This document shows, in pieces, positions 1 through 64,000 of a stretch of DNA of 64,000 bases. This DNA comes from Candidatus Omnitrophota bacterium. Lineage in GTDB: Bacteria; Hinthialibacterota; Hinthialibacteria; OLB16. Position 1 is the stretch's first letter. The number at the start of each line of letters is the position of its first letter. The stretch lies in contig JACKFH010000006.1 of assembly GCA_020632575.1 (NCBI GenBank), forward strand, positions 10,117 through 74,116. The letters are read 5' to 3'. The position numbers and the translations under genes are program-made. Under the pieces are notes generated by a model, which was not told the origin of the DNA, did no database searches, and saw only the letters and a program-made list of their open reading frames with translations.

Positions 1-1659
1 CTAAGCCAGGAAGTTCGTCTCGGAAATTAGCCACCGCCGGGTTTTGAGCATGACCGATGAAATGATGCTTGAGGATATTCCCCTTCATGTCCGCGAAGAA
101 CATGCCTTCATCGCTCGCCGCGCAGAGGAGGCGAATCTCATCCCCCATCTCCGGGTTGAAGTTGACCAGCGCCACTCCATCCGCATGGTCTTTGACCTCG
201 TCCTCCAAATTCCAGAGTTGAGTTCCGTCGTCGTCGTAGAGGGAATACCCGATTGAGAGTTCGTCCTTCCCATCGCCATCGATGTCGGCGGCGTAAGGGT
301 AGTGCCCCGTGTTGCACTCGCCGGTCCATAGAAGTTCGAGATCGCTGTTGTAAATCCAGAAGTTGGAATACCGATTCTTGACCAGGATATTCGAGGCGTG
401 TCCCTTCCCTTCAACATCGAGGAAGAAAAGGCAATCGCCCAGAATCTTAGGAAATCGGTTATAGGGTTCACGGACATTCTCCGGCGTATCGGGCATAGAA
501 ATCTTCTTGATCGTCTCTCCGGTGGCGCCTTCGGCGATTGTGAGTTGGAAGTCGCGGCAGTAAATGACCTCGTTTTTACCGTCGTTGTCGAGGTCGTGAA
601 TCTGAAACGCCACATCGGAGGTCTGATTGTCTTTCCAGGGATCCGGCATTCCGGATTGCCACAGGATGTCGCCATCGAAAGTCATTGCGGTCATGCAACC
701 CACCTCGCTGTTACGGTCTTTCGGGCCATGGTTGATCACCTGTCCAATCAACACATCCTTGTCCCCATCCCCGTCGAGGTCGCCAAACCGCAGATTGCGG
801 CCAACTCCAAAACCATCCACCTTTTGGACCTTGTTGATCACTCCCTCTGTCTTGAACGTCTTCCAGAGAACCATTTTCGGATTGGCATCTTGAAGGCTCT
901 TTTCCTCCGCGACACGCTCGGCGATTTCGGACTCGATCGCCTCCTTTGTTTCAGGTGTTGTGGTGATCCTGGCATAGTGATATTCGACAGGGAGATCGGA
1001 AGTGAGCGCGACCTTACCCTTCGGGAATGAATCATCGGTCGCCTCGATGGGACTGCCGCCATTCAACGACGCTTTGAGTTTCGGTCCGGTGCATGAGACC
1101 TTCAGTGATAATTGCTCTCCGGTCTCCCCCTCGATCACACGTTCCCCCAAAATCGTTTCGTCCGGTTTGTGAAACGCGGTCGCGTGATTCACTTTCATAA
1201 GAACCGCGCGATTCCCCTCGACTCCGAAGAAGTAATAACACCGGCTGTTCTTCACCCGGAATGCAACACCTGTCCTCCCCTTTCCCTGATGCGGAGTCAT
1301 TTCGACTTCGACCATGTAATCGCTCCATGCAGGATCGCCGGTCATCACCATGGGGCGGGTATGTCTTCTCAGATTTTGGATCGATTGAAATAAGGTCTTC
1401 TCGCCATCCTTCTCGAGAACCCGCCAGGCTCTTTGCGATTCCGGATCGGAGGTGAATGCCGCGACATACCAGTTCCCTTTGGGACCCGCCTCGGGCAGGA
1501 AGTGGTACTCGAGGTGCGCCCCGACCACCGAGAAGAGATGGCCGGTCGGAAGATCGGAGAAATCGTCATCCAGAAGCGGCGCCTCGCCTTGGCCAATGGC
1601 TTGTGCCGACAGAAACGAAAGAAACGCCGCGAGAAAAAAATCTTCACCACTCGAGTCAT
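1..1659 (-). CDS. Secreted FG-GAP/VCBS-repeat beta-propeller protein (possibly PL11-like polysaccharide lyase fold). The C-terminus runs off the left window edge. The N-terminus appears frameshifted at an A7 tract (1634-1640)
   Basis: The unlisted minus frame is open from nt 1 to ~1740. It shows repeated Ca-binding FG-GAP motifs (DIDGDGKDELSIGY, DLDGDGDKDVLIG, HDLDNDGKNEVIY). The ATG at 1659 is followed by a textbook signal peptide only if one extra T is added to the T7 run (MTRVVKIFF|LAAFLSFLSAQAIGQG). The listed plus ORFs here (398..1030 etc.) have junk composition. Confidence 0.6.
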
Positions 1660-1700
1660 TAGGGCCTCCGTTCGTCCAAGTACATTGAGATTGGCAGTCT

Positions 1701-1735
1701 AAACAAAACGCCGGTCTCTGATGAGACCGGCGTTT
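1701..1735 (-). terminator. Rho-independent terminator for the HEAT-repeat gene
   Basis: Perfect 13-bp stem aaacgccggtctc / gagaccggcgttt (1706-1735) with loop tgat. On the minus strand it is followed by a U-tract (plus-strand A-run 1701-1708). It lies 40 nt beyond the stop at 1776. Confidence 0.7.
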
Positions 1736-1775
1736 CACCGTATTCATTCACACCTATTCGACGGAATCGGAGACT

Positions 1776-3890
1776 TCAATCCAACAACTTGACCTCGTTC
1801 AGGTCGATGGGATTTCCATCCTTGTCGGCGATACGAACCACGAACTCCCAACCGCCACCCTCCTGGAGAACCTTGAGGAGTAGGGTGTTCTTGCCCTTCT
1901 TCAGGGTGACCGGAACCTTGTCGCCATCGACCTCGGCCCCGCGTGGCATATTCACCTCGAAGACCCTTTCGCCATTCACCCAGAATTCGCAACCATCATT
2001 GGTCCCGAACATCAACTGAACTTCCATCTCCTTGGGAGCGTTTAGTTCGGTGTAAGCGTAAGCGGTCACAAACTGATTCTGATCGAAGTACTCGGACATG
2101 CTGATCCGCGCCGGGATAGCCTCGGTCGTGACATCCTTCCACTCCATTTTTTGACCGTTGAACTCGCCGCCCGATTTTAAGTCGACCTTCTCCTCGGGGA
2201 AGTAGGCTTTGTGGAACGCCTCGCCGTTCTGGTTCGGGAAGGGTCCAATCAGATGCCACTCGTTAATGAACCCCTGACGCTTGGTGAAGATCGAACTGTC
2301 ATTGCCCAACGCCTTGAACTGATCGAGAGCGACATTTTTCACCTCGCCGACATTCGGGTGGTCGATGATGTCCATGATCATCGCAACCTGCTTGTCCTTA
2401 TCGCCAGCCTTGGCATAAGCCTCGGCAAGGGAAAGGTAAGTTCGAGCCGCATCCTGAGGGACGATTCCACGGTCGATGAGGTCTTTCACCTTGTCCACCG
2501 AGGTCGGATCTCCAAGGCCAGCAATCCCGGTCAGGGCTTTCCTTAGAGTCTCATCGTCATAAATGAACTCCAACGCTTGGAGATACATCCCGAGAGCATG
2601 CTTAGCGTCACCCTTCGCGAGCACGCGATCCGCCAGCTTCAGGTAACCCTCACGAGCCGCCTTGGCCACCGAGGGATCTTCGTTGCGAGCGTTCTCCAGA
2701 AAAACATTTTCCAGGTCCGCATCCGGGGAGTCGCCAAGAAGACCAAGAGCGGTGATCTTGGTGGCCTCATTTTCGCTGTTGATCGCGTTGCGGAGGATTT
2801 TATCGACTCCGGGAACCTCACGTTGGGCGAGGACACGTAGCAACGCGGCTTGTTCGGTTCCAGTCGCTTCCTCGTATCGCTTTTTCAACATGGAATCCAC
2901 ATCGCCACCCTTCCAGTTGATGATGGTTTGAGCGGCGATCTCACGAATGGCGGGGGAGGGATCGGCCATCTTCTTGCCGAACATCCCGATGGTTTCCGGA
3001 TCGTTCAGCTGGGCGATTCCGATCATCGCGCCGCAGACCACGTGCTCCAAAACGGCGCCATCCATCAACGCCTCATAAATCTTCAGGGCCTTTTTTTTGT
3101 GTCCCGCTTCCGCCTCGACATCCGCCATGCGGAGGAGAATCTCCGGAAGGCGCCGGTTGGCGCTCTCGGAGGCAATGGCCATCAGGGGCAGTTTGAACTT
3201 GGCGTCCACCGGCGTCCCTAGACGAGAGATGGCGTCGAGGGCGTCGATTTTCAACTGCGCCGGCGCGCCCTTATAGTATTCAACAAGTTCATCCGCCGAA
3301 CCCGGATCTCCCCGATGTCCAAGGGAGTCGAGGATCCGCCGTTGTTTGTCGACCGAGGCGTCCTCAAGAGCCTCGAGCAATTCCTCGGTTGCCTCATCTC
3401 CGGGGATTTCCTCCAAGCAGCGCGCGGCAGCCTCGAACAGATCATCCTCCTCGAGGCAATCCGAAATCGCGTCAACCGCTTCCTCGGTCCCAACGAAATG
3501 AAGGAGTTCAAGGGCTTCATTCTTGGCGGCGTGAGAACTGTCATTTTCGAGAACTTGGATGAGGGCCTCTTCCGCTTTCTCGGCTTCTCCCTCCGCCCCC
3601 GGGCGGCCGGCGTAATGAACGATGTGCATCATGGCGTGCTGGACATCCTTCACGACAAATTGGTCTTCGTTGTCCATTAAGCCGGCCAATGGCAACAGCG
3701 CGTCGACTCCCGCTTCAGCCGCCTTGTCGGCCGCTTCCACACGAACCTCCGAACTCGCCGATTGGACATTTTTTATGAGACTATCAACATCGCCCGCGAA
3801 GGAGGCGACAGACAACAGCCAGCCGAAAGCGCAAGCCGTAACTCCTAGACTCACCCTCCAGCCGATCGATTTATTATGAATCCGTTTCAT
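1776..3890 (-). CDS. Secreted HEAT-repeat (PBS-lyase-like) protein with a C-terminal GH2_N-like galactose-binding jelly-roll domain
   Basis: ATG at 3890 is preceded by AAGGAG (3900-3905, 9-nt spacing). Signal peptide MKRIHNKSIGWRVSLGVTACAFGWLLSVASFAG. Repeated HEAT-like helices. The C-terminus (FWVNGERVFEV...KGKNTLLLKVLQ) resembles a sugar-binding jelly roll. Confidence 0.7.
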   Translation of the reverse strand: MKRIHNKSIGWRVSLGVTACAFGWLLSVASFAGDVDSLIKNVQSASSEVRVEAADKAAEAGVDALLPLAGLMDNEDQFVVKDVQHAMMHIVHYAGRPGAEGEAEKAEEALIQVLENDSSHAAKNEALELLHFVGTEEAVDAISDCLEEDDLFEAAARCLEEIPGDEATEELLEALEDASVDKQRRILDSLGHRGDPGSADELVEYYKGAPAQLKIDALDAISRLGTPVDAKFKLPLMAIASESANRRLPEILLRMADVEAEAGHKKKALKIYEALMDGAVLEHVVCGAMIGIAQLNDPETIGMFGKKMADPSPAIREIAAQTIINWKGGDVDSMLKKRYEEATGTEQAALLRVLAQREVPGVDKILRNAINSENEATKITALGLLGDSPDADLENVFLENARNEDPSVAKAAREGYLKLADRVLAKGDAKHALGMYLQALEFIYDDETLRKALTGIAGLGDPTSVDKVKDLIDRGIVPQDAARTYLSLAEAYAKAGDKDKQVAMIMDIIDHPNVGEVKNVALDQFKALGNDSSIFTKRQGFINEWHLIGPFPNQNGEAFHKAYFPEEKVDLKSGGEFNGQKMEWKDVTTEAIPARISMSEYFDQNQFVTAYAYTELNAPKEMEVQLMFGTNDGCEFWVNGERVFEVNMPRGAEVDGDKVPVTLKKGKNTLLLKVLQEGGGWEFVVRIADKDGNPIDLNEVKLLD

Positions 3891-3899
3891 GGATTTTTT

Positions 3900-3905
3900 C
3901 TCCTT
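3900..3905 (-). promoter_or_regulatory. Shine-Dalgarno AAGGAG for CDS 1776..3890
   Basis: Plus-strand ctcctt, 9 nt 5' of the ATG on the minus strand. Confidence 0.6.
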
Positions 3906-3933
3906 TGTGTTTTCTCGGAGCGCTTTCTCCGGT

Positions 3934-5235
3934 TCAGAGGTGGTAACTCCCGCGTCCCGGACGGGCCAGATAACGGTTGGCTTCCGGATCGTTCTTGAAT
4001 TCCCGTTTGACCGGATCCCAATGGAGTTTCCGCCCGACCAGATAAGAGATGTTCCCAATAACGCACATATCGGCGACCGCGACTCCATCCTCGATCGGCA
4101 TGATCGGTTGCTCGCGGGTCTTCATGCAGTTATAGAAATTCTCCTCGTGCCCGGGGCTCCGGAAAACCTGGACGCCGCCAGGAGGGGGCGAATAACGCAT
4201 CGCCTTGTCCTCGGTGTCGCATCCACCATCTCCGCCATTAACCAGGAGTTGGCCTTTTGTGCCGTAGTAGGTGGCGCCGAATTCTCTACCCGATTGCGGC
4301 ACACCAGGTTGAGCCCAGACCACTTTCAGGTCGGGATCTTTGAACTCGTAGGTGACCTCCATATCGATCGGGCAATCGAAGATTCCTTTCTTCGGAGGGG
4401 TCCCTGTCGCCTCGACCGTAACGGGGGCCGCGTCGCGACGGTTCAGCACCCAGAGGATGACACTAAACACATGCGCTCCGCGGTCGCGGATGTTGCCTCC
4501 GCCGTAATCCATGAACCAACGGAAAAAGAAGTGAGAACGCATCGGGTTGTAGGGAACCCAGCGTGTCGGTCCAAGCCACATTTCCCAATCGAGTTCCGGC
4601 GGAATAGGTTCATCCTTGACCCAGTCGCTCTCACGGTTGACCGAGTGCCAGCAGATCACTTCTTTGACATCACCAATCTCGCCATTCTGGACATAGGTCG
4701 CCGCAGCATGTGCGGCAGGAGTCGAGCGTCCCTGGCTGCCGACCTGAACGATCCGCCCATACCGCTTGGCGGCGTCGACCATCGCCTTGCCCTCTTCGAT
4801 CGTGTTGCACGCCGGCTTTTGGACATAGACATCGAACCCCGCCTGACAGGCGTGCACACACTGCAAACCATGCCAATGGTCCGGCGTCGCAATCACCATG
4901 GCGTCTATATCCTTACGCTCGAGGAGTCTGCGATAGTCGGTGTACTGGTCCGGGTAACGTCCCCCACGCTCGACCACCAGATCGCAAGCCTCCTTCATGT
5001 GGTTGGTGTCGACCTCGCAGATCGCCACCGAGTGATTGCGAATATGGCTACGACCCATACCGCCAACACCGATATGCCCGGTGATAATCCGATCGTTCGC
5101 CCCGGGCCTTCCGGGCGCCGCAAGGACCTCTCGCGGGATAATCGTGGGGACAGTGATCGCCGCCCCCGCTAAGGTCGTCTTATTAAGGAACGACCGCCGG
5201 GAAATTTTCCCGTTTTGGATAAGTTTTTCCGACAT
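3934..5235 (-). CDS. Gfo/Idh/MocA-family NAD(P)-dependent oxidoreductase with twin-arginine (TAT) signal (periplasmic sugar/glycoside dehydrogenase-like)
   Basis: RRSFLNKTTLAGAAIT TAT motif. Rossmann motif GHIGVGGMG. Good homology pattern for Gfo/Idh/MocA. GGAGG sits 6 nt before the ATG at 5235, so I prefer it over the listed start at 5250. Confidence 0.8.
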   Translation of the reverse strand: MSEKLIQNGKISRRSFLNKTTLAGAAITVPTIIPREVLAAPGRPGANDRIITGHIGVGGMGRSHIRNHSVAICEVDTNHMKEACDLVVERGGRYPDQYTDYRRLLERKDIDAMVIATPDHWHGLQCVHACQAGFDVYVQKPACNTIEEGKAMVDAAKRYGRIVQVGSQGRSTPAAHAAATYVQNGEIGDVKEVICWHSVNRESDWVKDEPIPPELDWEMWLGPTRWVPYNPMRSHFFFRWFMDYGGGNIRDRGAHVFSVILWVLNRRDAAPVTVEATGTPPKKGIFDCPIDMEVTYEFKDPDLKVVWAQPGVPQSGREFGATYYGTKGQLLVNGGDGGCDTEDKAMRYSPPPGGVQVFRSPGHEENFYNCMKTREQPIMPIEDGVAVADMCVIGNISYLVGRKLHWDPVKREFKNDPEANRYLARPGRGSYHL

Positions 5236-5372
5236 GGATAGGACCTCCATCCTTTGGAGTTTGGTGCTTCAAATACCTCTCGAAAACTCCCCTCCGTGTC
5301 ATTCCGACGTCAGGAGGAATCTGTCGGGAGGTTACATTTCAAAATACTTTCTGACTCTCACTCGGCGCATTG

Positions 5373-5540
5373 AGTCCGTTTCAACGGACTTCGATGTGCG
5401 TAGCCACGGAATTGATTCCGTGGCGGACTTAGTCGGTTTCTCGCGGTTGAATCAGACCGACTGATTCTTCGGCATCGATTCCAAACCGCCACGGAATCAA
5501 TTCCGTGGCTACGAATAGAGAGGCGTCTGTTAAAACAGAC
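5373..5540. repeat. MITE/REP-like intergenic element: two ~50-bp inverted arms, each with an AGTCYGTTTYAACRGACT hairpin plus a TGCGTAGCCACG-loop-CGTGGC hairpin
   Basis: Left arm 5373-5424 and right arm 5488-5540 are reverse complements. The same arm family recurs at 30071-30124. Confidence 0.6.
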
Positions 5541-5576
5541 TCTCATTCGCCCGGAGCGACACCATTTTAAACTTCC

Positions 5577-6341
5577 TCAATCAGGGCTTGCATCCTCCAC
5601 CACGGCTAAAATTCCCACATAATTGAAACCGATATCCTCGCGTCCCAAGCAGGGGGCATACATCCCGGATAAGGCGCCGTCAAGGTAAAGAGCGTCCTTG
5701 CATCCGAGCCGGTCCCTGAAGTAGGAGGCGAAGGTGAACAAGTTTACAGGTTTTTGGCTGATCGCGAAAACCACCTTGCCCTCCGGGTCAACCCCCACTC
5801 CGTTACGGACATAGACGCTATCGGAGCCCTCGTTGAATTTTGGATGAATTTCGCCCTTGCGGAGTAGCAAGGGGCCCGATTGGACCGCGAGGTCGGGGGT
5901 TGCCTCTTGAGCCTCGTACTCCGAGGTTTCCAGAATCTTCGCTTTCCCGTTGTCGATGAAAAAGACTCCATTCGGTTTCATCGAAAAGTTCCCCTTGCCC
6001 CCCTTTGATTTGTTTAATCGACGGAGGATCTCTCCGTTTTCGACATGGAGGCCAAGTGGAGTGTAATCCTCGGCGTAAATCCCGGAATTCGTGGCGAACA
6101 GGAGTTTCTTCCCGGACTCCTCCAGGAATGCTTTGAGATTCAGGAAAGTCTGGTGACGGGCTCCGTCGGGGTGTTTCCAGAACAACTGGAGAGACCGATC
6201 GGTTAGATCGACCCAGACCGTGTCGAACCCGGTCTGCTTAAACTGGAGACTCTCGCAACGCAGTCCTTCAGCGTCGGTCCACCCAGGTGTGATCGAAAAA
6301 ATGAGTAGGAGCGGGATCAAAAAAAAGTTCCTGAAACGCAC
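5577..6341 (-). CDS. Phosphodiester glycosidase family protein (DUF2233, NAGPA-like), secreted
   Basis: GTG start with signal peptide (RFRNFFLIPLLLIFSITPGWTDA). Family-typical length and composition (LYLDGALSGMYAP..). Confidence 0.65.
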   Translation of the reverse strand: MRFRNFFLIPLLLIFSITPGWTDAEGLRCESLQFKQTGFDTVWVDLTDRSLQLFWKHPDGARHQTFLNLKAFLEESGKKLLFATNSGIYAEDYTPLGLHVENGEILRRLNKSKGGKGNFSMKPNGVFFIDNGKAKILETSEYEAQEATPDLAVQSGPLLLRKGEIHPKFNEGSDSVYVRNGVGVDPEGKVVFAISQKPVNLFTFASYFRDRLGCKDALYLDGALSGMYAPCLGREDIGFNYVGILAVVEDASPD

Positions 6342-6378
6342 CCTTTGAGGGTATCATCTTTCGGAACGATGAGGAGAT

Positions 6379-7623
6379 GTGAGTTCGAACCGAGCGGAGG
6401 AAGCACTTGACGTGAAAAGGAAAAGCATTGTCTGGGCGATAATCGGGATACTGGTCCAAGCCAGTTCGGCTGGGGAATGGCCAACCTTTCTTGGCCCTAA
6501 CCGAAATGGTGTTGTGGAAGACGCCAAATGGAATCCCACATTCCCAAAGGACGGCCCTAAGATTCTCTGGCGCGCAAGGGTGGGAACTGGATTCTCCGCC
6601 ATTTCTGTGAGCGATGGGCGCGCCCTTGTTGCTGGAAACAATGAGGGAGAGGACACACTGTACTGTTTCAACGCTGAAACGGGTAAAGAAATTTGGCGGC
6701 TTTCATACCCTTGTCCCATTTTGGATCGAAACCATGAGGGGGGACCCGCTGCGGCGGTCACGATTGATGGAGACCGGATCTATCACCTTTCCCGACAAGG
6801 TGAAATACGATGCATTGAGGCCGAATCCGGTTCAATCGTGTGGGAGAAAAATCTCCCCAAGGAGTATGAAATACCCTTCCCCAATTACGCTTTCTCAGCC
6901 ACTCCCTTAATCGAGGGGACTTGGGTGATCGTTGATGTGGGAACCGTTTTCGCGCTGAATAAAACCAATGGCGAGGTGGTCTGGAAATCTGAGCCGTATA
7001 TGGCGGGTTATGGTTCCCCCATTGCATTTACTGTTAAGGACCAACGAATTCTGGCTGTCCTCAACGCGCCGGGACTGACTCTATTCGACATGAAAACGGG
7101 TGTGACACTTTCCCAACGGGAATGGCACACTTACGACAACTGCAACACTACAACCCCCACGCTAGTTGGAAATGATCACATCTTCATTTCAACAGGATAC
7201 AATCGGGGTTGCTCGCTCTTCGATGTATCCGACCCAACCGAAATCCGAACCGTTTACGAAAACGGAAACATGAACAACCATTTCGCCAATTCGATTCTCG
7301 TTAATGGCTATCTCTATGGATTCGACGGCCAAATGCATAAGGGCCCTGTCCCTTTGAAATGCCTGAATGCGGAAACTGGTGAAAATGTCTGGCAAACTGA
7401 GCGAGTTTTGAACGGCGCTTTGATTGTCGCCAACGAAACGATGATCATCCTGACCGAAAATGGAGAATTAGTGACTGCGAAGGCCTCACCTGATGGGTAC
7501 GATGAAATCTCCCGGTCACAGGTTCTTGGCCGAAAAGCCTGGACCATGCCAGTGCTGGCGGAGGGGAAAATCTATTGCCGGAACGCGAGAGGGGACGTGG
7601 TGTGTGTGTCGGTGGACAAGTAA
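6379..7623 (+). CDS. PQQ-like beta-propeller repeat protein (BamB/PQQ-enzyme-repeat family), secreted
   Basis: Repeated PQQ-type blades (LYCFNAETGKEIW, IRCIEAESGSIVW, VFALNKTNGEVVW, LKCLNAETGENVW). The true start is likely GTG 6412 (VKRKSIVWAIIGILVQASSAGEW signal peptide, GGAGGA 13 nt upstream). Confidence 0.75.
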   Translation: MSSNRAEEALDVKRKSIVWAIIGILVQASSAGEWPTFLGPNRNGVVEDAKWNPTFPKDGPKILWRARVGTGFSAISVSDGRALVAGNNEGEDTLYCFNAETGKEIWRLSYPCPILDRNHEGGPAAAVTIDGDRIYHLSRQGEIRCIEAESGSIVWEKNLPKEYEIPFPNYAFSATPLIEGTWVIVDVGTVFALNKTNGEVVWKSEPYMAGYGSPIAFTVKDQRILAVLNAPGLTLFDMKTGVTLSQREWHTYDNCNTTTPTLVGNDHIFISTGYNRGCSLFDVSDPTEIRTVYENGNMNNHFANSILVNGYLYGFDGQMHKGPVPLKCLNAETGENVWQTERVLNGALIVANETMIILTENGELVTAKASPDGYDEISRSQVLGRKAWTMPVLAEGKIYCRNARGDVVCVSVDK

Positions 7624-7828
7624 GGCGCCTCACGCTACTCTTTATCACATTGATTTAATTGATGTTATCGAGGAGATTCTCATTCTAGAGAAATCTCCTC
7701 ACTCAGTCTTCCACCAGGTCGCAACGGCCTGAGCGAATCGGCTCCATGGTTTGTATTTCACATAACGCCTATTTGATCGACCATGACCCTAATGGCTGAA
7801 TGAAACTCTTGGATAGGATTGTTGTTAA

Positions 7829-10800
7829 ATGACTTGCCGCCTCGTCTATCTTGCTGTCGTGGGATTCTTGATCTCGTTTCTTCAACTTTCAGCCGTATCA
7901 GAAACCCTATATGTCAACAGCGCAGTCACTGGCGGTTCCAACGATGGAACCAGTTGGGACAACGCCTTCGAGCACCTGCAGGACGCGCTGAGCGATGCGA
8001 CCTCAGGAGATGAAATCTGGGTCGCCGAGGGAGTCTACTATCCGGATGAGGGCGTCGGAATTTCGGACAATAGCCAATCCGCCTTGTTTATCCTCACGGA
8101 GGGGGTGGAGATCTACGGCGGATTTTCAAATGCCGCGACGGACGAATCCGACTTCGCCGGGAGAGATTTCGAGCAAAATGTGACCATCCTGAGTGGAGAC
8201 ATCGACGGAAACGACATGACCAATGCCGATGGGATTGTCACAGATGTCGGCGGGATTAGTGGCTTTAACTCGACGCATGTTGTTTCCGCTTTCGGCGCTT
8301 CCGAAGCGACTCTTCTCGATGGGTTCACGATTACCGCCGGAGACGCCAAGGGCGGCGGATTAGCCAGCACAGGCGGCGGGATGTGGAACTCGGGAGTCAC
8401 TTCGGTTCGTCTTCGAAATCTCACCTTCCAAGGAAACCGCGCCGCCGACCAAGGGGGCGGAATGGCCAATCATACGGGCGCCTCTCCGGATCTGGGCAAT
8501 GTGCGCTTCATTGGCAACGAGACTCAAGGTTCGGGTGGGGGACTCTCGAATCAGAACGACTGTTCTCCAGTCCTCGCGGAAGTGACTTTTGAAAACAACC
8601 ACTCGTCCTTTATCGCTGGAGCGATGTCCTGTTCGACTAACTGCCACCCGACTCTGGTCAACGTCTTGTTCGAGGGGAACACCTCCGATAACGATTGCGC
8701 TGGAATGTGGGTGCGATATAGCTGTCATCCATACTTGGAAAACGTCCGTTTTGTTGGAAATCGATCGGCCGCCAATTGCGGTGGGTTAATGGTTCAAGAT
8801 GACTCGAACCCGGTCCTTATCAACGTCGCCTTCTCTAACAACTCAGCAGGAGGATCGGGCAGTGGTGGGGGAATGTACAACAATCTCAACTCGAGTCCGA
8901 TTCTAACCAATGTCACCTTTTGGAATAACACGGCGGGCGTTAGCGGTGGCGGGATATACAACCACCAAAACAGCGACCCGATTTTCCAAAACTGCATCCT
9001 TTGGGAAAACACCGCTACTGGAAGCAATCAGATCCACAACGATAAATTCGATTGCGATCCCGTATTGAGGAACTGCATCGTCGAAGGGGGATGCCCTGAC
9101 GGCCAGACCGATTGCACCCTAAACCTGTACACTTTCGATCCTCTCTTCACCGATCCGGATGGTCCGGACGACACAAGCGGGACTGCCGACGACAATTTGC
9201 GCCTCCAATCCAACTCTCCCGCCATCGACGCCGGTGACAACAATTATGACCCGGATCCGAGCGCCTCACCGCCGGACAGCCTTCTGGATATCGACAAGGA
9301 CCTCGATCAAAAGGAGCGCGTGCTCGGAGTCGTCGATCTAGGATCTTACGAATTTCAAGGCATCGCAAACATCCGCGCCGGGGGAGGCAAAGAGACCATT
9401 CGACTGATTTGGGATCGCAGCCCTTTGGATGGCGTGTTGGGATATAACGTTTACCGCTCGGATGAAAGCAGCGATTTCACCTCTAAAGCCAAAGTCAATT
9501 CCGAAATCCTCATCGACCCAGTTTATGTAGATGGAGAGATGACTCCGTTGTCGCAAGGGGAGGATTATTATTATCAAATCGAGGTTTTAGCCGACGCGAC
9601 CACGGAGATTGTGTCTGGAATCAGCGGCGAAGCGAGTGGAACCGAGGGCGAGTATGTCATGATCCTCCCCGACATCCGGACAGCGACGACGGAATCGGTT
9701 GTCCGATTCCCCATATCGACGTTGAACGCACGCGGAATCACGGACAACGCTTTTTTCGTCACCATCAACTTCCCAGCCGCAATGGTCGACGCCACCCAAA
9801 TCGGATTTGAACAGACCGCACTCACCGAGGCTTATCAGGATATCAAAATCGCCACGAACACTGCTGTCTCTCCTCCGCGGGTGTCCATCTTCTCCGAGGT
9901 TGGCTCAAGCCAGAATATCGAACTCAATGGTGAGGGAACCTTTATCAATCTGACCTTCCCTCTTAAACCAGGATTATCGCTCAACCAAACAGGCGAGTTC
10001 AGTTTCGACAGCGTCCTGCTCAGAGATAACGCCAATACTCCGGTGAACACTGTCATGACAGACACTGGCGCGCTAATCGTGTCCAACCATTTCAAATTAG
10101 GCGATGTCAATGGAGATGCGAATGTCGACTTCGAGGACCGAGACGAAGTGAGCGAAATCGCGGTCGGCAAGCCGCTTGAGGAGGTCGCCCTTCAAAATCC
10201 GCCCTCCGTTCCGGACCCCGACGTGGACACCATCCGCTCGGCCGCCGATGTCAACGCCGACGGGACGATCGATGTCGCCGATGTGAATCTAATCCGTCAA
10301 AGATTTGGCACCAAGAGTGTTGAGCCGTTGAAGGCGGCGGCAGGAGCCCTCAAGCAAACCGTACTCGACACGTACACACTGGATCTGAAAGACGCCTACT
10401 TTGAAACGCTGCCTGGACAGGTCGATATGTTTGTGTCACTCGATCAACCGGCTTCGGACAACATAGGGATCGCGGGAACTTCTTTCACTCTGGCCTACGC
10501 TACAGACGAGGTCGAACTTATAGGCGCCGAACTTGTGGGCGGAGGCGCGACCTTCGATCAATTGGTGTACGACCAACGGGACTATTCTCGTGGATGGAAG
10601 CCAGGCCAAATCCGTTTGGTGGTCAGCGCAAACAGCAACAAGGCCGTGTCGGCGGATTTCGTGAAGATCAAGTTTCGGGAAGTGGATCCGGTCACTGAAA
10701 TGTCCACCAACCTCAGGTTTAGAACCGCAAAGATTGCTCGCCGGTCCGGCGAGGACATACGCTGGAACAACAACATCCAGTTGCTGGATGGACAGATTTT

Positions 10801-11452
10801 CTTCATGGCTCCAACCCCAACAGAAACTCCCACAGACACCCCGCAGGACACTCCGACGAACACTCACACCCCATCCGAGACCCCAACCCCAAGTCACACC
10901 CCGATGGAGCCGACCGATACTTTCACCCCGACATCAACCGAGACGCCTATTGAAATCCCCACCGACACCCACACTCCCACGCCAACCGAGACGCCCACGG
11001 ACACATCAGTTCGCGAAGGTCTTATCGCGATGGCGGACGCCTATCCCAATCCCGCGGTGAGCGGGCAGTTGGTAACGCTCGATGGAACGGCAAGCACGGG
11101 AGAGCAGGTCAATGGATATTCCTGGGAACAATTGGGTGACAATCCGATGGTGGTCATCACTGCGCCGAATAACGCAACAGCCACCTTCGTGGCCCCGATC
11201 GTATCGGTGACAGAGACCCTCACCTTTCAACTCACAATTTTTGGAGTGGGAGGCAGCCCTCCCTCGTTTCAAGATACAGAACAGGTGACGGTCATTGTTT
11301 TTCCTTTGGAACCCATCGATTTGGACCTGTTTGAAGACAATCGAATTGATTCCCGGGACCTCGTTCTATTCCTGGAGATGTTCGGGCCAAGCGGGCCTTT
11401 CAAATCTGAGGATATCTTTCGCTTTTCAATGGAATGGCTTTCAACCAGGTGA
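7829..11452 (+). CDS. Large secreted multidomain protein: N-terminal right-handed parallel beta-helix, internal double dockerin-like EF-hand module, cohesin-like domain, Thr/Pro-rich linker, PKD-like domain and a short dockerin-like tail
   Basis: Signal peptide. [34 protein letters not shown] beta-helix N-cap motif. Many GG..N turn repeats. [12 protein letters not shown] and [21 protein letters not shown] dockerin-like repeats. [20 protein letters not shown] cohesin-like segment. [30 protein letters not shown] linker. YSWEQ PKD-like segment. C-terminal [18 protein letters not shown]. Confidence 0.8.
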   Translation: [1207 protein letters not shown]

Positions 11453-12058
11453 AGGTGATCGGGGGGACGCTTCATCGGGGGTTTCGTCGTTCTGCGGGGC
11501 TTTAGGCGCCAGCTCAACCAATTGGGCCACAACTTCATCCCCATCCCATTTCGCGCCTCCCACATGGGAATCCAGAATTCTCCCTTCCGAATCCAGGATA
11601 TAGGTGGCGGGGATCCCTTCCGAGGTCCACTTCCGGGCATCCCCCGGACTCCGGAAATACATCGCTTCAGGGTACTCGCGTTTCTCGATAAACGGCCTAA
11701 TCTCCGAGGGTTCCTCGCGCGATACGAAAATCACCTCGACGTTTTTTCCCCGAGTCTTCTCTCCAAGCGAAACAAGACTCGGCATTTCGCTCACACAGGG
11801 TGGGCACCAGGTTGCCCAAAAATTCACTACAAGGACCTTCCCGCTCCAATCCGCGATCGACCGCGCCTCCCCATCGAGAGTCTCGAGGTCCGGGATCTTC
11901 ATTTCCGATCCTCTCGAAACCTCAATATCGGGAGTGGGAAAGAAAGCGCCTCCTGCGAATAACCTCACCAGGATGAATGACCCAAACAATACGAGGAACA
12001 GGACAACAAATGGGTTGAACTTATTTTCGGTCTTAGCGGCGTTCATCTTCTTACTCAT
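11441..12058 (-). CDS. TlpA-family thiol:disulfide oxidoreductase (thioredoxin fold), membrane-anchored
   Basis: WATWCPPC active-site motif and an N-terminal TM anchor. The start could be the TTG at 12079 (TTGA overlap with the upstream stop) or the ATG at 12058. Confidence 0.8.
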   Translation of the reverse strand: MSKKMNAAKTENKFNPFVVLFLVLFGSFILVRLFAGGAFFPTPDIEVSRGSEMKIPDLETLDGEARSIADWSGKVLVVNFWATWCPPCVSEMPSLVSLGEKTRGKNVEVIFVSREEPSEIRPFIEKREYPEAMYFRSPGDARKWTSEGIPATYILDSEGRILDSHVGGAKWDGDEVVAQLVELAPKAPQNDETPDEASPRSPSPG

Positions 12059-12075
12059 TTTGGCGTCCCGCCCAA

Positions 12076-13230
12076 TCAATGGAGATCGGAACGTGGGGAC
12101 AGATCGATCCCTTCCATTTGATGGACTCGGTTTGGAGTGAAAGGCGAGACATCAAAAGAGAGGGGCTTTCCGAGCATCGATTCCGCCACCACCCTTGCGG
12201 TAATTGGGGACAAAATGATCCCGCTACGATAATGACCCGTCGCGCAGAGGAAACCCTCCAGCCCCTCAAAGGGACCGATAAAAGGCAAGCCATCCAATGT
12301 TAGCGGCCGAAAACCATGCCAGACATCTTCCACAGAGGATTTGTCCAAACAGGGGAAGAATCCTTTCGCGCTGGTCAGCAGGTGCGCGATCCCCTCAAGC
12401 GTGTTCCGCCTTTGGAATCCAACCCACTCCTCGGTCGATCCCACCACGATCCGCCCTTCATCGCGCGGCGTGAGATAGGTCTTGCCGTAATGGACAATGT
12501 GTTCGACCGGTCTCGATCGGTCGTTTAAGAGGATAATCTGCCCCTTCACCGGAACGCCGGGGATCTCCCTTCCCAGAAGTTGCGAAAGCGCCTGACTCCA
12601 GGGGCCCGCCGCTAGGATGACCGTGTCCGCGAAGCATTCCTCCCGGTCGGTTTTCACCCCAACCACCCGGTCCCCCTCGGTGATAAAACCCAGAACTTCG
12701 GTGTGGGTTTCGAGTTTCGCCCCTTTTTTAAGCGCCGAGGTCAGCAAAGCCCGAGTAAACCAAGGGGTGCGAACTTGGGTGAATTTTGGGAAAAGGGCGC
12801 CATGCTCGATCTCATCGGTCAGGTTCGGTTCCATCCGTCGCAGGTCAGATGCCGACAAACGCTCCACCTCAATGCCATATTTGCGCTGCCACCCGAGAAA
12901 TTCCTCGGACTGAGCAATATCCTCCTCGGTCGGAAACAGGTCGATTCCACCAGTCTTCCGAAACCCGGAGTCGATGCCAGTCTCCTCCCGGAGTTCGGAG
13001 CAAAGGTCCTCGAACATTCCAAGGCTCTGTTGTTTGAAGGCGAGTAAGGGCCCCTCCTCAGCTTCGTTGGCCCGGGCAATCAATGCCCCGGCCGCGGCCC
13101 ATGAGGCCTCGCGGCACGGTTCGCCTCTCTCCAGAATCGTGGATGAAATTCCCTCTTGGGCGAGTTCCCGCGCGATCGCGCATCCGATCACTCCCCCTCC
13201 AACAATAAGCACCTCGGTTTGAATCGACAT
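12076..13230 (-). CDS. FAD-dependent oxidoreductase, DAO family (glycine oxidase ThiO-like)
   Basis: N-terminal VLIVGGGVIGCAIARELA dinucleotide-binding motif. ATG at 13230 has an upstream GGAG. The listed TTG at 13251 is less likely. Confidence 0.75.
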   Translation of the reverse strand: MSIQTEVLIVGGGVIGCAIARELAQEGISSTILERGEPCREASWAAAGALIARANEAEEGPLLAFKQQSLGMFEDLCSELREETGIDSGFRKTGGIDLFPTEEDIAQSEEFLGWQRKYGIEVERLSASDLRRMEPNLTDEIEHGALFPKFTQVRTPWFTRALLTSALKKGAKLETHTEVLGFITEGDRVVGVKTDREECFADTVILAAGPWSQALSQLLGREIPGVPVKGQIILLNDRSRPVEHIVHYGKTYLTPRDEGRIVVGSTEEWVGFQRRNTLEGIAHLLTSAKGFFPCLDKSSVEDVWHGFRPLTLDGLPFIGPFEGLEGFLCATGHYRSGIILSPITARVVAESMLGKPLSFDVSPFTPNRVHQMEGIDLSPRSDLH

Positions 13231-13365
13231 AACATGAGACTCCAATTTCAAGGGATGCCCCTATTTTAGGACGCTCACCGCTGATGGAGAACCCTTGCGC
13301 CTTCCGCCCTCCCCATTGTGGACCTCCAACTCCTCCCGCATAATCGAGAAAACTCGGAATTATAT

Positions 13366-14751
13366 ATGACGACAGACATGGAAGAATACGAACGAGAACC
13401 CTTGGATTCCTTTTCTCTGAAGCGGTCCCCCTTGGTCCTCCTCCTCTTGATCGTGGGGGTTGTGGTTCGTTTTTTTGTGATTGAATATTTCGAGAACTCC
13501 CCGCTGACCGACGCTGAGAAGATTTACACTCAGGTCGGTGAAAATTGGGTGGGAACCTATGGATTGTCCATCGATGGTCAACCCACCGCGGCGGTGATGC
13601 CCGCCTACCCAATCCTTCTAGGGCTTCAGAAATGGCTCTATTCCGATTCCTGGCAACCGATCATCTGGCTGCAGATCGTCTTAGGCGCCCTCTCCGCCTG
13701 GCTCGGAGCGCGCATTGCCTGGAAAGTTTATCGCCAACCCGTCGCCTTTTGGGCCGCTTTCCTTATCCTCCTTCTCCACCCCGCTTTTTGCGCGATGTGT
13801 GGGAAGATCGAGCCGCTTTGCATCGCCACCTTTCTCTTCTTGCTCGGCGTCTGGTTTCTCACCTTTGTCTTCCGACCGTCTTTTCACCTCTTTTATTTCC
13901 TCATGGCCGCCGGGACTTTTTCGTTGGCCCTCTACTTCTCTCTCAAAATTCTGGTCATCGTCCCGCTACTCGCTTTGGGCATCGGCTTTTTGGCTTACGA
14001 AAGAATGGTCGGAGTGCTCGGAGGGATCACTGTCTGCCTCGCTTTATTGGTCGCTTTGATGCCCTGGATGGGTCGCAACCTGATCGTCATGGGGACCTTT
14101 ATTCCCCTGACCACCAGCCTCCCCGGCCAGATCGAAACCGCGCTGGTCAACCGCAACGAGCCCAGCGCCGGACAGATTAAGATCTCCTCAGGCAAGGGAG
14201 AGCTCGATGACTACCAACGATCCCTCGATCGAATCCCAGAGGAAATCAAAAGAGTCGGAGTCGGAGATTGGTTCGGAACTCTGGCGGGCGCGTTCACCAG
14301 TTGGTGGAGCGATTACCCCGTTCTCTTTCAGAAACTCCACACAGGCTCGAACATACTGGTGAGGACTGTCTTGTTCACCTTGGGAATCACTCTGTTCTTT
14401 CTCGCCTTGATCGGAATTCTGCCGACTTTGAACATGGGACAAACTTGGGTCTTTCTCATCGCCCTCTGCGCTTTCGGATTCCAGATCTCTTTTCTCGCCT
14501 CCCCACCCTATTACCACCTTCTCGGTTTTCCACTCTTAATCCTGTTCACCGCGCGGGGAGTCTCACAGATCGCGGTCTTATTCACTAAAAACTGGCGGTC
14601 AACCGAACCCGAGTCCGGTCCCCCAAAACCGACCTGGAAGAGCGAAACCGAGTACGAATACGAGGATCCCTACCTCGAACCGATCAAGGGACCCCAAAAG
14701 GTTTTCGACGATTCGGAGGAGGAGGACTCGAAGCCCGGTCCGCTCTTCTGA
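13366..14751 (+). CDS. GT-C fold membrane glycosyltransferase, PMT_2/ArnT (GT39/GT83)-like
   Basis: About 11 TM helices. The first periplasmic loop carries a DAE...SIDGQPTAAVMPAYPILL motif resembling the ArnT/PMT DE-loop. The start is uncertain (ATG 13366 or 13378). Confidence 0.65.
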   Translation: MTTDMEEYEREPLDSFSLKRSPLVLLLLIVGVVVRFFVIEYFENSPLTDAEKIYTQVGENWVGTYGLSIDGQPTAAVMPAYPILLGLQKWLYSDSWQPIIWLQIVLGALSAWLGARIAWKVYRQPVAFWAAFLILLLHPAFCAMCGKIEPLCIATFLFLLGVWFLTFVFRPSFHLFYFLMAAGTFSLALYFSLKILVIVPLLALGIGFLAYERMVGVLGGITVCLALLVALMPWMGRNLIVMGTFIPLTTSLPGQIETALVNRNEPSAGQIKISSGKGELDDYQRSLDRIPEEIKRVGVGDWFGTLAGAFTSWWSDYPVLFQKLHTGSNILVRTVLFTLGITLFFLALIGILPTLNMGQTWVFLIALCAFGFQISFLASPPYYHLLGFPLLILFTARGVSQIAVLFTKNWRSTEPESGPPKPTWKSETEYEYEDPYLEPIKGPQKVFDDSEEEDSKPGPLF

Positions 14752-14755
14752 TCCG

Positions 14756-17029
14756 ATGAAGAATCGAGAAACGCTTCTCTCCCTGATCTTCCTGACAGTC
14801 GCATTATCCATCCTGTTCGCCCCGGTTCTCTTAAGGGGGGAGACCTTTGCTTTGGGCGATGTTCCCGACCAGTTCCTTCCCTGGCGGATCTTCACTGCCG
14901 AGGAAATCGCGGATGGCCGCATCCCCCTTTGGAATCCCTATACCTTTTGCGGATCCCCTTTCCTCGCCAACATGCAGTCCGCCGTCCTATATCCAATCGA
15001 CCGGGCGGTCGATCTCTTTTTCCAACCGGAACAAGGCGTCGGAATCGGAATGATCCTGCACCTCTTCCTGGGTGGGTTCTTTCTCTTTCTCCTTGCGCGT
15101 TCATTCGGCGCTTCGGAGCTCCCCTCGGGGATCGTCGCCATTGGATACGCCCTCGGTGGTTTCCACGCCATCCATTTCCTTGGAGGCAATCTGCTCACGA
15201 TCACATCGTCCATCTACCTCCCCGGGCACCTCTGGGTTGTTCACTCCCTACGAAAGCGAATCGAGGAGGGAAGGAGGATGGGTTATCTCCCCTTGATCGG
15301 AGTCCTGCTCGCCGTCCTCCAGGTCCTTTCAGGCCACGCCCAAATGACCTTTTACAACGCTTTCTTTGTGGGCGTGTTTTTCGTTTTGAATCTCATTCAA
15401 ATGAAATCTGATCGATCGAGACTCATCGGAATTCTCTCGGGGATCGCGCTCTGCGCGGCTCTCCTCGCCGCTCCGCAGATCCTTCCCACACTCGAATACT
15501 CGCGTCACGCTTCACGGACTGGGACTCTTCCATACCTTCCCGCAACCGAGTTTTCGTTTGGGTGGGAGTTTCTCGCCTCATTCCTCCTCCCCGAATATTT
15601 GGGAACCCGCGCCGACCTTTACACCCCGCTGCGGGCGGACACCTATTGGGGGGACTGGAAGAACTGGTCGGCCGTCTATATCGGCCTCCTCCCCGCCCTC
15701 GGTTTCCTTTCATTCTTCATCTTCCGTTCCCCCTCCCCGCCATGCGGGGAGGGGGCTAGAGGGAGGGGTTCCGAAATTGGTTGGAGGGGTTCCGCCCTCA
15801 CCCTCCTACTCCCACTGCTCCTCATCGCCCTCGTCCTTTCCCTTGGCCGCAACACCCCCATCTACTGGTATGTCCACCACTACGCCCCGCTCTTCGGCAA
15901 GTTCCGGGCGCCTTCGAAATTCCTCCCTGGAGTGATTGTCCCCTTCGCGGTGATTGGAGCGCTCGGCCTCAACTCCCTCTTCTTTCGATTGAGCCAAATC
16001 CGGATGTGTCACAAACGCGCCTTCGCATGGGGCGGAGTCGCCATCTTCGCTGGAGGGCTGCTGTTCGGGTATTCGATGAATTCAGACTTTCTCAGTACAC
16101 CCGTTGAGAAAGGGGAGGTTGTATGGCGGGAGGCTCTCCGGTTTCTCTCCATGCTCGCGATGACTGTCGGAGTCCTCCTTTTTTATGTCCGCTCTCAGCG
16201 CCCCAAGAAAACCGAATTCGACATCTGGCTCGCGCAGCTGGCGCTATTGCTTCTCATATCGTTCGATGTCGGAGCCTACTGCCAGAAGTATCTGGTCTTT
16301 GGATCGTACGACCGCATAAAAGTCTTTCCCTCGGAATGGGTCCGGTCCGAGATCGGCGCAAACGGTCGGCTCCTCGTCTCGCCGGAGGTTCCTCAACTCG
16401 ATAACTGTGTCCCGGACAGGATTCTGACCGCGGGCGGATACGATCCCTTTCAGGTGGGGGATTATGTGGACTACTTCCGCGAAAAGGGTCAATTCGCCGA
16501 GGGTCAGATCCCCGACAGCTGGTCCCCAACTCTCGGTTCCGCCGAGGAACTGGGTGTCACCCACGTGCTCACTACCCGGGCGCTCAATTCCCCCCTGGTC
16601 GAACCCGACAAAAAGAATGGCCCTTGGATGTTGTACCGGGTTCTCGAGACCCAACCCCTGATTCAATTCGTTCCAGATGATAAGGTGGAATCCGCAACCG
16701 ATGTCTCCCTCTCGTTCGGCTGGGATGTTGGGACGCTACGAGTATCAGGGACTGCGCCGACCGAGGGCCGCTTACTAATTCGCAACGTGTATATGCCCGG
16801 GTGGTATGCGACCATTCCAAGGGCTGAAGAGATCCCGGTCGAAATGTCACCGCCCTTCTGGCAATCCTTCCCGGTCAAGGCCGGCGATTTCGACTACTCA
16901 TTGGAGTACCGCCCCGATTCCTGGAAATGGGGAATCCGTTTTTTTTGGGTGGGGGTTTTTGTTTGTTGCATTTTTCTTTTCTATCTTCGATTCGACATCC
17001 GATCAGTTGGGGGCGACACCGGGAACTGA
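14756..17029 (+). CDS. YfhO-family membrane protein (GT-C-type glycosyltransferase that uses undecaprenyl-phosphate-linked sugar donors)
   Basis: 757 aa, poly-topic with a large C-terminal extracytoplasmic domain. It starts 4 nt after the preceding GT-C gene, so they form an operon. Confidence 0.65.
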   Translation: MKNRETLLSLIFLTVALSILFAPVLLRGETFALGDVPDQFLPWRIFTAEEIADGRIPLWNPYTFCGSPFLANMQSAVLYPIDRAVDLFFQPEQGVGIGMILHLFLGGFFLFLLARSFGASELPSGIVAIGYALGGFHAIHFLGGNLLTITSSIYLPGHLWVVHSLRKRIEEGRRMGYLPLIGVLLAVLQVLSGHAQMTFYNAFFVGVFFVLNLIQMKSDRSRLIGILSGIALCAALLAAPQILPTLEYSRHASRTGTLPYLPATEFSFGWEFLASFLLPEYLGTRADLYTPLRADTYWGDWKNWSAVYIGLLPALGFLSFFIFRSPSPPCGEGARGRGSEIGWRGSALTLLLPLLLIALVLSLGRNTPIYWYVHHYAPLFGKFRAPSKFLPGVIVPFAVIGALGLNSLFFRLSQIRMCHKRAFAWGGVAIFAGGLLFGYSMNSDFLSTPVEKGEVVWREALRFLSMLAMTVGVLLFYVRSQRPKKTEFDIWLAQLALLLLISFDVGAYCQKYLVFGSYDRIKVFPSEWVRSEIGANGRLLVSPEVPQLDNCVPDRILTAGGYDPFQVGDYVDYFREKGQFAEGQIPDSWSPTLGSAEELGVTHVLTTRALNSPLVEPDKKNGPWMLYRVLETQPLIQFVPDDKVESATDVSLSFGWDVGTLRVSGTAPTEGRLLIRNVYMPGWYATIPRAEEIPVEMSPPFWQSFPVKAGDFDYSLEYRPDSWKWGIRFFWVGVFVCCIFLFYLRFDIRSVGGDTGN

Positions 17030-17121
17030 AAAAACTATCGAGATCCTGCTAGACCTGCTCCCTATATCCGATATAGAATACTTTGACATGAAACGATATC
17101 TTGGCTAGTCGAGGATCCCTA

Positions 17122-18945
17122 ATGCCTACGCCGATCCCGCGGTGTTTCATCTGGCTCTCAGTGGCGTGTCTCTCCTTCGGAACGCCCTCTCAGGCGAGGA
17201 CTCTAGTGGTTCGCCAAAACGGAACCGGAAACGCGACCACAATCAACCAAGCCTTGGAGATGCTCGACTACGACGACGGCGAGGCGGATCTCATCCTGAT
17301 CGGCCCGGGTGAATATGACGAACAACTCGCTCTGAAGGGGAACGCGGGAGTCGATTCCCAAATGTTCCCTAACACTTTTAACCTGACTCCAACCACTCTC
17401 GAGAGAGCCTTCCAAAGTCACCCAGACCCCCTGGCGCTTCGCGGAGAAGACCCCAATAATCCGCCGGTTTTCCTCGTTCGGGACGCATCGATTCAAACCT
17501 ATGGCTTCTTTCCCTCCGATAGGTTTAATTCTTTCGAATCGCAAATCGTTCACTGCGGGAATGGGATCGCGATCGAAAATATCGAAATACGGCACACCCT
17601 TGTGAACGGCTATGCTCTCAATGGTCAAGCGGCTGGAATCGAATATAAGGATTGCCTCTTCACGAATGGCCTGAGTTCATCTGACTTGGGTGAGGATTTC
17701 TTTGACGCGAGCAACAATGTGGAAATCACCTCGATGATCAATCCCGAAATTTCGGCGGACAATGGTTACCTCTTCGAAAACTGTCTAATGGATGGAAAGA
17801 GTCTTGTCGATGAATCGTTTCACGATTATGCCTTCAGCTATTTCCATGGGTACGATTTGGACGGCGCCCTAATCGGCAGAGAGGCAGTCGGCGGAATCGT
17901 ATACCAGGGATGTGTGGTTAAGAATTGGGACGATTCGGTCCACTGGTTGCGCGGCCGGGAGGTGCTCGCGCGCGGTTTGGGCCTGAGCATGGTGCAGGAT
18001 TGCTTTTTCGCTAACGTTCGTAATCCGGTTAGATGGGATGGCAACCAAGGTCCACGAGTCTTCAACCGAAACGTTGTTTACTTTTCGGAGGAACCTTGGA
18101 TACAAGTCCGCGAACGATCTGGAGGCAGACCAAGCGAGGTTTACATCGCGAACAGCATCTTTTCGGGCAGCATCGACCCAATCGGGGGTGTCCGTATCGA
18201 CCTGCGCGAGGAAAACATATCCCCCTCGAATGATTCCGAGGTTTGGATTGTCAACAACACCTTTCACGATTATTCCGACTACGCCATCCATGTCGAAGGA
18301 TCTTTTCCACGCGCCGCGGGAATGATCGCAAACAACATCTTTCAAGGCAGTGACGAAATGCCCCAGGGAATCGCCATTGGGATCGACGATCCAGCGACGA
18401 ATGTCTCGATCCTAACCAATCTCTTCTCTAACAATCTGGTCAACGTTCAAGGAATCCCCGATGTGGAGGAAGGCTCTTGCGATCACGACCCAGAATTCAA
18501 TTCCACGGAGATCGTAATACCGGAAGACCCGATTGGATTTGGGAGTTACCCTCCCGCTCGACAGAACTTCGAGCCATTCGCGTATCCTCTGTATAACTCC
18601 GGGACTCTAGGTGTTTATGCTGAAGTGGCTCATTACGCGGGAAATCTCGATGTTGACCAGACTCACAGTCGTTACCAAATTTGCGGCTTCGACGAAACTT
18701 ATGAAAGCTACATCCATTGCCCAGGCGTGGGGGCGCAGGGAATAACCGGTCCCGATTTCTTTCCTTTTAATCGCAGTGAACCCGGGCATGGAAAGACTTT
18801 CGATTCGGACTTTCTCTGTGAGCCAACGCCGATTTCCGTCCCGACCTTCGTTAGTGAACGATCCGATGTGAACGTCGACGGTGTCGTGAACGAGACGGAT
18901 CTCCTGCTTCTCCTACAGGATTGGGGGCGGGTCAGCGGTCCCTAA
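17122..18945 (+). CDS. Secreted right-handed beta-helix protein with C-terminal dockerin-like module
   Basis: Signal peptide MPTPIPRCFIWLSVACLSFGTPSQA. The C-terminus SDVNVDGVVNETDLLLLLQDWG matches a dockerin calcium-binding repeat. Confidence 0.75.
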   Translation: MPTPIPRCFIWLSVACLSFGTPSQARTLVVRQNGTGNATTINQALEMLDYDDGEADLILIGPGEYDEQLALKGNAGVDSQMFPNTFNLTPTTLERAFQSHPDPLALRGEDPNNPPVFLVRDASIQTYGFFPSDRFNSFESQIVHCGNGIAIENIEIRHTLVNGYALNGQAAGIEYKDCLFTNGLSSSDLGEDFFDASNNVEITSMINPEISADNGYLFENCLMDGKSLVDESFHDYAFSYFHGYDLDGALIGREAVGGIVYQGCVVKNWDDSVHWLRGREVLARGLGLSMVQDCFFANVRNPVRWDGNQGPRVFNRNVVYFSEEPWIQVRERSGGRPSEVYIANSIFSGSIDPIGGVRIDLREENISPSNDSEVWIVNNTFHDYSDYAIHVEGSFPRAAGMIANNIFQGSDEMPQGIAIGIDDPATNVSILTNLFSNNLVNVQGIPDVEEGSCDHDPEFNSTEIVIPEDPIGFGSYPPARQNFEPFAYPLYNSGTLGVYAEVAHYAGNLDVDQTHSRYQICGFDETYESYIHCPGVGAQGITGPDFFPFNRSEPGHGKTFDSDFLCEPTPISVPTFVSERSDVNVDGVVNETDLLLLLQDWGRVSGP

Positions 18946-18996
18946 GTTCGTTCTTCCCTCCCCATTTTGATCTTTTCCGCTATATTGAAACTCCGA

Positions 18997-20265
18997 ATGA
19001 ACACTCAGAGAAAACCGCGTATCGCGTTTATCGATTTGACTTTCAACTGGCCGCCGGTGGGGGGATGCTGGGTCGATCTCATGCAGATCTGCTCGCGCCT
19101 TCAGAGCCGAGGTTTCGAGACCAAACTCTTTGTCCCGGTCTGGACCGACTATTATCCGCGCGGGCGTATCGAATCCGATCTCCCTTTTCCGGTCGAGAAG
19201 ATCCATTTCAGCCGTTTCACCTTCAACGCTTACCACCTGCGAAAACGATTTGGCAAAGCGGTCGGCGAGTGGAAACCCGACTATGTTTTCCTCGGCGATG
19301 GGTACCATCTGAAACCGCATCTGCTCGACCATTTCTCAAAGAAGGTCCCGACTTATTGCCGGCTCTACGCCTACGATGTCAATTGCCTGAACCTTCATTA
19401 CTGGCTCTATGACGAGGGACGAATTTGTGACGGCGGTTTTTTGACCGACCCCGACCGATGTCACCGCTGCTGGCACCCGGGGAAATCCTTTTATAAGCGC
19501 GCGGCGAAGATTGCCCTGGGTTATCCCGACCAGCATCCTCAACTTCATTTTTCGCAGGAGTACATGAGTTCCCTCGCCTTCACGGGCTGGTATCGAAAGC
19601 GGCTCCCCGAGTGGTTGGCTCGAGCTGAGGGGTTGATTGTGTACAACGAGTTCACCGCGGACTTCTTCCGTCCGATCACCGACAAGATCCATGTCATCCC
19701 CTCCGGAATCGACACCGCCCGATTCCAACCGGTTGAGAAACAGAACAGAGAGCGGCCTGTCCTATTCGTTCCGGGCCGAGTCAATGACGAACTCAAAGGT
19801 TTTTCGACTGTGTTCGAGGCCTGCAAGAAACTCCGCGAAGAGGGGTTCGATTTCGAGGTCCGAATCACCGCCGCTTTCGACATGCATTTCGAGGAGAAAT
19901 GGATCGTCAACCTTGGGTGGGTCCCTCAAGAAAAAGTCCCAAGCCTGTACGATGAAGTCGACATCGCCATTGTTCCCAGTCTCTGGGTCGAGCCCTTCGG
20001 CATCACCACCCTTGAGGCGATGGCTTCCGGAGTGCCGGTGGTTGGCTCCAAGATTGGGGGCATTGCTGAGACCCTGGTCGATGGAGAGACCGGGCTGCAC
20101 TATCCATCGGGCGATTCAGGCCGATTGGCAGAATCCCTCAAGAAACTCCTGGAGTCTCCCGACTTCCGCAAACAATTTGGAGAGTCGGGGAGAAAACGCG
20201 CGGTCGAGGTCTACGATTGGGAGCGAGTGGTCGATAACCACTACATGGACCTCTTTCGATCATGA
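18997..20265 (+). CDS. Glycosyltransferase family 4 (GT-B) with a Cys-rich insertion
   Basis: C-terminal Glycos_transf_1 signature (EPFGITTLEAMASGVPVVGSKIGGIAETLVDGETG). The insert CDGGFLTDPDRCHRCWH is a possible Zn site. Confidence 0.8.
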   Translation: MNTQRKPRIAFIDLTFNWPPVGGCWVDLMQICSRLQSRGFETKLFVPVWTDYYPRGRIESDLPFPVEKIHFSRFTFNAYHLRKRFGKAVGEWKPDYVFLGDGYHLKPHLLDHFSKKVPTYCRLYAYDVNCLNLHYWLYDEGRICDGGFLTDPDRCHRCWHPGKSFYKRAAKIALGYPDQHPQLHFSQEYMSSLAFTGWYRKRLPEWLARAEGLIVYNEFTADFFRPITDKIHVIPSGIDTARFQPVEKQNRERPVLFVPGRVNDELKGFSTVFEACKKLREEGFDFEVRITAAFDMHFEEKWIVNLGWVPQEKVPSLYDEVDIAIVPSLWVEPFGITTLEAMASGVPVVGSKIGGIAETLVDGETGLHYPSGDSGRLAESLKKLLESPDFRKQFGESGRKRAVEVYDWERVVDNHYMDLFRS

Positions 20266-21953
20266 AAATTCTGGGGATCAGCGAACTCGATAACGACGCC
20301 GGAGCCTGTGCGCTCATCGATGGGAAAGTGGCGGCCGCCGCCAATGAGGAACGGTTCTCCCGTATCAAACAGCACGCGGGCTTTCCTTTCCAGGCAGTCG
20401 AATGGATTTGCAAACACACTGGAATCGAACCCAAGGATTTCGACGCGATCGCGATCGCCAAACCGGAAGCCGAGGAGGAAATCCGTCTCGTTCGAAAACC
20501 CGTTCTCGAATATGGTTGGAACCAAGAACGACGTTCCTCCTTCCTGGACAAGAAACTGACACAAGCCGCCTTTCGATTCTATCGATTCCCCAAACACAAA
20601 AGCTCGGTGCTTGACCTCAATGCGGAACTAGAGACCTGGCTTCGACAATCCGACATCGACCGATCCAAGATCTATCGAGTCGATCATCACCGCGCTCATG
20701 CTCTTTCCGCCCAAGTCGCGAGCGGTTTCGACGCCTGCCTCGCGGTCACCTGCGATGGTCAGGGGGCCGGGGTGACCGGCACGGTTTGGAAGGGAGAGGG
20801 AATCCGCCTCCATCCAATTCAGAAAATCTATCTCCCCCATTCCATGGGAAATTTTTACGCCGCCGCCACCAAAGCCCTTGGATTCATTCCGAACCGTCAC
20901 GAGGGAAAGGTGACCGGACTCGCCGCTTACGCCGAACCGGCCGAGGAAGATCTGGCCACGCTCCGTCGGATCGCTTGGGCTGAGGGCGGCGCCTATTACG
21001 CACCCTGTGTCTACGGAGCCTACCCGAAGATCAAAAGATTTCTCGACAATGCGGGCAGGGAGCGTTTCGCCGCCACCTTTCAAAAGGTGCTCGAGGAGAC
21101 TGTGGTCGATTGGGTTCGGTTCCATGTCGAGCAGACAGGACTGAGCCGAGTGGTCCTGTCTGGGGGAGTCTTCGCGAATGTGAAACTCAACCAGCGAATC
21201 GAGGAGATCGAGGGAGTCGAGGAGGTCTTTGTCTTCCCGGGCATGGCCGATGGCGGTCTCGGTCACGGCGCCGCGGTCGGCTGGGATTGGGACTGTGGAG
21301 AGAACGAAACAGTCCCCGGACTCGACCATGTTTATTGGGGGCCGGAACCTACTGGCGAGGAATGCGCTCGATCAATCCGAGACTCGGGTTTGGAGGCCAC
21401 CCAGCCCGAAGATCTGGTCGGTGAGACTGCGCGGTTACTAGCGGAGGGAAAAGTGGTGGCGGTCTGCCGAGGCGCTCTCGAGTTCGGCCCGCGCGCGCTC
21501 GGCCACCGCAGCATCCTCTACCAACCGACCGACCCCTCGGTTAACGACTGGTTGAATGTTCAACTCCGTCGGACCGAGTTCATGCCCTTCGCCCCGGTCA
21601 CCCGGATGGAGAATGCCTCGAGGTGTTATCCGAAACTGTCCTCGAAATCGACCGCGAGGTTCATGACCATCACCACGGATTGTTCCCAGGAAATGGCAAA
21701 GAAATGTCCGGCGGTGACTCATGTCGATGGCACGGCCCGACCGCAACTCATCGACCGTGAGACCGATCCTTTTTACTACGATGTCTTAAAGAGGTATGAG
21801 GAAGCGACCGGCAATCCCAGTCTGATCAACACCAGTTTCAACCTGCACGAGGAACCGATTGTGGCGACTCCAAGTGAAGCGATCCAAGCGGCCAAACAAG
21901 CCTCTTTGAACTATCTGATCCTCGCCGACACGCTGATTCGAATTGTCGATTAG
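20262..21953 (+). CDS. Carbamoyltransferase, NodU/CmcH family
   Basis: N-terminal MKILGIS..DAGACALIDGKV ASKHA-like fold plus a C-terminal carbamoyltransferase domain. ATGA overlap with the GT4 gene. Confidence 0.8.
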   Translation: MKILGISELDNDAGACALIDGKVAAAANEERFSRIKQHAGFPFQAVEWICKHTGIEPKDFDAIAIAKPEAEEEIRLVRKPVLEYGWNQERRSSFLDKKLTQAAFRFYRFPKHKSSVLDLNAELETWLRQSDIDRSKIYRVDHHRAHALSAQVASGFDACLAVTCDGQGAGVTGTVWKGEGIRLHPIQKIYLPHSMGNFYAAATKALGFIPNRHEGKVTGLAAYAEPAEEDLATLRRIAWAEGGAYYAPCVYGAYPKIKRFLDNAGRERFAATFQKVLEETVVDWVRFHVEQTGLSRVVLSGGVFANVKLNQRIEEIEGVEEVFVFPGMADGGLGHGAAVGWDWDCGENETVPGLDHVYWGPEPTGEECARSIRDSGLEATQPEDLVGETARLLAEGKVVAVCRGALEFGPRALGHRSILYQPTDPSVNDWLNVQLRRTEFMPFAPVTRMENASRCYPKLSSKSTARFMTITTDCSQEMAKKCPAVTHVDGTARPQLIDRETDPFYYDVLKRYEEATGNPSLINTSFNLHEEPIVATPSEAIQAAKQASLNYLILADTLIRIVD

Positions 21954-24067
21954 ACCGGGTTGCCACTCTCCAGCTCCAGCCTGGAAGCGGACACTTTCGG
22001 TTTCTTCTCAATAGTCTCGCGCAAAACCCCAATGAGTTCCCGGTAAGTGTAAGGCTTTTGAATGAAGCCGAGGCCATCCCGGTCCTCGAGATCGATCAGG
22101 TACGCGTCATGATTGAAACCGCTGGTGAATATGACCCGGATGTCGGGATCGATCTCCTTCATCTTCCGGTAAGTCTCGACTCCATTGAGGCCGGGCATGG
22201 TCCAGTCCAGAAGAACCGCCTCGAACCGAGCTGGGTGCTCCTCGAGGATTCGAATCCCCTCTCTTCCGCTCGAGGCCACAGTCACATCGAATCCCGACCT
22301 AAAGAGCATGGCATTCGCGATGTTTCGAACGCTCGCTTCGTCATCGACAACCAGCACTTGACCCGTCCCTTTCCAGGCGGGGTCGAAGGTGGCCTGAGTC
22401 GGCCTCGATGGGATCGGCGTCGTGGACACCGGAAACAGCAAGAGAACAGTGGTTCCATACCCTTTTTCGCTCGCCACTTTGATCACGCCATGGTGGGCGC
22501 GGACCACTCCTAAAACCATCGACATTCCTAGGCCACGCTTCTCGGGTTTGGTGGTGAAGAAGGGGTCGAACATTCTGGACCGAGTCTCCCGATCCATTCC
22601 CGCGCCTGTGTCCGAAACCTCTACGAAAACATACTCCCCCTCCTCATAAGATCCACAGTAATGGGCTTCCGCTAGATACCGTCGACTGCATCTGAGCGAT
22701 CCCGTTCGAATGGTGATCACCGCATCCTCATTCTCGATGGATTCCGCGGCGTTTGTCACGAGATTGACCACCGCCTGCTGGATCTGATCGACATCCCCCT
22801 CTACGGGGGGCGGAGATTCTTCGAAAAACAATTCTAAGACCGCTCGATCCGAGGCCGAAATTTTAAGCATTTGATCGATGCTTCGCACGACATCCGTCAG
22901 ATTCACGGACACACTGCGAGACTTCCCTTTCCCTGAGAATGCGAGCATCTGATTGCACAAATCCGACATCCTCTCACCTGCGGTTTGGATCTCCCGAATC
23001 ATTTGGCGCGGCCATTGGTCGGGGCCAAGTTCGCTCAGAATCATGTCTGAGTTTCCCATGATGGTCAGAAGCTGATTGTTGAGATCATGCGCGACTCCGC
23101 CCGCGAAGATTCCGAGACTCTCGAGTTTCTGAGCAACTTGAATCTGCCCGACCAGTTCCTCTCGTTCCTCCTCGGCCAAGATCCGGTCGGTCAAATCCAG
23201 GATCGTCGCGATTAATCGGCTCGGTCGACCCTCCTTGTCGAATAGAATAATCCCTTCACTCTCAATGTGACGGACTGTCCCATCCGCCGGGATAACTCGA
23301 TATCGAATGGGTTGGAGATTGAGTTCGTTGATGGCGTCTTCGCGCGCTGCTTTGACTTTCTCACGGTCATCGGGGTGGATTCGCCTCTCCATTTTTAACG
23401 CCAAGTCCTCCCCACGGTCCTTGGGGGACAACCCGTGTATCCGAAGCGCCTCGTCAGAAATTTGGAAGGATCCCGAGTCGAAATCCCATTCCCAGCTTCC
23501 GAGATGAGCAATCTCCTGCGAACGACTCAATAGAGTTTGGCTCCGACGAAGGTCTTCCTGCGATCGAATTCTTTCCTCGATTTCGTTCTTTAGTTCCTCT
23601 CGTTCTTTGGCAAGTAGATCCTTGATGGTGTTTGCATTGACCGTCGAAAAATAAAAGGCGGCGAGAATCAGAAACATCCCGGACCAAATAAGGATGTCCT
23701 GCAGAACCACATCCCAACTATTCCCACCGCCGAACAGAGGTTGTGTCTCAATATTTGTTAGCACGATGGCGCAGTTGATAGTCTGAGAGAGAATCAGGAA
23801 GGACCCGCCGACCAAGGAGAGGATTCGAATCGACCAAACCTGGTGGACTTTCCATAGCAAGAAAATCGATGCGACCGCGAAAACAGTCACGGCTGTTAAA
23901 CTGAGAGAGGCTTTGGCTATTTCGTATACCCACTCATGGTTGGGTAGGTTTCGAGAGAGGAGCGACAAACCGACGGCAAGAAGGAAGGCAAAAATGGAGA
24001 TCTGCCTGAGACGGAGATTTTCACCCCATGCGCCGTCATCAATGGAAAGTGAACGGGACGACTCCAA
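21950..24067 (-). CDS. Hybrid sensor histidine kinase/response regulator (multi-TM sensor, PAS, HisKA, HATPase_c, REC)
   Basis: TTG start with GAGGAGG 8 nt upstream. H-box AHDLNNQL, followed by an ATPase domain and a C-terminal receiver domain. Confidence 0.85.
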   Translation of the reverse strand: MESSRSLSIDDGAWGENLRLRQISIFAFLLAVGLSLLSRNLPNHEWVYEIAKASLSLTAVTVFAVASIFLLWKVHQVWSIRILSLVGGSFLILSQTINCAIVLTNIETQPLFGGGNSWDVVLQDILIWSGMFLILAAFYFSTVNANTIKDLLAKEREELKNEIEERIRSQEDLRRSQTLLSRSQEIAHLGSWEWDFDSGSFQISDEALRIHGLSPKDRGEDLALKMERRIHPDDREKVKAAREDAINELNLQPIRYRVIPADGTVRHIESEGIILFDKEGRPSRLIATILDLTDRILAEEEREELVGQIQVAQKLESLGIFAGGVAHDLNNQLLTIMGNSDMILSELGPDQWPRQMIREIQTAGERMSDLCNQMLAFSGKGKSRSVSVNLTDVVRSIDQMLKISASDRAVLELFFEESPPPVEGDVDQIQQAVVNLVTNAAESIENEDAVITIRTGSLRCSRRYLAEAHYCGSYEEGEYVFVEVSDTGAGMDRETRSRMFDPFFTTKPEKRGLGMSMVLGVVRAHHGVIKVASEKGYGTTVLLLFPVSTTPIPSRPTQATFDPAWKGTGQVLVVDDEASVRNIANAMLFRSGFDVTVASSGREGIRILEEHPARFEAVLLDWTMPGLNGVETYRKMKEIDPDIRVIFTSGFNHDAYLIDLEDRDGLGFIQKPYTYRELIGVLRETIEKKPKVSASRLELESGNPV

Positions 24068-24107
24068 ACCAAAACCCTCCTCGTATCCGAAATATCTCGA
24101 TTTAAAT

Positions 24108-24134
24108 TATTGTAGCATATCGAGCATAAATCAA
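24108..24134 (-). promoter_or_regulatory. Candidate sigma-70 promoter with extended -10 (TGCTACAAT) for the hybrid kinase gene
   Basis: On the minus strand TTGATT-N12-TGCTACAAT, about 40 nt upstream of the start, inside an AT-rich 98-bp spacer. Confidence 0.3.
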
Positions 24135-24165
24135 AAGAGGAAAAAGAAGAGGGATTATCTAGGAC

Positions 24166-25404
24166 TCATTCCTCCGGTTTTCGGTTGACTTTGGTCTCCT
24201 TCCCACCCTGAATTCTTTTGATTTTTTCAAGGCTTTTCTGGACAGAAGATGGGTCTGGAAGAACTTCGAAAGCGATTTGAAACTGCCGACTCTCGCCGGG
24301 CTTGAGCTTGGGCACTCGCCCTTTCTCCCTCTCGATCTGACGGTTGTGGGGAAAGCTGGTTCCCGGTTCGATTCCAGTCACATATCCCGCATCCAACGCG
24401 GGAAGATTCTTCCATTGGGTCAGGAATGGCAGTTCCTCCACCGAAAAGGACATCGAGACCCCGCGATTCCCGCTCGCGTTCTTCAGCATTACTTGAGTGA
24501 GATCGTCGTCACCCGCGTAGAGTTCCATACAATAGACCTGCTCCACGAACCCCGGAGTGGGCCCATCGTAAACCGCGGCCCGGTCGATCGATTGAGCCGC
24601 GTGCTCGTTGAACGGGGTGACCTCTCGAATGGGAGCGACAAATTCGGCGCCCTTCTCCAATAGCGGTGGTCCGAAATTCGTGTGGTAAAGCATCTGGAAC
24701 TCTTGATCGTCCGCCCCCTCGTTGACCAACCGATCGGTGACGGTGAGCTGCAGTGATCCAGGCGTCGTGGAAATCTCGGTCCAGAGTTCAAGTTGCGGCC
24801 CATAGAACATCCGCTCGTCGACCCGCCCACGCACTCGAATCGTATGTGGCGGTTCCTCATCGATGACCACCTCCACCTCCGAGGCCGGGATATTGGCCAC
24901 CTTGCCATGGAGCGTGAGGTCCATGACCGCCTCATCGCCGACATTATTGATGAACTTGTCCTCACCGGGATGGCCAACCCATTCGAGACCGCATCGAACC
25001 ATCCATTCGTTGAACCCTTCGAGCCAGCCTAATCCACCCCGTGAACTCAGATTGATAAAGGAGGGGTGAACAATCTCTTTGACGGGCGAATTCCACCCAA
25101 GGCGCAGGTCTCCCGAAACCACTTCGTAAATCCCCATTCCTCGGGTTGGGATCATTGTGAAGCGGAGTTTGCCGTTGTCCACATGGATGACATCGACTCC
25201 CTCCTGCTTGCCACCATGGAGAACGTCCTTTCGGATGGAGACCGAGGAGTCCGTTTTGAAGGGAAATTCGGAGCCGGAAAGACTCCACTCCTCGACCCGG
25301 ATGTTCTTCTCCACACTAATTAAGAGCTGACGGAAATCCTCCGCGTGGGACTTCGGTATCGTCAGGAATACGAACAGCACGATGATCGCGTGAGTCTTCA
25401 TCAT
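24166..25404 (-). CDS. DUF4432 / aldose-1-epimerase-like secreted protein
   Basis: Signal peptide MKTHAIIVLFVFLTIPKSHA. All-beta composition typical of the galactose mutarotase-like fold. Confidence 0.5.
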   Translation of the reverse strand: MMKTHAIIVLFVFLTIPKSHAEDFRQLLISVEKNIRVEEWSLSGSEFPFKTDSSVSIRKDVLHGGKQEGVDVIHVDNGKLRFTMIPTRGMGIYEVVSGDLRLGWNSPVKEIVHPSFINLSSRGGLGWLEGFNEWMVRCGLEWVGHPGEDKFINNVGDEAVMDLTLHGKVANIPASEVEVVIDEEPPHTIRVRGRVDERMFYGPQLELWTEISTTPGSLQLTVTDRLVNEGADDQEFQMLYHTNFGPPLLEKGAEFVAPIREVTPFNEHAAQSIDRAAVYDGPTPGFVEQVYCMELYAGDDDLTQVMLKNASGNRGVSMSFSVEELPFLTQWKNLPALDAGYVTGIEPGTSFPHNRQIEREKGRVPKLKPGESRQFQIAFEVLPDPSSVQKSLEKIKRIQGGKETKVNRKPEE

Positions 25405-25429
25405 CTTCACCTCCATGTCGGTTAAGCGT

Positions 25430-27061
25430 TCACTTCAAGGGTTGCAGATAGATGTTTCGAAATTCGAGAACATCCCCATGACCGGCGAATCCAATGTGGC
25501 CGCTTTCACGTGCGGCGCCGGGGTGCTCGCTCCCGTCCATGGGTCCGTTCTTCAGTTCTTCATCGAGATTAATGTCCACGATGGTGAATCCGTTGACGGT
25601 GACCTGGATATCCCGCCCCTTGGCCACAACCTCCTCGGAATTCCACTCGCCGACCGGGTTCTTGAATCCATGGATGGCAGGCGCGATGCCATAAACCGAA
25701 CCGTGGTATTGCCAGGGTTTGAGATGGAGATATTTATCCGAGGTGTCCTCGAGGATCTGCAGTTCCATTCCCGCGTAGGCCGGGGTTCCCTCCAAAGGCG
25801 ACCGAATCGCGAGACCGTTGTTGGCGCCGGGAGTGAACTTGAAATCGAAACGGAGGACAAAATCGGAATACTCTTTTTCGGTGAACAGATTTCCCCCCGG
25901 CTTACAGAGCAAGATCCCGTCCCGCGCCTGATACCCTTTGGTGTCCCCCACCCAACCGGACAGGTCTTTTCCATTGAAAAGCGAAACAAAACCTGGCGGT
26001 AGATAATCCTCGGAATAGGGCCAAAGGTCATTCAGACGGACCCGCTGCTGAATCGCAACCTTGCCCGAACCATCGAGAACCTGTAAGCGGATCAGTGGAT
26101 CCTCCTGGGACCAATCGATATCGATCATCCCGAAATTATCGTCGAAATACATGCCGCCGACGCGGTGTTCGTTAACCTCGCTCCGCCAAGGGTGCCCCTG
26201 GTTTAAGCTGCTTGAGGTCACATCGTAGAGCGGGTATCCAACTTCCCCTTCGATTCGGTCAATTTCAGCGGTGTGTCGGTCTCCAGAAACGATCACCACC
26301 CCGTTGGCCTTGGTCTTTTTGATAAGGTCAAACAACCTCTGACGCTCGAGAGGGAAGTTCCCCCATTTCTCGAATCGGTGACGGTTGGCGATCACTTGTA
26401 CGCTGGAGGCGATAATCCTGAGATCGGCCGGGACTTTCAGTTGCTCCTCCAACCATGCCCACTGAGCCTCTCCCAGCATGGTGGACGCGGGATCGTAGTC
26501 GGGAACGTAGGAACCGCCGACTCCCTCGCCTTCTTCAAAGGGATTCTCCTCGGTCTTGAGCGGGCTTCTAAAGTAGCGTGTGTCGAGGAGGATCACCTGA
26601 ACTCGCTTTCCCTCCGGCCCGAAAACTTTCGCGTCATAAACGCCGTCGCTCTTCCGGCGGGGGGAGTCTTGAGGTTCGCCGAAGAAATCGAGAAAGACCT
26701 TTTGCGACTCCTTCTTCATGGGATAGTCGGCCCCGCCATCGTTGACCCCGTAGTCGTGGTCATCCCAGGTGGCCAGAATCGGGCAGGTCTCTTTCAATTT
26801 CTGATACCCGGGTTCGCTCGCCAACATGTTCCACTTCTCCTTGAGGACCTCCATGTCCTCCGAGTCTCCATAGATGTTGTCGCCAATAAATAGAAAGACA
26901 TCGGGATCGCTGGCGGCAATCGAATCCCAAATCGGTTGGGGTTGCCCCTGACGGGCGCAGGACCCGAAAGCAATCCTCGAAAGGACCCCTTCTTCGGCCC
27001 GCGCGGTTAAGGGAGTCAGAACAAACAGGATGGACAGAACAAAACCAAAGAATTTACGCAT
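25430..27061 (-). CDS. PhoD-like metallophosphatase fused to a C-terminal DUF1080 (3-keto-disaccharide hydrolase/GH16-like) domain, secreted
   Basis: Signal peptide. FIGDNIYGD and ATWDDHDYGVNDGG PhoD motifs. The C-terminus ...IGFAGHGDVLEFRNIYLQPL is a typical DUF1080 ending. Confidence 0.75.
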   Translation of the reverse strand: MRKFFGFVLSILFVLTPLTARAEEGVLSRIAFGSCARQGQPQPIWDSIAASDPDVFLFIGDNIYGDSEDMEVLKEKWNMLASEPGYQKLKETCPILATWDDHDYGVNDGGADYPMKKESQKVFLDFFGEPQDSPRRKSDGVYDAKVFGPEGKRVQVILLDTRYFRSPLKTEENPFEEGEGVGGSYVPDYDPASTMLGEAQWAWLEEQLKVPADLRIIASSVQVIANRHRFEKWGNFPLERQRLFDLIKKTKANGVVIVSGDRHTAEIDRIEGEVGYPLYDVTSSSLNQGHPWRSEVNEHRVGGMYFDDNFGMIDIDWSQEDPLIRLQVLDGSGKVAIQQRVRLNDLWPYSEDYLPPGFVSLFNGKDLSGWVGDTKGYQARDGILLCKPGGNLFTEKEYSDFVLRFDFKFTPGANNGLAIRSPLEGTPAYAGMELQILEDTSDKYLHLKPWQYHGSVYGIAPAIHGFKNPVGEWNSEEVVAKGRDIQVTVNGFTIVDINLDEELKNGPMDGSEHPGAARESGHIGFAGHGDVLEFRNIYLQPLK

Positions 27062-27247
27062 CGTTGTGGCCTCACAAGTCATTGAAATCGAATTGAACGG
27101 TCGATGGTAACTTGACGGGGCGGATCTCGCAATTCAGCGCGCACAACCCCAAAAGGATTGGGTTGCCGACCCTTTCCGTAACCACTAACCTAACGTCAAT
27201 TGTGACAAGAACGAAGGTTCAGACGAAATCGATGGGAGGACCGAAAC

Positions 27248-27667
27248 TTGAAAGTATTGAGAATCTCATTGCCGGCGGTCGTTGTTTGCCTCGCCTTAGC
27301 GCTTTACGCCGAACCCAATGACAACGCCAGAGTCGAGGTCCTCGCCAAGACTTCCAAGATGTGGGATGGCTCCCCGCTCCCGGATTACCCCAAGGAGAAT
27401 CCGGAAGTCACCATCCTCAAAGTCACCATACCCGCGCACACCGAACTTCCGATGCATAAACATGCGGTGATCAATGCGGGATATGTCCTGTCGGGCGAAT
27501 TGACGGTGGTCTCCGAGGAGGGGCCGGAAATGACTTTGAAGGCCGGAGACACTCTCGTCGAACTGGTGGACAAATGGCACTATGGGAAGAACGAGGGAGA
27601 CGAGGATGTCGAAATCGTCGTCTTCTACGCTGGCGAGAAAGACAAACCGATCACAATAAAAAAATGA
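27248..27667 (+). CDS. Secreted cupin-domain protein
   Basis: TTG start with GGAGGA 7 nt upstream. Signal peptide. Cupin-like HxH...E segment (PMHKHAVINAGYVLSGEL). Confidence 0.65.
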   Translation: MKVLRISLPAVVVCLALALYAEPNDNARVEVLAKTSKMWDGSPLPDYPKENPEVTILKVTIPAHTELPMHKHAVINAGYVLSGELTVVSEEGPEMTLKAGDTLVELVDKWHYGKNEGDEDVEIVVFYAGEKDKPITIKK

Positions 27668-27726
27668 ACGCTTCACCTGTCAAAGAAGCGTTCGCATTCG
27701 AATCGAAATAAGGATTCATTGACTCT

Positions 27727-28842
27727 ATGGTTTCACTCTTAATCGTATTCGCCCTGATCGCAATTCTCATCTCCTTCCTCTGCTCGATGTGGGAGGCGGT
27801 CCTTTTGAGCATCACCCCCTCTTACGCCCAAATTAAACTCCAAGACGGAACCAAAACCGGGAAACTGATCGAAGCCTTCAAGCAGAACATCGACCGTCCC
27901 CTCTCGGCCATCCTGACCCTCAACACAATCGCCCACACAGTCGGGGCAATCGGTGTTGGACATCAGGCCGCGATGATCTGGGAGGAAACCAACCCCTTCA
28001 TCACCAATTTGGTCGTGCCTGTGGTCATGACCCTGGCGATTCTGATCCTTTCGGAAATCATTCCGAAAACAATTGGGGCCAATTATTGGCCCGAACTGGC
28101 GCCATTCACCGTTCAATCCTTATCGTTCATTATCACATGTCTCTATCCACTGGTTTGGGTTAGCCAACTCATCACCAAAGCCCTGAAAAAAGACAAATCG
28201 AGAAGCATCTTTTCACGAACCGATTTCCTCGCCATGGCCGAGATCGGAGTACGAGAGGGGCTCTTCGAACAGTCGGAGTCGGAGATTCTCCACAACCTGC
28301 TCCGGTTCAACACCATTCAGGTCAAGGATGTCATGACTCCTCGCACCGTGGTCAAAGTCGCTCCCGAGGAAATGACCCTTCAGGAGTTCTACGATCGGAA
28401 TAAAACCTTGCGTTTCTCTCGCATCCCGATTCACCAGGGCGAGCACATGGAGCATGTCACGGGATACATCCTCAAGGATGAGTTGCTTGGTAAATTGGTC
28501 CAGGACAAAGGGGAGGAACGTCTCTCTTCCATCAAACGCGAAATCCTGGTTGTCCATGAAAACTTCCCCATCCCCGAGATCTTCAGTCGATTCCTCGAAA
28601 AGCGGGAACACATCGCGTTGGTGGTCGATGAGTTCGGCGGCATGGAGGGGATCGTGACTATGGAGGATGTGATCGAAACGCTGCTCGGGATGGAAATTGT
28701 CGATGAGTATGACAGCACCGCCGACATGCAGGCCCTGGCCCGCAAGAACTGGGAAAGACGCGCCAAACACCTCGGCCTAATCGAGGAAAAACAAAACTCG
28801 GAAGAAAAGCGCAAGTTCGGGCACGACACCGAGAATGAGTGA
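27727..28842 (+). CDS. Hemolysin-family membrane protein (CNNM/DUF21 transmembrane domain plus CBS pair plus CorC_HlyC)
   Basis: N-terminal 4-TM DUF21, then a CBS pair, then a C-terminal transporter-associated domain (MEGIVTMEDVIETLLG). Confidence 0.8.
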   Translation: MVSLLIVFALIAILISFLCSMWEAVLLSITPSYAQIKLQDGTKTGKLIEAFKQNIDRPLSAILTLNTIAHTVGAIGVGHQAAMIWEETNPFITNLVVPVVMTLAILILSEIIPKTIGANYWPELAPFTVQSLSFIITCLYPLVWVSQLITKALKKDKSRSIFSRTDFLAMAEIGVREGLFEQSESEILHNLLRFNTIQVKDVMTPRTVVKVAPEEMTLQEFYDRNKTLRFSRIPIHQGEHMEHVTGYILKDELLGKLVQDKGEERLSSIKREILVVHENFPIPEIFSRFLEKREHIALVVDEFGGMEGIVTMEDVIETLLGMEIVDEYDSTADMQALARKNWERRAKHLGLIEEKQNSEEKRKFGHDTENE

Positions 28843-28867
28843 CCGCCCTAAGAGAGGCCCCCTCCCC

Positions 28868-29917
28868 ATGAGACTACCCCCCCTTTTCATCCTACCCGTA
28901 TTGCTATTCTTAACTCTGCCATGTCTGTCCCATGCGGAGAATGTTTTTCCCGGCGATCATTGGGAAACCCGATCTCCAGAGGAGGTGGGATTAAAAAAGG
29001 AGCCACTCGATCAACTCGCGAAAGATCTCGGCGGACGGGGGTGTGTCGTCAAGGATGGCTATCTTGTCCAAGAATGGGGGGACACCTCCGAGCGCGGAGA
29101 TTGGCTCTCCTCGGCCAAGCCGGTCCTCTCGACTCTCCTCTTCTTCGCCATCGAGGAGGGGCTTGTAGAGAGCGTCGATCAACCCATCGCTGAATTCGGA
29201 TGGGACTTGAAGGACAAGGACCAAGGGATCACGTTTCGTCATCTCGGGGCCATGACAAGTGGCTACGCTCGCCCAGAAGGGCCGGGTGAGGCCTTTGCCT
29301 ACAACGACTTCGCGATCCAACTCTACCAAAAAACCCTCTTCGATAAGGTTTTCAAGCAAGACCCGAAAGAGGCTGCCGAGCAACCCAACCGTTTGGGAGC
29401 ACTCAATCTCGAAAGGGGATTGAGTTTTCGCGAGGGCAACCGTCGTCTCTCAGCGTCGGCAAAGGATTTCGCGCGCATCGCCTGGTTCTGGCTGAACAAG
29501 GGCGCCTGGAACGGAACTCAGGCGCTTCCCGAGAAATACTTCGACGACTACCTGAAGCCGCTGGTTCCCAAGGACCTGCCCCACACCAAGAAGGCTGAAA
29601 CCGACGATTATCTCGGGATCGGCTCATTCGGGGGCGGGTCCGATCATTTCACCGAATTCGGCCCCGGCATCTACGGTTTCAATTGGTGGTTCAACTCAAC
29701 CGGCCGTGACCATCCCGACACACTCACTTGGCCCGACGCTCCCCCCGACGCCTACATGTCAATCGGCGCCGGCGGAAACTGTTCCATCATCATCCCCTCC
29801 GAGAGTCTCGTGATTGCCTGCGCCAAAGGAGATTGGGGAAAACTCAAAGCCGGCGTAAAGAACACACGAATGAACCATCACTTCCAACTCATCAATCAAG
29901 CGCTTGGCAAGGATTAG
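28868..29917 (+). CDS. Serine hydrolase, beta-lactamase/transpeptidase-like family, secreted
   Basis: Signal peptide MRLPPLFILPVLLFLTLPCLSHA. SxxK motif (SSAK). The listed start at 28835 overlaps the previous gene. Confidence 0.6.
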   Translation: MRLPPLFILPVLLFLTLPCLSHAENVFPGDHWETRSPEEVGLKKEPLDQLAKDLGGRGCVVKDGYLVQEWGDTSERGDWLSSAKPVLSTLLFFAIEEGLVESVDQPIAEFGWDLKDKDQGITFRHLGAMTSGYARPEGPGEAFAYNDFAIQLYQKTLFDKVFKQDPKEAAEQPNRLGALNLERGLSFREGNRRLSASAKDFARIAWFWLNKGAWNGTQALPEKYFDDYLKPLVPKDLPHTKKAETDDYLGIGSFGGGSDHFTEFGPGIYGFNWWFNSTGRDHPDTLTWPDAPPDAYMSIGAGGNCSIIIPSESLVIACAKGDWGKLKAGVKNTRMNHHFQLINQALGKD

Positions 29918-29992
29918 GGTCTAAGAGTCTATCAAGTGTCATTTCGAGCCTGCAGCGGCGTGGCCGCTGATTAGTAAAAGGAAACCGAATGC

Positions 29993-30124
29993 GTCATACC
30001 CGCGAAGGCGGGTATCCAGGGCAGGACCTCCCCCTCTGGATTCCCGCCTTCGCAGGAATGACTCCATCCCAGTCTGTTTCAACAGACTTTGTATTGCGTA
30101 GCCACGTCTCTTTAGAGCGTGGCG
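29993..30124. repeat. Intergenic palindromic repeat cluster: 25-bp imperfect inverted repeat GTCATACCCGCGAAGGCGGGTATCC / GGATTCCCGCCTTCGCAGGAATGAC, then AGTCTGTTTCAACAGACT hairpin, then TGCGTAGCCACG..CGTGGC hairpin
   Basis: The last two hairpins are the same arm type as the element at 5373-5540. It lies between convergent genes. Confidence 0.6.
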
Positions 30125-30167
30125 AGTTCGATCGCACCTGATGATTTGATCCTTCAATCGAGTTTTC

Positions 30168-31448
30168 TCACCCAAACCGCCCCAACCCCACCCCCTTCAA
30201 ATCCATCTCCGGCTCCTCACCCATCGCCAACCGCGCGGTCAGCTTCCCGGTGATCGGCCCAAGCAATATCCCGATCTTCGCGTGTCCCGCGGCGATAGTG
30301 AGGTTCTCGATCCCATTCGGTTTCCCAATCACGGGGAGTCCATCGGGAAGACAGGGACGCAACCCCGCCCAGGTCTCAACTGTCTCCCACTCTCCAAGGC
30401 CAGGCAGGAATCGGTGAATCGACTTGAGGATGCCATCAATGCGCCGAGGACTGATGGTGTAGTCGACACCCGTCAGTTCAAGAGTTCCCGCGAATCTAAG
30501 CAGGTCCCCCATTGGTGTGACTGCGACATAGGCCTCGGCGAGGATCATAGGGAGAGGAGGCATCTCTCCATCGAGTCGCACCGAAAGGCTGTACCCTTTG
30601 GCGGGTTGAAGCGGTATCCGCACCCCGATTTTTTTGAGGAGGGATGGAGACAAAGCGCCGGACGCCAAGACAACTCGCTCGCCATGAAAGTCCCCATGGT
30701 CGGTCTTCGCACTCGTCACCCTTCCCTTCTCGATTGCGAGTTCCGTGACCTTGGTTCCCGTATGCACCTCCACGCCAAGATGTCGAACCGTCCTCAAAAG
30801 TCGCTCCATCAGCCGGTCGGGGATCACATGAGCGCTCTCAACATGATGCACGCCCCCCGCGATATCTTCCGAGGCGCTTGGAACTCGTTCACGAACCTTC
30901 TTCGAATCGAGGACTTCCATCTCGAATCCCTCGGACTCGAGGTGCTTGGCCTCCTCAATCCCATTCTGGAAGTTGGCCTCCTCCTCATAGACATAGAGAA
31001 GGCCCTTGCGCGTATAACAGTCATCCCCGATGACCCCAGCATCCTCGAGTTCTCGATAGAGTCTCGCGCTCGCGACATTTAGTTCGAGCAGAGTCTTCGA
31101 AGCCGCTTGCACATGAGCCTCGGTGCAATGACTCCGAAACGCCCAAAGCCAACGAAGTAGATCGAGGTCCCAGCGCGGCCGAATATAAAAAGGACTTTCC
31201 GGGTCGAGCATCCATTTGAGTCCCTTCCCGATGATGGATGGCGCGGCGAGAGGAACGATATGACTGGGCACGACAAGACCCGCGTTGCCGTGGGTCGCCC
31301 CGGAACCGATTTCGTCCTTCTCCAATAAGAGGACGCTCACGCCCGCTTTGGCGGCATAATAAGCGGTGCAAAGTCCCATGATCCCGCCGCCGATAATCAA
31401 CAGATCGGCTGAATTCGACTGCGATAAATGACTGAATTGTTTCTCCAT
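30168..31448 (-). CDS. FAD-dependent oxidoreductase (D-amino-acid dehydrogenase DadA-like)
   Basis: LLIIGGGIMGLCTAYYAAKAG FAD-binding motif. ATG at 31448 with a GGAGAGGG RBS. Confidence 0.7.
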   Translation of the reverse strand: MEKQFSHLSQSNSADLLIIGGGIMGLCTAYYAAKAGVSVLLLEKDEIGSGATHGNAGLVVPSHIVPLAAPSIIGKGLKWMLDPESPFYIRPRWDLDLLRWLWAFRSHCTEAHVQAASKTLLELNVASARLYRELEDAGVIGDDCYTRKGLLYVYEEEANFQNGIEEAKHLESEGFEMEVLDSKKVRERVPSASEDIAGGVHHVESAHVIPDRLMERLLRTVRHLGVEVHTGTKVTELAIEKGRVTSAKTDHGDFHGERVVLASGALSPSLLKKIGVRIPLQPAKGYSLSVRLDGEMPPLPMILAEAYVAVTPMGDLLRFAGTLELTGVDYTISPRRIDGILKSIHRFLPGLGEWETVETWAGLRPCLPDGLPVIGKPNGIENLTIAAGHAKIGILLGPITGKLTARLAMGEEPEMDLKGVGLGRFG

Positions 31449-31542
31449 TTTTCCCTCTCCCCCTCTTCCGTAAAGCTCATAATTCAAGATACTTCCATGA
31501 ACCGAGAGCCGCCCAGCAAATCCTGTCTTTCGGCCTCTCCCA

Positions 31543-31548
31543 AAGGAG
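31543..31548 (+). promoter_or_regulatory. Shine-Dalgarno AAGGAG for the GTG-initiated beta-helix gene
   Basis: 7 nt upstream of GTG 31556. Confidence 0.55.
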
Positions 31549-31555
31549 TTTCAAC

Positions 31556-33445
31556 GTGCAAACTTTCACCCCATCGATGGCATGGCGTTCGGTCGTCTTT
31601 ATCCTGACAACAATCGCGGCGCCCACTTTCTCTGCCACTTTTGTGGTCGAGAATGTCAATGACGCCGGCTCTGGCTCCTTGCGCCAGGCTATTTTAGACG
31701 CAAACGCTTCGATGGGCGAGGATTTCATCGGGTTCAATATTCCGGGATTCGGGCCCCACACCCTCTCGCCTCAATCCGGCTACCCAGAGATCACCGAGGC
31801 GGTCACCATCGATGGCTTCACTCAGGGCAGCCAAACAGCGAGCCCGGATGACGACGCCATCCCCAATAGCAACCTCATCGATCAACCCATCAACGCTGTC
31901 TACAAGATCGAACTTGACGGGATCAATGTGTTCAATTCCTCCGGACTCACCATCTCTGGAAGCGGCGTCACCATTCGAGGTTTGGTCATTGGCCGGTTCC
32001 GACACAACGGAATTCTCATTCAGGGCGGGGTCAACATTTCGATCGAGGGGTGCTTCATCGGCACAAGTGTTGGCGGCTCCATGGGGCGAGGAAATTTCGA
32101 GGACGGAATCAACCTGAGCGGGGCCGAGAATTGTCGGATCGGCGGACAAAATCCCGCACAGCGCAACCTGATCTCGGATAACGACGATGGGATCGATATT
32201 CAGGACTCCTCCACCGGCATCCTGGTGGGAGGGAACTTCATCGGGATCAATGCCTCTGGATCTCAGGGACTCGGAAACAGTCAGCAAGGAGTGAAGGTCG
32301 AGAATTCGTATGACAACATAATTGGAGGATCCACCTCACAATTGAGAAATGTGATTTCCGGCAACTCTCTCGCTGGGGTCGGACTTATCGGAGGTTCCAG
32401 TGGGAATACCGTTCAAGGAAACTATATTGGCGCCACGCCCAATGGCCTTTTTTCGATCGGCAACCTCGGCGAGGGAGTCGAAATCGATGATTCCCCCAAC
32501 AACCTCATCGGCGGGACCGATGGAGTCACTCCGGGAGAGGGCTGCAACGGCGCCTGCAACCTGATCTGTGGCAACAACCAGGAAGGACTCGCGATCGATG
32601 GAACCGGAGCGGTCGAGAACCGTGTCTCGGGGAATTATATTGGAACGGACCAGGCCGGAACCGCGAACCTTGGTAACGGGTTCGATGGCATCCTCATTGC
32701 CGTTGGCGGCGATGGAACCTTCATCGGCGGGACCGATCCCGGCTCTGGAAATGTGATAGCGCATAGCGGCCAGGATGGCATCGCTCTCGGCGGCGATGCG
32801 GGAACCGGCGTCTCGATTATCGGGAACTCCATTTACGATAACGGAACCCTCGGGATCGATCTGAATAACAATGGTCTCTCCGAGAACGATCTTGGATCCC
32901 CGCCCGATCAGGACACCGGCGCCAACAACCTCCAGAATTTTCCGGTTCTCTCCTCCGCAACCGTTCAAGGCGGGGAGACGCATATCACGGGAACCCTGGA
33001 AAGCCTCCCTGATTCGGATTTTCGAATTGAGTTCTTCGCCAACTCGCAATGCGATGGAACCAATCATGGCGAGGGAGAGCGGTTCCTCGGGTTCGAATTG
33101 GTTTCTACCGACAGTCTGGGCGCAGCCAACTTTGCCGCCACTCTTCCCGTCGCCGCCTCGACCGAGGCATTCATCACCGCCACCGCCACACTCCGGGACA
33201 CCCCCAACAGCCATGCCGACACCTCGGAGTTTTCAATGTGCCTCCCTGTTTTAGCGGATTGTCTCTGCCCCTCTCCCATTCCCGATTTCGTGGTGAACGG
33301 CCGAGTGGATGGGGCTGATCTGATGGCGCTTCTGCAAGCGCTCCATGATGGGGAGCCCGCCATCAATGTAAGCGGTGACGCCAGAATTACGGCACAGGAT
33401 TTCTTCCAGTTCGCGTGCTGCTGGTACGACACCGAAATGCCCTGA
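31556..33445 (+). CDS. Secreted right-handed parallel beta-helix (NosD/CASH-type) repeat protein with Cys-rich dockerin-like C-terminus
   Basis: Signal peptide. About 15 Gly/Asn-rich beta-helix coils (GNxIGxxxxG). C-terminus VNGRVDGADLMALLQAL. Confidence 0.75.
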   Translation: MQTFTPSMAWRSVVFILTTIAAPTFSATFVVENVNDAGSGSLRQAILDANASMGEDFIGFNIPGFGPHTLSPQSGYPEITEAVTIDGFTQGSQTASPDDDAIPNSNLIDQPINAVYKIELDGINVFNSSGLTISGSGVTIRGLVIGRFRHNGILIQGGVNISIEGCFIGTSVGGSMGRGNFEDGINLSGAENCRIGGQNPAQRNLISDNDDGIDIQDSSTGILVGGNFIGINASGSQGLGNSQQGVKVENSYDNIIGGSTSQLRNVISGNSLAGVGLIGGSSGNTVQGNYIGATPNGLFSIGNLGEGVEIDDSPNNLIGGTDGVTPGEGCNGACNLICGNNQEGLAIDGTGAVENRVSGNYIGTDQAGTANLGNGFDGILIAVGGDGTFIGGTDPGSGNVIAHSGQDGIALGGDAGTGVSIIGNSIYDNGTLGIDLNNNGLSENDLGSPPDQDTGANNLQNFPVLSSATVQGGETHITGTLESLPDSDFRIEFFANSQCDGTNHGEGERFLGFELVSTDSLGAANFAATLPVAASTEAFITATATLRDTPNSHADTSEFSMCLPVLADCLCPSPIPDFVVNGRVDGADLMALLQALHDGEPAINVSGDARITAQDFFQFACCWYDTEMP

Positions 33446-33493
33446 CCTTGAGGGTGAGAGCGATTTGACTCAAACGCCGTTCAAACGGTCGGT

Positions 33494-34075
33494 TCACTCA
33501 TTCGCTTTCTTCCACTCGATGGTCAACGCCCCTCGGAAATCGCCCATTTCGTATCCGGTCGCTTTATCTTTTGGGTAATGGACGGCCAAAGATTCCTTCA
33601 GTTCTGATGAAAAGGTTTCGGGATCTCCATGACACATCAGGCAAAGGGACTTTTGAATGGCGATCGGAAAAAGGACGGTGGTCATGGTGGCGCTCTCGAT
33701 CACATCCGGTTCAGGGGAGGGTTTCTCTTTCCAGTTCTGTTCCATCCCTTCCAACCACTTGCGTTGTTCCTCGGTCGGCGTGTGCAATTCCGGATTGCGG
33801 GTTTTGAGAGTGATACGTCGGACTCGGAGGATGTCCTCATGCTTTTCCCGAAAATCATTCTCGACCTGGGCCGACACCTCTTTGCAAACCTCGATCGCCC
33901 CTGCGGGTCCCCCTTGAGAAATCGCGACACTCAGCTCCTTCATGAGCGTTTTCATGAACTCCTGGGCGAGGGGTTTGCTCCGTTCCAGGGGCGATTGCGA
34001 CTCGTCGGCGACCGCATCACACAATGGCAAAGTAAGAATTCCAACCAGAAGTATAGGGAAACTCTTTCTCCACAT
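33494..34075 (-). CDS. DUF3365 (Tll0287-like) secreted heme-binding protein with CxxCH motif
   Basis: Signal peptide. CLMCHG c-type heme site. ATG with AAGGAGG 9 nt upstream. Confidence 0.65.
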   Translation of the reverse strand: MWRKSFPILLVGILTLPLCDAVADESQSPLERSKPLAQEFMKTLMKELSVAISQGGPAGAIEVCKEVSAQVENDFREKHEDILRVRRITLKTRNPELHTPTEEQRKWLEGMEQNWKEKPSPEPDVIESATMTTVLFPIAIQKSLCLMCHGDPETFSSELKESLAVHYPKDKATGYEMGDFRGALTIEWKKANE

Positions 34076-34158
34076 CGAATTCGTCCTCCTTCGATTAGCG
34101 GGCGGGTTTCGATTGTATCAATTCGGCCGTCTCTCAGCGATAGAAAAGTGAGGGCGGG

Positions 34159-35166
34159 TTATTTCGCGTCGTCGGCGTAGATATCGAAAACGAGTTGCAT
34201 TGCTTTGAGGGCTTGCTCGGAATTACCGGACTCCACAGGCGAGTCCTCGGTGATGTGACGGATAAAGTCGGCGACCTCGAGCTCCCACGAGGGATCGGTG
34301 TCGAAGTAGATGATTTCCTCGCGCGGTTTTCCGGTGGCGAATCCCTCATCGAATTTCTTACGGGCGATTGTCACCGTCTCATCCCCATAACTCCGAGTCG
34401 AAGAGAGGATTCCATTGACCGAAAGATACCCCTCGGACATGTAGATCTCGAGATTAAATCGGTGCTTCCACTGTGTGCTCGAACTGTGAAGCATCGCGGT
34501 TCGCCCCTCGGTGTCGCGCAGGATAGCAAACACATTGTCCTCGACATCGACATTCCAGAAATGGGTCGAAACGAGGCTCTTCACCTCGACAAAATCGCCA
34601 CAGAAGAGACGGAATAGATCGAGCATGTGGATCCCCTGATCCAGAAGGATGCCGCCGCCGCAAACCTCTTTCGAACTGCGCCACTCCTTTTCGAATCCCT
34701 CGCCACCGGACTTTCCGTAGACGCCTCTCAAAAACAGGATCTTCCCAAGTCTTCCAGTTTTCACGATGCGTTGCGCCTCTTGTATGCCGCCGTGATACCG
34801 GTGATTGAACCCGAATTTGAGTTTCAATTCGGGATTTCTCTTTTCGGCCTCGATAATGGCTTCAACATCCTCAACAGTCCGACCCGGCGGCTTCTCGCAA
34901 AAGACATGTTTCCCAGCATCGAGGGCGGCGATCACCGCGTCGGGGGTAAACCGGTTCGGAGTCGCCACAAACACCGCGTCGACATCCGAGTCGATCACCC
35001 TCCCGATATCCGTGAAACATTCGACCTCGGGGTAATCCTTATGAGTCGATATATTCGGATCGGCGCCTACAGTCACCTGGGCTTGAGGGTGACGCGCGAT
35101 TTCCCGGGCCCTTGTGAGCCCCATCTTTCCAAGGCCGATCAGGCCAATCTTCAGGACATCGTTCAT
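34159..35166 (-). CDS. Gfo/Idh/MocA-family NAD-dependent sugar dehydrogenase (WbpB-like)
   Basis: IGLIGLGKMG Rossmann motif. ATGA overlap with the upstream gene. Confidence 0.8.
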   Translation of the reverse strand: MNDVLKIGLIGLGKMGLTRAREIARHPQAQVTVGADPNISTHKDYPEVECFTDIGRVIDSDVDAVFVATPNRFTPDAVIAALDAGKHVFCEKPPGRTVEDVEAIIEAEKRNPELKLKFGFNHRYHGGIQEAQRIVKTGRLGKILFLRGVYGKSGGEGFEKEWRSSKEVCGGGILLDQGIHMLDLFRLFCGDFVEVKSLVSTHFWNVDVEDNVFAILRDTEGRTAMLHSSSTQWKHRFNLEIYMSEGYLSVNGILSSTRSYGDETVTIARKKFDEGFATGKPREEIIYFDTDPSWELEVADFIRHITEDSPVESGNSEQALKAMQLVFDIYADDAK

Positions 35167-36167
35167 GATTTCTTTTTGGCGGCGACCCTTAAGTGTGAAC
35201 TCAGCCGGTGCTTCTGAAGAAAGGCTTGAAAATCCTCGTGCGCCTCCGCGTCACGATGAGTCAGAAGGTAAGAGATCCATGCGGGAATCCGGATATTCGG
35301 ATCTTGTTCCACCGTGTGATGAACAAACTGGAGGTCGAGCTGACCCGGGGTGCTGAGTTCGAGGATTTCCAAACCAGCCCGGTCCAGAAGTTTTTCGATC
35401 CCATCAATCGACATCAGATTCAAATGTTCGGGAACAAAAATGTAAGGGGCGTTTCCACCGAGCACCTGTAAGTCAAAACCGCTGACCGTTCGGGTGGTGA
35501 AAAAGAAGATACCTTCATCGGAAAGCATGTCTTTCACCGAGACCAGATAATCGTATGGGGAAAACTGATGTTCGAGTTTCTCGAAGGAACTCACCGCGGT
35601 CTGTTCGCTTGGTCTGGATTCAGCGACGTTCACCTTCAAATCCGAATACACACTATCTAACGGGGAAACCGGTTCAAAAGTTGTCAACGCGTCAAAGAGG
35701 TCGAATGACGCCATCTCCTCGAAGAGTTGGGGGAGAGTGGTTCCAATATCCGTGTAGCTTTTGGAGGTCGATTGAGTGGACTCATCGACTATTCGCCCCA
35801 TCCAATTGGCGTTGGCGGCAATCTGGTGACGGTGACGGGCCTGCGCGGTGTTCCTCGCAAGGTGATCCACTCGATACCGACTTGCCTTGGATTCGGAATA
35901 GTAGTGGGCGAGAGCCTCATCGGTCGGCCGTGGGGAGACATAGATGCTCTTGCAGTCCGCACATAAGAGATAGGAAAACCCGTACTTTTCGAAAACCTTT
36001 GAGTTGAGGTGCGATCCACAAGCCGGGCAGTCGATCTCCTCGACCTCTCCCGGATCGAGAAAGTACGTTTTCGACTCCTCGATGCTGAGACGTTTGAACT
36101 CGGACATGAGAGTTGATGGCCGGATCTCCGACTCCTGCAGCCCGCTGGACACCGCGACATGTCTCAT
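35163..36167 (-). CDS. Zinc-ribbon (Methyltransf_13-like) plus methyltransferase-like protein with a degenerate SAM motif
   Basis: CPACGS..CADCKS N-terminal Zn ribbon. There is no clear GxGxG. GGAGG 6 nt upstream of ATG 36167. Confidence 0.55.
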   Translation of the reverse strand: MRHVAVSSGLQESEIRPSTLMSEFKRLSIEESKTYFLDPGEVEEIDCPACGSHLNSKVFEKYGFSYLLCADCKSIYVSPRPTDEALAHYYSESKASRYRVDHLARNTAQARHRHQIAANANWMGRIVDESTQSTSKSYTDIGTTLPQLFEEMASFDLFDALTTFEPVSPLDSVYSDLKVNVAESRPSEQTAVSSFEKLEHQFSPYDYLVSVKDMLSDEGIFFFTTRTVSGFDLQVLGGNAPYIFVPEHLNLMSIDGIEKLLDRAGLEILELSTPGQLDLQFVHHTVEQDPNIRIPAWISYLLTHRDAEAHEDFQAFLQKHRLSSHLRVAAKKKS

Positions 36168-36212
36168 GATTCGCCTCCAATTTGCCGGTCGCAACCCGTG
36201 GATTCTATCATA

Positions 36213-37082
36213 CTATCGCCTGCTTGCCGCGAGAAACAGGCTGCTCCCAAAAGGTAAATTGACACCAAGACGAATTAGAGATTGCTCCAAGGCCAATGCG
36301 CTTCCGAGAAGGCCGTTGGAAAAATCTCCGATTCGGTATTCGCTAGCCGGATCGAAATCTCCAGGGTCCTTCGGCATTCTTAATCTGGACAGTAGAAAGA
36401 GCGGAAGAAGAACGGTCACAAAAGAGGTGCATCTTGAGACCTTGAATCCTGCGCGCGCGACCTTTTCAACAAGTTCTTTTCGAGTGTACCTGCGTTTGTG
36501 GTAAGAGAAATCATCCACAACGCTCCAGAGAAATGGATGTTGAGGGACCGTGATCAGGATCCCCCCACCCGGCCTAATCGCCCGGTGAATTTCCGACAAG
36601 ACTGCCTCATCTTCTTCAATATGCTCGAGCACATCGAATGCCCCGATAACATCGAACTCTTCGGTAAAAGGAATCTTACGCCCGTCCATTTGAAATACGT
36701 CAGCGTCTGGAACACGTCTCTTAGCAAACGGGAGGCTTTCCAATGTGATGTCACTCGCTGAAAGTCGGAGATGGGGAAAATCCTTACGGACCCCGCTGAG
36801 GACGAATCCGGTTCCACAGCCAAGTTCAAAATAGTCTGCCGCCTCGGGAAAGAACCTCTGAATTGCCCACACAATCAATCGGTTGCGATTTACAAACCAG
36901 AAGTGTTTCTCCTCATCCCTGGCCATCCGCTCGGAGAAATCTGAACTCCAACCGTCATTGATTTCGGCGAGATCGGGTGCAAAGACTCGGATTCCCTCTC
37001 GCTCTTCTGGGTGGAAACCACAATCCGGGCAAATCCAATCGCTGTTTTCGAAAAGGCCGGCGCATTGGAGACACCGTCTCAC
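36213..37082 (-). CDS. Class I SAM-dependent methyltransferase with N-terminal zinc ribbon
   Basis: CLQCAG..CPDCG ribbon. ELGCGTG motif I. GTG start with GTGA overlap of the downstream stop. Confidence 0.75.
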   Translation of the reverse strand: MRRCLQCAGLFENSDWICPDCGFHPEEREGIRVFAPDLAEINDGWSSDFSERMARDEEKHFWFVNRNRLIVWAIQRFFPEAADYFELGCGTGFVLSGVRKDFPHLRLSASDITLESLPFAKRRVPDADVFQMDGRKIPFTEEFDVIGAFDVLEHIEEDEAVLSEIHRAIRPGGGILITVPQHPFLWSVVDDFSYHKRRYTRKELVEKVARAGFKVSRCTSFVTVLLPLFLLSRLRMPKDPGDFDPASEYRIGDFSNGLLGSALALEQSLIRLGVNLPFGSSLFLAASRR

Positions 37083-37465
37083 GTACGACTCCCGATGATC
37101 AATCCGGCGACAATGAGCGCGAGGCCGATGACTTTTTCCTTGGTGAGCGCTTCGCCGAAAATAAAGGCGGAACTGACGCCAACCAGGATAAAGGAGAGAC
37201 TCATGAAGGGATAAGCATAGTTCAATTCAAACTTGGTCAGAGCGGCCATCCAACAGAAAAACGCGCCAAGACCAGCAGCAAAACAACTGAGAATCCAAGG
37301 ATTGGGAACGATGGAGGCGAGGAAGAGAATCTTATCGAACAATTCTTCCGGCGGTTGACCCGCTTCATTCACCTTCCATTTCAAAACTAGGTTTCCGTAG
37401 ACGGTGAACATCACCGCACCAAAGATGAATACATAACCCATAGCGCTTGCTGTCCTTTCAATCAC
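37079..37465 (-). CDS. Small 4-TM DMT/SMR-like membrane protein (ArnE/ArnF- or GtrA-like candidate lipid-linked sugar flippase)
   Basis: About 120 aa with four hydrophobic helices. Start GTG 37465 (GTGA coupling) or ATG 37441. Confidence 0.55.
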   Translation of the reverse strand: MIERTASAMGYVFIFGAVMFTVYGNLVLKWKVNEAGQPPEELFDKILFLASIVPNPWILSCFAAGLGAFFCWMAALTKFELNYAYPFMSLSFILVGVSSAFIFGEALTKEKVIGLALIVAGLIIGSRT

Positions 37466-38373
37466 CTCTCATCGAGAATCGCGAGACCGAATCCCGACTG
37501 ACCATAGCCATTCCCATTGTAAAGCATGTATAAATGTCCCTGATGCCGCAAGACAAAAGGGTATTCAATCATTTCTGAATCCCAGCCGGAATCCGAAACG
37601 TCGATGCCCGTCTCCTGGAGCCGGAGTTCCCAATCTTCCCCATCGGGGCTGAATGCGTGACCGATTCGATAGGTGGTCCCTGTCCCGCTTCGATAGGAAA
37701 ACCACATTCGACACTCGCCACTTGGCTCGCGGACAACTGTCGGGCGTGAAAATGCCTGTGCCACGCCAACCTCGTAGGGAACTGAAACTCCGAGTCGACT
37801 CCACTGATGACCGTCTTCGGAGGTCGCCGCTTTGATCACGTGGACCATTTCTCCATTCCCGGCATCCCAGTTCACGGTCGAACCGTACCACATTCGATAA
37901 TTGTTATTCCCCTCACCCTCCACCCAGGGATAGGAAAGACTGATCGGGTCGGTCTTATCCAAGGGCATGAAAGGTCGATCACCTTCCAGTTCAAGCGAAC
38001 CCTCGGAGGTCAAGATGAGACGACCGACTTCTCCTCGCCAATGCTCTCCCGGCGGGCATTGCCAGCCCATAAAAAGAATATATCGATTCCCATCCGCCTC
38101 GTAACAGTTCCCGATGCTAACTCCATGGGAATAGAAACTCCCATCAGCGCCATGCTCGAAGACCGGTTCTTGGTGGACATACACGGTTTTCCCCTTGGCG
38201 ATGTCAACATCGACATAGCCCACTGAAGACCGTTTCTTGTCGTCGCGGCCGCTATAGAAAACACGAAAGAGATCGCCCTCCAAATGGATTGGGAGCGGGT
38301 TGGCGGCGTGACTCACCAGTTTCGGGTGAAGGGGTTCCGGGGCGTAAAGATTCCCCAGCTTTTTCCATTTCAT
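37462..38373 (-). CDS. Five-bladed beta-propeller glycosidase/glycoside-phosphorylase-like protein (GH43/GH130 superfamily)
   Basis: Composition and W/G-rich blade motifs. Cytoplasmic (no signal peptide). Confidence 0.45.
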   Translation of the reverse strand: MKWKKLGNLYAPEPLHPKLVSHAANPLPIHLEGDLFRVFYSGRDDKKRSSVGYVDVDIAKGKTVYVHQEPVFEHGADGSFYSHGVSIGNCYEADGNRYILFMGWQCPPGEHWRGEVGRLILTSEGSLELEGDRPFMPLDKTDPISLSYPWVEGEGNNNYRMWYGSTVNWDAGNGEMVHVIKAATSEDGHQWSRLGVSVPYEVGVAQAFSRPTVVREPSGECRMWFSYRSGTGTTYRIGHAFSPDGEDWELRLQETGIDVSDSGWDSEMIEYPFVLRHQGHLYMLYNGNGYGQSGFGLAILDER

Positions 38374-38421
38374 TTAGATTTAATCTTCGATCTCTCCGCA
38401 AAGCACCGGTGAAGACCTTGT

Positions 38422-39081
38422 TCACATTTCGATCTCATCGCTCTTCTTCTTGAAAAGTTTCGCTCGCTCGGGGACATACACATCCTTTTCGTTCGTGTCC
38501 TTCATAATGATCGCCCCCGCCCCGATCAGCGTGAACGGAGCAACGGTCAGCGAATTCCTCAGTGTTGCGTTGACTCCAATGAAGCAGTTCTTCCCTATAT
38601 GGCAATTGCCTGAAACCACCACATGGGAGGTGATGAAGCAGTTGTCGTCGATGGTCGAATCATGCCCGATGTGATTCCCGCTCCACAGAGTGACATTGTC
38701 CCCCAATTTCACAAAGGGTTGGACCGTGTTGTCCTCGAGAATAAAACAGTTCTCCCCCACCGGATGCTCGGTCAGATAGGAGCATCGACTGCTGACATAG
38801 GAAATCACCTCATAACCGAGTTCCTTGCATTTCAGATATTTCTCGGTTCGCACTTGATTCATCTTCGCATAGGAGAGCGCGACAAAAGCCTGATACTCCG
38901 AAGGAGGATAGGTGTCCGTGATGTTCTCGAAATCCACAAGTGGAAGCCCCTGACATTCATCCGCCTCCCGATAGGCTTTGTCGACCGTGAAAGCGACCAC
39001 TTCGTGTTCCGTATCGGTTTTGAAATAGAAATGAGCGAGACGCGCGATGTCGCCCGCGCCGAAGATGATGAGGTTGGCCAT
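38422..39081 (-). CDS. Sugar N-acetyltransferase, hexapeptide-repeat LbH family (PglD/WbpD/NeuD-like)
   Basis: N-terminal Rossmann-like IIFGAGDIAR, then hexapeptide repeats. Confidence 0.8.
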   Translation of the reverse strand: MANLIIFGAGDIARLAHFYFKTDTEHEVVAFTVDKAYREADECQGLPLVDFENITDTYPPSEYQAFVALSYAKMNQVRTEKYLKCKELGYEVISYVSSRCSYLTEHPVGENCFILEDNTVQPFVKLGDNVTLWSGNHIGHDSTIDDNCFITSHVVVSGNCHIGKNCFIGVNATLRNSLTVAPFTLIGAGAIIMKDTNEKDVYVPERAKLFKKKSDEIEM

Positions 39082-39150
39082 ATCGTTTACTCCCTTCGAT
39101 TTTTGTCGATGGAGCCGAGACCTTAGTCTCCCAACAGAAGACTGAAGCCT

Positions 39151-39792
39151 CTACTCCTTCATGGCATTGTCGGCCCTTACTAGGATCGTGAATTCATAAA
39201 GCCCGTAATCGTGCAGCAACGAAACCCAACGCGAGTATTGTCGCTTACAATGATCGAAGAGAAAACAGGGATCGGCGTAGTAAAGGTCGGGCCGCATGTA
39301 TTCCGCGTCGGAGTAGCTCGTCAGCACATTAAACGCAAACCCTTTGTTCGACAGACCCGCCAATTTGTCGATCGTCTTTAGGCAATAGTCCTTCCATTCT
39401 TCCACCGGAGTTTCCATCTTCACATTGAAAATCCCGCTTGCGACCGTGTAGTCGGCCTTTTCAAGTTGCGTTTCATCTTGGACAAACCGGCAGTTTGCTT
39501 TGGCGCCATGGATCTCTCTGGCGCGCCCGACCATCGCTTGCGAAATGTCGAATCCTCTGTACTCGAAAGGGCAATCGAGAGTCTCCAAGTACTCGACCAG
39601 CCCCCCGTAGCCACACCCAAAGTCGTTAATCGAAAAAGGACTGTCCCCCTCAGCCACTCTTAGAAGCTGCTTAAATCGCAAGAATTGAGACTCCGTCGAG
39701 TTCCAATCGACTCCTTGAGCCGAGGGACCATGCGTTTCCACTTTCTGGGTGTAGTAATCGCCAACTTGGCGAATGATCTTGTCATGGGGCAT
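39151..39792 (-). CDS. Class I SAM-dependent methyltransferase
   Basis: DFGCGYGG motif I. Confidence 0.75.
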   Translation of the reverse strand: MPHDKIIRQVGDYYTQKVETHGPSAQGVDWNSTESQFLRFKQLLRVAEGDSPFSINDFGCGYGGLVEYLETLDCPFEYRGFDISQAMVGRAREIHGAKANCRFVQDETQLEKADYTVASGIFNVKMETPVEEWKDYCLKTIDKLAGLSNKGFAFNVLTSYSDAEYMRPDLYYADPCFLFDHCKRQYSRWVSLLHDYGLYEFTILVRADNAMKE

Positions 39793-40724
39793 TAACGGTC
39801 ACCGCTCTCCGAGTCGTAAATGTGTCTGATTAAAGTGTAGGGTCTCTGCTTGGTCTCGACAAAGATTTTCGAAAGGTAAATGCCGATGACCCCCAAACAA
39901 AAGATGGTCAACCCTCCCAGGAACCACACGGAAACCATGACCGAAGCCCATCCCGCCACTCCGATGCTGAAAAAGAAGCGACGGATCACCAAGTATCCCG
40001 CCATAACCGCGGAGATGCACATGATGAAAAAGCCGAGATAAAAGATATAAACAAGCGGCCGATTGCTGAATGAGGTGATCGAGTTCACCAAGTGAGCCGC
40101 CTTCTTCCGGAAAGTGTAGGTGGTGCTCCCCTTGAAACCTTTCTTGATGGGAACCGCGATCTGATCGAAACCCGTGATCGCCCAGAGACCCGCAATCAGA
40201 ATTTCTCGCTCACGGAATTGAAGAAGCGAGTCGACATACCGCCGTGTCATGAGGCGAACGGTCAGGACATTCAGTGGAAGCGGATCCGAGGAAAGCGCGT
40301 TGAAAATCGTATAAAAGATCCTCCCTGTGATTCGTTCCCACACACCTCCCTTGCGGCTCTCCTGCACACCATAGACGACATCGGCGTTCGTCTCCCGCAT
40401 TCGTTCCTGGAACGCCGCGAGAAGTTCCGGCTCCTCCTCCAGATCGCAATCGATGAGAAAGACCAGATCGCCACTGGATTGGGCCAATCCGGTCATCATC
40501 GCCTTGTGGTGGCCAAAATTTCTGGAAAAGTCGACCACTTTGACTCGAGGATCGGAGCGATGAATGTCAACCGCCACCTCAAGCGAGTCGTCGGGAGAAC
40601 CGTCGTTGACAAAAACGAACTCATAGTCCTCCGTAATGGCGGTCACATTGGCCCGTGCGCGTTCATAGAACTCCTTGAGGTAAGGAGCCGAACGATACAT
40701 CGTGGTGACGATGGAGATCTTCAT
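39792..40724 (-). CDS. GT2 polyprenyl-phosphate glycosyltransferase (GtrB/ArnC/CsbB-like) with C-terminal 2-TM anchor
   Basis: MKISIVTTMYRSAPYL...FVNDGSPDDS DxD region. C-terminal TM pair. The listed upstream extension to 40946 overlaps the neighbouring gene. Confidence 0.8.
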   Translation of the reverse strand: MKISIVTTMYRSAPYLKEFYERARANVTAITEDYEFVFVNDGSPDDSLEVAVDIHRSDPRVKVVDFSRNFGHHKAMMTGLAQSSGDLVFLIDCDLEEEPELLAAFQERMRETNADVVYGVQESRKGGVWERITGRIFYTIFNALSSDPLPLNVLTVRLMTRRYVDSLLQFREREILIAGLWAITGFDQIAVPIKKGFKGSTTYTFRKKAAHLVNSITSFSNRPLVYIFYLGFFIMCISAVMAGYLVIRRFFFSIGVAGWASVMVSVWFLGGLTIFCLGVIGIYLSKIFVETKQRPYTLIRHIYDSESGDR

Positions 40725-40737
40725 GACCGGGAAATTC

Positions 40738-42438
40738 TTACCCAGAATGACCGGCAGGTGAAGGTTGGCGCTCTTTGAGGATTTCAAGGGATCGCGCGGC
40801 TCGTTCAGCCGCGCCCCAATGCCCCGGCCCCAAGACAAAGGTGAAGGGAGCGTCCTTAGAAATTTTCTTAGCGACCGCCGGTTGGAGATGATATTCCTTT
40901 TCGACCAAAGTCTCCCAATCCCCCCAAACCAGGAAGTAATCTCCATCCTGAAGGCTCCTGCGACCTATCTCCATACGATAGGTCCGACCGGGAGTCGGCC
41001 CCGTGACCGCCGCGTCAAGAGTGATCATCGTGTTGAGAACCTGCTTGGTCTTGTCACCCAGATTTTCATAATCTCCATCGACAAACTTCTCGGACTCCGG
41101 TGCGCGAAGCCATCGGAGAACTCGGCCATAGTAGATATAATCGTTGCGGAGGTAGTCCAGCCTGCCTCCATTGAGATCCATGAGAGGGACGAGGCGGATA
41201 GGAACTCCCTCCTCATCAACCTCATAGAGCACCATTCGATACCCACCGGTCGCGAGATCGTCACGATTGAATACGTTCACCGCCTCATAAGCAAATGTCC
41301 GATGAACCGCGCGCCACACCGGCTGGTTCCAAGGCCAATAGCCGTTCCAAGGATGTCCACAAATCCTGGCAAAATTCAACAAGTTGAAGATGAACCCGAT
41401 CGTGAACGCCAACGTGATCAGGCCATTGATAGGATGAGGGCCGAAGTTGGCGATCCTCTCCTCTCCCGCCTTTTTCGCGCCTCGGTCTAAAAAGGGAAAC
41501 ATGGCGGGCAGGTACCCGAAAAGGATTCCCCACATCACTAACTCATGGAGTGGAAGGTATCCCAGATTGAAAAACAGGAGACTCATCAGAAAAAAACCGA
41601 GGCCCTGGAGGAAGACAAACATCCTTCCTGGCCAGCCCAAGTACATGAATAACAACAGGAAAGTCTCGAATATGGCCTGAATATAAAGGCCTGCCCGACA
41701 CAGCGTGTGAAACAAGAGCGGATAACCATCCTTCACAGCGTTGGCGAATTGGTAATGGTCGTTCCAAAAACCTGTCGCCATGGCAACTTGAAGAACATCG
41801 CCCTGGAGCCAGAACTCATCGAAGAAGTGGAAAGCCACGGCCGAAAAATTAACTCCCCAAAAAACCATGATCCCAAAAAAACGAACTCGAGCAAAATTCT
41901 CCGGGGTGAGTCGCACTGCAAAGAAATAAAGACTCTCAATCGGTCGCTTCAGCGGAGACCAACGAGAAAGAAGAGAATCGACGCTATAGTGCTTTCCCCC
42001 TCCAAGAAGAATAAGCAGCCAAAAAACAATGATTGCCGCTTGATCGCCCAGGGTTCCAAAGAGAGGAGGGCTAATCAGAAACAGACTGGTGAAGAGAACA
42101 ATTGCGATGGGAGTCATGAATCCGATCGAGATGAGCACCCCCAGAAAAGCGCCACTCGCCATGAGCAGCCGGATCCCCTCCGGACTGCTTACAACCGCCA
42201 CACCAAAAACCACCAAAAATCGATGGGCGACAAGTATCCCCATGACGAAGCGGAAGAAATTTACATTTCGGATGATTTGTTTTTCATGAACCGGAAGCAG
42301 AAAAGGACCAAACAGGTAGTTCGAGAAATGAGACCCGATTTGGCTTTCTCCTTTTTTATGGGTCAAGGCAGCCAACAATAGGTACAACGCGAAAGCGATG
42401 AGGAGAAAAAGAGAGGGATTCAGAAATGAAAGGTCCAA
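40738..42438 (-). CDS. HTTM/LMF-like polytopic membrane protein (vitamin-K-dependent gamma-carboxylase-like fold) with C-terminal soluble domain
   Basis: TTG start. About 8-10 TM helices, then a ~200-aa hydrophilic C-terminus. The domain call rests on architecture and composition only. Confidence 0.45.
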   Translation of the reverse strand: MDLSFLNPSLFLLIAFALYLLLAALTHKKGESQIGSHFSNYLFGPFLLPVHEKQIIRNVNFFRFVMGILVAHRFLVVFGVAVVSSPEGIRLLMASGAFLGVLISIGFMTPIAIVLFTSLFLISPPLFGTLGDQAAIIVFWLLILLGGGKHYSVDSLLSRWSPLKRPIESLYFFAVRLTPENFARVRFFGIMVFWGVNFSAVAFHFFDEFWLQGDVLQVAMATGFWNDHYQFANAVKDGYPLLFHTLCRAGLYIQAIFETFLLLFMYLGWPGRMFVFLQGLGFFLMSLLFFNLGYLPLHELVMWGILFGYLPAMFPFLDRGAKKAGEERIANFGPHPINGLITLAFTIGFIFNLLNFARICGHPWNGYWPWNQPVWRAVHRTFAYEAVNVFNRDDLATGGYRMVLYEVDEEGVPIRLVPLMDLNGGRLDYLRNDYIYYGRVLRWLRAPESEKFVDGDYENLGDKTKQVLNTMITLDAAVTGPTPGRTYRMEIGRRSLQDGDYFLVWGDWETLVEKEYHLQPAVAKKISKDAPFTFVLGPGHWGAAERAARSLEILKERQPSPAGHSG

Positions 42439-42486
42439 TAGCTTCCCGCCTGCAATATTTATAAGGGCCTCATGGGTGAGACAGCC

Positions 42487-43173
42487 TCATTCCGCCCAGA
42501 TATATTTTGGAGCCTCTTCGCCCACCATGAAAAGCAAATCGAGAATGGTGACTCCATGTTCGAAAGGCTCGGAAATCTGCTCGTATGTCGGGTAATGGGA
42601 GTAGTCCATGTACTCCAGGCCGATTCCCGCCTTCTCAAATTTCTCATCGACAATGTAATCGCGGGCGGCCGGGCCGGAAAGGTAACTGTCCCCTCCGACT
42701 TCTCGAATGATACCAATCAGTTTGTCATCCTTCGACCCCGGAACGCCAAATTCCTTCGAACTTCTCAACTCGGTCCTAATTCCCAGCCAACCACAAATCC
42801 TCTCCACCAAAGTCCGATTCAATTGCGAGAGCAATTCCGGCGAGCCCTCCAGGATCTCCTTAATCGCTGGGAAATAGCGGTCGAAATGAGACGTCTTTCC
42901 GTAGCTGTGCCGAAGAGCCTCGAGGTGCTTGTTGGCCCAGTTCGAGGAATAGTCGATCTTCGCTTCACAGATCAATTGATCGCGCCCGCCCGTCACTGGA
43001 ACCGAAATCCACTTGGCGCTCCCATCCGCCATCTTGATCTTGTTCCGATTCCGCCAATCCCGCGTGGTGTATTGGACATCATCGAGAAAGACAAACGCAT
43101 CCACCCGATGGATCATGTCGAAATACCCTTTCCAGGGGAGGTAATTCGATTGAATAATGGCGACCTTTTTCAT
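42487..43173 (-). CDS. WbqC-family protein
   Basis: MKKVAIIQSNYLPWKGYFDMI is the family-typical N-terminus. Found in O-antigen-like loci. Confidence 0.8.
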   Translation of the reverse strand: MKKVAIIQSNYLPWKGYFDMIHRVDAFVFLDDVQYTTRDWRNRNKIKMADGSAKWISVPVTGGRDQLICEAKIDYSSNWANKHLEALRHSYGKTSHFDRYFPAIKEILEGSPELLSQLNRTLVERICGWLGIRTELRSSKEFGVPGSKDDKLIGIIREVGGDSYLSGPAARDYIVDEKFEKAGIGLEYMDYSHYPTYEQISEPFEHGVTILDLLFMVGEEAPKYIWAE

Positions 43174-43286
43174 AGGCTGGGGACAATAACGACCCGATTG
43201 CTGGTTCGTCAACCGCGGTAGGGCTCGTAGTCCAAGAAATAGGGCTGCATCGATTCGATCAACTCGCCGAAAATAATGGAATCGAG

Positions 43287-44369
43287 ATGAAACATGTTCC
43301 CGCGCTCGACAGTCTTCGCGGCATCGCCGTCCTGTTGGTGGTCTTCCACCATTTCAAGTGGCTTGGCATCGGCTGGATAGGCGTCCAAATCTTCTTTGTC
43401 CTCTCGGGATTCCTCATCACCTCAATTCTCTGGGAACAGAAGGATCGACGCCTCCGACATTACCTGGGGCGCTTTTACTGGAGGCGAATTCTAAGGATCT
43501 TTCCGGTTTACTACGGTTTCCTGTTCGCGGTCAGCCTCGCCTACCTCTCGGTGGGGGAACCGGTCGCCTTCGGAGATTTGGCGCCCTGGTTGTTCAGCTA
43601 CACCTACAACTTCGCCCGTTTTTTCGAACCGGAGATGACTTGGCGCTACTTCGGACACCTTTGGTCATTGGCCATCGAGGAGCAATTTTATCTGGTCTGG
43701 CCATTCGTGGTGTACTGGGTCTCCAAACGCAGTTTTCTGCGATTGTGCATTGCCTTGGTCATGGTTGCCCCCCTTTTCCGGTGGGCGGCGGGACTCTACT
43801 TCCTGGCGCATGATTATCCGCCTGTGCGGTTGGCTCAGTGCGTCTACACCCTTCCAACAACTCATCTCGACGCCTTCGCGGTGGGAGCGGCGCTTTCGGT
43901 GATGGACTCCCGAAAACTGCCCAGCCCGAGGTCGGTCTTTCTTGGAGTCTTCATCGCTTTAACGCTACTCGGCTTCTATCAGTGGGGACTTCTCGACCCC
44001 CACTCCCGAGTCGCTTCGGATTTTGGGTATCCCATCTATCTGAGCGCGAATCTTCAATACATCTGGGGGTACACACTCGTCAATCTTTTGGGAGGAGCGA
44101 TGATTCTATGCGCCGTCAGGGGGGTCGATTTATTCCCGGGGTGGAACAACCGAACGCTCAGGTTCTATGGGAAAATCTCCTACGCCCTATACGTCTGTCA
44201 TTGGCCGCTACTTGGCGCCATAGGGCGGGCGCACGCTTACAACCCCTGGAGCCTTGAGGGGCTCTGTATTTTTGTCCTCTTTTTCGCCACAGCAACCTTC
44301 ATATCCTGGTTGAGCTACCGCTACTACGAAACTTGGTTTCTGCGCCTGAAGGACCGTCACCCGTTTTGA
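43287..44369 (+). CDS. Acyltransferase family 3 (OafA/YrhL-like O-acetyltransferase), 10-TM
   Basis: N-terminal LDSLRGIAVLLVVFHH motif. Confidence 0.8.
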   Translation: MKHVPALDSLRGIAVLLVVFHHFKWLGIGWIGVQIFFVLSGFLITSILWEQKDRRLRHYLGRFYWRRILRIFPVYYGFLFAVSLAYLSVGEPVAFGDLAPWLFSYTYNFARFFEPEMTWRYFGHLWSLAIEEQFYLVWPFVVYWVSKRSFLRLCIALVMVAPLFRWAAGLYFLAHDYPPVRLAQCVYTLPTTHLDAFAVGAALSVMDSRKLPSPRSVFLGVFIALTLLGFYQWGLLDPHSRVASDFGYPIYLSANLQYIWGYTLVNLLGGAMILCAVRGVDLFPGWNNRTLRFYGKISYALYVCHWPLLGAIGRAHAYNPWSLEGLCIFVLFFATATFISWLSYRYYETWFLRLKDRHPF

Positions 44370-44956
44370 AGACACCAGAGAAGCAGATTCTTGATCTCCA
44401 TCTCTTGAATTTTCTCCAACAGATCCACCACCTCCGGCGGTTCTTTCCCACGGACCGCCTTCTCGCATCGATCCACGAAACCGAAAGCGTCCCAGCCCCC
44501 AACCTCCAATTCGCTCTTGAAAGTCTGCGAATACCCATCGCCATAATCCCGGAGCAAGAGGACGGCCGCTTCGGCGAGAGACCGATATGCCGCGTGATCC
44601 CCCACTTTCCGAAACCAGTATTTGGCATTGCCGAAATCGGGTTCGCGACGGTGCATGATGCCATGCCAGTAGGAGCCTGTCGCCGAGTGAAGGCTCTGCG
44701 ATAGCGTGTGCGAGGGTTCAAGGGCGTCGTTCCACAATAGCAATCCGCTCTGAAAGCAGAGCGCGAGTTCGAGGTCGGCTGGAACCTCGACAAAAATCTC
44801 CTCCGGCGAGGCCGCCGATATCTCAGAGGTCAGATAGGAGTCCCAGTCCGAGCTCGGCGCGAGTTCGGGTAGGGGGTCGCGATTCCCCAGTTTATCCACC
44901 CAAGCGCGGGGGCGGTCCTGGAGCGGTTTCTTGATTTCTTCAATTGGCATTTCCAT
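44357..44956 (-). CDS. Hypothetical protein (199 aa)
   Basis: Long ORF with protein-like composition, convergent with the acyltransferase gene. No recognisable family. Confidence 0.45.
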   Translation of the reverse strand: MEMPIEEIKKPLQDRPRAWVDKLGNRDPLPELAPSSDWDSYLTSEISAASPEEIFVEVPADLELALCFQSGLLLWNDALEPSHTLSQSLHSATGSYWHGIMHRREPDFGNAKYWFRKVGDHAAYRSLAEAAVLLLRDYGDGYSQTFKSELEVGGWDAFGFVDRCEKAVRGKEPPEVVDLLEKIQEMEIKNLLLWCLQNG

Positions 44957-45004
44957 TCCTTTCCTTCTCGGATTCGGGAGAGATTGTCGTGGAGGCCGCG
45001 GGAA

Positions 45005-47893
45005 TCACTGGGAGGTATTCAACATCTGCTCCACTTTTTCAAGCAGTTGACGACTCCTGTAAGGCTTGGGGAGGAATTCGATCTCTTTCTTTTTGATTTT
45101 TTCGTCGAGAGAAGATTTCGGGGCGTAACCACTGGAAAGCAAGATGGGAAAATCGGGACGAATCTTCGCAATTTCCTGAACCAACTCCTCTCCCCCCATC
45201 ACCGGCATCAAAACATCGACGATCGCCAAGGAGAACGAATCGGGGTCCGCCTTAAACTTATCGAGCGCCGCTTCGCCATCGGCGGCGGAGACCACTTGGT
45301 ATCCCGTCGATTCGAGCACCGTGGTCGCCAGCTCCCGCACCAACGGTTCGTCATCCACCACAAGAATCAGCTGATTCTGGCGAGACTCATTCGAGGCGCC
45401 CTCCGCACCAGAATCCTCCCGAGAGGTCGTACCAAGCGGGAGACCAACCCGAAAAATCGACCCTCGCCCCTTCCGGGAATCCAATTGGAGCCAACCCCCA
45501 TGGTCGACAATCACTCGGCAAACCATCGCGAGCCCCAAACCACTCCCTTTTCCAACCGATTTTGTCGTAAAGAAGGGTTTGAATATCTCGTCACGGATCG
45601 AGTCGTCGACACCCGGGCCGTTGTCCTCCACCTCCAACACAATCCAGTTGGCGCTGGAATCCCCTGAGGCGTTGACCACGGTTTGAGAAGGAACTTCTTT
45701 GGCCCGATCGACACGGAGGGCAATCTGTCCGTCTTCGCCAAGGACATCCCGAGCGTTCAGACAGAGATTAAGCACCACCTGTTGGATGGCGGTTGGGGCC
45801 ATCCAGACCTCCATCGACTCCTCGGGAAGGGAAACCTCGAACTTGACTCCCACCGGCATCGAGGGATGGACAAGCTCGTAACAATCCTCGAGCACCTGCC
45901 GAATCCCAGCGAGGACCTTCTGTTCGGTCGATCCCTTCGCGAAATCGAGGAGTTTGCGAGTTAGCTGGCTGGCCTGCTCCGCCGTCGATTCGATCACCTC
46001 CGCGTACCGGGTGTTCTTATCCTCATCCGCCAGCTGGCTCCGGAGAAAACTCGAATACCCCAGAATGGCTCCGATCAGATTGTTGAAATCGTGGGCGATC
46101 CCCCCCGCCAACACCCCAACCGATTCGAGCTTCTGCGCCCTCATGAGCTGATCGCGAAGTTCGACCATCTTTCGAATGTCCTCGACCACAAAGACCAAGC
46201 CTCGCTTCGTTCCTTCGGTGTTCGGGTAGGGATGGAGAATCTGTCTAGTGATCACACTCTCTCCGGATTTGGTCCGTATATCGATCTCCCCGCTCCAATC
46301 GTCCAGAGACTTCAAGGATTTCAGAAACCCCTCCGCATCTGGACAATCATCCAAGGGATAGAAATTAGAAATGTGCTTGCCAACCGCGTCACCGGCGCTC
46401 CAGCCGAATAATTGTTCGGAGGCGTCGTTCCAGGTGTCCACATGCCCGTTCTCGTCGACCGAGAAGATCGACACCGGCACTGACTCCAGGATCGACCTCA
46501 GGTGAATCTCCGAGTGCCGAATGCGCTCAACGAGAAACGATTTCTCGAGAGCCGTGGCGCCGGCCAAGGTGAGCGAGTCCAAAAGATCCTCGTCGTGACG
46601 ACGAAACGCCCTCGGATCGTCGAAAGAGACCAAGATGAGAAAACCGACCTGCGCCTGCTGCGAAACCAGCGGATGGACTAGCGTCGACCGCACGGCCTTC
46701 GGTCTTATCGACTCCTCCCAAATGGTCATGGCTTCGGAAGAAAGGCTTCCCTCCCCCTCCATGGTGAGATGGCGCCAGAGGATTTCCGAGGAGACGCCCG
46801 GCAACCCCTCCCCCTGCTTCAACGAAATCTCCGCGATTCTGTCCGGACGAGGAAACCCGATCGTGGCCTGAGCCTTGAGCCGATTCAGAGTCGAATTGAA
46901 CAACAGAATCACTCCCGCCTCGGCCTCTGGAACGACTTCCATCGCCCCATCAAGCAGCGAAAAACAGAGCGGCTCCCGCTCCAATAAACGGTTGAAATCC
47001 CGGGCGCGTTTTTCGAGGAAGGACAGGTCACGGAGGGTGCCCTTCAATTGTCTCTGCAGATTCCGATTCTCGATTTCGAGATTCCATTCGGGAGTGACAT
47101 CTTTGCAGACCGCGAGGATCGCCCCCTCCGATGGGTAGTCGATCGGGATGTACGTCACCTTCAGTTCGCGCCGAAGATTGTCAGCGAATTGCCAGGTTTG
47201 GTCGATCGATTTGGTGGGATATCGAATCGTGGCGGAACCATCCTCCCAAGGTTTCCCCTCACCCGCCAACTCATGACATAGGTCGTAAACGGAGATCGTT
47301 TCGATTTCAGGGTCGATTCCCCCCAGCAACTCCAACAAAGAGGGATTCCCCACAAGAAGTCGACCGCATTCCGGGTCGAAGATGAGAACCATGTCCGAAA
47401 CGTTTTCCAAGAGCGATCGCGCCAGCTCCTCCGCGAAATTCGATCGGCTTTCCGCCTGGCTAATCCGTTGCACTTGCTCGTCTTGATCATCGGAGGTCGG
47501 ATCCGGCCCCCTTTCATCGGTGGCTATCGAATCGTCCCTCTCCTCGCCTTCCACGGTAGGTTTCTCGCTCTCGATATTCAGCAATGCGTCGAGTCGGGAG
47601 AGTTTTAAGATCTTGATGATGCTGGAGGGGACCGAACGAAGGGTCAGGACCCTTCCCTGCGCTTTGTATTCGTTGTGCTTGCCCACAAGGAGCGCGATGT
47701 TTGGAGTGTCTATGTGGACGAGATTCTCGCAGTCAATGGTTAGATGCCTGGAGGAGGCCTGATCCACTGTTGAAAAAGCCCGCTCCAAATCTTCCATGTT
47801 CTTCTGATTGAAGAAACCGGAGATTTTGACCACGGATTCCTCGGGATCGATCTTCGGGATTTCCAGATTCTTACGGGTCTGTTTCTCGTCCAT
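45005..47893 (-). CDS. Hybrid histidine kinase with N-terminal STAS domain, PAS-GAF-PAS sensory region, HisKA/HATPase and C-terminal receiver
   Basis: STAS-like N-terminus. H-box AHDFNNLIGAILGY. G-boxes. Receiver LILVVDDEPLVREL...D. Confidence 0.85.
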   Translation of the reverse strand: MDEKQTRKNLEIPKIDPEESVVKISGFFNQKNMEDLERAFSTVDQASSRHLTIDCENLVHIDTPNIALLVGKHNEYKAQGRVLTLRSVPSSIIKILKLSRLDALLNIESEKPTVEGEERDDSIATDERGPDPTSDDQDEQVQRISQAESRSNFAEELARSLLENVSDMVLIFDPECGRLLVGNPSLLELLGGIDPEIETISVYDLCHELAGEGKPWEDGSATIRYPTKSIDQTWQFADNLRRELKVTYIPIDYPSEGAILAVCKDVTPEWNLEIENRNLQRQLKGTLRDLSFLEKRARDFNRLLEREPLCFSLLDGAMEVVPEAEAGVILLFNSTLNRLKAQATIGFPRPDRIAEISLKQGEGLPGVSSEILWRHLTMEGEGSLSSEAMTIWEESIRPKAVRSTLVHPLVSQQAQVGFLILVSFDDPRAFRRHDEDLLDSLTLAGATALEKSFLVERIRHSEIHLRSILESVPVSIFSVDENGHVDTWNDASEQLFGWSAGDAVGKHISNFYPLDDCPDAEGFLKSLKSLDDWSGEIDIRTKSGESVITRQILHPYPNTEGTKRGLVFVVEDIRKMVELRDQLMRAQKLESVGVLAGGIAHDFNNLIGAILGYSSFLRSQLADEDKNTRYAEVIESTAEQASQLTRKLLDFAKGSTEQKVLAGIRQVLEDCYELVHPSMPVGVKFEVSLPEESMEVWMAPTAIQQVVLNLCLNARDVLGEDGQIALRVDRAKEVPSQTVVNASGDSSANWIVLEVEDNGPGVDDSIRDEIFKPFFTTKSVGKGSGLGLAMVCRVIVDHGGWLQLDSRKGRGSIFRVGLPLGTTSREDSGAEGASNESRQNQLILVVDDEPLVRELATTVLESTGYQVVSAADGEAALDKFKADPDSFSLAIVDVLMPVMGGEELVQEIAKIRPDFPILLSSGYAPKSSLDEKIKKKEIEFLPKPYRSRQLLEKVEQMLNTSQ

Positions 47894-47944
47894 GTTTCTC
47901 GATGATAAACTTGACCGAGGGATTTAGGGAGGGTGTGGAACTCA

Positions 47945-49447
47945 TTATTCCAATTTCTTTTCACCCTCTCGAGCGGATTCAATGGCGTCAATAAGCAGAT
48001 TGGCGTTCTTGAGGAAGGTGGCGGTTCTTATTCCGCGAAACTTCTCCGGAGGGTTGTTCATATAGTCCACCGTATTTGGAAAAGTCAAATCCTCCACCCA
48101 AGCTCCCCTCTCGTCCAAACTGGAGATGACACCCTCAACACTCTCTAACGCCACCATTGGGGAGCTCGGAGCGCTTTCAATCTCCCGCTTCGCTCGGGCA
48201 ATCTCCGATTGTCCCATCTTGGTCAAGCCTTGATAACGCTCCCACATCGCCTTCGTGTTCAGATTGAAAGTGTACCCATATCCTCTCAGAAGGTTTTCCG
48301 GGTTGTGGTCGTTCCAGTATCGACCGGTCTCTTTGGTTGTCCCCTCACGATGACCGTAAATTGGCTGATTCGTTCCAATCTCGATGAAAGTGGCGTGGGT
48401 GTGGCCCTCCGTCGAGTGACTTTTGGGAATGACCGATGCCTCCAACCATTCGATGGCGGGTGGTATCGCATCCAAATAACGTCGGTCTCCCGTCTCCAGA
48501 AAAAAATCTCCCAACGCGCTAAGGTTGTGCACTGTATCCAAAGTGGAGAGGGCGACAGGCTCATACGAACGCGCGGCGGCGGGCTTGAGGTCGAGACCGT
48601 ATTGCTGAGCCCACCCCGCCTGGGGGCTCGGCAGTTGCGAAAGGAGGACAAAATCCATCCCACGTACTGCCGAACGACGGTAGCGATCATCTCCCAACGC
48701 CCGGTAAGCCTCCAAAAGAAATCGGATGTTTCCGAGAATGACATCGTCATTGAAGGTGTAGTACTCCGTGTAGTCGATATCCCCATCTGTCAGCTCTTCG
48801 GGATCGAGTGGATATCTTTGAGGCCAAGCCCCATTTGGATATTGCGATTGGAGAAAGAAATCGAGCGCCTTCAACAAAACTTCCTTGTAGACCGGCTCGC
48901 TGGTCTCTTGGTATAGGTGGAGCAGGAAGCGAGTCGCGTCGACTGTCACACTGTCATCGAAGGTGCAGTTCCCATAGTTGTGATAAAACTCCTCCCACCC
49001 CCAACATCGGAAACCGACCTCCTCATACCACTCCTCGGTTCGATCCGGTTCGAAGTCGATAAAGTAGTGCCAACCGCCGGAAGGGTGCTGCCCGTAGATG
49101 AGCGCTGAGGCGACTTTCTCCGCGGCCCCGAGGTAAAATTTGTCCCCGGTAACCCGATAGGCGCGGAGCATCGCCTCGCCGACACCGACCGTCGCGGGAT
49201 CCTGCACCCAAATCATCGTCTCTCTGGCCGGCAGTTCTCCCCAGCGCCGGGAAAGGTCTTCGCTGTAAATCATGACGAACCCGCCTCGGTAGGCCACTTT
49301 GTCCATCATGAAATGGCAACTTCGATCAAGGGCCTCCCGCAGCTTTGTATCGGGATCCATCGCAAATGACGCAGTCCAACATAGAAAAAGTTGGGCGCCA
49401 ATAACGATCCACTGTCTTCTGAATAGGCCGGTTCGTTTGTCCGTCAC
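47945..49447 (-). CDS. Pectate lyase, PL10 (PelA/Pel-15E) family, secreted
   Basis: GTG start with a GGGGGA RBS. QYPNGAWPQRYPL and YTFNDDVILGNIRFLLEAY match conserved PL10 blocks. Confidence 0.7.
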   Translation of the reverse strand: MTDKRTGLFRRQWIVIGAQLFLCWTASFAMDPDTKLREALDRSCHFMMDKVAYRGGFVMIYSEDLSRRWGELPARETMIWVQDPATVGVGEAMLRAYRVTGDKFYLGAAEKVASALIYGQHPSGGWHYFIDFEPDRTEEWYEEVGFRCWGWEEFYHNYGNCTFDDSVTVDATRFLLHLYQETSEPVYKEVLLKALDFFLQSQYPNGAWPQRYPLDPEELTDGDIDYTEYYTFNDDVILGNIRFLLEAYRALGDDRYRRSAVRGMDFVLLSQLPSPQAGWAQQYGLDLKPAAARSYEPVALSTLDTVHNLSALGDFFLETGDRRYLDAIPPAIEWLEASVIPKSHSTEGHTHATFIEIGTNQPIYGHREGTTKETGRYWNDHNPENLLRGYGYTFNLNTKAMWERYQGLTKMGQSEIARAKREIESAPSSPMVALESVEGVISSLDERGAWVEDLTFPNTVDYMNNPPEKFRGIRTATFLKNANLLIDAIESAREGEKKLE

Positions 49448-49540
49448 AGTAATCCCCCGAGGAAATGATAGGCGTGTGTGGGAAAATTAAAATGGGGGGT
49501 GCAAAACGCTTGGGAGCCAGGGTTGCCCCCGAAATGGCAT

Positions 49541-49569
49541 AAAAAAAACGGCCGCCAATTTGGCGGCCG
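49541..49569 (-). terminator. Rho-independent terminator of the secretin gene
   Basis: GC stem cggccgcc...ggcggccg (49549-49569). On the minus strand it is followed by U8 (plus-strand A8 49541-49548). It lies 29 nt after the stop at 49598. Confidence 0.8.
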
Positions 49570-49597
49570 TCATCCAATTTCTTTTTGTTTCGTTGAA

Positions 49598-52500
49598 TCA
49601 GTCGTCGACAATCAATCGGGCGGTTACAAGAATGAGAAGATTCTGAGTGGTCTCCACATCCGATTTGTCGGTGAAGAGGAAGGAAAGTCCGGGGATGAAG
49701 CCAAGACCGGGCAAACGACCCTCGACATGATTCAACTGACGGCGCAGCAATCCACCGATCACTAGGGTGTCGCCATCGTCGACTCGAACCCTTACGGTCG
49801 CCCGACGGGTCTGAGTGCTGGGACGCCCCTGTAAGGGATTGCCGTTCGCGTCGAAGAGCACCAGTCGATCGCCGGGAATTTCCAGTTCCGGTTCGAGATT
49901 CATTTCAATGTGTCCATCGCCAGTCACACTCGGTGTGACAATGAGGGTGAAACCGAATTCCTCGAAGTCCGTGTTGACCTGCTGCGTGGTGGTTTGGTTG
50001 TTACCGCCGGGCTGCGAGACGTTTTGGGTGTCGTCGATGAAGGGGATTTCCTCGCCCAAGAAGACCTCGCCCTCCGCGCCGTTGACCACAGTGATCTTGG
50101 GGGCCGTTAGGATTCGGATATCCGTGAAGCGAGACAACATGGAAAGAGTCGACTCGATCCGAGTCCGGCCCAAAGTAGCCAAAGTGAGATTCGATCCGCC
50201 CGGGTTGCCCGGCTGACTGTCGAGAACCAAACTTCCGTTGGAGGTCGTCAACGAGGGGCCTTCCCCGCCGTCGTCGATTTCCAACAAGTTGTCGATCGTC
50301 ATCTGGACACCCAACTCGTCATTCGAATTGTATTGAAGTTCGACAAGACGGGTTTCCACTTCGACCTGGTCGACCGGAAGGTCGAGCCGTTCGATCAGTT
50401 CGACCGCTCGCTCGATGTCCGAGAGACGCGAGCCGGTGATGATCATCGTCTTGGTGGAGATATCGCCTTTCACAATAACGGGGATGATTCCGAGGAATGA
50501 GAAGGCCCCTAAACCTCCGCCGAAGCCGCCGCCAAAACCGCCGGCTCCGCCGATTCCACCGCCAATTCCGCCGATGCCTCCGCCAATCCCTCCGATACCA
50601 CCACCTATGCCGCCAATTCCCCCGCCGATTCCACCGCCAATTCCGCCGATGCCGCCACCGAAACCGCCTTGGCCAATGCCTGGCTGCTGAGTTCCGCCGA
50701 CACCCGCGCCACCAACGGGTTGACTAATCAAAACCGCTAGCACGAGCCCTTGCAGTGAGTTCGCGATATCGACAACTGAACGCTGCCGGACCTCGACGAC
50801 ACGCGATAAACTCGTCGTTTCAGTGATTCCCGTTAGGTACTCTTGAATCTTGGCCAGATTCTCGGGGGTGTCGACCACGTCGATCGTCCCCTCATCCAGG
50901 TCGGGATACATGACTCGCCCCTCGGCCGCCGCCTCTTCGATACTCTGGCTGCCGTAGAGAAGGCTCTGGAAAACTTGTTTCGTGAAATTCACCTGCTTCC
51001 GGCGTCGGAGCACGGCGTCCGGGGTGTCGGTGCGCAAATCCTCGGCGGGCACAACGGTGAACTTTCTGGCTTTAAGTTCGCGGTCGACAACCTTGTCGAT
51101 GAATTTGGGATCCTGCATGAGCCGCTTGACCAACTCTAATTTCTCGGGGGTCTGACGGATCATGAGAAGGCCAGATTCGTTGTCGTACACCAGGTAAGGA
51201 TCCTGGTCCGAGAAGTCGGTGTCGATTTCCGCTTTCCCGAATAGACGCAAGTTGATGATTTTCGCCAAATCCTCGCCACCGGTCTGCGGGAGACGGAAGG
51301 TTTCGACCACCATCGGCGGTTCGACCAGGTCGATTTCATCGCGTCGATAGAGATCCAGGAACTGGCGCACGAGATCGACATTGTAACGGCTGTCGCGGAC
51401 CACGAGCTCGAGAAGGAATTTGTTGAGAATGAAGGTGCGACCGGGAACTTGGGCGTCGATATTCTTCTTGATTTCGTCGGTTTCGACTTTGCCCAGCACG
51501 ACTTCGCGAAGCGCCTCGGAATAATCGTCGGTCTCTTTCCCGCCAAGCGCTCCCATCGCAAGCCGCTTGAGCGCCTGGTACTGCTCCTCGGTTAGCGGGA
51601 ACCTTTGGGTGATGATATCCCGAGTCACCTCAATGATGTTGGTCCCGGGTTGACGCTGCCAGGTGTAACCGTTGAGTTTCAAAACCTTGTCGAGAAACTC
51701 GCGGTAGGTGAGTTCCGTTGTCCGAAGGGCGTTGATTTGTCCATCGACCCCCTCGCCGGTAATGATCTGCAAGTCCGCGATAGCGCCCATGGTCGACAAG
51801 ATTTCGTTCACGTTCACCGGTGTGGATTGCTCCAGGACGAAGGTCTTTTCGTCAAGCACCCTCGAGACCCTGTCGTCAACTTCCTCACGTTGGGTGTCCA
51901 TGGCCAAACGACGGTCGGCTTCGGCCTTCTCCTCGGCGTACTTGTCAAGGAAGGCGCGCGCAACTTGGTTGTTTGGCTCGAGCTGGATGGCTCGCTCCCA
52001 CAATTCATATCCGGAAATGATCCGTCCCTTTTGGACCTCGCTGATTCCCTTTTCGATAAGAAGATTGACTTCGTCGTTCGGGGATGAAGTGATGTTAACT
52101 TGGTTTTGTGGGGCGGGCGCCATCGGAGCGCTATTCTGGGGAATTGGGCTTGGAGCGGTCGCCGAGTCGGCTTGGGCGACTGTGTAGTACGATTCCTCGG
52201 AGCCGATCTCTCTTAACTTTTCGGTCGTGCCGGGCGAGTCCTGGAACCACGGGTCCACAGCCTTGGCGGGGGCTGATTCGACTCTTCTCGCCTCTCTTTC
52301 GATTGGCGGAGTCTCCATCCCATTTACGGGTCGAATAACTTCGGGTCGATCGGGAGATTGGTAATCGAGATCGAGACTCGCCACCTTCATCGAATCTTCC
52401 ATTTTTTGGCATTCCAGATAATACCGCTGCGCCGCCGGATGGTCCGGAACCTTTCCAAGGACCTTCCGAAACATCTGACGCGCCTGAGAGTAGTTGCCGG

Positions 52501-53440
52501 CGTTGAACATTTGCACGCCTCTGTCGAAATCGGGTGCGATTTCGACGAGCAGGTCGCCGCGATCACCTTGTTTCGCATTCTGCGCATCAACCACTTGGGT
52601 GGCGCGTTTGGATTCCAATGCCAACAGACGAGTCTGCGCGTCTTTGGAGTTCGGGAACAGACGAAGCACCTCGCGATACAGGTTCGCGGCTTTTTCCGTA
52701 TCCCCCGCTTGCTCCGCGACAAAGCCCTCGGAAAACAATTCAGCCGCCTTCTCCAAGGCGACATCCTCTTGCATGGAAGCGTCGTCGCTCGTCTCCTCTG
52801 GAAGCAGCAACTCCCCGAGGTTGTTCGAGGAGGGCTCATTCATCGCGACCAGCTGCGGGCGTGAACTCGAACGCGTTCCGCTGGCGGCCGACCGAGCTTC
52901 TTCCAGTCCTCGTCGCGCCTGGACATTCGTGGGGTCAATGCTCAAGACCTGCTGGAAAGAAGTCTCGCTCGAGGCGTAATCGCCCCTCTTGAGCGCGGCG
53001 ATTCCTTGAGCGAGAAGATTGTTCGTTCCCTCATCGATTTGGGTGAGACGGGCATCTCTTTCGCGAGCGCTCATCGAGGCGCGCCCTTCGGCTTCCTCGA
53101 TCATTCTCGCAGCCATTTTGGCGTTTTCGAGTTGTTTGCGGAGGTTGGAGGCAATGCTGGAATGCACGGGAGATTGCTCCCAAACGGAGATGGCCGAATC
53201 CGCCTTGGGAAACTCGCCGCGCTTGATCAGGTTCTCGATCTCTTGGATCGGCAGTCGTCCCCCAGGGGTCGCCTGGGTGTGAACCGCGCCGACAGACGTC
53301 GCGCTTTCAGCAAGCACGGCGGGAACCGGGAGCGCTCCTATCAGAATTGTTGAAAGAGTGATAATTGTCCCTACAACCCCGAATACCCCGTTTCGATTCC
53401 TCGCGGTTGCGGCACAGACCCTGCCCATGCGGCTGTGCAT
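49598..53440 (-). CDS. pilQ: Secretin (PilQ/GspD family) with N-terminal TPR-repeat domain and internal Gly-rich (GGIGGIG)n insert
   Basis: C-terminal secretin core (TAPKITVVNGAEGEVFLGEEIPF.., VRVRVDDGDTLVIGGLL.., LPGLGFIPGLSFLF). About 5 TPR-like repeats in the N-terminal 500 aa. I prefer the start at ATG 53440 (GGAGGA 8 nt upstream, MHSRMGRV.. TM) over the listed 53482. Confidence 0.85.
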   Translation of the reverse strand: MHSRMGRVCAATARNRNGVFGVVGTIITLSTILIGALPVPAVLAESATSVGAVHTQATPGGRLPIQEIENLIKRGEFPKADSAISVWEQSPVHSSIASNLRKQLENAKMAARMIEEAEGRASMSARERDARLTQIDEGTNNLLAQGIAALKRGDYASSETSFQQVLSIDPTNVQARRGLEEARSAASGTRSSSRPQLVAMNEPSSNNLGELLLPEETSDDASMQEDVALEKAAELFSEGFVAEQAGDTEKAANLYREVLRLFPNSKDAQTRLLALESKRATQVVDAQNAKQGDRGDLLVEIAPDFDRGVQMFNAGNYSQARQMFRKVLGKVPDHPAAQRYYLECQKMEDSMKVASLDLDYQSPDRPEVIRPVNGMETPPIEREARRVESAPAKAVDPWFQDSPGTTEKLREIGSEESYYTVAQADSATAPSPIPQNSAPMAPAPQNQVNITSSPNDEVNLLIEKGISEVQKGRIISGYELWERAIQLEPNNQVARAFLDKYAEEKAEADRRLAMDTQREEVDDRVSRVLDEKTFVLEQSTPVNVNEILSTMGAIADLQIITGEGVDGQINALRTTELTYREFLDKVLKLNGYTWQRQPGTNIIEVTRDIITQRFPLTEEQYQALKRLAMGALGGKETDDYSEALREVVLGKVETDEIKKNIDAQVPGRTFILNKFLLELVVRDSRYNVDLVRQFLDLYRRDEIDLVEPPMVVETFRLPQTGGEDLAKIINLRLFGKAEIDTDFSDQDPYLVYDNESGLLMIRQTPEKLELVKRLMQDPKFIDKVVDRELKARKFTVVPAEDLRTDTPDAVLRRRKQVNFTKQVFQSLLYGSQSIEEAAAEGRVMYPDLDEGTIDVVDTPENLAKIQEYLTGITETTSLSRVVEVRQRSVVDIANSLQGLVLAVLISQPVGGAGVGGTQQPGIGQGGFGGGIGGIGGGIGGGIGGIGGGIGGIGGGIGGIGGGIGGAGGFGGGFGGGLGAFSFLGIIPVIVKGDISTKTMIITGSRLSDIERAVELIERLDLPVDQVEVETRLVELQYNSNDELGVQMTIDNLLEIDDGGEGPSLTTSNGSLVLDSQPGNPGGSNLTLATLGRTRIESTLSMLSRFTDIRILTAPKITVVNGAEGEVFLGEEIPFIDDTQNVSQPGGNNQTTTQQVNTDFEEFGFTLIVTPSVTGDGHIEMNLEPELEIPGDRLVLFDANGNPLQGRPSTQTRRATVRVRVDDGDTLVIGGLLRRQLNHVEGRLPGLGFIPGLSFLFTDKSDVETTQNLLILVTARLIVDD
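50509..50700. repeat. Coding minisatellite (imperfect ~18-21 bp tandem units ccgccaattccgccgatgcc) that encodes the secretin Gly/Ile repeat
   Basis: Directly visible tandem periodicity in the DNA. The antisense frame reads PPIPPPIPP. Confidence 0.7.
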
Positions 53441-53900
53441 CAAGTAAATCCTCCGATTATGGCGTAGATACGACGTCGACATTCGGCCTCATTAGAGGGA
53501 TGCGTGAGCAATGAAACCACATCCCCTTCTCTACCAAGTCTAGTTATCGTTGAGACTTAGCGCCAACTTAAGCCTTTTTATCGGCGTCTCGCTCTGCTGT
53601 TTTGAGGGTCAACATTCTCGACCCAAAATTTTCTTGGAGAATCCAAGAATTCCCATTTGTTTAACCCGCGCCCTTGAGCGCTTGAGCAATTTAAAACCTA
53701 ACCTCTCCCCGACTTTCCGCCAACGTCGAGAACACGATTCTAGCGACCCAAGATAGCGGTTGACAACCTAGTTCGGTTCCCGAGACGCCAATGCTACACG
53801 AAACGGGCTTGAAACGGAATCGGTCGGGGCTCCACCCCACCCGACCCTGAAATGAATTCGTTTCAGGCGCCGTCTCCTCGCTTTCTCAGTCGCCTCCGTT

Positions 53901-55406
53901 TCAGCGTTGAAGACTACTGATCCGAGCGTTCAATCGTTTAATCAGGTTCCTTAGCTCGTTATACTCGCTGCGCAGTTCCCCATACCCGGGAACGCGTCGT
54001 ATATCTTTCGTTCGCCCTTGAATTCCTTGAACTTCCGCCATTCTGTCGTTAATCGTCGAGAGAGTGTCCTGAGGAACTCGGCCACCCGAAATGTCTTCCT
54101 CCGCCTTATCGATCAGGGAGCGCACTTCTCGTAGTTTTTCGCGCATGTCCCGCACGGCGTCGCTCGCCTCGAGCTTGGAAAGGTTCGATTCCCATCTCCG
54201 TCGCTCGCGGGCGATGTCACCATCCGAGATCTTCAACACTTCCAGAATATCGTACAACCTCAGGATCTCCCGAATCCCCTCCACATCTCTGCCAGTCGCC
54301 TCGTCAGTGGCGAGTCGGGCGATCTCCTGTCGGACTCGTTTGACAATTTGGTCCTTGTTTTGGTCAAGATTGGCCTTCAGCTCATTCAACCGGTCAATCT
54401 GGCTCTGCGTCAGATAATCGCTGTTCCGCTCTTCCAATATCCTGTCGAATTGAGTCAAGGATTGAATGGCTTGCGACACCTGCTCCGGCTCCGAATCGGC
54501 GGTAATCGCGCTAACACGTCTGACCACGTCCTCATAACGCTGAAGAACAAGAGTCTTGTTGAGATTCTCTCGGGATTGCAGGAGTCGTTCATGCGTGTCC
54601 TCTAGCGAGGTGATCTGACCCTGCGTCACATCCGTCCCTTCGAGACAGGATTGATTTTGTCCCGCCTCTTGGATGCTTCTTTCGATCAAGGTGATTGTCG
54701 AGTCCAAAGACTCGATCGACTGAAGCAAATCGCCTCCGGTTTGACCCGCCGACTGCAGAGCCGCTTCCCCCTGTTTGGCCGCCTCGGAAATGGACCGGCT
54801 GAGTTCCGCGCATTTGTGGTTCTGCAGCAGGTTGACCGGCGGAGTCGGCCACTCCAACAACTTCCCTTGGGGATCGTCCTTCACATACTCTTCAAGTTTC
54901 TTGATCGCGAGCGGAATATTCCCATTTTTGACCGCGTCCTGATACTCCTCCCGAAGTGTGGTCAACCTTTTGATTAACTGGCTAAAATTGGCTGCTGGAG
55001 TGAAAACCGGGTGATAGGAAACCGGGCCGATTTCAGACTTGGGAACAGGAGTGAAATCGATATTTCCCGTGACGATGTCCCCGCCTTGCTCAGCCCCTCC
55101 AGGGGCGCCTCCCGGAACCCCTCCCGGCATACCGCCAGGTGCGCCACCCGGCATCCCCCCAGGCATCCCCCCCGGCATGCCTGGTCCTCCTGGAAGACCG
55201 CCACCGGGCATCCCCCCCCCGGGAACGTTCACTGGAGTCCGAACCTGATCCCCGTATTGGCCGATCCAGATGGATTCGGGCGATTGCCCGTCAATGGCCT
55301 GTGAGGTTTGCATGGCGATTAATATCGCCACACCGATCAGCACCATGATCACATAGTCGCGCACTTGCGAGAAACGTTGCACCAACTTCGCCAATAGTTG
55401 TTTCAT
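53901..55406 (-). CDS. Bitopic membrane protein with (GMPGG)n low-complexity linker and long coiled-coil periplasmic domain. Candidate PilO/PilP-like pilus platform component
   Basis: N-terminal TM VIMVLIGVAILIAM. PGGGMPGGGLPGGPGMPGGMPGG... repeats. Heptad-rich C-terminus. Sits between the PilMN fusion gene and the secretin gene. Confidence 0.6.
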   Translation of the reverse strand: MKQLLAKLVQRFSQVRDYVIMVLIGVAILIAMQTSQAIDGQSPESIWIGQYGDQVRTPVNVPGGGMPGGGLPGGPGMPGGMPGGMPGGAPGGMPGGVPGGAPGGAEQGGDIVTGNIDFTPVPKSEIGPVSYHPVFTPAANFSQLIKRLTTLREEYQDAVKNGNIPLAIKKLEEYVKDDPQGKLLEWPTPPVNLLQNHKCAELSRSISEAAKQGEAALQSAGQTGGDLLQSIESLDSTITLIERSIQEAGQNQSCLEGTDVTQGQITSLEDTHERLLQSRENLNKTLVLQRYEDVVRRVSAITADSEPEQVSQAIQSLTQFDRILEERNSDYLTQSQIDRLNELKANLDQNKDQIVKRVRQEIARLATDEATGRDVEGIREILRLYDILEVLKISDGDIARERRRWESNLSKLEASDAVRDMREKLREVRSLIDKAEEDISGGRVPQDTLSTINDRMAEVQGIQGRTKDIRRVPGYGELRSEYNELRNLIKRLNARISSLQR

Positions 55407-55449
55407 GATGATTTCGACTCCCGATCTCGGATCGCTCGTAGGGGCCCGA

Positions 55450-57456
55450 TCATCCGCCCTGAACCGGGGGGATCAATGTCAAGTCGCTGACCTCCATCTC
55501 GGCCTTGAGGAGGGCTTTCGCCTCCTGAGGCCCGATTTTGTAGGAACCGACCTCTTCTCTTCGGCTGGTTTGAAACCTGATTTCGTAGTTCTCTTCCTCA
55601 TACCCCAAAGCGGCGTCCCCCACCGCGCCGAGGATGTTCATCACCAGCACGGCTCTTTCGGCCTCGTTGACCGGATCCGGCGCCTCGACACCCAGGAGAA
55701 ACTTCTGCTTGCTGCCTTTTGGAGTGCTGTGGTCTTGAAAATAGACCTGGTAAACCTCCACTCCTCGGTTCGAAAGTTTCTCCCGGAGAACCGATTGCTC
55801 GGGGGAGGGGTCTTTTTCAATGCCCGCGGAAACCTTGAACTCCACCGTATTATCCGATCTCAAATCCTGTGAGGTGATGTTCGGAACCAGCAAGTGTTCG
55901 GCGGAATCCATTTGCTCTTTGAACGGCCCCAGGGTTTTGATATCCGTCCCCATTACCGTCATCGTCAGGTTCGTCGTGTCCGCGTCGACCCGAGTCAACC
56001 AAGTCTCACCCAAGGGGACATTGCTGGCCACATCCGCGAGAGTTTCAGAAATGACTCCCCGAGTCCTGTCGATTTCATTGAACAGCGCGAATCGGTCTTC
56101 CAGCAAGCGTGTGTTGTCCATGTATGTGCCGATTTGAGTCGCGATATCGTTCTTGGGACCGGCGCCGTCGGTCGGCCGCGCCAAGTGACGATCCAACTCC
56201 TGACGCGCTTGTTCGTAAAGCTCGATATTGGCTCGTACCGCTGAGATCGAAAGGAAGACAAAACATCCCAGCAGGATGCCCTCGACCAATAACCAAGTAC
56301 GCCGCTTTTCGAATTCTTTCTTGCGAACGATATAGGACGGCAGGAAATTCATCCGGAGGGGAACGTCGCCGATGTTCTTCTGGCACTGCCCCACCAGAAC
56401 GCCTGTGGTCTGGGCGAGAGGCTCAGAATCCAACTCGGAAACATTGACAAGCGTGTCCTGAAAAACGTCCGCCACTTCGCAAGGCGTCCCCAACCGTTGC
56501 TCAAGGTATTCCGCGATTCCGGGACACTGGGAGGTTCCCCCGGTCAGCAGCACCTTCTCCACTGGCTCGCCATCCGGTTGGGAAACATAGAAGTCGAGGG
56601 TCCTGCGAATCTCGTTAGAGATCGCGTCAAAGGATTTGGAAAGAAACACCTTCACACGCGCGGATTGGTCATCCTCCCCGTACGCTAGCGGATCGGTCTG
56701 ACGGTCGATCGAGGGGTCGATTTCACCCACAGTCACTTTCAATTCCTCGGCTTCGTCCCACTCGACACCGAGCTGGTCCGCGAGAGCCTTGGTGAGATGA
56801 TCGCCAGCCTGAGGAGCACTGCGAATAAACTCGACATGGCTTTCCCGACAGACCACGATGTCGGTGGTCGAGGCGCCGATATCGACAAAAGCGACCACTT
56901 CCTCGTCCGCCGCTTTCAATTGAGGGTAAAAACAATTGAAAAGACTCAGAGTCGTCACATCGATCGTGTCCGGCACCAATCCGGCCGATTTGAGCATCGC
57001 GCAGTACTGATCGACGATATTCTTTCGGATGGCGACCAGGGTGACCGCCAATTCGGGACCCGCCGTGTCGAAAACATGAGAATCGAGGATGATATCCTCG
57101 AGGGGGAATGGAATCTGTTGACGGGCCTCGTACTGAATCAGTCGATCCAGACGATCCCCGGACACTTTCGGTATCCGCAATTGGCGAACAAAACTCGCTC
57201 GACCGGGAATCGCGAAGGAAACTTGCTTGGCGGAAAGGCCGTGTCTTTTAAGGACTTCCTGAAGCAACACGCCACTGCGCTCGATCACCTCCTCGGGAGA
57301 TGCCGAGGGGTCGAGACCGGTCTTGACGGTGTAGACGGATTGAATCTTCGCCGATTTCCCCTTGACTCCAAGGGTTCCAACACCAACTTTTAGCGTGTGG
57401 CGACCCGGATCGATGACGACTAGCGAGGTGGATCCGAAACCGATCGACAAAGCCAT
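55450..57456 (-). CDS. pilM: Type IV pilus / T2SS inner-membrane platform protein, PilM-PilN(-PilO-like) fusion
   Basis: Actin-like PilM motifs (VVIDPG, VAFVDIGASTTDIVV, VLLTGGTSQCPGIAEYL). A TM segment WLLVEGILLGCFVFLSISAV plus coiled coil (PilN). An additional ~200-aa C-terminal domain. Confidence 0.75.
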   Translation of the reverse strand: MALSIGFGSTSLVVIDPGRHTLKVGVGTLGVKGKSAKIQSVYTVKTGLDPSASPEEVIERSGVLLQEVLKRHGLSAKQVSFAIPGRASFVRQLRIPKVSGDRLDRLIQYEARQQIPFPLEDIILDSHVFDTAGPELAVTLVAIRKNIVDQYCAMLKSAGLVPDTIDVTTLSLFNCFYPQLKAADEEVVAFVDIGASTTDIVVCRESHVEFIRSAPQAGDHLTKALADQLGVEWDEAEELKVTVGEIDPSIDRQTDPLAYGEDDQSARVKVFLSKSFDAISNEIRRTLDFYVSQPDGEPVEKVLLTGGTSQCPGIAEYLEQRLGTPCEVADVFQDTLVNVSELDSEPLAQTTGVLVGQCQKNIGDVPLRMNFLPSYIVRKKEFEKRRTWLLVEGILLGCFVFLSISAVRANIELYEQARQELDRHLARPTDGAGPKNDIATQIGTYMDNTRLLEDRFALFNEIDRTRGVISETLADVASNVPLGETWLTRVDADTTNLTMTVMGTDIKTLGPFKEQMDSAEHLLVPNITSQDLRSDNTVEFKVSAGIEKDPSPEQSVLREKLSNRGVEVYQVYFQDHSTPKGSKQKFLLGVEAPDPVNEAERAVLVMNILGAVGDAALGYEEENYEIRFQTSRREEVGSYKIGPQEAKALLKAEMEVSDLTLIPPVQGG

Positions 57457-57531
57457 ATCTCAAATTTCTCCCAACCGGAACAGTGACTTTAATTGGTACA
57501 ATACTAGACCCGTGACACGCGCCCTGTGAAG

Positions 57532-57554
57532 ATTGTATCAAAATATTTGTCAAG
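57532..57554 (-). promoter_or_regulatory. Candidate promoter with extended -10 (TGATACAAT) upstream of the pilMN fusion gene
   Basis: Minus strand TTGACA...TGATACAAT, about 75 nt 5' of the ATG at 57456. The spacer is short, so this is an extended -10 type. Confidence 0.3.
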
Positions 57555-57577
57555 TGACCCAACGGATCATGGGGGAA

Positions 57578-59302
57578 TCAGCGGACGGGGTCAATATCCG
57601 CCGAAAGATAATCTCTCCTAGGTACGATTGAGACGGTGGAGCCAATGGTTCCGTCCCGGGGAAACTCGGTGTCTCCCAGCACATCGGACCGCCGGTAACT
57701 CAGACGTGTCCCACTTTTCGAGGCCGGGGAGGGGTCCATGTGAAAATACACCGGCGTCTCCGCGGTTGTTTTTAGACCCTTGAATCGAATGGTCGCGATT
57801 GTCCCCTCTTTTTCGAACGCCTGACGAAACACCCCGTTTTCGTAAAGAATTCGCCCTTCATCCTGACGGACCAAATTTTGTCGCATCCAGTCAAAAGGAA
57901 AACGAGTATGGTAAGGACCATCCAGAATGTTCGTTCCGATCGAAACCCAATTCCCCTCGTCTTGGTCCACGACTTCCAGGAATCGAGGGTCGAAACGGAT
58001 GTCGAGGCGGATCTGATCCCAGGGAACCTGTTCCGGGTTCACCACCCGGACATTTAGGTCGAATTCCTTCCCCTCCTCGACCGCGGCGGCGGGGGGGTCC
58101 AACACAATCAGTGTCTTGAGTTCACCCTCGGGAACAGTGGTCTTCCTTTCGATCATCTCCTCCTTATCCAAAGCCTGCACGGTCACCCCGCCGCTAATAA
58201 CACCATCCTTGGAGTCGGTGGAGTCCCCCAACACATTCCTAAAGACCATTGGGCCGCCTTCCTCCGATTCCAAGAGACCCACATAGGTCATCTCCTCGGG
58301 CCAAGTCCATTCCTGATCCGACTGGATCGGAGGAGCCAACACCTCTGGCCATTCCGCGAAAAGAAATTGAATCGGCGAACGATCGGTTGGCGAAAGAACT
58401 CGGAATTTCATGGAAAGCACAAAACCTTGACCGGTTTCGGTCTCCCCGGAGGCGGATCGGGCACGGTAATAAATCATGCCGTTCTCCGTATCCGCACGAT
58501 TCAGGTAGAAGAGATCCTCACCTCGATCCCGAACGAAGTCGAAGGACTCCAGTGTCTTTTCGGACAGGTCGTACGAGGAATGAACTCCCGCGGTCCCACC
58601 GGGGGCGTCAATGAATTCGAGCACATCCGGATCGTACGAGAGCGCGAACGAAAGGACGTTGAACTCCTTTTCGAGCGGGTTGTCGAGCCAAACATGAACC
58701 GGAACAATCTCATCCACCGCGACCTTCTGCTGAAGCGGAGCCAACCGTAAAACGAGATCCCCCTGTAATGGGACGCCAACAGCCGCCTCTCCTTCCTTGC
58801 CTTGTCCGGGCGGAGTCTGACCGGGTGGCAGCGGCTTCGCTCCGGGAGGAAGCGCTCGACGGACCCCTGGAACGCCCGGTTGCGGAACCGCGGCGGGAGG
58901 TTGTTGGGGGCGTGGCGCGGGAGCGGGAGGCTCCTGCGGCTCCTGTTCTTGCTGGGAGGGCGCCTGTTGTTGGTTTTGATAATCCGGTGGGGGGGGAGGT
59001 TGATTGTAATCGTCCTCGTACCGTGTGGACCGACGGCTGTCGCGAGACCGACGGCTCCGGAAAACGGATTCGTCGCGACCAGCGCCAAACCCCTGACACC
59101 ACGCTGTCTCCTCGTGTCCGCCTCCGAAGAAGGGGATGTCTTCGCCGGGAGCAAATATGAAAAGCGCCGCCAAGGCGCACTTCGCCGCAGCACCGATGCG
59201 CACGCACGTGCGTGCGTCCCTCGGCGACACGAATAGCGCGCGAATGGATTTGAGATTTGAGAAATACAAGATCACTGACCCCACCTTTCTTTGCAGGGGC
59301 AT
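57578..59302 (-). CDS. Tandem cohesin-domain protein with Arg-rich and Pro/Gln-rich N-terminal region
   Basis: Two cohesin-like modules (LSFALSYDPDVLEFIDAPGG...IQFLFAEWPEV, and DLNVRVVNPEQVPWDQIRLDIRFDPRFLEVVDQ). The start is uncertain (ATG 59302 or GTG ~59203). A signal-like ALAALFIFAPG segment. Confidence 0.7.
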   Translation of the reverse strand: MPLQRKVGSVILYFSNLKSIRALFVSPRDARTCVRIGAAAKCALAALFIFAPGEDIPFFGGGHEETAWCQGFGAGRDESVFRSRRSRDSRRSTRYEDDYNQPPPPPDYQNQQQAPSQQEQEPQEPPAPAPRPQQPPAAVPQPGVPGVRRALPPGAKPLPPGQTPPGQGKEGEAAVGVPLQGDLVLRLAPLQQKVAVDEIVPVHVWLDNPLEKEFNVLSFALSYDPDVLEFIDAPGGTAGVHSSYDLSEKTLESFDFVRDRGEDLFYLNRADTENGMIYYRARSASGETETGQGFVLSMKFRVLSPTDRSPIQFLFAEWPEVLAPPIQSDQEWTWPEEMTYVGLLESEEGGPMVFRNVLGDSTDSKDGVISGGVTVQALDKEEMIERKTTVPEGELKTLIVLDPPAAAVEEGKEFDLNVRVVNPEQVPWDQIRLDIRFDPRFLEVVDQDEGNWVSIGTNILDGPYHTRFPFDWMRQNLVRQDEGRILYENGVFRQAFEKEGTIATIRFKGLKTTAETPVYFHMDPSPASKSGTRLSYRRSDVLGDTEFPRDGTIGSTVSIVPRRDYLSADIDPVR

Positions 59303-59414
59303 CCGGCTTCACTGTCACCGCCACTCGAATCTGAAGACCGGATTGAAAGGTTGAGGATTCTCCCCCGACTTCGCTCGATAACACCGGGCTCAATCAATGT
59401 CATCGGCAGAAGTA

Positions 59415-60395
59415 TTATTCGCGCTTTAGACGATATTTGTCAATCTTACGATCCAGAGTCGGTCGAGATATCCCCAGAATTCTCGAAGCCTGAGTCTTAT
59501 TCCAGTTGAGGTGGTCGAGAACCCTCTTAAGATGACGCGCCTCGAGCTCATCGAGCGAAATCATTTCGACCGCCCCGTCGCCTCCTCTACGCCCCCCCTC
59601 GCTCGAGCCGAAACCGGAATCGGTGAACGTCGTGTTGGGCAAATGTTCCACCCACACGGTCGAGCCATCGGCCATCAAGACCGCGTGATGAATGACATGC
59701 TCCAACTCGCGGACATTCCCCGGCCAAGCGTGGCGCTTAAGAACCTGGAGCGCCGCCGGTGAGATGGTTCGCACTTTCTTGTCGTACTGACGGTTGAAGA
59801 CCCCAATGAAGAGTTCGATCAATGGCTCCAAATCCTCCAACCTTTCGCGAAGCGGAGGAATTCGAATGCTCACCTCGTTCAAACGGTAAAAGAGGTCCTG
59901 TCGGAAATCGCCCTTGGCCACGAGATCCGATAGATTTCGATTGGTCGCGCAAACCACTCGGATATCCACCGGGATGTCCTGGTTGCTACCGATGCGTTGG
60001 ATAGTCTTTTCCTGAAGTGCTCGGAGAATCTTGGCTTGGGACTGAAGCGCCATGTCCCCGATTTCGTCCAAGAAAATTGTCCCGCCGGAAGCGGATTCGA
60101 ATTTCCCCTCACGAGTCGACACCGCCCCCGTGAAGGCCCCCTTCTCATGGCCGAATAACTCGGACTCAAGTAGGGCGCTCGGCACCGCCGCGCAATTCAC
60201 CGCCACAAAGGGCCCCTCGGCTCTTCGACTCGACAGATGAATTCCCCTCGCGAAGAGTTCTTTACCCGTCCCGCTCTCCCCCGTGATCAATACTACCGCT
60301 CGGCTCGGAGCAACCTTTTCCGCCAGAGAAATCAACTCATGCATCGAGTCGCTTCGATGTACTATCCGGTCGAGCCCAAATCTTTCGCCGTCCAT
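59415..60395 (-). CDS. Sigma-54-dependent transcriptional activator (bEBP AAA+ domain plus Fis-type HTH, no receiver/sensor domain)
   Basis: Walker [15 protein letters not shown] motif. C-terminal [16 protein letters not shown]. Start candidates are 60395 (GGAG upstream), 60440 and 60473. Confidence 0.8.
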
Positions 60396-60482
60396 TTTGT
60401 CCCGCTCCGCACTCTTGCCGTTTTCCAAGTGAATCGGCATACTGGTGATGGAGATTCGAGGGGAGTGTATCATTTCTTTTCA

Positions 60483-61979
60483 ATGCGGTCAATTTTTAAG
60501 TCAATAAAGAAATCCCTATTACAAACTTTCGCTCTCTCCGCCCTCCTTGTCCCAATCATCGCGGCAACCACGGTCCGCGACGGGGCCTGGGCGGTGACGG
60601 ACTCGGATTTCGCCCGCATCTTTCGACCCGAGGAGAGTTGGTCGGTGGTGATCGCCGACGCCCAAAACGGGCGAGTGGTCTACCGACAAAACCCCCAAAC
60701 TCCCCGGATGCCCGCCTCGAATCTCAAGGTGTATGTCACCGCCGCCGCCTTCGACCTCCTCGGCAGTCATTATCGTTATCGCACCCCTTTCCTGGTGCGA
60801 GGGAAACTCAGCCCACAGGGAGTTCTCGTGGGAGACCTGTTGGTTCGTGGGAGTGGAGACCCGACATTCAGCGGACGATTCGAGGAAGACTCGAAGGATG
60901 TCACCGCTCGATTCTCCCGCTGGGCCGACCGAATGAAGGAACTTCATATTCGCACGGTGAAAGGGAACCTCTACGGCGACGACAGCATCTTCGACAAAAA
61001 CTATTGGGGAAGAGAATGGCCTGAGGATGAATACTGCAATTGGTACACCGCGCCCTCAGGCGGGTTGATTCTTAACGATAGCTGCCTCGATATTGGAGTC
61101 TTCCCCGGGACCGCCGTAGGGTCTCCGCCTAGGATCGAGACCATTCCCGATACGAAGTATCTCCGCATCGAAAACAATGCGCGGACCATCGCGCGAGGAC
61201 AGAAGAACGGTGTCAGCTTCCGGCGCCCCTTCGATTCGAACGATCTCGCGATGTATGGAAAAGTCGCCGCCGACTCGAGAGGGACTCAACATGTGGTCGC
61301 GTTGACCGACCCGACAGGTTACTTTGTCAATGTTCTTAAAGAGACCCTAGAGAAAGAAGGAATCGAAATCCTCGGCGAGGCCAAGGACGCTCGCGAGGAA
61401 CCCGACCTCCCGCGTCACGGCTGGAAAGTCTTAACCATCGAAAACTCTCCTCCGTTGAAAGAATTGGCGAAAGTCATCAACACCCGCTCGCAAAACCTCT
61501 TCGCCGATTCGCTCCTGAAGACCTTGGGGGCGAAAAAGGCCGGGATGGGGAATTGGGCCGGCGGATCGATGGCCGTCCGGGAATGGGTCCGCGAGCAGGG
61601 TCTCCCTGTCGAGCACCTGCACCTGGAGGATGGGTCCGGCCTTTCGCGCTTGAATCGAGTGACCGCCGAAACCACCTGCGACCTCCTGCACCACATTCAG
61701 AAAAAACCGTGGTTCCCGCTTTGGAAAGAGACCCTCGCGGTTTCCGGTGAGTATCCCGGCTCACTGCGAAATCGTCTAAAGACCTCGACTCTCAAAGGCA
61801 AGGTAAGGGCAAAGACGGGTTACATCGACGATGTCTATTGCCTCTCGGGATATGTCGAGGCCAAAAGCGGCAAGGAATACGTCTTCAGTTTGCTTTTCAA
61901 TGGAAAATCCCACGCCGGCAAGCACCCCCACCACCGGATGGAGGAGGCGTTGACTTTGGTGGCGCGGGAGGAGCCGTAG
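60483..61979 (+). CDS. D-alanyl-D-alanine carboxypeptidase/endopeptidase, PBP4 (peptidase S13) family
   Basis: Signal peptide MRSIFKSIKKSLLQTFALSALLVPIIAA. SxxK (ASNLK). Family-typical architecture. The listed upstream extension overlaps the divergent EBP gene. Confidence 0.75.
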   Translation: MRSIFKSIKKSLLQTFALSALLVPIIAATTVRDGAWAVTDSDFARIFRPEESWSVVIADAQNGRVVYRQNPQTPRMPASNLKVYVTAAAFDLLGSHYRYRTPFLVRGKLSPQGVLVGDLLVRGSGDPTFSGRFEEDSKDVTARFSRWADRMKELHIRTVKGNLYGDDSIFDKNYWGREWPEDEYCNWYTAPSGGLILNDSCLDIGVFPGTAVGSPPRIETIPDTKYLRIENNARTIARGQKNGVSFRRPFDSNDLAMYGKVAADSRGTQHVVALTDPTGYFVNVLKETLEKEGIEILGEAKDAREEPDLPRHGWKVLTIENSPPLKELAKVINTRSQNLFADSLLKTLGAKKAGMGNWAGGSMAVREWVREQGLPVEHLHLEDGSGLSRLNRVTAETTCDLLHHIQKKPWFPLWKETLAVSGEYPGSLRNRLKTSTLKGKVRAKTGYIDDVYCLSGYVEAKSGKEYVFSLLFNGKSHAGKHPHHRMEEALTLVAREEP

Positions 61980-62015
61980 GTGGCAAGGTCCTCCCTTAGT
62001 CGTTTCGCTGTGCGC

Positions 62016-62547
<532 letters not shown>

Positions 62548-62569
62548 CTAGATATGGGATTCCAGGTGA

Positions 62570-63106
62570 ATGCGCAATATCGAACTTAAAGCGCGTCTCC
62601 CCAACCGCGAACGCGCGATCCGGATCTGCAAGGAAATGTCCGGCGCTCGGTTCGAGGGAGACATCCGCCAAACCGACACCTACTTCAAGGTCCCGAAGGG
62701 TCGTTTCAAACTCCGCGTTTGCGAACCGGGGGAAACCTATCTCGTCTACTACGAACGTGAGGACGCGACCGAGGCAAAGGGGTCGGATTACCATATCGAG
62801 TTCGTTCGGGCGAGTGTTCGGGACGTCCTCGATCGCGCCCTGGGAACGATCGCCGAAGTGAGAAAGGTTCGCACACTTTATCTCTGGGAGAATGTGAGAA
62901 TCCATTTGGATCGAGTCGAGGAGCTGGGTGACTTCATCGAATTTGAAGCTGTGCTACGCCACTCCAACACCGAAGAAGAGGGTTATCGGAAGGTGGCTGA
63001 ACTGAAATCTCTCTTCGGAATCGAGAACACGGATCTGATCGAGGGTTCGTACTTGGAAATGGTGAATCCTATTTCGGCTTCCCATGAAAAAACGGTCGCT
63101 CCATAG
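62570..63106 (+). CDS. CYTH-domain protein (class IV adenylate cyclase CyaB / triphosphate tunnel metalloenzyme-like)
   Basis: MRNIELKARL..ERAIR N-terminus and a ~178-aa length typical of the CYTH fold. Confidence 0.6.
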   Translation: MRNIELKARLPNRERAIRICKEMSGARFEGDIRQTDTYFKVPKGRFKLRVCEPGETYLVYYEREDATEAKGSDYHIEFVRASVRDVLDRALGTIAEVRKVRTLYLWENVRIHLDRVEELGDFIEFEAVLRHSNTEEEGYRKVAELKSLFGIENTDLIEGSYLEMVNPISASHEKTVAP

Positions 63107-63121
63107 AGCGACCGTTTTTTT
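63093..63121 (+). terminator. Bidirectional Rho-independent terminator between convergent genes
   Basis: Stem cggtcgctc/gagcgaccg with loop cata, flanked by A6 (63085-63090) and T7 (63115-63121). The TAG stop of the CYTH gene lies in the loop. Confidence 0.8.
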
Positions 63122-63153
63122 GGTCCAATTGACAGATTCATCCAGAGTCAAGT

Positions 63154-64000
63154 TCATTGCCACGTTGGCGATGTCTCCGAGGTCGACGCCGTCTCCCAAG
63201 GTCTCGGTTTCTCGTTCCACTCATTAACCTCGAAGAAGGCGATCAAACCGACATCCCCAAGCGCCTCGTCGTAGTGGAATTCCCCGTTCCCGCTGACATC
63301 GACCTTCCCGCCGACAGCCGCGCCATAAATATCGCCGCCACCAGTGAGAGTGATATGAGCGTCGGGTGCATAGATCACTCCTGCATACCCCGCTCCACCA
63401 TTGATGGTGATGTCCGTATCGAGCGTTCCGCTTGAGTAAATCATGAGTCGTTCGGGTGGACCGGACCCGCCATTGTTGACGACGGTGCCGCCATTCCAGT
63501 CCAAATTTCCATCCGTAAAGATCACCACATGGCCATCCACGATCAGATTGGAATTCCCTCCCAAATTCGAGGATGAAAGGTAGTAGACTTTGGGATTGTC
63601 CTGAGTCCCCCCCGGCAATGTGAGTGTGGCGCCGGAAACCACATTCAATTCTCCAGTGGACGGATTGAAGGCGTCCACCAATTGGCCGTTGCTTTTGACA
63701 GCTTGTGGGATATCCGCGTTATCGTTTTCGAGCTTCGCCGCATCGACCAGGGTGTTGACCGGAGGAAGATCGATCTTGGTCATCCCGCCTTCAACCTCGC
63801 CTGTGATTTCCGCGTTGTTTCCAACGAGCACCACACTCCCGCCGGCCGAGGCGTCGCCGTCGATGATCGGCGTCCCGTTCAGCAAGATGTCGTGGTTCGA
63901 CCCGGCGTCGCCATTGCTGTAGATATTTCCACCCACCCCATAAAAACCGTCGCGGGAATCGAAACTATCCACGACGGTCGTTCCGCCCAGTTCCAGGTCC
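63154..64000 (-). CDS. C-terminal part of a large secreted beta-helix/adhesin-like repeat protein (the N-terminus lies beyond the right window edge)
   Basis: The frame is open to the window end. Gly/Asn/Asp-rich beta-solenoid-like repeats (GGxGxxG..., NGGAGYAGVIYAPDAHITLTGGGDIYGA). Confidence 0.6.
   Translation of the reverse strand, partial: DLELGGTTVVDSFDSRDGFYGVGGNIYSNGDAGSNHDILLNGTPIIDGDASAGGSVVLVGNNAEITGEVEGGMTKIDLPPVNTLVDAAKLENDNADIPQAVKSNGQLVDAFNPSTGELNVVSGATLTLPGGTQDNPKVYYLSSSNLGGNSNLIVDGHVVIFTDGNLDWNGGTVVNNGGSGPPERLMIYSSGTLDTDITINGGAGYAGVIYAPDAHITLTGGGDIYGAAVGGKVDVSGNGEFHYDEALGDVGLIAFFEVNEWNEKPRPWETASTSETSPTWQ

Follow-up and report, generated by a model that had tools for sequence, protein, structure and literature searches.

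Which kind of machine is encoded by a gene cluster in which a secretin and a PilM-type platform protein are accompanied by a tandem-cohesin protein and a sigma-54 activator? The cluster is found in an uncultured Omnitrophota bacterium (Candidatus Omnitrophica MAG), within a 64-kb stretch of DNA, the whole of which was analysed and is called the window here. Omnitrophota are uncultured, mostly ultra-small and suspected to be predators or parasites, and their contact with hosts is believed to depend on pili and giant adhesins. The first-pass annotation had suggested a dedicated export or display machine instead of a standard type IV pilus module. We favor a different reading and consider it, with a probability of about 0.65, as the envelope-spanning part of a PVC-type type IV filament machine, which would be pilus- or pseudopilus-like; its functional steps are drawn by analogy.

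The five genes and their products

The five ORFs are located on the minus strand at 59415-60473, 57578-59302, 55450-57456, 53901-55406 and 49598-53482; the initial description of five co-oriented genes is therefore upheld, as are most of its domain calls. The strong terminator that it placed at the end of the cluster is present on the same strand at 49547..49571, 27 nt past the secretin stop codon, and consists of an 11-bp stem with 8 GC pairs, a 3-nt loop and a T-run.

The first gene (59415..60395, minus strand) encodes a sigma-54 enhancer-binding protein of 326 amino acids; its ORF can be extended to 60473, and 60395 is the likely true start. Pfam matches to Sigma54_activat (PF00158, 3.9e-72), AAA_lid_14 and HTH_8 (3.3e-13) identify the protein, its GAFTGA motif is found at residue 112, and no specific NCBIfam equivalog was reached. 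Since the AAA+ domain begins at residue 37 of the maximal 352 amino acid ORF, there is no sensor domain, as had been proposed. Scanning for -24/-12 promoters (GG-N10-GC) revealed none at two or fewer mismatches within the cluster, and none with at least 7 of 11 matches upstream of any cluster gene in the seven loci scanned. The sole candidate sigma-54 site, TGGAAC-N5-CTGCT, is located beyond the window, upstream of a pilin-like gene. The receiver-less activator may control pilin-type genes rather than the adjacent cluster itself.

The second gene encodes an exported tandem-cohesin protein of 541 amino acids (57578..59203, minus strand), with GTG 59203 as the likely true start of an ORF that extends to 59302. 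A Sec signal peptide and a mature N-terminal motif, GFGAGR..S[IV]F, both kept in homologues, are followed by an Arg/Ser-rich stretch, a Pro/Gln-rich linker (24% P, 14% Q), cohesin 1 (about 58178-58756) and cohesin 2 (about 57605-58111). The presence of two cohesin domains was correctly recognised at first pass: Pfam Cohesin (PF00963; 1.9e-10) matches over two stretches and, with 41.5 bits, exceeds its cut-off of 24.1, and an AF2 model (pLDDT 81) shows two beta-sandwiches, for which the type II cohesin dyad 3L8Q is the top Foldseek match (E 1.4e-14). The single modules reach Foldseek TM-scores of 0.55-0.72. PilP and GspC have the same tether build as the cohesin protein, in which a signal peptide, an N-terminal motif and a disordered linker lead up to the beta-sandwiches. 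PilP is a lipoprotein whose HR beta-sandwich binds the N0 domain of the secretin; no sequence match to PilP and no lipobox were found in the cohesin protein. Neither a dockerin partner nor a CBM or an anchoring module was recognised for this protein, and the five-gene cluster itself contains no dockerin.

The third gene (55450..57456, minus strand) encodes a fusion of 668 amino acids, in which a cytoplasmic actin-like PilM domain is followed by an NFLP motif (369-372), a transmembrane segment (389-407), a periplasmic PilN-like region and about 120 C-terminal residues. The PilM part is matched by Pfam PF11104 (8.5e-38), by NCBIfam TIGR01175 (166.9 bits, passing the cut-off of 133) and by PilM of PDB 3JC8 (7.9e-36), and the best family for the fusion is NF045709 Amuc_1101_fam (5.4e-64), although its 217 bits stay below the cut-off of 650. 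A profile of the C-terminal region matches Myxococcus xanthus PilN (3JC8) at 9e-6; Pfam PilN reaches only E 0.014 on the fusion itself, and PF05137 is present in several homologues. Thus, of the PilM-PilN(-PilO) fusion suggested earlier, the PilM and PilN parts hold, and the PilO part finds no support: the last 120 or so residues match nothing (hhalign against PilN-like proteins, 0.2%), and no PilO paralogue was detected among the cluster proteins by Pfam, NCBIfam or PDB matches.

The product of the fourth gene (53901..55406, minus strand) is a lineage-specific bitopic protein of 501 amino acids with its N-terminus inside, a transmembrane segment at residues 20-38 and a periplasmic rod. A disordered Gly/Pro/Met-rich tether (44% G, 21% P; about 55071-55241, minus strand) precedes an all-helical domain (residues 139-500). 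The membrane segment and the tether are as initially described for a (GMPGG)n/coiled-coil protein, but serial three-helix bundles fit the helical part better than a coiled coil. This all-alpha domain differs from the ferredoxin-like periplasmic core of PilO.

The secretin (49598..53440, minus strand) comprises 1280 amino acids from its likely true start, ATG 53440, which is preceded by a GGAGGA ribosome-binding site that is kept in the related locus L007. The protein consists of a signal peptide, at least four TPR-like repeats (about 51863-53065), N0/STN-like and further N domains, a split N3 domain and the secretin core (49610-50137). The core is assigned by Pfam Secretin (4.5e-35; 121 bits against a cut-off of 27.5) and the repeats by TPR_2 (2.7e-16) and several other TPR families; the N0/STN match is weak. 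Secretin_N is matched over residues 893-1039 and is split by a (GGIGGIG)n insert with 53% Gly (50516-50698), in agreement with the original call of a secretin with a TPR domain and a glycine-rich insert. Among the secretins compared, this insert is present only in the window and in L007. Within NCBIfam the secretin is slightly closer to GspD (top match, 1e-45; 156 bits, with the cut-off at 351) than to PilQ (TIGR02515, 139 against 284) and lies below both cut-offs, so that these scores do not settle between a type IV pilus-like and a T2SS-like type.

Upstream of the secretin gene, a long intergenic region or leader (53441..53900, minus strand) contains a sigma-70-like promoter match (53766-53737), and about 200 nt at its 3' end align as a conserved block with L007. 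A gap of 245-491 bp is found at this position in all seven loci; the fold z-score of the leader is -1.96, and no Rfam match was obtained within it.

Conservation in related genomes

The module of activator, cohesin, PilM-PilN, helical and secretin genes is intact in 12 loci, counted as those that hold a two-domain cohesin homologue plus enough flank, and it persists down to 25-40% identity. The PilM fusion lies directly downstream of the cohesin gene in all 12, and the check for an unlinked cohesin gene in relatives therefore found it linked. The activator gene lies directly upstream in 10 of the 10 loci in which that side is available (the window, L007, L008, L011, L013, L014, L015, L093, L094 and L095), with 52-75% identity of the activator in the related loci. 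Across linked loci the cohesin proteins share 25-33% and the PilM proteins 36-42% identity, and the outer flanks change completely. Identities of 25-40% exclude a very recent common ancestry as the source of this synteny. The linkage in all informative loci supports one conserved module, to which the cohesin and activator genes belong. Two cohesin genes occupy the same slot in L014.

Pilin-like genes and other neighbors

The absence of pilins, ATPases and PilC within 10 kb had been a main argument for a pilus-independent machine. For the pilins it fails: six pilin-like or PilX-like genes are located on the same strand, 2.7-8.5 kb upstream of the cluster. They form two tandem cassettes (about 170 aa, 257 aa and about 455 aa), which reach a window-equivalent position of about 68965 and of which the first gene, encoding a PilX-like/DUF7305 adhesin, is cut by the window end so that only its 3' part lies inside (63154..64000, minus strand). 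The assignment is based on the prepilin motifs GFTLVE and GATL[IV]EL and on matches to N_methyl, DUF7305 and pAdhesive_15. Such cassettes were not found beside the cluster in relatives.

For the ATPase and PilC, the earlier statement stands. No PilB/PilT-type Walker A motif and no PilC were found in the window and the 9 kb beyond it (about 73 kb), and a GspE-type Walker A is absent from the window and from L006. This is typical of the cluster type: a scan of 10 kb on either side of 16 related loci, including Akkermansia, revealed a PilB-type Walker A in none of them. Classical pilMNOPQ operons, too, are normally separate from pilin and ATPase loci, for example in Pseudomonas aeruginosa.

On the activator side, a divergently transcribed gene (60483..61979, plus strand) encodes an S13 peptidase (Pfam Peptidase_S13), a PBP4-like D-Ala-D-Ala carboxypeptidase, which adjoins the activator also in the closer relatives L007, L008, L011 and L093 with 40-78% identity. 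Directly downstream of the cluster, a pectic-acid-lyase-like gene is found at 47945-49447; ferredoxin and ArgRS genes take its place in L008, so the lyase is not a conserved neighbor. Beta-helix proteins are also encoded in the window.

A working model and its alternatives

Domain identities, membrane topology and conserved linkage are established for this cluster, and the PilM fusion and the secretin are homologous to the Amuc_1101/Amuc_1098 pair of Akkermansia, a distantly related locus. In the filament machine that we favor, the PilM-PilN fusion would form the cytoplasmic and inner-membrane ring and the TPR-bearing secretin the outer-membrane pore, and two lineage-specific periplasmic proteins, the helical rod on its Gly/Pro tether and the cohesin protein, would bridge ring and pore. 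The latter two may stand in for PilO and PilP (GspM and GspC). Pilins, a PilB-type ATPase and PilC would be encoded elsewhere; in this genome, the pilin-like cassettes are found a short distance upstream. Type IV filament machines need a filament or a pseudopilus, and this machine presumably assembles one. Genes for T4aP components occur in most Omnitrophota (PMC10066038).

The cohesin protein could serve either as a PilP/GspC-like tether or as a docking site for dockerins. In the more elaborate form of the latter idea, which we regard as doubtful, its N-terminal motif would place it at the assembly of PilN, rod and secretin, and its cohesins would recruit dockerin proteins at the pore. Candidate partners would be the giant dockerin-type proteins of Omnitrophota or secreted beta-helix enzymes like the product of ORF 17101-18945, and a Gram-negative, maybe host-dependent nanobacterium would then combine cohesin-dockerin display or delivery with a secretin.

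A pilus-independent exporter, in which the secretin would release the cohesin protein to show dockerin-tagged proteins like a scaffoldin, is unlikely. Its appeal lies in a genuine cohesin fold that is closest to scaffoldin dyads and in a cohesin gene that is invariably linked to the module, but pilin-like genes are nearby, the missing ATPase genes are what this type of cluster typically shows, and PilM-PilN platforms are, to our knowledge, restricted to type IV filament machines. Giant proteins with dockerin-like repeats and host-attached or predatory lifestyles of Omnitrophota (bioRxiv 10.1101/2023.11.21.568195; PMC10066038) would suit such a display system. The window, however, contains no bona fide dockerin; the secreted beta-helix protein encoded by ORF 17101-18945 ends in a single dockerin-like repeat, which stays below threshold (Dockerin_1, E 0.0086, 16.7 bits against 22.9), and an exit of the cohesin protein from the periplasm is without support.

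An uptake machine, in which filament retraction would draw polymers or material from prey into the periplasm and the cohesins would capture substrates or enzyme complexes at the pore, seems rather improbable. Such use has been proposed for MUL2 of Akkermansia (mucin import) and for competence pili. It concerns the direction of use and is compatible with the anatomy outlined above. For mucin products to accumulate, Akkermansia requires amuc_1099-1102 (MUL2), the closest relative that has been characterised (PMC12418764, PMC13174399), and the pectic-acid-lyase-like gene and the beta-helix proteins of the window also speak for uptake. Nevertheless, the lyase is not a conserved neighbor, no retraction ATPase was seen in about 73 kb, and the accessory proteins show no homology to MUL2A, Amuc_1100 or Amuc_1099. 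Finally, that the cohesin and activator genes are unrelated neighbors of a divergent pilMNQ operon is very hard to sustain, because gaps of 112-211 and 121 nt, sigma-70-like matches upstream of pilM and the secretin gene, which suggest several transcripts, and the lack of a sigma-54 promoter inside the cluster are set against a linkage in 12 of 12 informative loci despite deep divergence and changed outer flanks, and against the doubled cohesin slot of L014.

In our reading, the cluster is a variant, specific to this lineage, of the type IV filament envelope module of the PVC type and not a pilus-independent exporter. It is not a new kind of machine, and its function is inferred.

Comparison with known systems

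PspF is an enhancer-binding protein without an N-terminal sensor, and PilR, which has a receiver domain, is the sigma-54 activator of pilin genes. The activator of the cluster resembles PspF in its domain build, an AAA+ sigma-54 domain with GAFTGA and a Fis-type HTH but no N-terminal sensor; functionally it resembles PilR in that it adjoins pilus assembly genes, but it has no receiver domain.

Like the scaffoldin dyads (ScaA type II cohesin dyad, PDB 3L8Q), the window protein has two consecutive cohesin-fold beta-sandwiches, but its identity to scaffoldin cohesins is just 12-19%, and its gene comes from a Gram-negative organism of the PVC group and is embedded in a pilus/secretin operon. No paper that we found connects a cohesin dyad with an operon for a secretin or PilM, and the locus offers a testable hypothesis for the task of non-cellulosomal cohesins in Gram-negative bacteria.

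GspL of the T2SS is built from a cytoplasmic actin-like domain, a transmembrane segment and a periplasmic domain, which the PilM-PilN fusion resembles, and the N0 domain of the secretin is contacted by GspC, a beta-domain protein on a tether. GspL gives only a trace match (E 0.092), however, while PilM passes its cut-off, and no gspE, gspF and gspG operon is found near the cluster. With the pilMNOPQ operons of M. xanthus and P. aeruginosa (3JC8) the cluster shares PilM and PilN-like matches and a secretin as the last gene. It differs from them by the fusion of PilM and PilN, by unrecognised PilO and PilP, by TPRs instead of AMIN domains in the secretin, and by the additional cohesin, helical and activator genes.

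The closest parallel is the Akkermansia locus Amuc_1102/1101/1100/1099/1098, which has been studied medically, is regarded as pilus-like (PMC5332112, PMC13174399) and is needed for mucin uptake (PMC5332112, PMC13174399, PMC12418764). Its order, checked in L034 and found in more than 40 Verrucomicrobia loci, is the same as in the window: first an exported beta-sandwich protein, then a PilM fusion with a single transmembrane segment, one or two N-anchored bitopic proteins and a TPR-secretin. The PilM fusion scores best with Amuc_1101_fam, the secretins of both systems have poly-Gly inserts, and both clusters are set apart from pilB/pilC. A PilM-PilN fusion together with a TPR-secretin is what PVC and Sumerlaeota clusters normally have, and these features, which had first been called atypical, are, like the poly-Gly inserts, common to the MUL2 and Sumerlaeota loci. 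Different from MUL2, the window proteins fall far short of the equivalog cut-offs (for Amuc_1101, 217 bits where 650 are required; for Amuc_1098, 86 where 750 are), both of which are passed by the Akkermansia control. The two secretins resemble each other only in the core (33% over 137 aa) and in a TPR motif, and the window secretin is about 400 aa longer. One bitopic protein of 501 aa is present instead of two of about 330 aa, and the Verrucomicrobia loci have no adjacent sigma-54 activator. The cohesin and helical proteins have no NCBIfam match to Amuc_1102, Amuc_1100 or Amuc_1099, hhalign between the family alignments gives probabilities of 0.1-3%, and Amuc_1102 is absent from the best 50 Foldseek matches of the cohesin model. 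One clade has rebuilt the periplasmic part of a PVC-type pilus base around a PilM-PilN and TPR-secretin backbone that is common to the Akkermansia locus, and the comparison of the two may help to separate the core of the Akkermansia machine from its replaceable parts.

Organization and Conservation of the Cluster

The cluster at 49598-60395 comprises five ORFs, all located on the minus strand in the same orientation, which encode a sigma-54 activator (start 60395, 326 aa), a cohesin protein (start 59203, 541 aa), a PilM-PilN fusion, a 501-aa helical protein and a secretin (start 53440, 1280 aa). According to the gene callers and to a GGAGGA ribosome-binding site that is conserved, the likely true starts give shorter ORFs than the maximal ones. 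A strong intrinsic terminator (49571-49547, minus strand) with an 11-bp stem, 8 GC pairs and a T-run is found 27 nt past the last stop codon, and an Rfam scan of the cluster and its long leader returned solely sub-threshold leader models overlapping this terminator. Identical cluster genes were retrieved by exact-sequence look-up from contigs of three NCBI MAGs (GCA_020430105.1, GCA_020430165.1 and GCA_020632615.1).

The same succession of activator, cohesin protein, PilM fusion, helical protein and secretin is found in the closest relative, L007, with 59-89% identity to the window, in L008 on a 1.47-Mb contig, in L011 and L013-L016, and in the metagenome loci L091-L094. Four of these loci are far more distant (L013, L014, L015 and L016; cohesin protein 25-33%, PilM 36-42% identity), and their middle protein belongs to the family of the 501-aa protein (hhalign 95.7%, E 9e-9). 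The PilM fusion lies directly downstream in 12 of 12 loci that combine a two-domain cohesin homologue with sufficient flank, and other contexts contain only remote or one-domain cohesin matches (L010, L096-L103). The outer flanks vary from locus to locus while the gene order holds, and therefore the module itself is the conserved unit. In L014, two tandem cohesin-protein genes (5926-9874) precede the PilM fusion.

The 3' part (about 200 nt) of the gap between the helical-protein and secretin genes (53441-53680, minus strand) is highly conserved with L007, while the flanking proteins are just 59-89% identical. This block contains two short hairpins (fold z-score -1.96) and has no Rfam family; the gap itself measures 245-491 bp in all seven of seven loci.

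The PilM-PilN Fusion and the Secretin

The PilM domain of the fusion scores above the PilM cut-off of NCBIfam (166.9 bits versus 133) and matches PilM of M. xanthus (7.9e-36). It is followed by NFLP, the N-terminal motif of PilN, and by a single transmembrane segment (residues 389-407), and a profile of the region behind the PilM domain matches M. xanthus PilN (9e-6). The final ~120 aa of the fusion gave no matches and do not form a PilN/PilO-like repeat. Thus, of the PilM-PilN(-PilO) fusion proposed in the first-pass annotation, the PilM and PilN parts hold and the PilO part is unsupported. A PilO located either in this tail or in the 501-aa protein was rejected, as the tail is without matches and the domain of the 501-aa protein is all-helical.

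In the secretin, a signal peptide precedes four or more TPR-like repeats, weak N0/STN signals and an N3 domain that is split by an insert of 53% Gly. Its core scores 4.5e-35 in the profile search, and the protein stays below the GspD, PilQ and Amuc_1098 cut-offs alike. The poly-Gly insert was found solely in the window and in L007, at the identical position; a clade-wide Gly insert was rejected on this ground, the poly-Gly inserts of other lineages being located elsewhere. We conclude that the poly-Gly insert and the Gly/Pro tether of the 501-aa protein arose by recent expansion of low-complexity sequence and are not defining features of the module. Counted from the C-terminus, poly-Gly runs recur in secretins of PVC bacteria and Sumerlaeota (L020, L026/L034, L030, L032, L043, L047, L072, L087 and others) at three or more different positions (about 190, about 305-370 and about 446-517 aa). 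These varied positions suggest repeated independent low-complexity insertions in tolerant loops. Some related loci contain tandem secretin gene pairs, such as L035 (9439-14240; 805 and 792 aa), and in L063 (3155-6500) two tandem ORFs of about 370 aa resemble the secretin core.

The Cohesin Protein and the Helical Protein

The two cohesin domains noticed at first reading are borne out, because Pfam Cohesin scores above cut-off in two stretches and the AF2 model (23 homologues, pLDDT 81), which contains two beta-sandwiches, has the type II cohesin dyad 3L8Q as its best PDB match in Foldseek (E 1.4e-14). Dozens of single cohesins follow with TM-scores of 0.55-0.72. The homologues have in common a Sec signal peptide and a mature N-terminal motif, (Q)GFGAGRSRDS[IV]F, behind which an Arg/Ser-rich stretch leads into a Pro/Gln-rich linker about 100 aa long. 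The cohesin dyad is genuinely conserved and undescribed; in the library searched, no paper pairs 'cohesin domain' with PilQ, PilM or secretin.

Among Omnitrophota, giant proteins bearing dockerin-like repeats are reported to adjoin T2SS-like loci (bioRxiv 10.1101/2023.11.21.568195). The dockerin search of the window found none, the sole dockerin-like motif being a single sub-threshold repeat (Pfam Dockerin_1, E 0.0086) at the C-terminus of a secreted beta-helix protein with weak NosD, Beta_helix and Pectinesterase matches (17101-18945, plus strand; SDVNVDGVVNETDLLLLLQDWG). That the cohesins of the cluster would bind dockerins appears unlikely.

The 501-aa protein starts with an N-in transmembrane helix, followed by a disordered Gly/Pro/Met tether that differs in length among homologues and by an all-helical domain (residues 139-500) that is predicted confidently (pLDDT about 90). 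Searched exhaustively with phmmer, 1.84 billion representatives yielded seven relatives. The Gly/Pro repeat, which had probably swamped a word-based search with the full-length sequence, was removed from this query.

Genomic Neighbourhood and Pilin-Like Cassettes

Downstream of the cluster, a pectic-acid-lyase-like gene and a hybrid histidine kinase are followed by a polysaccharide-biosynthesis island (about 36200-44400) with GT2, WbqC-like, Acyl_transf_3, hexapeptide transferase and several methyltransferase genes. Farther downstream are oxidoreductases, a second hybrid kinase, glycosyltransferases and beta-helix proteins, with a GT4 and a carbamoyltransferase gene at 18967-21953. Divergent from the activator gene lies an S13 peptidase (PBP4-like; 60483-61979, plus strand), whose position is kept in L007, L008, L011 and L093 and which may be connected with the remodelling of peptidoglycan for secretin insertion. 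A BrnT-toxin-like gene with a small BrnA-like partner (62016-62502, minus strand) and a CYTH-domain gene (62570-63106, plus strand) come next; this trio is also present in L007.

Beyond these genes follow two tandem pilin-like cassettes, co-oriented with the cluster. Their extent is seen on L006, a longer MAG contig that covers this region and ~9 kb beyond the window end (9453-15264; projected window-equivalent 63154-68965). The cassettes are paralogous (61-69% identical), and each consists of three genes encoding a pilin-like protein of about 170 aa with GFTLVE, a pilin-like protein of 257 aa with GATL[IV]EL, and a protein of about 455 aa that combines a PilX-type N-terminus with a DUF7305/ice-binding-like adhesive domain. 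Their N_methyl matches are at threshold or just under, and the first of these genes, PilX-like, is cut by the window end (63154-64000, minus strand). The whole 64 kb contains neither a PilB/GspE-type Walker A motif nor a prepilin motif, and no PilB, PilC or PilT was found elsewhere in the window. The initial claim that no pilin, PilB/T ATPase or PilC is encoded within 10 kb therefore fails for pilins, given the cassettes from 63154 onwards, and stands for the ATPase and PilC, of which the available sequence contains none. The cassettes were rejected as conserved neighbours, because they were not detected near the cluster in any relative checked.

The Sigma-54 Activator and Its Possible Targets

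The activator consists of a Sigma54_activat domain (3.9e-72), with GAFTGA at residue 112, an AAA lid and a Fis-type HTH. Its description as sensor-less is confirmed, since the ORF leaves no space for a sensor domain. A sigma-54 promoter within the cluster was rejected, as promoter scans of the window genome and six relatives revealed no -24/-12 element ahead of any gene in it. The promoter-like sequences that are visible there are sigma-70-like matches, including TTCACA-N18-TAGTAT upstream of pilM, which is kept in L007. Just one sigma-54-like site is sensibly placed; it lies outside the window, 32 nt ahead of the pilin-like gene pil172 (TGGAAC-N5-CTGCT; L006 12177-12192, minus strand; window-equivalent 65878-65893), and a weaker copy, TGGAAT-N5-CTGCG, precedes the pil172 paralogue (L006 about 15320-15335). 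A two-mismatch match has a roughly 1-2% chance of landing in such a position, and the evidence is therefore weak. By their motif and placement, both sites are possible targets of the orphan activator, and the better one fits weakly with a PilR-like role.

Proposed Function

In this cluster, the cytoplasmic PilM ring is covalently joined to a PilN-like periplasmic segment, the outer-membrane secretin has a TPR-bearing N-terminus, and two more envelope proteins are co-inherited with these components. The helical rod on its flexible tether may take the place of PilO/GspM, serving PilN as partner or spacer. Judging from its build, in which beta-sandwiches are joined by a long disordered linker to a short N-terminal motif that is conserved, the exported cohesin protein may stand in for PilP/GspC as a tethered beta-domain connector to the secretin. 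Pilins, ATPase and platform would be supplied in trans. Most Omnitrophota, a phylum in the PVC group, encode T4aP components (PMC10066038).

Comparison with Akkermansia and Other PVC Loci

The best NCBIfam family of the PilM fusion is Amuc_1101_fam, and the secretin also matches Amuc_1098_fam. A genome scan with the PilM-fusion alignment yielded about 70 Verrucomicrobiota loci, including Akkermansia muciniphila (L034), in which each of the five Amuc families was confirmed. The Akkermansia relative is regarded as a pilus-like complex, and mucin uptake depends on its MUL2 genes (PMC5332112, PMC13174399, PMC12418764). In the Verrucomicrobiota loci, the order 1102-1101-1100-1099-1098 is kept and the membrane topology is the same as in the window cluster. 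Like the window secretin, Amuc_1098 has N-terminal TPRs and a poly-Gly insert, although the insert position differs.

The similarity does not extend to the accessory proteins, for which homology to the Akkermansia proteins was rejected. They have no NCBIfam matches, and the cohesin and helical families lack profile similarity to Amuc_1102, Amuc_1100 and Amuc_1099 (hhalign probabilities <=3%). Amuc_1100 and Amuc_1102 were likewise absent from PDB sequence searches with the accessory proteins, and Amuc_1102 from the top Foldseek matches. Since, in addition, the window proteins score far under the Amuc equivalog cut-offs, the cluster is a relative of the Amuc locus and not a member.

Classical pilMNOPQ operons are also found apart from motor genes. 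None of the 16 related loci scanned, Akkermansia included, has a PilB-type ATPase within +-10 kb, and thus isolation from motor genes is the norm for this cluster type. A classical pilin gene is nearby in L014 only among these 16 loci (20126-20782; GFTLIELLIVVAIIGILAAIA); it has the same orientation as the secretin gene and follows it after about 3 kb. The first-pass annotation was largely right in what it observed, but its interpretation of the cluster as an export or surface-display machine and not a pilus module is not supported.

In Sumerlaeota and UBP4 loci, the PilM fusion is paired with a secretin of 1288-1419 aa and the cohesin gene is absent. The PilM-PilN fusion and the TPR-secretin are a widespread backbone of PVC and neighbouring phyla, around which periplasmic accessory genes vary by lineage, and the cluster is a lineage-specific variant of this PVC-type type IV filament envelope module.

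Follow-up and report, generated by a model that had tools for sequence, protein, structure and literature searches.

The gene analysed here is best explained as encoding an outer-membrane secretin with N-terminal TPR modules, in which the last ring-building domain (N3) carries a Gly-rich loop that may serve as a resizable gasket; the probability of this reading as a whole is about 0.5. The identity of the product as an outer-membrane secretin, and its anatomy, can be stated with high confidence. The gene lies in a 64,000-nucleotide stretch of DNA (the window, i.e., the whole stretch that was analysed) from an uncultured bacterium of the Hinthialibacterota/OLB16 lineage, which used to be assigned to Omnitrophota, a part of the PVC superphylum (PMC9324843). 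From the N- to the C-terminus, the protein consists of a signal peptide, four to five TPR-like modules, N0, three ring-building domains and the barrel. The features of the gene are the following:

49598..53440, minus strand: TPR-secretin coding sequence, 1280 aa and stop (ORF list)
53441..53656, minus strand: conserved 5' leader or upstream region of the secretin gene (DNA identity to orthologue loci)
53306..53440, minus strand: predicted Sec signal peptide, aa 1–45 (read directly from the sequence and orthologues)
52877..53029, minus strand: TPR module 1, aa 138–188 (Pfam TPR_2, E 3.2e-5 on the segment alone)
52571..52783, minus strand: TPR module 2, aa 220–290 (Pfam TPR_2, E 6.1e-6 on the segment alone)
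52364..52558, minus strand: TPR module 3, aa 295–359 (Pfam TPR_19, E 1.7e-4 on the segment alone; AlphaFold helices)
51851..52081, minus strand: TPR-like module 4, aa 454–530 (AlphaFold helices with pLDDT 92–97 and family consensus)
51596..51823, minus strand: N0 domain, aa 540–615 (AlphaFold model residues 1–76; weak Pfam N0 and STN matches)
50825..51436, minus strand: two N1/N2-like alpha/beta ring-building domains, aa 669–872 (order of secondary structure in AlphaFold, Foldseek)
50384..50809, minus strand: last ring-building domain, N3-like, aa 878–1019, which holds the tract (Pfam Secretin_N, AlphaFold)
50495-50722, minus strand: Gly/Ile/Phe low-complexity tract, aa 907–982, 76 aa (composition, pLDDT ~32, orthologue tracts)
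49610..50368, minus strand: secretin beta-barrel core, aa 1025–1277 (Pfam Secretin, E 4.5e-35; AlphaFold strands; Foldseek)

Read from its first ATG, the minus-strand ORF covers 49598..53482 and encodes 1294 aa. The start used in the earlier note, ATG 53440, is the better one: a GGAGG Shine-Dalgarno sequence is located 8 nt upstream of it, the N-terminus read from it (MHSRMGRV...TIIT) is unchanged in orthologues, and the product called in the assembly GCA_020430105.1 is identical to the 1280-aa secretin of the window. The 5' region shows ~88% DNA identity over 309 nt, against only 67–77% identity of the orthologue proteins, and over the initial 78 nt of the coding sequence the identity to the orthologue loci reaches 100%. 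Between the window and GCA_020430105.1, 10 synonymous and 0 nonsynonymous differences were found in the coding sequence, and between the window and GCA_020430205.1 there were 20 synonymous and one nonsynonymous (Ser-to-Ala). Thus, the proteins of the three strains differ by this substitution and an indel, compared with 10–20 synonymous changes, and these comparisons indicate that the gene is under purifying selection, which is strong outside the tract.

The secretin core was recognized by Pfam Secretin at 121 bits (cutoff 27.5). Modeling of aa 540–1280 using AlphaFold led to a model with a mean pLDDT of 74, and a Foldseek search with it revealed PulD (6hcg, E 5.8e-24) and GspD structures as the best PDB matches, aligned across N0–N3 and the core; N0 was aligned to full-length PulD/GspD. 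The protein ends 3 residues past the barrel core and therefore has no S-domain.

At the other end of the protein, the first 28 aa of the predicted signal peptide are invariant, and the putative cleavage site follows VLA, GFA or ALA and precedes Glu (a small-x-Ala|Glu site in three orthologues). No lipobox cysteine was found after the hydrophobic region in the window secretin. The presence of TPR motifs upstream of N0 was borne out by both Pfam and AlphaFold: TPR_2 matched the secretin ORF at 58.7 bits (cutoff 27, E 2.7e-16), and scans of sub-segments placed motifs at approximately aa 142–172, 232–264 and 305–345 (E 3e-5, 6e-6 and 2e-4, respectively). Of the five or so repeats that had been proposed, three are thus supported by profiles, and a count of four to five is reached only via structure prediction. 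Module 1 is joined to a 62-residue helix (aa 91–152, pLDDT >90), and module 2 is made of helices 175–199, 203–216 and 221–245 in the numbering of the model. Module 4 gave no match when its segment was scanned alone against Pfam; it is the best-conserved TPR-like module across the family (consensus A..L...G...Y..G....A...W..AL..DP....A...L), and its long last helix runs into N0. For a further helix pair at aa 65–88, the sources are likewise the AlphaFold model and the consensus of the family. According to the model, the TPR modules are solitary units along disordered linkers (27 and 86 aa) and do not form a contiguous superhelix. The TPR region diverges faster than the rest, with 53–59% identity, compared with 86–88% elsewhere in the same orthologues.

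The fusion itself had been presented as unusual, but 33 of the 35 long relatives, drawn from a library of 50%-identity cluster representatives, carry TPR and Secretin together, and in Amuc_1098, the PilQ of Akkermansia, three TPRs "resembling the pilotin proteins" were described at the N-terminus (Ottman et al. 2016; PMC4960237). In this part of the tree, the TPR-secretin combination is neither new nor unusual. The TPR region might be a built-in pilotin that replaces a PilF/PilW/Tgl lipoprotein in outer-membrane targeting and multimerisation of the secretin, an idea that was also raised for Amuc_1098 (PMC4960237) and that would suit the near-universal fusion in the family. The missing S-domain, which leaves classical small pilotins without a docking site, would agree with this, as would the presence of BamD and PilF among the fold matches of the TPR region and the long reach that the disordered linkers could give to the modules. 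However, the PilW model scored only 17 bits (cutoff 154), generic TPR proteins led the fold matches, with PilF at E 3e-3 and a TM-score of ~0.14–0.26, and the lipobox is absent. The modules are solitary, unlike the six-repeat superhelix of PilF, and no homology was detected with the TPR part of Amuc_1098. The sites of pilotin action are the outer membrane or the S-domain at the secretin C-terminus; here the TPR region is fused N-terminal to N0, which is the secretin end closest to the inner membrane. A built-in pilotin is thus unlikely, as is a role of the modules as a classical lipoprotein pilotin, and the earlier term "pilotin-like" holds as an analogy only. Most likely, the modules serve as adaptors that bind proteins in the periplasm, at the end close to the inner membrane, where they could dock PilM/N and coiled-coil partners or aid self-assembly of the secretin.

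Upstream of the secretin gene lie its syntenic neighbours:

53901..55406, minus strand: coiled-coil protein of 501 aa, anchored in the membrane, with a low-complexity GGMPGG tract (ORF)
55450..57456, minus strand: PilM-PilN fusion, 668 aa, Amuc_1101-like (TIGR01175 pilM, Pfam PilM_2)
57578..59302, minus strand: 574-aa cohesin-domain protein (Pfam Cohesin, E 1.9e-10; position conserved)
59415..60473, minus strand: sigma-54-dependent transcriptional activator (Pfam Sigma54_activat, E 3.9e-72)

The PilM-PilN fusion was assigned by TIGR01175 (166.9 bits, cutoff 133) and PilM_2 (E 8.5e-38), while its score against Amuc_1101_fam (217 bits) was under the cutoff of 650. The coiled-coil protein had no family match in the profile searches; the position of its gene is conserved in the loci L002, L004, L005 and L006, and that of the sigma-54 activator in L002, L005 and L006. 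Judging by these comparisons, the five-gene cluster (sigma-54 activator, cohesin protein, PilM-PilN, coiled-coil protein and secretin) is conserved in Omnitrophota/Hinthialibacterota-type MAGs. No pilin, ATPase or platform genes were found within the 64-kb window, and no gsp genes near the secretin, the neighbours of which are PilM/N-like.

The low-complexity tract had been noted as a segment of ~70 aa at 50509-50700, just upstream of the secretin core. The tract is real, but it spans 50495-50722 (76 aa), and the Pfam span and the AlphaFold model place it within the last Secretin_N domain instead. Positions 1–69 of Pfam Secretin_N are stretched across 147 residues (aa 893–1039 in the 1294-aa numbering), and the N3 elements of the model follow in the order beta1 (339–344), alpha1 (350–366), a disordered stretch (367–445), beta2 (449–454), beta3 (459–464) and alpha2 (467–480). 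The disordered stretch corresponds to the tract and has a pLDDT of ~32, compared with 83–91 for the flanking alpha1 and beta2, and the tract is accordingly predicted to be disordered. It contains 46 Gly, 11 Ile and 5 Phe residues and no charged residue (0/76), whereas 25% of the residues of the whole protein are charged.

Very probably, the tract is an expanded form of the variable N3 loop between helix 1 and strand 2. Solved secretins have a variable and usually unresolved loop at the same site; in the closed state of InvG, this loop is disordered, and it has been put forward to explain a periplasmic constriction (PMC6155069). In XcpQ, an 18-aa Gly-rich stretch was aligned with the tract site. 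Orthologues at 43–77% identity carry a tract of Gly with Ile, Leu or Phe (51–85 aa) at this site; composition is kept among them, while sequence and length are not. Sister lineages have 35–45-aa Q/N/T-rich loops ending in FG-like motifs (QFGFFG, QFGLFG), charged loops of 20–25 aa or an insert of 100–140 aa with a conserved sequence core. Since the loop chemistry of the sister clades differs so widely, no single sequence is required at the N3 site.

The DNA of the tract had been interpreted as a ~20-bp minisatellite, and this fits poorly. TRF found only overlapping sub-arrays with periods of 12, 21, 30 and 33 and matches of 75–84%, the self-identity at offset 21 is 55% with a longest exact run of 9 nt, and there are 9 different DNA encodings for the ten GGIGG peptides. 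The tract has just one long exact repeat, a 32-mer that is present twice (2 matches against 0 expected):

50622-50653, minus strand: 32-nt exact direct repeat, copy 1 (exact pattern search)
50547-50578, minus strand: second copy of the 32-nt exact direct repeat, at a distance of 75 nt from the first (exact pattern search)

The expectation that tract length differs among related assemblies was confirmed. The window and GCA_020430105.1, an independent second MAG at 17 SNPs from the window, both have 76 aa; a ~99.4% identical contig has 51 aa, and orthologues at a greater distance have 70, 83 and 85 aa. Relative to the window, the locus L001 has a deletion of 75 nt (25 codons) bounded by the two 32-nt repeats, and the contigs that differ by this indel share 99.3–99.6% DNA identity. 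The change between strains is therefore one 75-bp event between 32-bp exact repeats and not slippage of 20-bp units. In the relative L020, the tract contains a perfect 24-nt tandem repeat (x4.3). Taken together, these sequences show a tract that changes as repeat blocks are gained or lost.

Only one short-read MAG contig (5 kb, GCA_020430205.1) carries the short allele, and the deletion ends coincide exactly with the 32-nt repeats, at which a de Bruijn graph with small k could take a shortcut. Collapse of the contig at the repeat during assembly is nevertheless improbable as the source of the 25-codon difference: GCA_020430105.1, a sister MAG whose accession is close to that of the short-allele assembly, has an intact long allele, and the short-allele contig is a distinct strain with 27–35 SNPs per 5 kb. 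The tracts of 70, 83 and 85 aa in the distant orthologues are independent evidence, so length change at this site is real over longer time scales. We consider the length polymorphism to be genuine with good confidence.

What the loop does can be proposed only tentatively. In a 12–15-mer, a subunit number that is carried over from other secretins, 12–15 loops with ~900–1100 residues of Gly and Ile/Leu/Phe would gather at the N3 ring and, by cohering with one another, could build a soft gasket or constriction within the periplasmic vestibule. It would close the vestibule when the secretin is idle and hug a passing fibre or substrate when it is active, and the number of repeats would set its bulk, which would be resized by repeat gain or loss. 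Several points count against a gasket in the lumen. In needle-bound InvG, the loop passes outward between N1 and N3, where it stabilises the ring rather than plugging it; the sister clades have quite different loop chemistry at the site; and a functionless expansion in a permissive loop would also yield length variation and tandem repeats. The lack of pilin, ATPase and platform genes in the window and the origin of the short allele from one contig were weighed against it as well.

Such an expansion, nearly neutral, prone to slippage and tolerated in a permissive N3 surface loop, is a possible but doubtful account of the tract. The N3 site is an insertion hot-spot of the family (loops of 20–25, 35–45 (Q/N-rich), 51–85 (Gly-rich) and 100–140 aa), tract length is unequal even in near-identical strains, the L020 repeat is typical of recent slippage, and the tract has no predicted structure in the AlphaFold model. 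On the other hand, the extreme composition, always Gly with aliphatic or aromatic residues, is held down to ~43% identity, and every member of the Gly-tract clade has a tract, the shortest being 51 aa. The repeated peptides of the window are encoded by diversified codons; the repeats are therefore old, yet they are still in frame and compositionally pure. In addition, the remainder of the gene is under the strong purifying selection described above.

By analogy with needle-bound InvG, where the N3 loop acts as a ring-stabilising strap (PMC6155069), the loop might instead lie outside the lumen, as a flexible strap between subunits or rings, or reach peptidoglycan or a partner and so stabilise the ring. 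The hydrophobic Ile and Phe residues of the tract could pack on neighbouring domains. This arrangement is very improbable: the resolved InvG segments form a helix and a well-defined contact through a strand, the tract has low pLDDT throughout and ranges from 51 to 85 aa in length, and a tract that is 60% Gly without a conserved sequence is unlikely to be a specific packing interface.

Among known systems, the type II secretins (GspD, PulD and XcpQ) are the best structural match, over N0, the three ring-building domains and the core, and they have a variable or unresolved N3 loop at the same position, short and Gly-rich in XcpQ. However, the window secretin scores 156 bits against TIGR02517 (cutoff 351), has a TPR region of ~500 aa before N0, lacks the S-domain, and carries an uncharged loop of 76 aa in place of ~16–18 aa. 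The InvG loop of type III secretion (residues 217–267) occupies the same place in N3, after helix 1 and before strand 2, and is variable between orthologues, but it is ~50 aa of ordinary mixed sequence, part of which becomes ordered, as a helix and a strand contact, when the needle is present (PMC6155069); the window loop is a 60%-Gly repeat without charge and with variable copy number. PilF, PilW, Tgl and TadD are likewise TPR-containing periplasmic elements tied to a secretin, but as separate outer-membrane lipoproteins with contiguous TPR arrays, whereas the modules of the window protein are fused and separated by linkers.

The Amuc_1098 family of PilQ (NCBIfam NF042912; Akkermansia muciniphila and other Verrucomicrobia) shares with the window secretin its nature as an outer-membrane secretin with N-terminal TPRs, the clustering with an Amuc_1101-like PilM protein and a coiled-coil protein, and an origin in the PVC-associated part of the tree; hhalign also set a short poly-Gly run of the family opposite the tract start. 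Nevertheless, the window secretin reaches only 86 bits against NF042912 (cutoff 750), compared with 1059–1203 for the true members P0005, P0006 and P0010, and hhalign aligned N3 and the core but not the TPR and N0–N2 regions. It has 1280 aa and four to five dispersed modules, against ~880–945 aa and three TPRs in the family, where the long Gly-rich run of the relatives is in the barrel region (aa ~670–720) and not in N3.

For the cohesive low complexity of the tract, the GLFG regions of FG-nucleoporins and Gly-rich elastomers such as abductin may provide a functional analogy. None of these is homologous to the tract, and the setting is a bacterial periplasmic vestibule rather than a nuclear pore, but in both cases uncharged Gly-rich repeats that include Phe or aliphatic side chains, and that are disordered (for the tract, by prediction), would surround a ring channel in many copies, with composition conserved over sequence.

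The secretin gene and the tract under study are located as follows:

49598–53482, minus strand: open reading frame of the secretin gene, with the preferred start at 53440.
50495–50722, minus strand: Gly-rich tract, residues 907–982 of the 1280 aa product.

The ATG at 53440, which had been chosen in the earlier note, is a better start than the first ATG of the frame, because GGAGG lies 8 nt upstream of it, the N-terminal peptide that begins there (MHSRMGRVCAATARNRNGVFGVVGTIIT) is invariant among orthologues sharing just 67–77% identity overall, and the annotation of the MAG GCA_020430105.1 contains a 1280 aa product identical to the window protein. A secretin with a TPR-containing N-terminus and a Gly tract was found by Pfam search and by composition, as described earlier and at essentially the same coordinates. 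The Pfam Secretin domain (PF00263) was matched with 121.2 bits against a cutoff of 27.5 (E = 4.5e-35; residues 1116–1291 in the numbering of a 1294 aa product) and Secretin_N with 28.8 bits against 28.2, while N0/STN matches were weak. The Secretin domain ends three residues before the C-terminus, and the protein therefore has no S-domain. Modeling of residues 540–1280 using AlphaFold2 (alignment of 39 sequences; mean pLDDT 74) led to a model containing, in order, an N0 domain, a helical connector, three alpha/beta ring-building domains and a secretin barrel. A Foldseek search against the PDB ranked type II secretion (T2SS) secretins first, with PulD at the top (6hcg; E = 5.8e-24; 779 aligned columns), followed by the GspD structures of ETEC, Aeromonas and Vibrio and then by the injectisome secretin InvG and PilQ structures. 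With its C-terminal barrel preceded by N0 and ring-building N domains, the protein belongs to the secretin superfamily.

The tract contains 46 Gly, 11 Ile and 5 Phe residues and no charged residue at all, compared to 25% charged residues in the whole protein. All 69 positions of the Secretin_N model were matched, but the match was stretched across 147 residues, because the tract is inserted within the last ring-building domain (N3). The order of elements of N3 in the AlphaFold2 model (numbering of the model, whose residue 1 is residue 540 of the protein) is strand 1 at 339–344, helix 1 at 350–366, a segment with pLDDT of ~32 at 367–445, strand 2 at 449–454, strand 3 at 459–464 and helix 2 at 467–480. 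Thus, the tract is, according to this model, an insertion between helix 1 and strand 2, inside N3, and not a spacer in front of the secretin core; the earlier note had placed it just upstream of the core.

In the predicted structure, this position corresponds to that of the variable N3 loop of secretins (residues 217–267 of InvG, 288–303 of PulD), and the tract also resembles this loop in its disorder and in its variability among orthologues. The InvG loop 217–267 was defined as lying between helix 1 and strand 2 of N3; closed-state structures show it as disordered, it was proposed as the cause of a periplasmic constriction, and in needle-bound InvG parts of it become ordered and thread outward between N3 and N1 (PMC6155069). 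The PulD loop 288–303 is unresolved in the published structure, and the alignment puts strand 2 of the window protein at residue ~307 of the PulD chain, just past the unresolved loop, although the chain numbering may differ from that of the paper. In XcpQ of P. aeruginosa, an 18-residue Gly-rich stretch (MKNNGGQGGEQTGGGRPS) was found at the position aligned with the tract.

A word-indexed protein search revealed only three close homologues:

P0001: protein from the Ca. Omnitrophica MAG GCA_020430205.1, on a contig that starts at window position 53443.
P0002: protein from the Ca. Omnitrophota MAG OFTM149, 71% identical to the window protein.
P0003: protein from two Logan run assemblies, 67% identical to the window protein.

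Since the contig of P0001 starts at window position 53443, the N-terminus of P0001 is that of a truncated gene call. An exhaustive search of representatives gave 30 cluster representatives at E ≤ 1e-30; the named genomes matched included several MAGs of Ca. Omnitrophota as well as Ca. Hinthialibacteria OLB16, the latter with 43% identity. Note that OLB16/Hinthialibacterota were once classed in Omnitrophota, within the PVC superphylum (PMC9324843). Scanning of metagenomes with the invariant N-terminal peptide as a pattern found no relatives; a scan with the C-terminal half recovered three loci (L019–L021).

The length of the tract was compared across assemblies. The locus L001, a contig of GCA_020430205.1, is 99.3–99.6% identical to the window and lacks exactly 75 nt, that is, 25 codons of the tract, so that the tract has 76 aa in the window and 51 aa in L001 in the assembled contigs. 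The variation between strains that had been anticipated earlier was thus observed, at the contig level, between close strains. A 32-nt sequence (GGCATCGGCGGAATTGGCGGTGGAATCGGCGG) is present in the window in two exact copies 75 nt apart (50622–50653 and 50547–50578) and in one copy in L001. Because the duplication covers only 32–38 nt of the 75-nt unit, a deletion between the repeats on the branch leading to L001 is the most parsimonious history. The short allele may also be a repeat collapse during assembly of L001. The long allele was seen in two independent assemblies, namely in the window and in the locus L022 of GCA_020430105.1, which shows 17 SNPs and no gaps relative to the window over 7.8 kb. 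A codon comparison of the secretin gene with the window gave 10 synonymous and 0 nonsynonymous differences for L022 and 20 synonymous and 1 nonsynonymous for L001; consequently, besides one Ser-to-Ala replacement, the tract indel is the sole difference among the three strains at the protein level.

The DNA of the tract is not a clean tandem minisatellite of ~20 bp, as had been proposed earlier. The self-identity of the tract DNA at an offset of 21 nt is 55%, with a longest exact run of 9 nt, the TRF tool reported only overlapping sub-arrays with 75–84% matches, and the ten GGIGG peptides of the tract are encoded by nine different DNA sequences; the one long exact repeat is the 32-nt pair described above. 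An antisense frame of 91 aa (50415–50690, plus strand) with a Pro-rich product (PPIPPMPPP...) was rejected as a gene, being the reverse-complement reading of GGN codons.

The loops found at the N3 site of relatives range from about 20 to 142 aa. Those of P0002 (70 aa; Gly, Ile, Leu and Phe) and P0003 (83 aa; Gly, Ile and Leu) are similar in composition to the tract. In the locus L020 (metagenome contig Ga0310121_10002678), which has 43% identity to the window protein over the region before the tract, the loop has 85 aa, mostly (GGGL)n, and is encoded at positions 4376–4630; within this DNA, a 24-nt unit (GGCGGCGGCCTCGGTGGTGGTCTA) is repeated perfectly in tandem ~4.3 times (104 nt exact), which indicates a recent expansion. 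In P0012, P0013, L005, L006 and L019, the loops are 35–45 aa long and rich in Gln, Asn and Thr, and most of them have an FG-like end, e.g., QFGFFG or QFGLFG. Distant members contain either polar loops of 20–25 aa or inserts of 100–140 aa.

These long inserts occur in many distant members, for example, P0117, P0134, P0069, P0143 and P0047 from the representative search, at the same site between helix 1 and strand 2. They have a conserved core, ..RV.R.NEND.ND..DDS.EL.VRT......T..E..SEF.DDYEI.A.D..PS.TPGEGRA.I...Y.P, followed by a tail rich in Ala, Pro, Gly and Gln, and this core resembles an inserted domain more than a loop.

The picture for the tract is that of an old peptide-level repeat under selection for composition, with occasional block deletions and expansions on top. 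It is also conceivable, albeit somewhat unlikely, that the tract is a tolerated and nearly neutral expansion, in which case it would represent a well-documented case of repeat-driven loop evolution.

The observed characteristics of the tract (its position in the domain, predicted disorder, uncharged composition of Gly with aliphatic and aromatic residues, retention of this composition across lineages and repeat-mediated change in length) allow us to suggest that it could be an enlarged N3 constriction. If the subunit number of solved secretins (12–15) is assumed, the loops of one multimer would amount to ~900–1100 residues, or ~70–90 kDa. The vestibule of a secretin is ~7–8 nm wide, as in the GspD structures. 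Confined to the level of N3, the loops would fill a large share of the lumen; spread along the vestibule, they would reach a density like that of other cohesive disordered meshworks. The tract could thus serve as a soft gasket, sealing the vestibule but giving way to a passing fibre or substrate, and the number of repeats would set the bulk of the gasket. We assign to this reading a rough probability of 0.35.

Other arrangements of the loops were considered. The published evidence on where the N3 loop lies is ambiguous, pointing to the lumen in the closed state and to an outward-threaded path in the open state (PMC6155069); by analogy with open InvG, the tract might serve as an outward-threading strap, which we regard as improbable for this protein. 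It is very doubtful, furthermore, that the 12–15 uncharged Gly/Ile/Leu/Phe loops, considered together with the Q/N-rich loops with FG ends of the sister lineages, form a cohesive meshwork in the vestibule like that of FG nucleoporins. In this scenario, a bacterial outer-membrane channel would have a phase-type permeability barrier in addition to, or instead of, the rigid gate, and gain or loss of repeats would adjust the bulk of the meshwork from strain to strain. Polyglycine-II bundles are known from the snow-flea antifreeze protein and the Obg fold; a bundle of this type was weakly rejected for the tract, which repeats every 7 or 4 residues, as opposed to 3, and whose pLDDT is ~32. A direct precedent for a Gly-rich or nucleoporin-like secretin loop was not found in the literature searched. 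A survey of 2015 reported prion-like (Q/N-rich) domains between Secretin_N and Secretin in 67 bacterial proteins (PMC4606120), so inserts of low complexity had already been noticed in this general part of secretins.

The N-terminal region was analyzed separately. Pfam TPR_2 (PF07719) was matched with 58.7 bits against a cutoff of 27, and AlphaFold2 modeling of residues 46–545 (mean pLDDT 78) showed an N-terminal helix pair, a helix of 62 residues and four modules, each consisting of helix A, helix B and a long helix, with disordered linkers at residues 192–218 and 366–451. The TPR-like repeats described in the earlier note were borne out by profile search for three modules, which were recognised as isolated segments (E = 3e-5, 6e-6 and 2e-4). 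The first segment was not recognised, nor was the fourth module, which shows the highest conservation within the family and whose consensus is TPR-like by appearance. Fold matches were obtained with generic TPR proteins, namely designed consensus TPRs (E = 2e-5), OGT and P58IPK, and more weakly with BamD (E = 1e-3) and PilF (E = 3e-3).

That the region acts as a pilotin in targeting and multimerisation of the secretin, as its earlier description as pilotin-like would suggest, is rather unlikely. The lack of an S-domain and the nearly universal presence of the TPR fusion in the family count for some role in self-assembly. Against a pilotin, the PilF/PilW model TIGR02521 scored just 17.3 bits versus a cutoff of 154, and a lipobox Cys at the end of the signal peptide was sought in the sequence but not found: cleavage is predicted at VLA|ES, and the sole Cys of the leader, residue 9, precedes the hydrophobic region. 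In addition, each module stands alone in the AlphaFold2 model, with linkers in between, and the modules are N-terminal to N0, at the end of the secretin most distant from the outer membrane (the published structure of PulD is 20 nm long). The TPR region is 53–59% identical to those of orthologues versus 86–88% for the C-terminal part of the same proteins, and such fast divergence is more easily reconciled with an adaptor surface than with a core assembly element. A role as adaptor or scaffold at the end near the inner membrane is weakly favoured for this region.

Several further features were found in and around the gene:

53363–53656, minus strand: 5' leader and first 78 coding nt of the secretin gene.
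52244–52255, minus strand: DPWF, residues 396–399 of the secretin.
55450–57456, minus strand: PilM-PilN fusion of 668 aa, including a C-terminal extension of ~200 aa, two genes upstream of the secretin.
53901–55406: coiled-coil protein of 501 aa.
55092–55223, minus strand: uncharged Gly-rich (GGMPGG)n segment, residues 62–105 of the coiled-coil protein, just past its membrane anchor.
47945–49447, minus strand: gene of the pectate lyase family.
63154–63972, minus strand, at the window edge: protein of 272 aa with DUF7305 and pAdhesive_15, a putative ice-binding-like adhesive domain.

DPWF is invariant in three orthologues within the poorly conserved, disordered linker of 86 aa between modules 3 and 4 and is a candidate short linear binding motif.

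The DNA conservation of the leader is far above that of the secretin gene: a 309-nt stretch is ~88% identical to the loci of orthologues whose proteins share only 67–77% identity, with the first 78 coding nt being 100% identical, synonymous sites included. The region contains the palindromes CTTGGATTCTCCAAG and GGGTCGAGAATGTTGACCC, and a sigma-54 activator gene is conserved three genes upstream. An Rfam search of 53250–53950 found no family at E ≤ 1, the predicted RNA fold of 53355–53560 was no better than that of shuffled sequences (z = −0.8), and a scan for sigma-70 promoters and terminators gave one weak promoter-like sequence and one terminator-like hairpin, which is the chance level. No sigma-54 spacing (−24/−12) was seen by eye in the conserved block, and no copy of the leader was found by BLASTN in the L005 and L006 loci. 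The leader is probably a regulatory region.

The order of genes is kept in the loci L002, L005 and L006 and comprises a sigma-54 activator, a cohesin-like or proline-rich protein, the PilM-PilN fusion, a coiled-coil membrane protein (~460–500 aa) and the TPR-secretin. The PilM-PilN fusion scored 166.9 bits against 133 with the pilM model and gave a partial match to Amuc_1101_fam (217 bits versus a cutoff of 650). No recognisable PilO or PilP was found near the secretin in Pfam and curated-model scans, the fusion being followed by the unclassified coiled-coil protein; genes for GspE/F, a pilin, an ATPase or a platform protein were absent among the ORFs scanned in the 64-kb window, and no prepilin motif was present in any of its six frames. 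The orthologues of the coiled-coil protein contain PGMPGMPG-type or shorter tracts, with none in L006. Thus, variable Gly-rich segments of low complexity occur in two proteins of one and the same machine. In the window, L001 and L022, the secretin gene is immediately followed by the pectate-lyase-family gene; in L003 and L004, a glycosyltransferase is found at this position, and the pectate-lyase-family gene is therefore outside the conserved cluster.

Secretins form gated pores of very large size, and it is only partly understood how they remain sealed during the passage of a pilus or a folded protein. To our knowledge, the N3 constriction and its unresolved loop are still an open detail in every cryo-EM structure. 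The TPR-secretin family represents a natural extreme of this loop, with 51–85 uncharged Gly-rich residues, and its natural length variants could be used to test the placement of the loop in the lumen and its contribution to sealing and gating.

To evaluate the relationship of the protein to known secretin families, its scores with curated models were compared. Assignment to GspD of T2SS was rejected (TIGR02517, 156.3 bits versus 351; no S-domain), as was assignment to PilQ of type IVa pili (TIGR02515, 139.2 bits versus 284; no AMIN match). The fusion of TPRs with a secretin, which had been considered unusual, was already known: the PilQ of Akkermansia, Amuc_1098, is a secretin of 907 residues, the most abundant outer-membrane protein, with three N-terminal TPRs "resembling the pilotin proteins" (Ottman et al. 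2016, PMC4960237). The fusion is also common to the relatives, as a scan of 35 long members, one of them the window protein, found TPR_2 and Secretin together in 33. Five further TPR and secretin proteins of ~880–945 aa (P0005, P0006 and P0009–P0011) were found, and the three of them that were tested are members of Amuc_1098_fam (1059–1203 bits versus a cutoff of 750). The window protein itself is not (NF042912, 86.1 bits versus 750, with matches in C-terminal stretches only). Common ancestry of the TPR fusion with that of Amuc_1098 was not supported, since hhalign aligned the two families over N3 and the core only. What is common to both systems is the order of TPRs followed by a secretin and an adjoining PilM neighbour of the Amuc_1101 type. 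TPR-secretin fusions thus predominate across a broad uncultured clade that is related to the Amuc_1098 system, which bears on the assembly of secretins without classical pilotins in these bacteria. The window protein is best described as a member of a distinct, deeply diverged TPR-secretin family. The TPR-secretin architecture and the variable N3 loop were known before; new are the size that the loop reaches in this clade and its chemistry, with natural length variants between strains, and the delineation of a broad TPR-secretin family apart from Amuc_1098.
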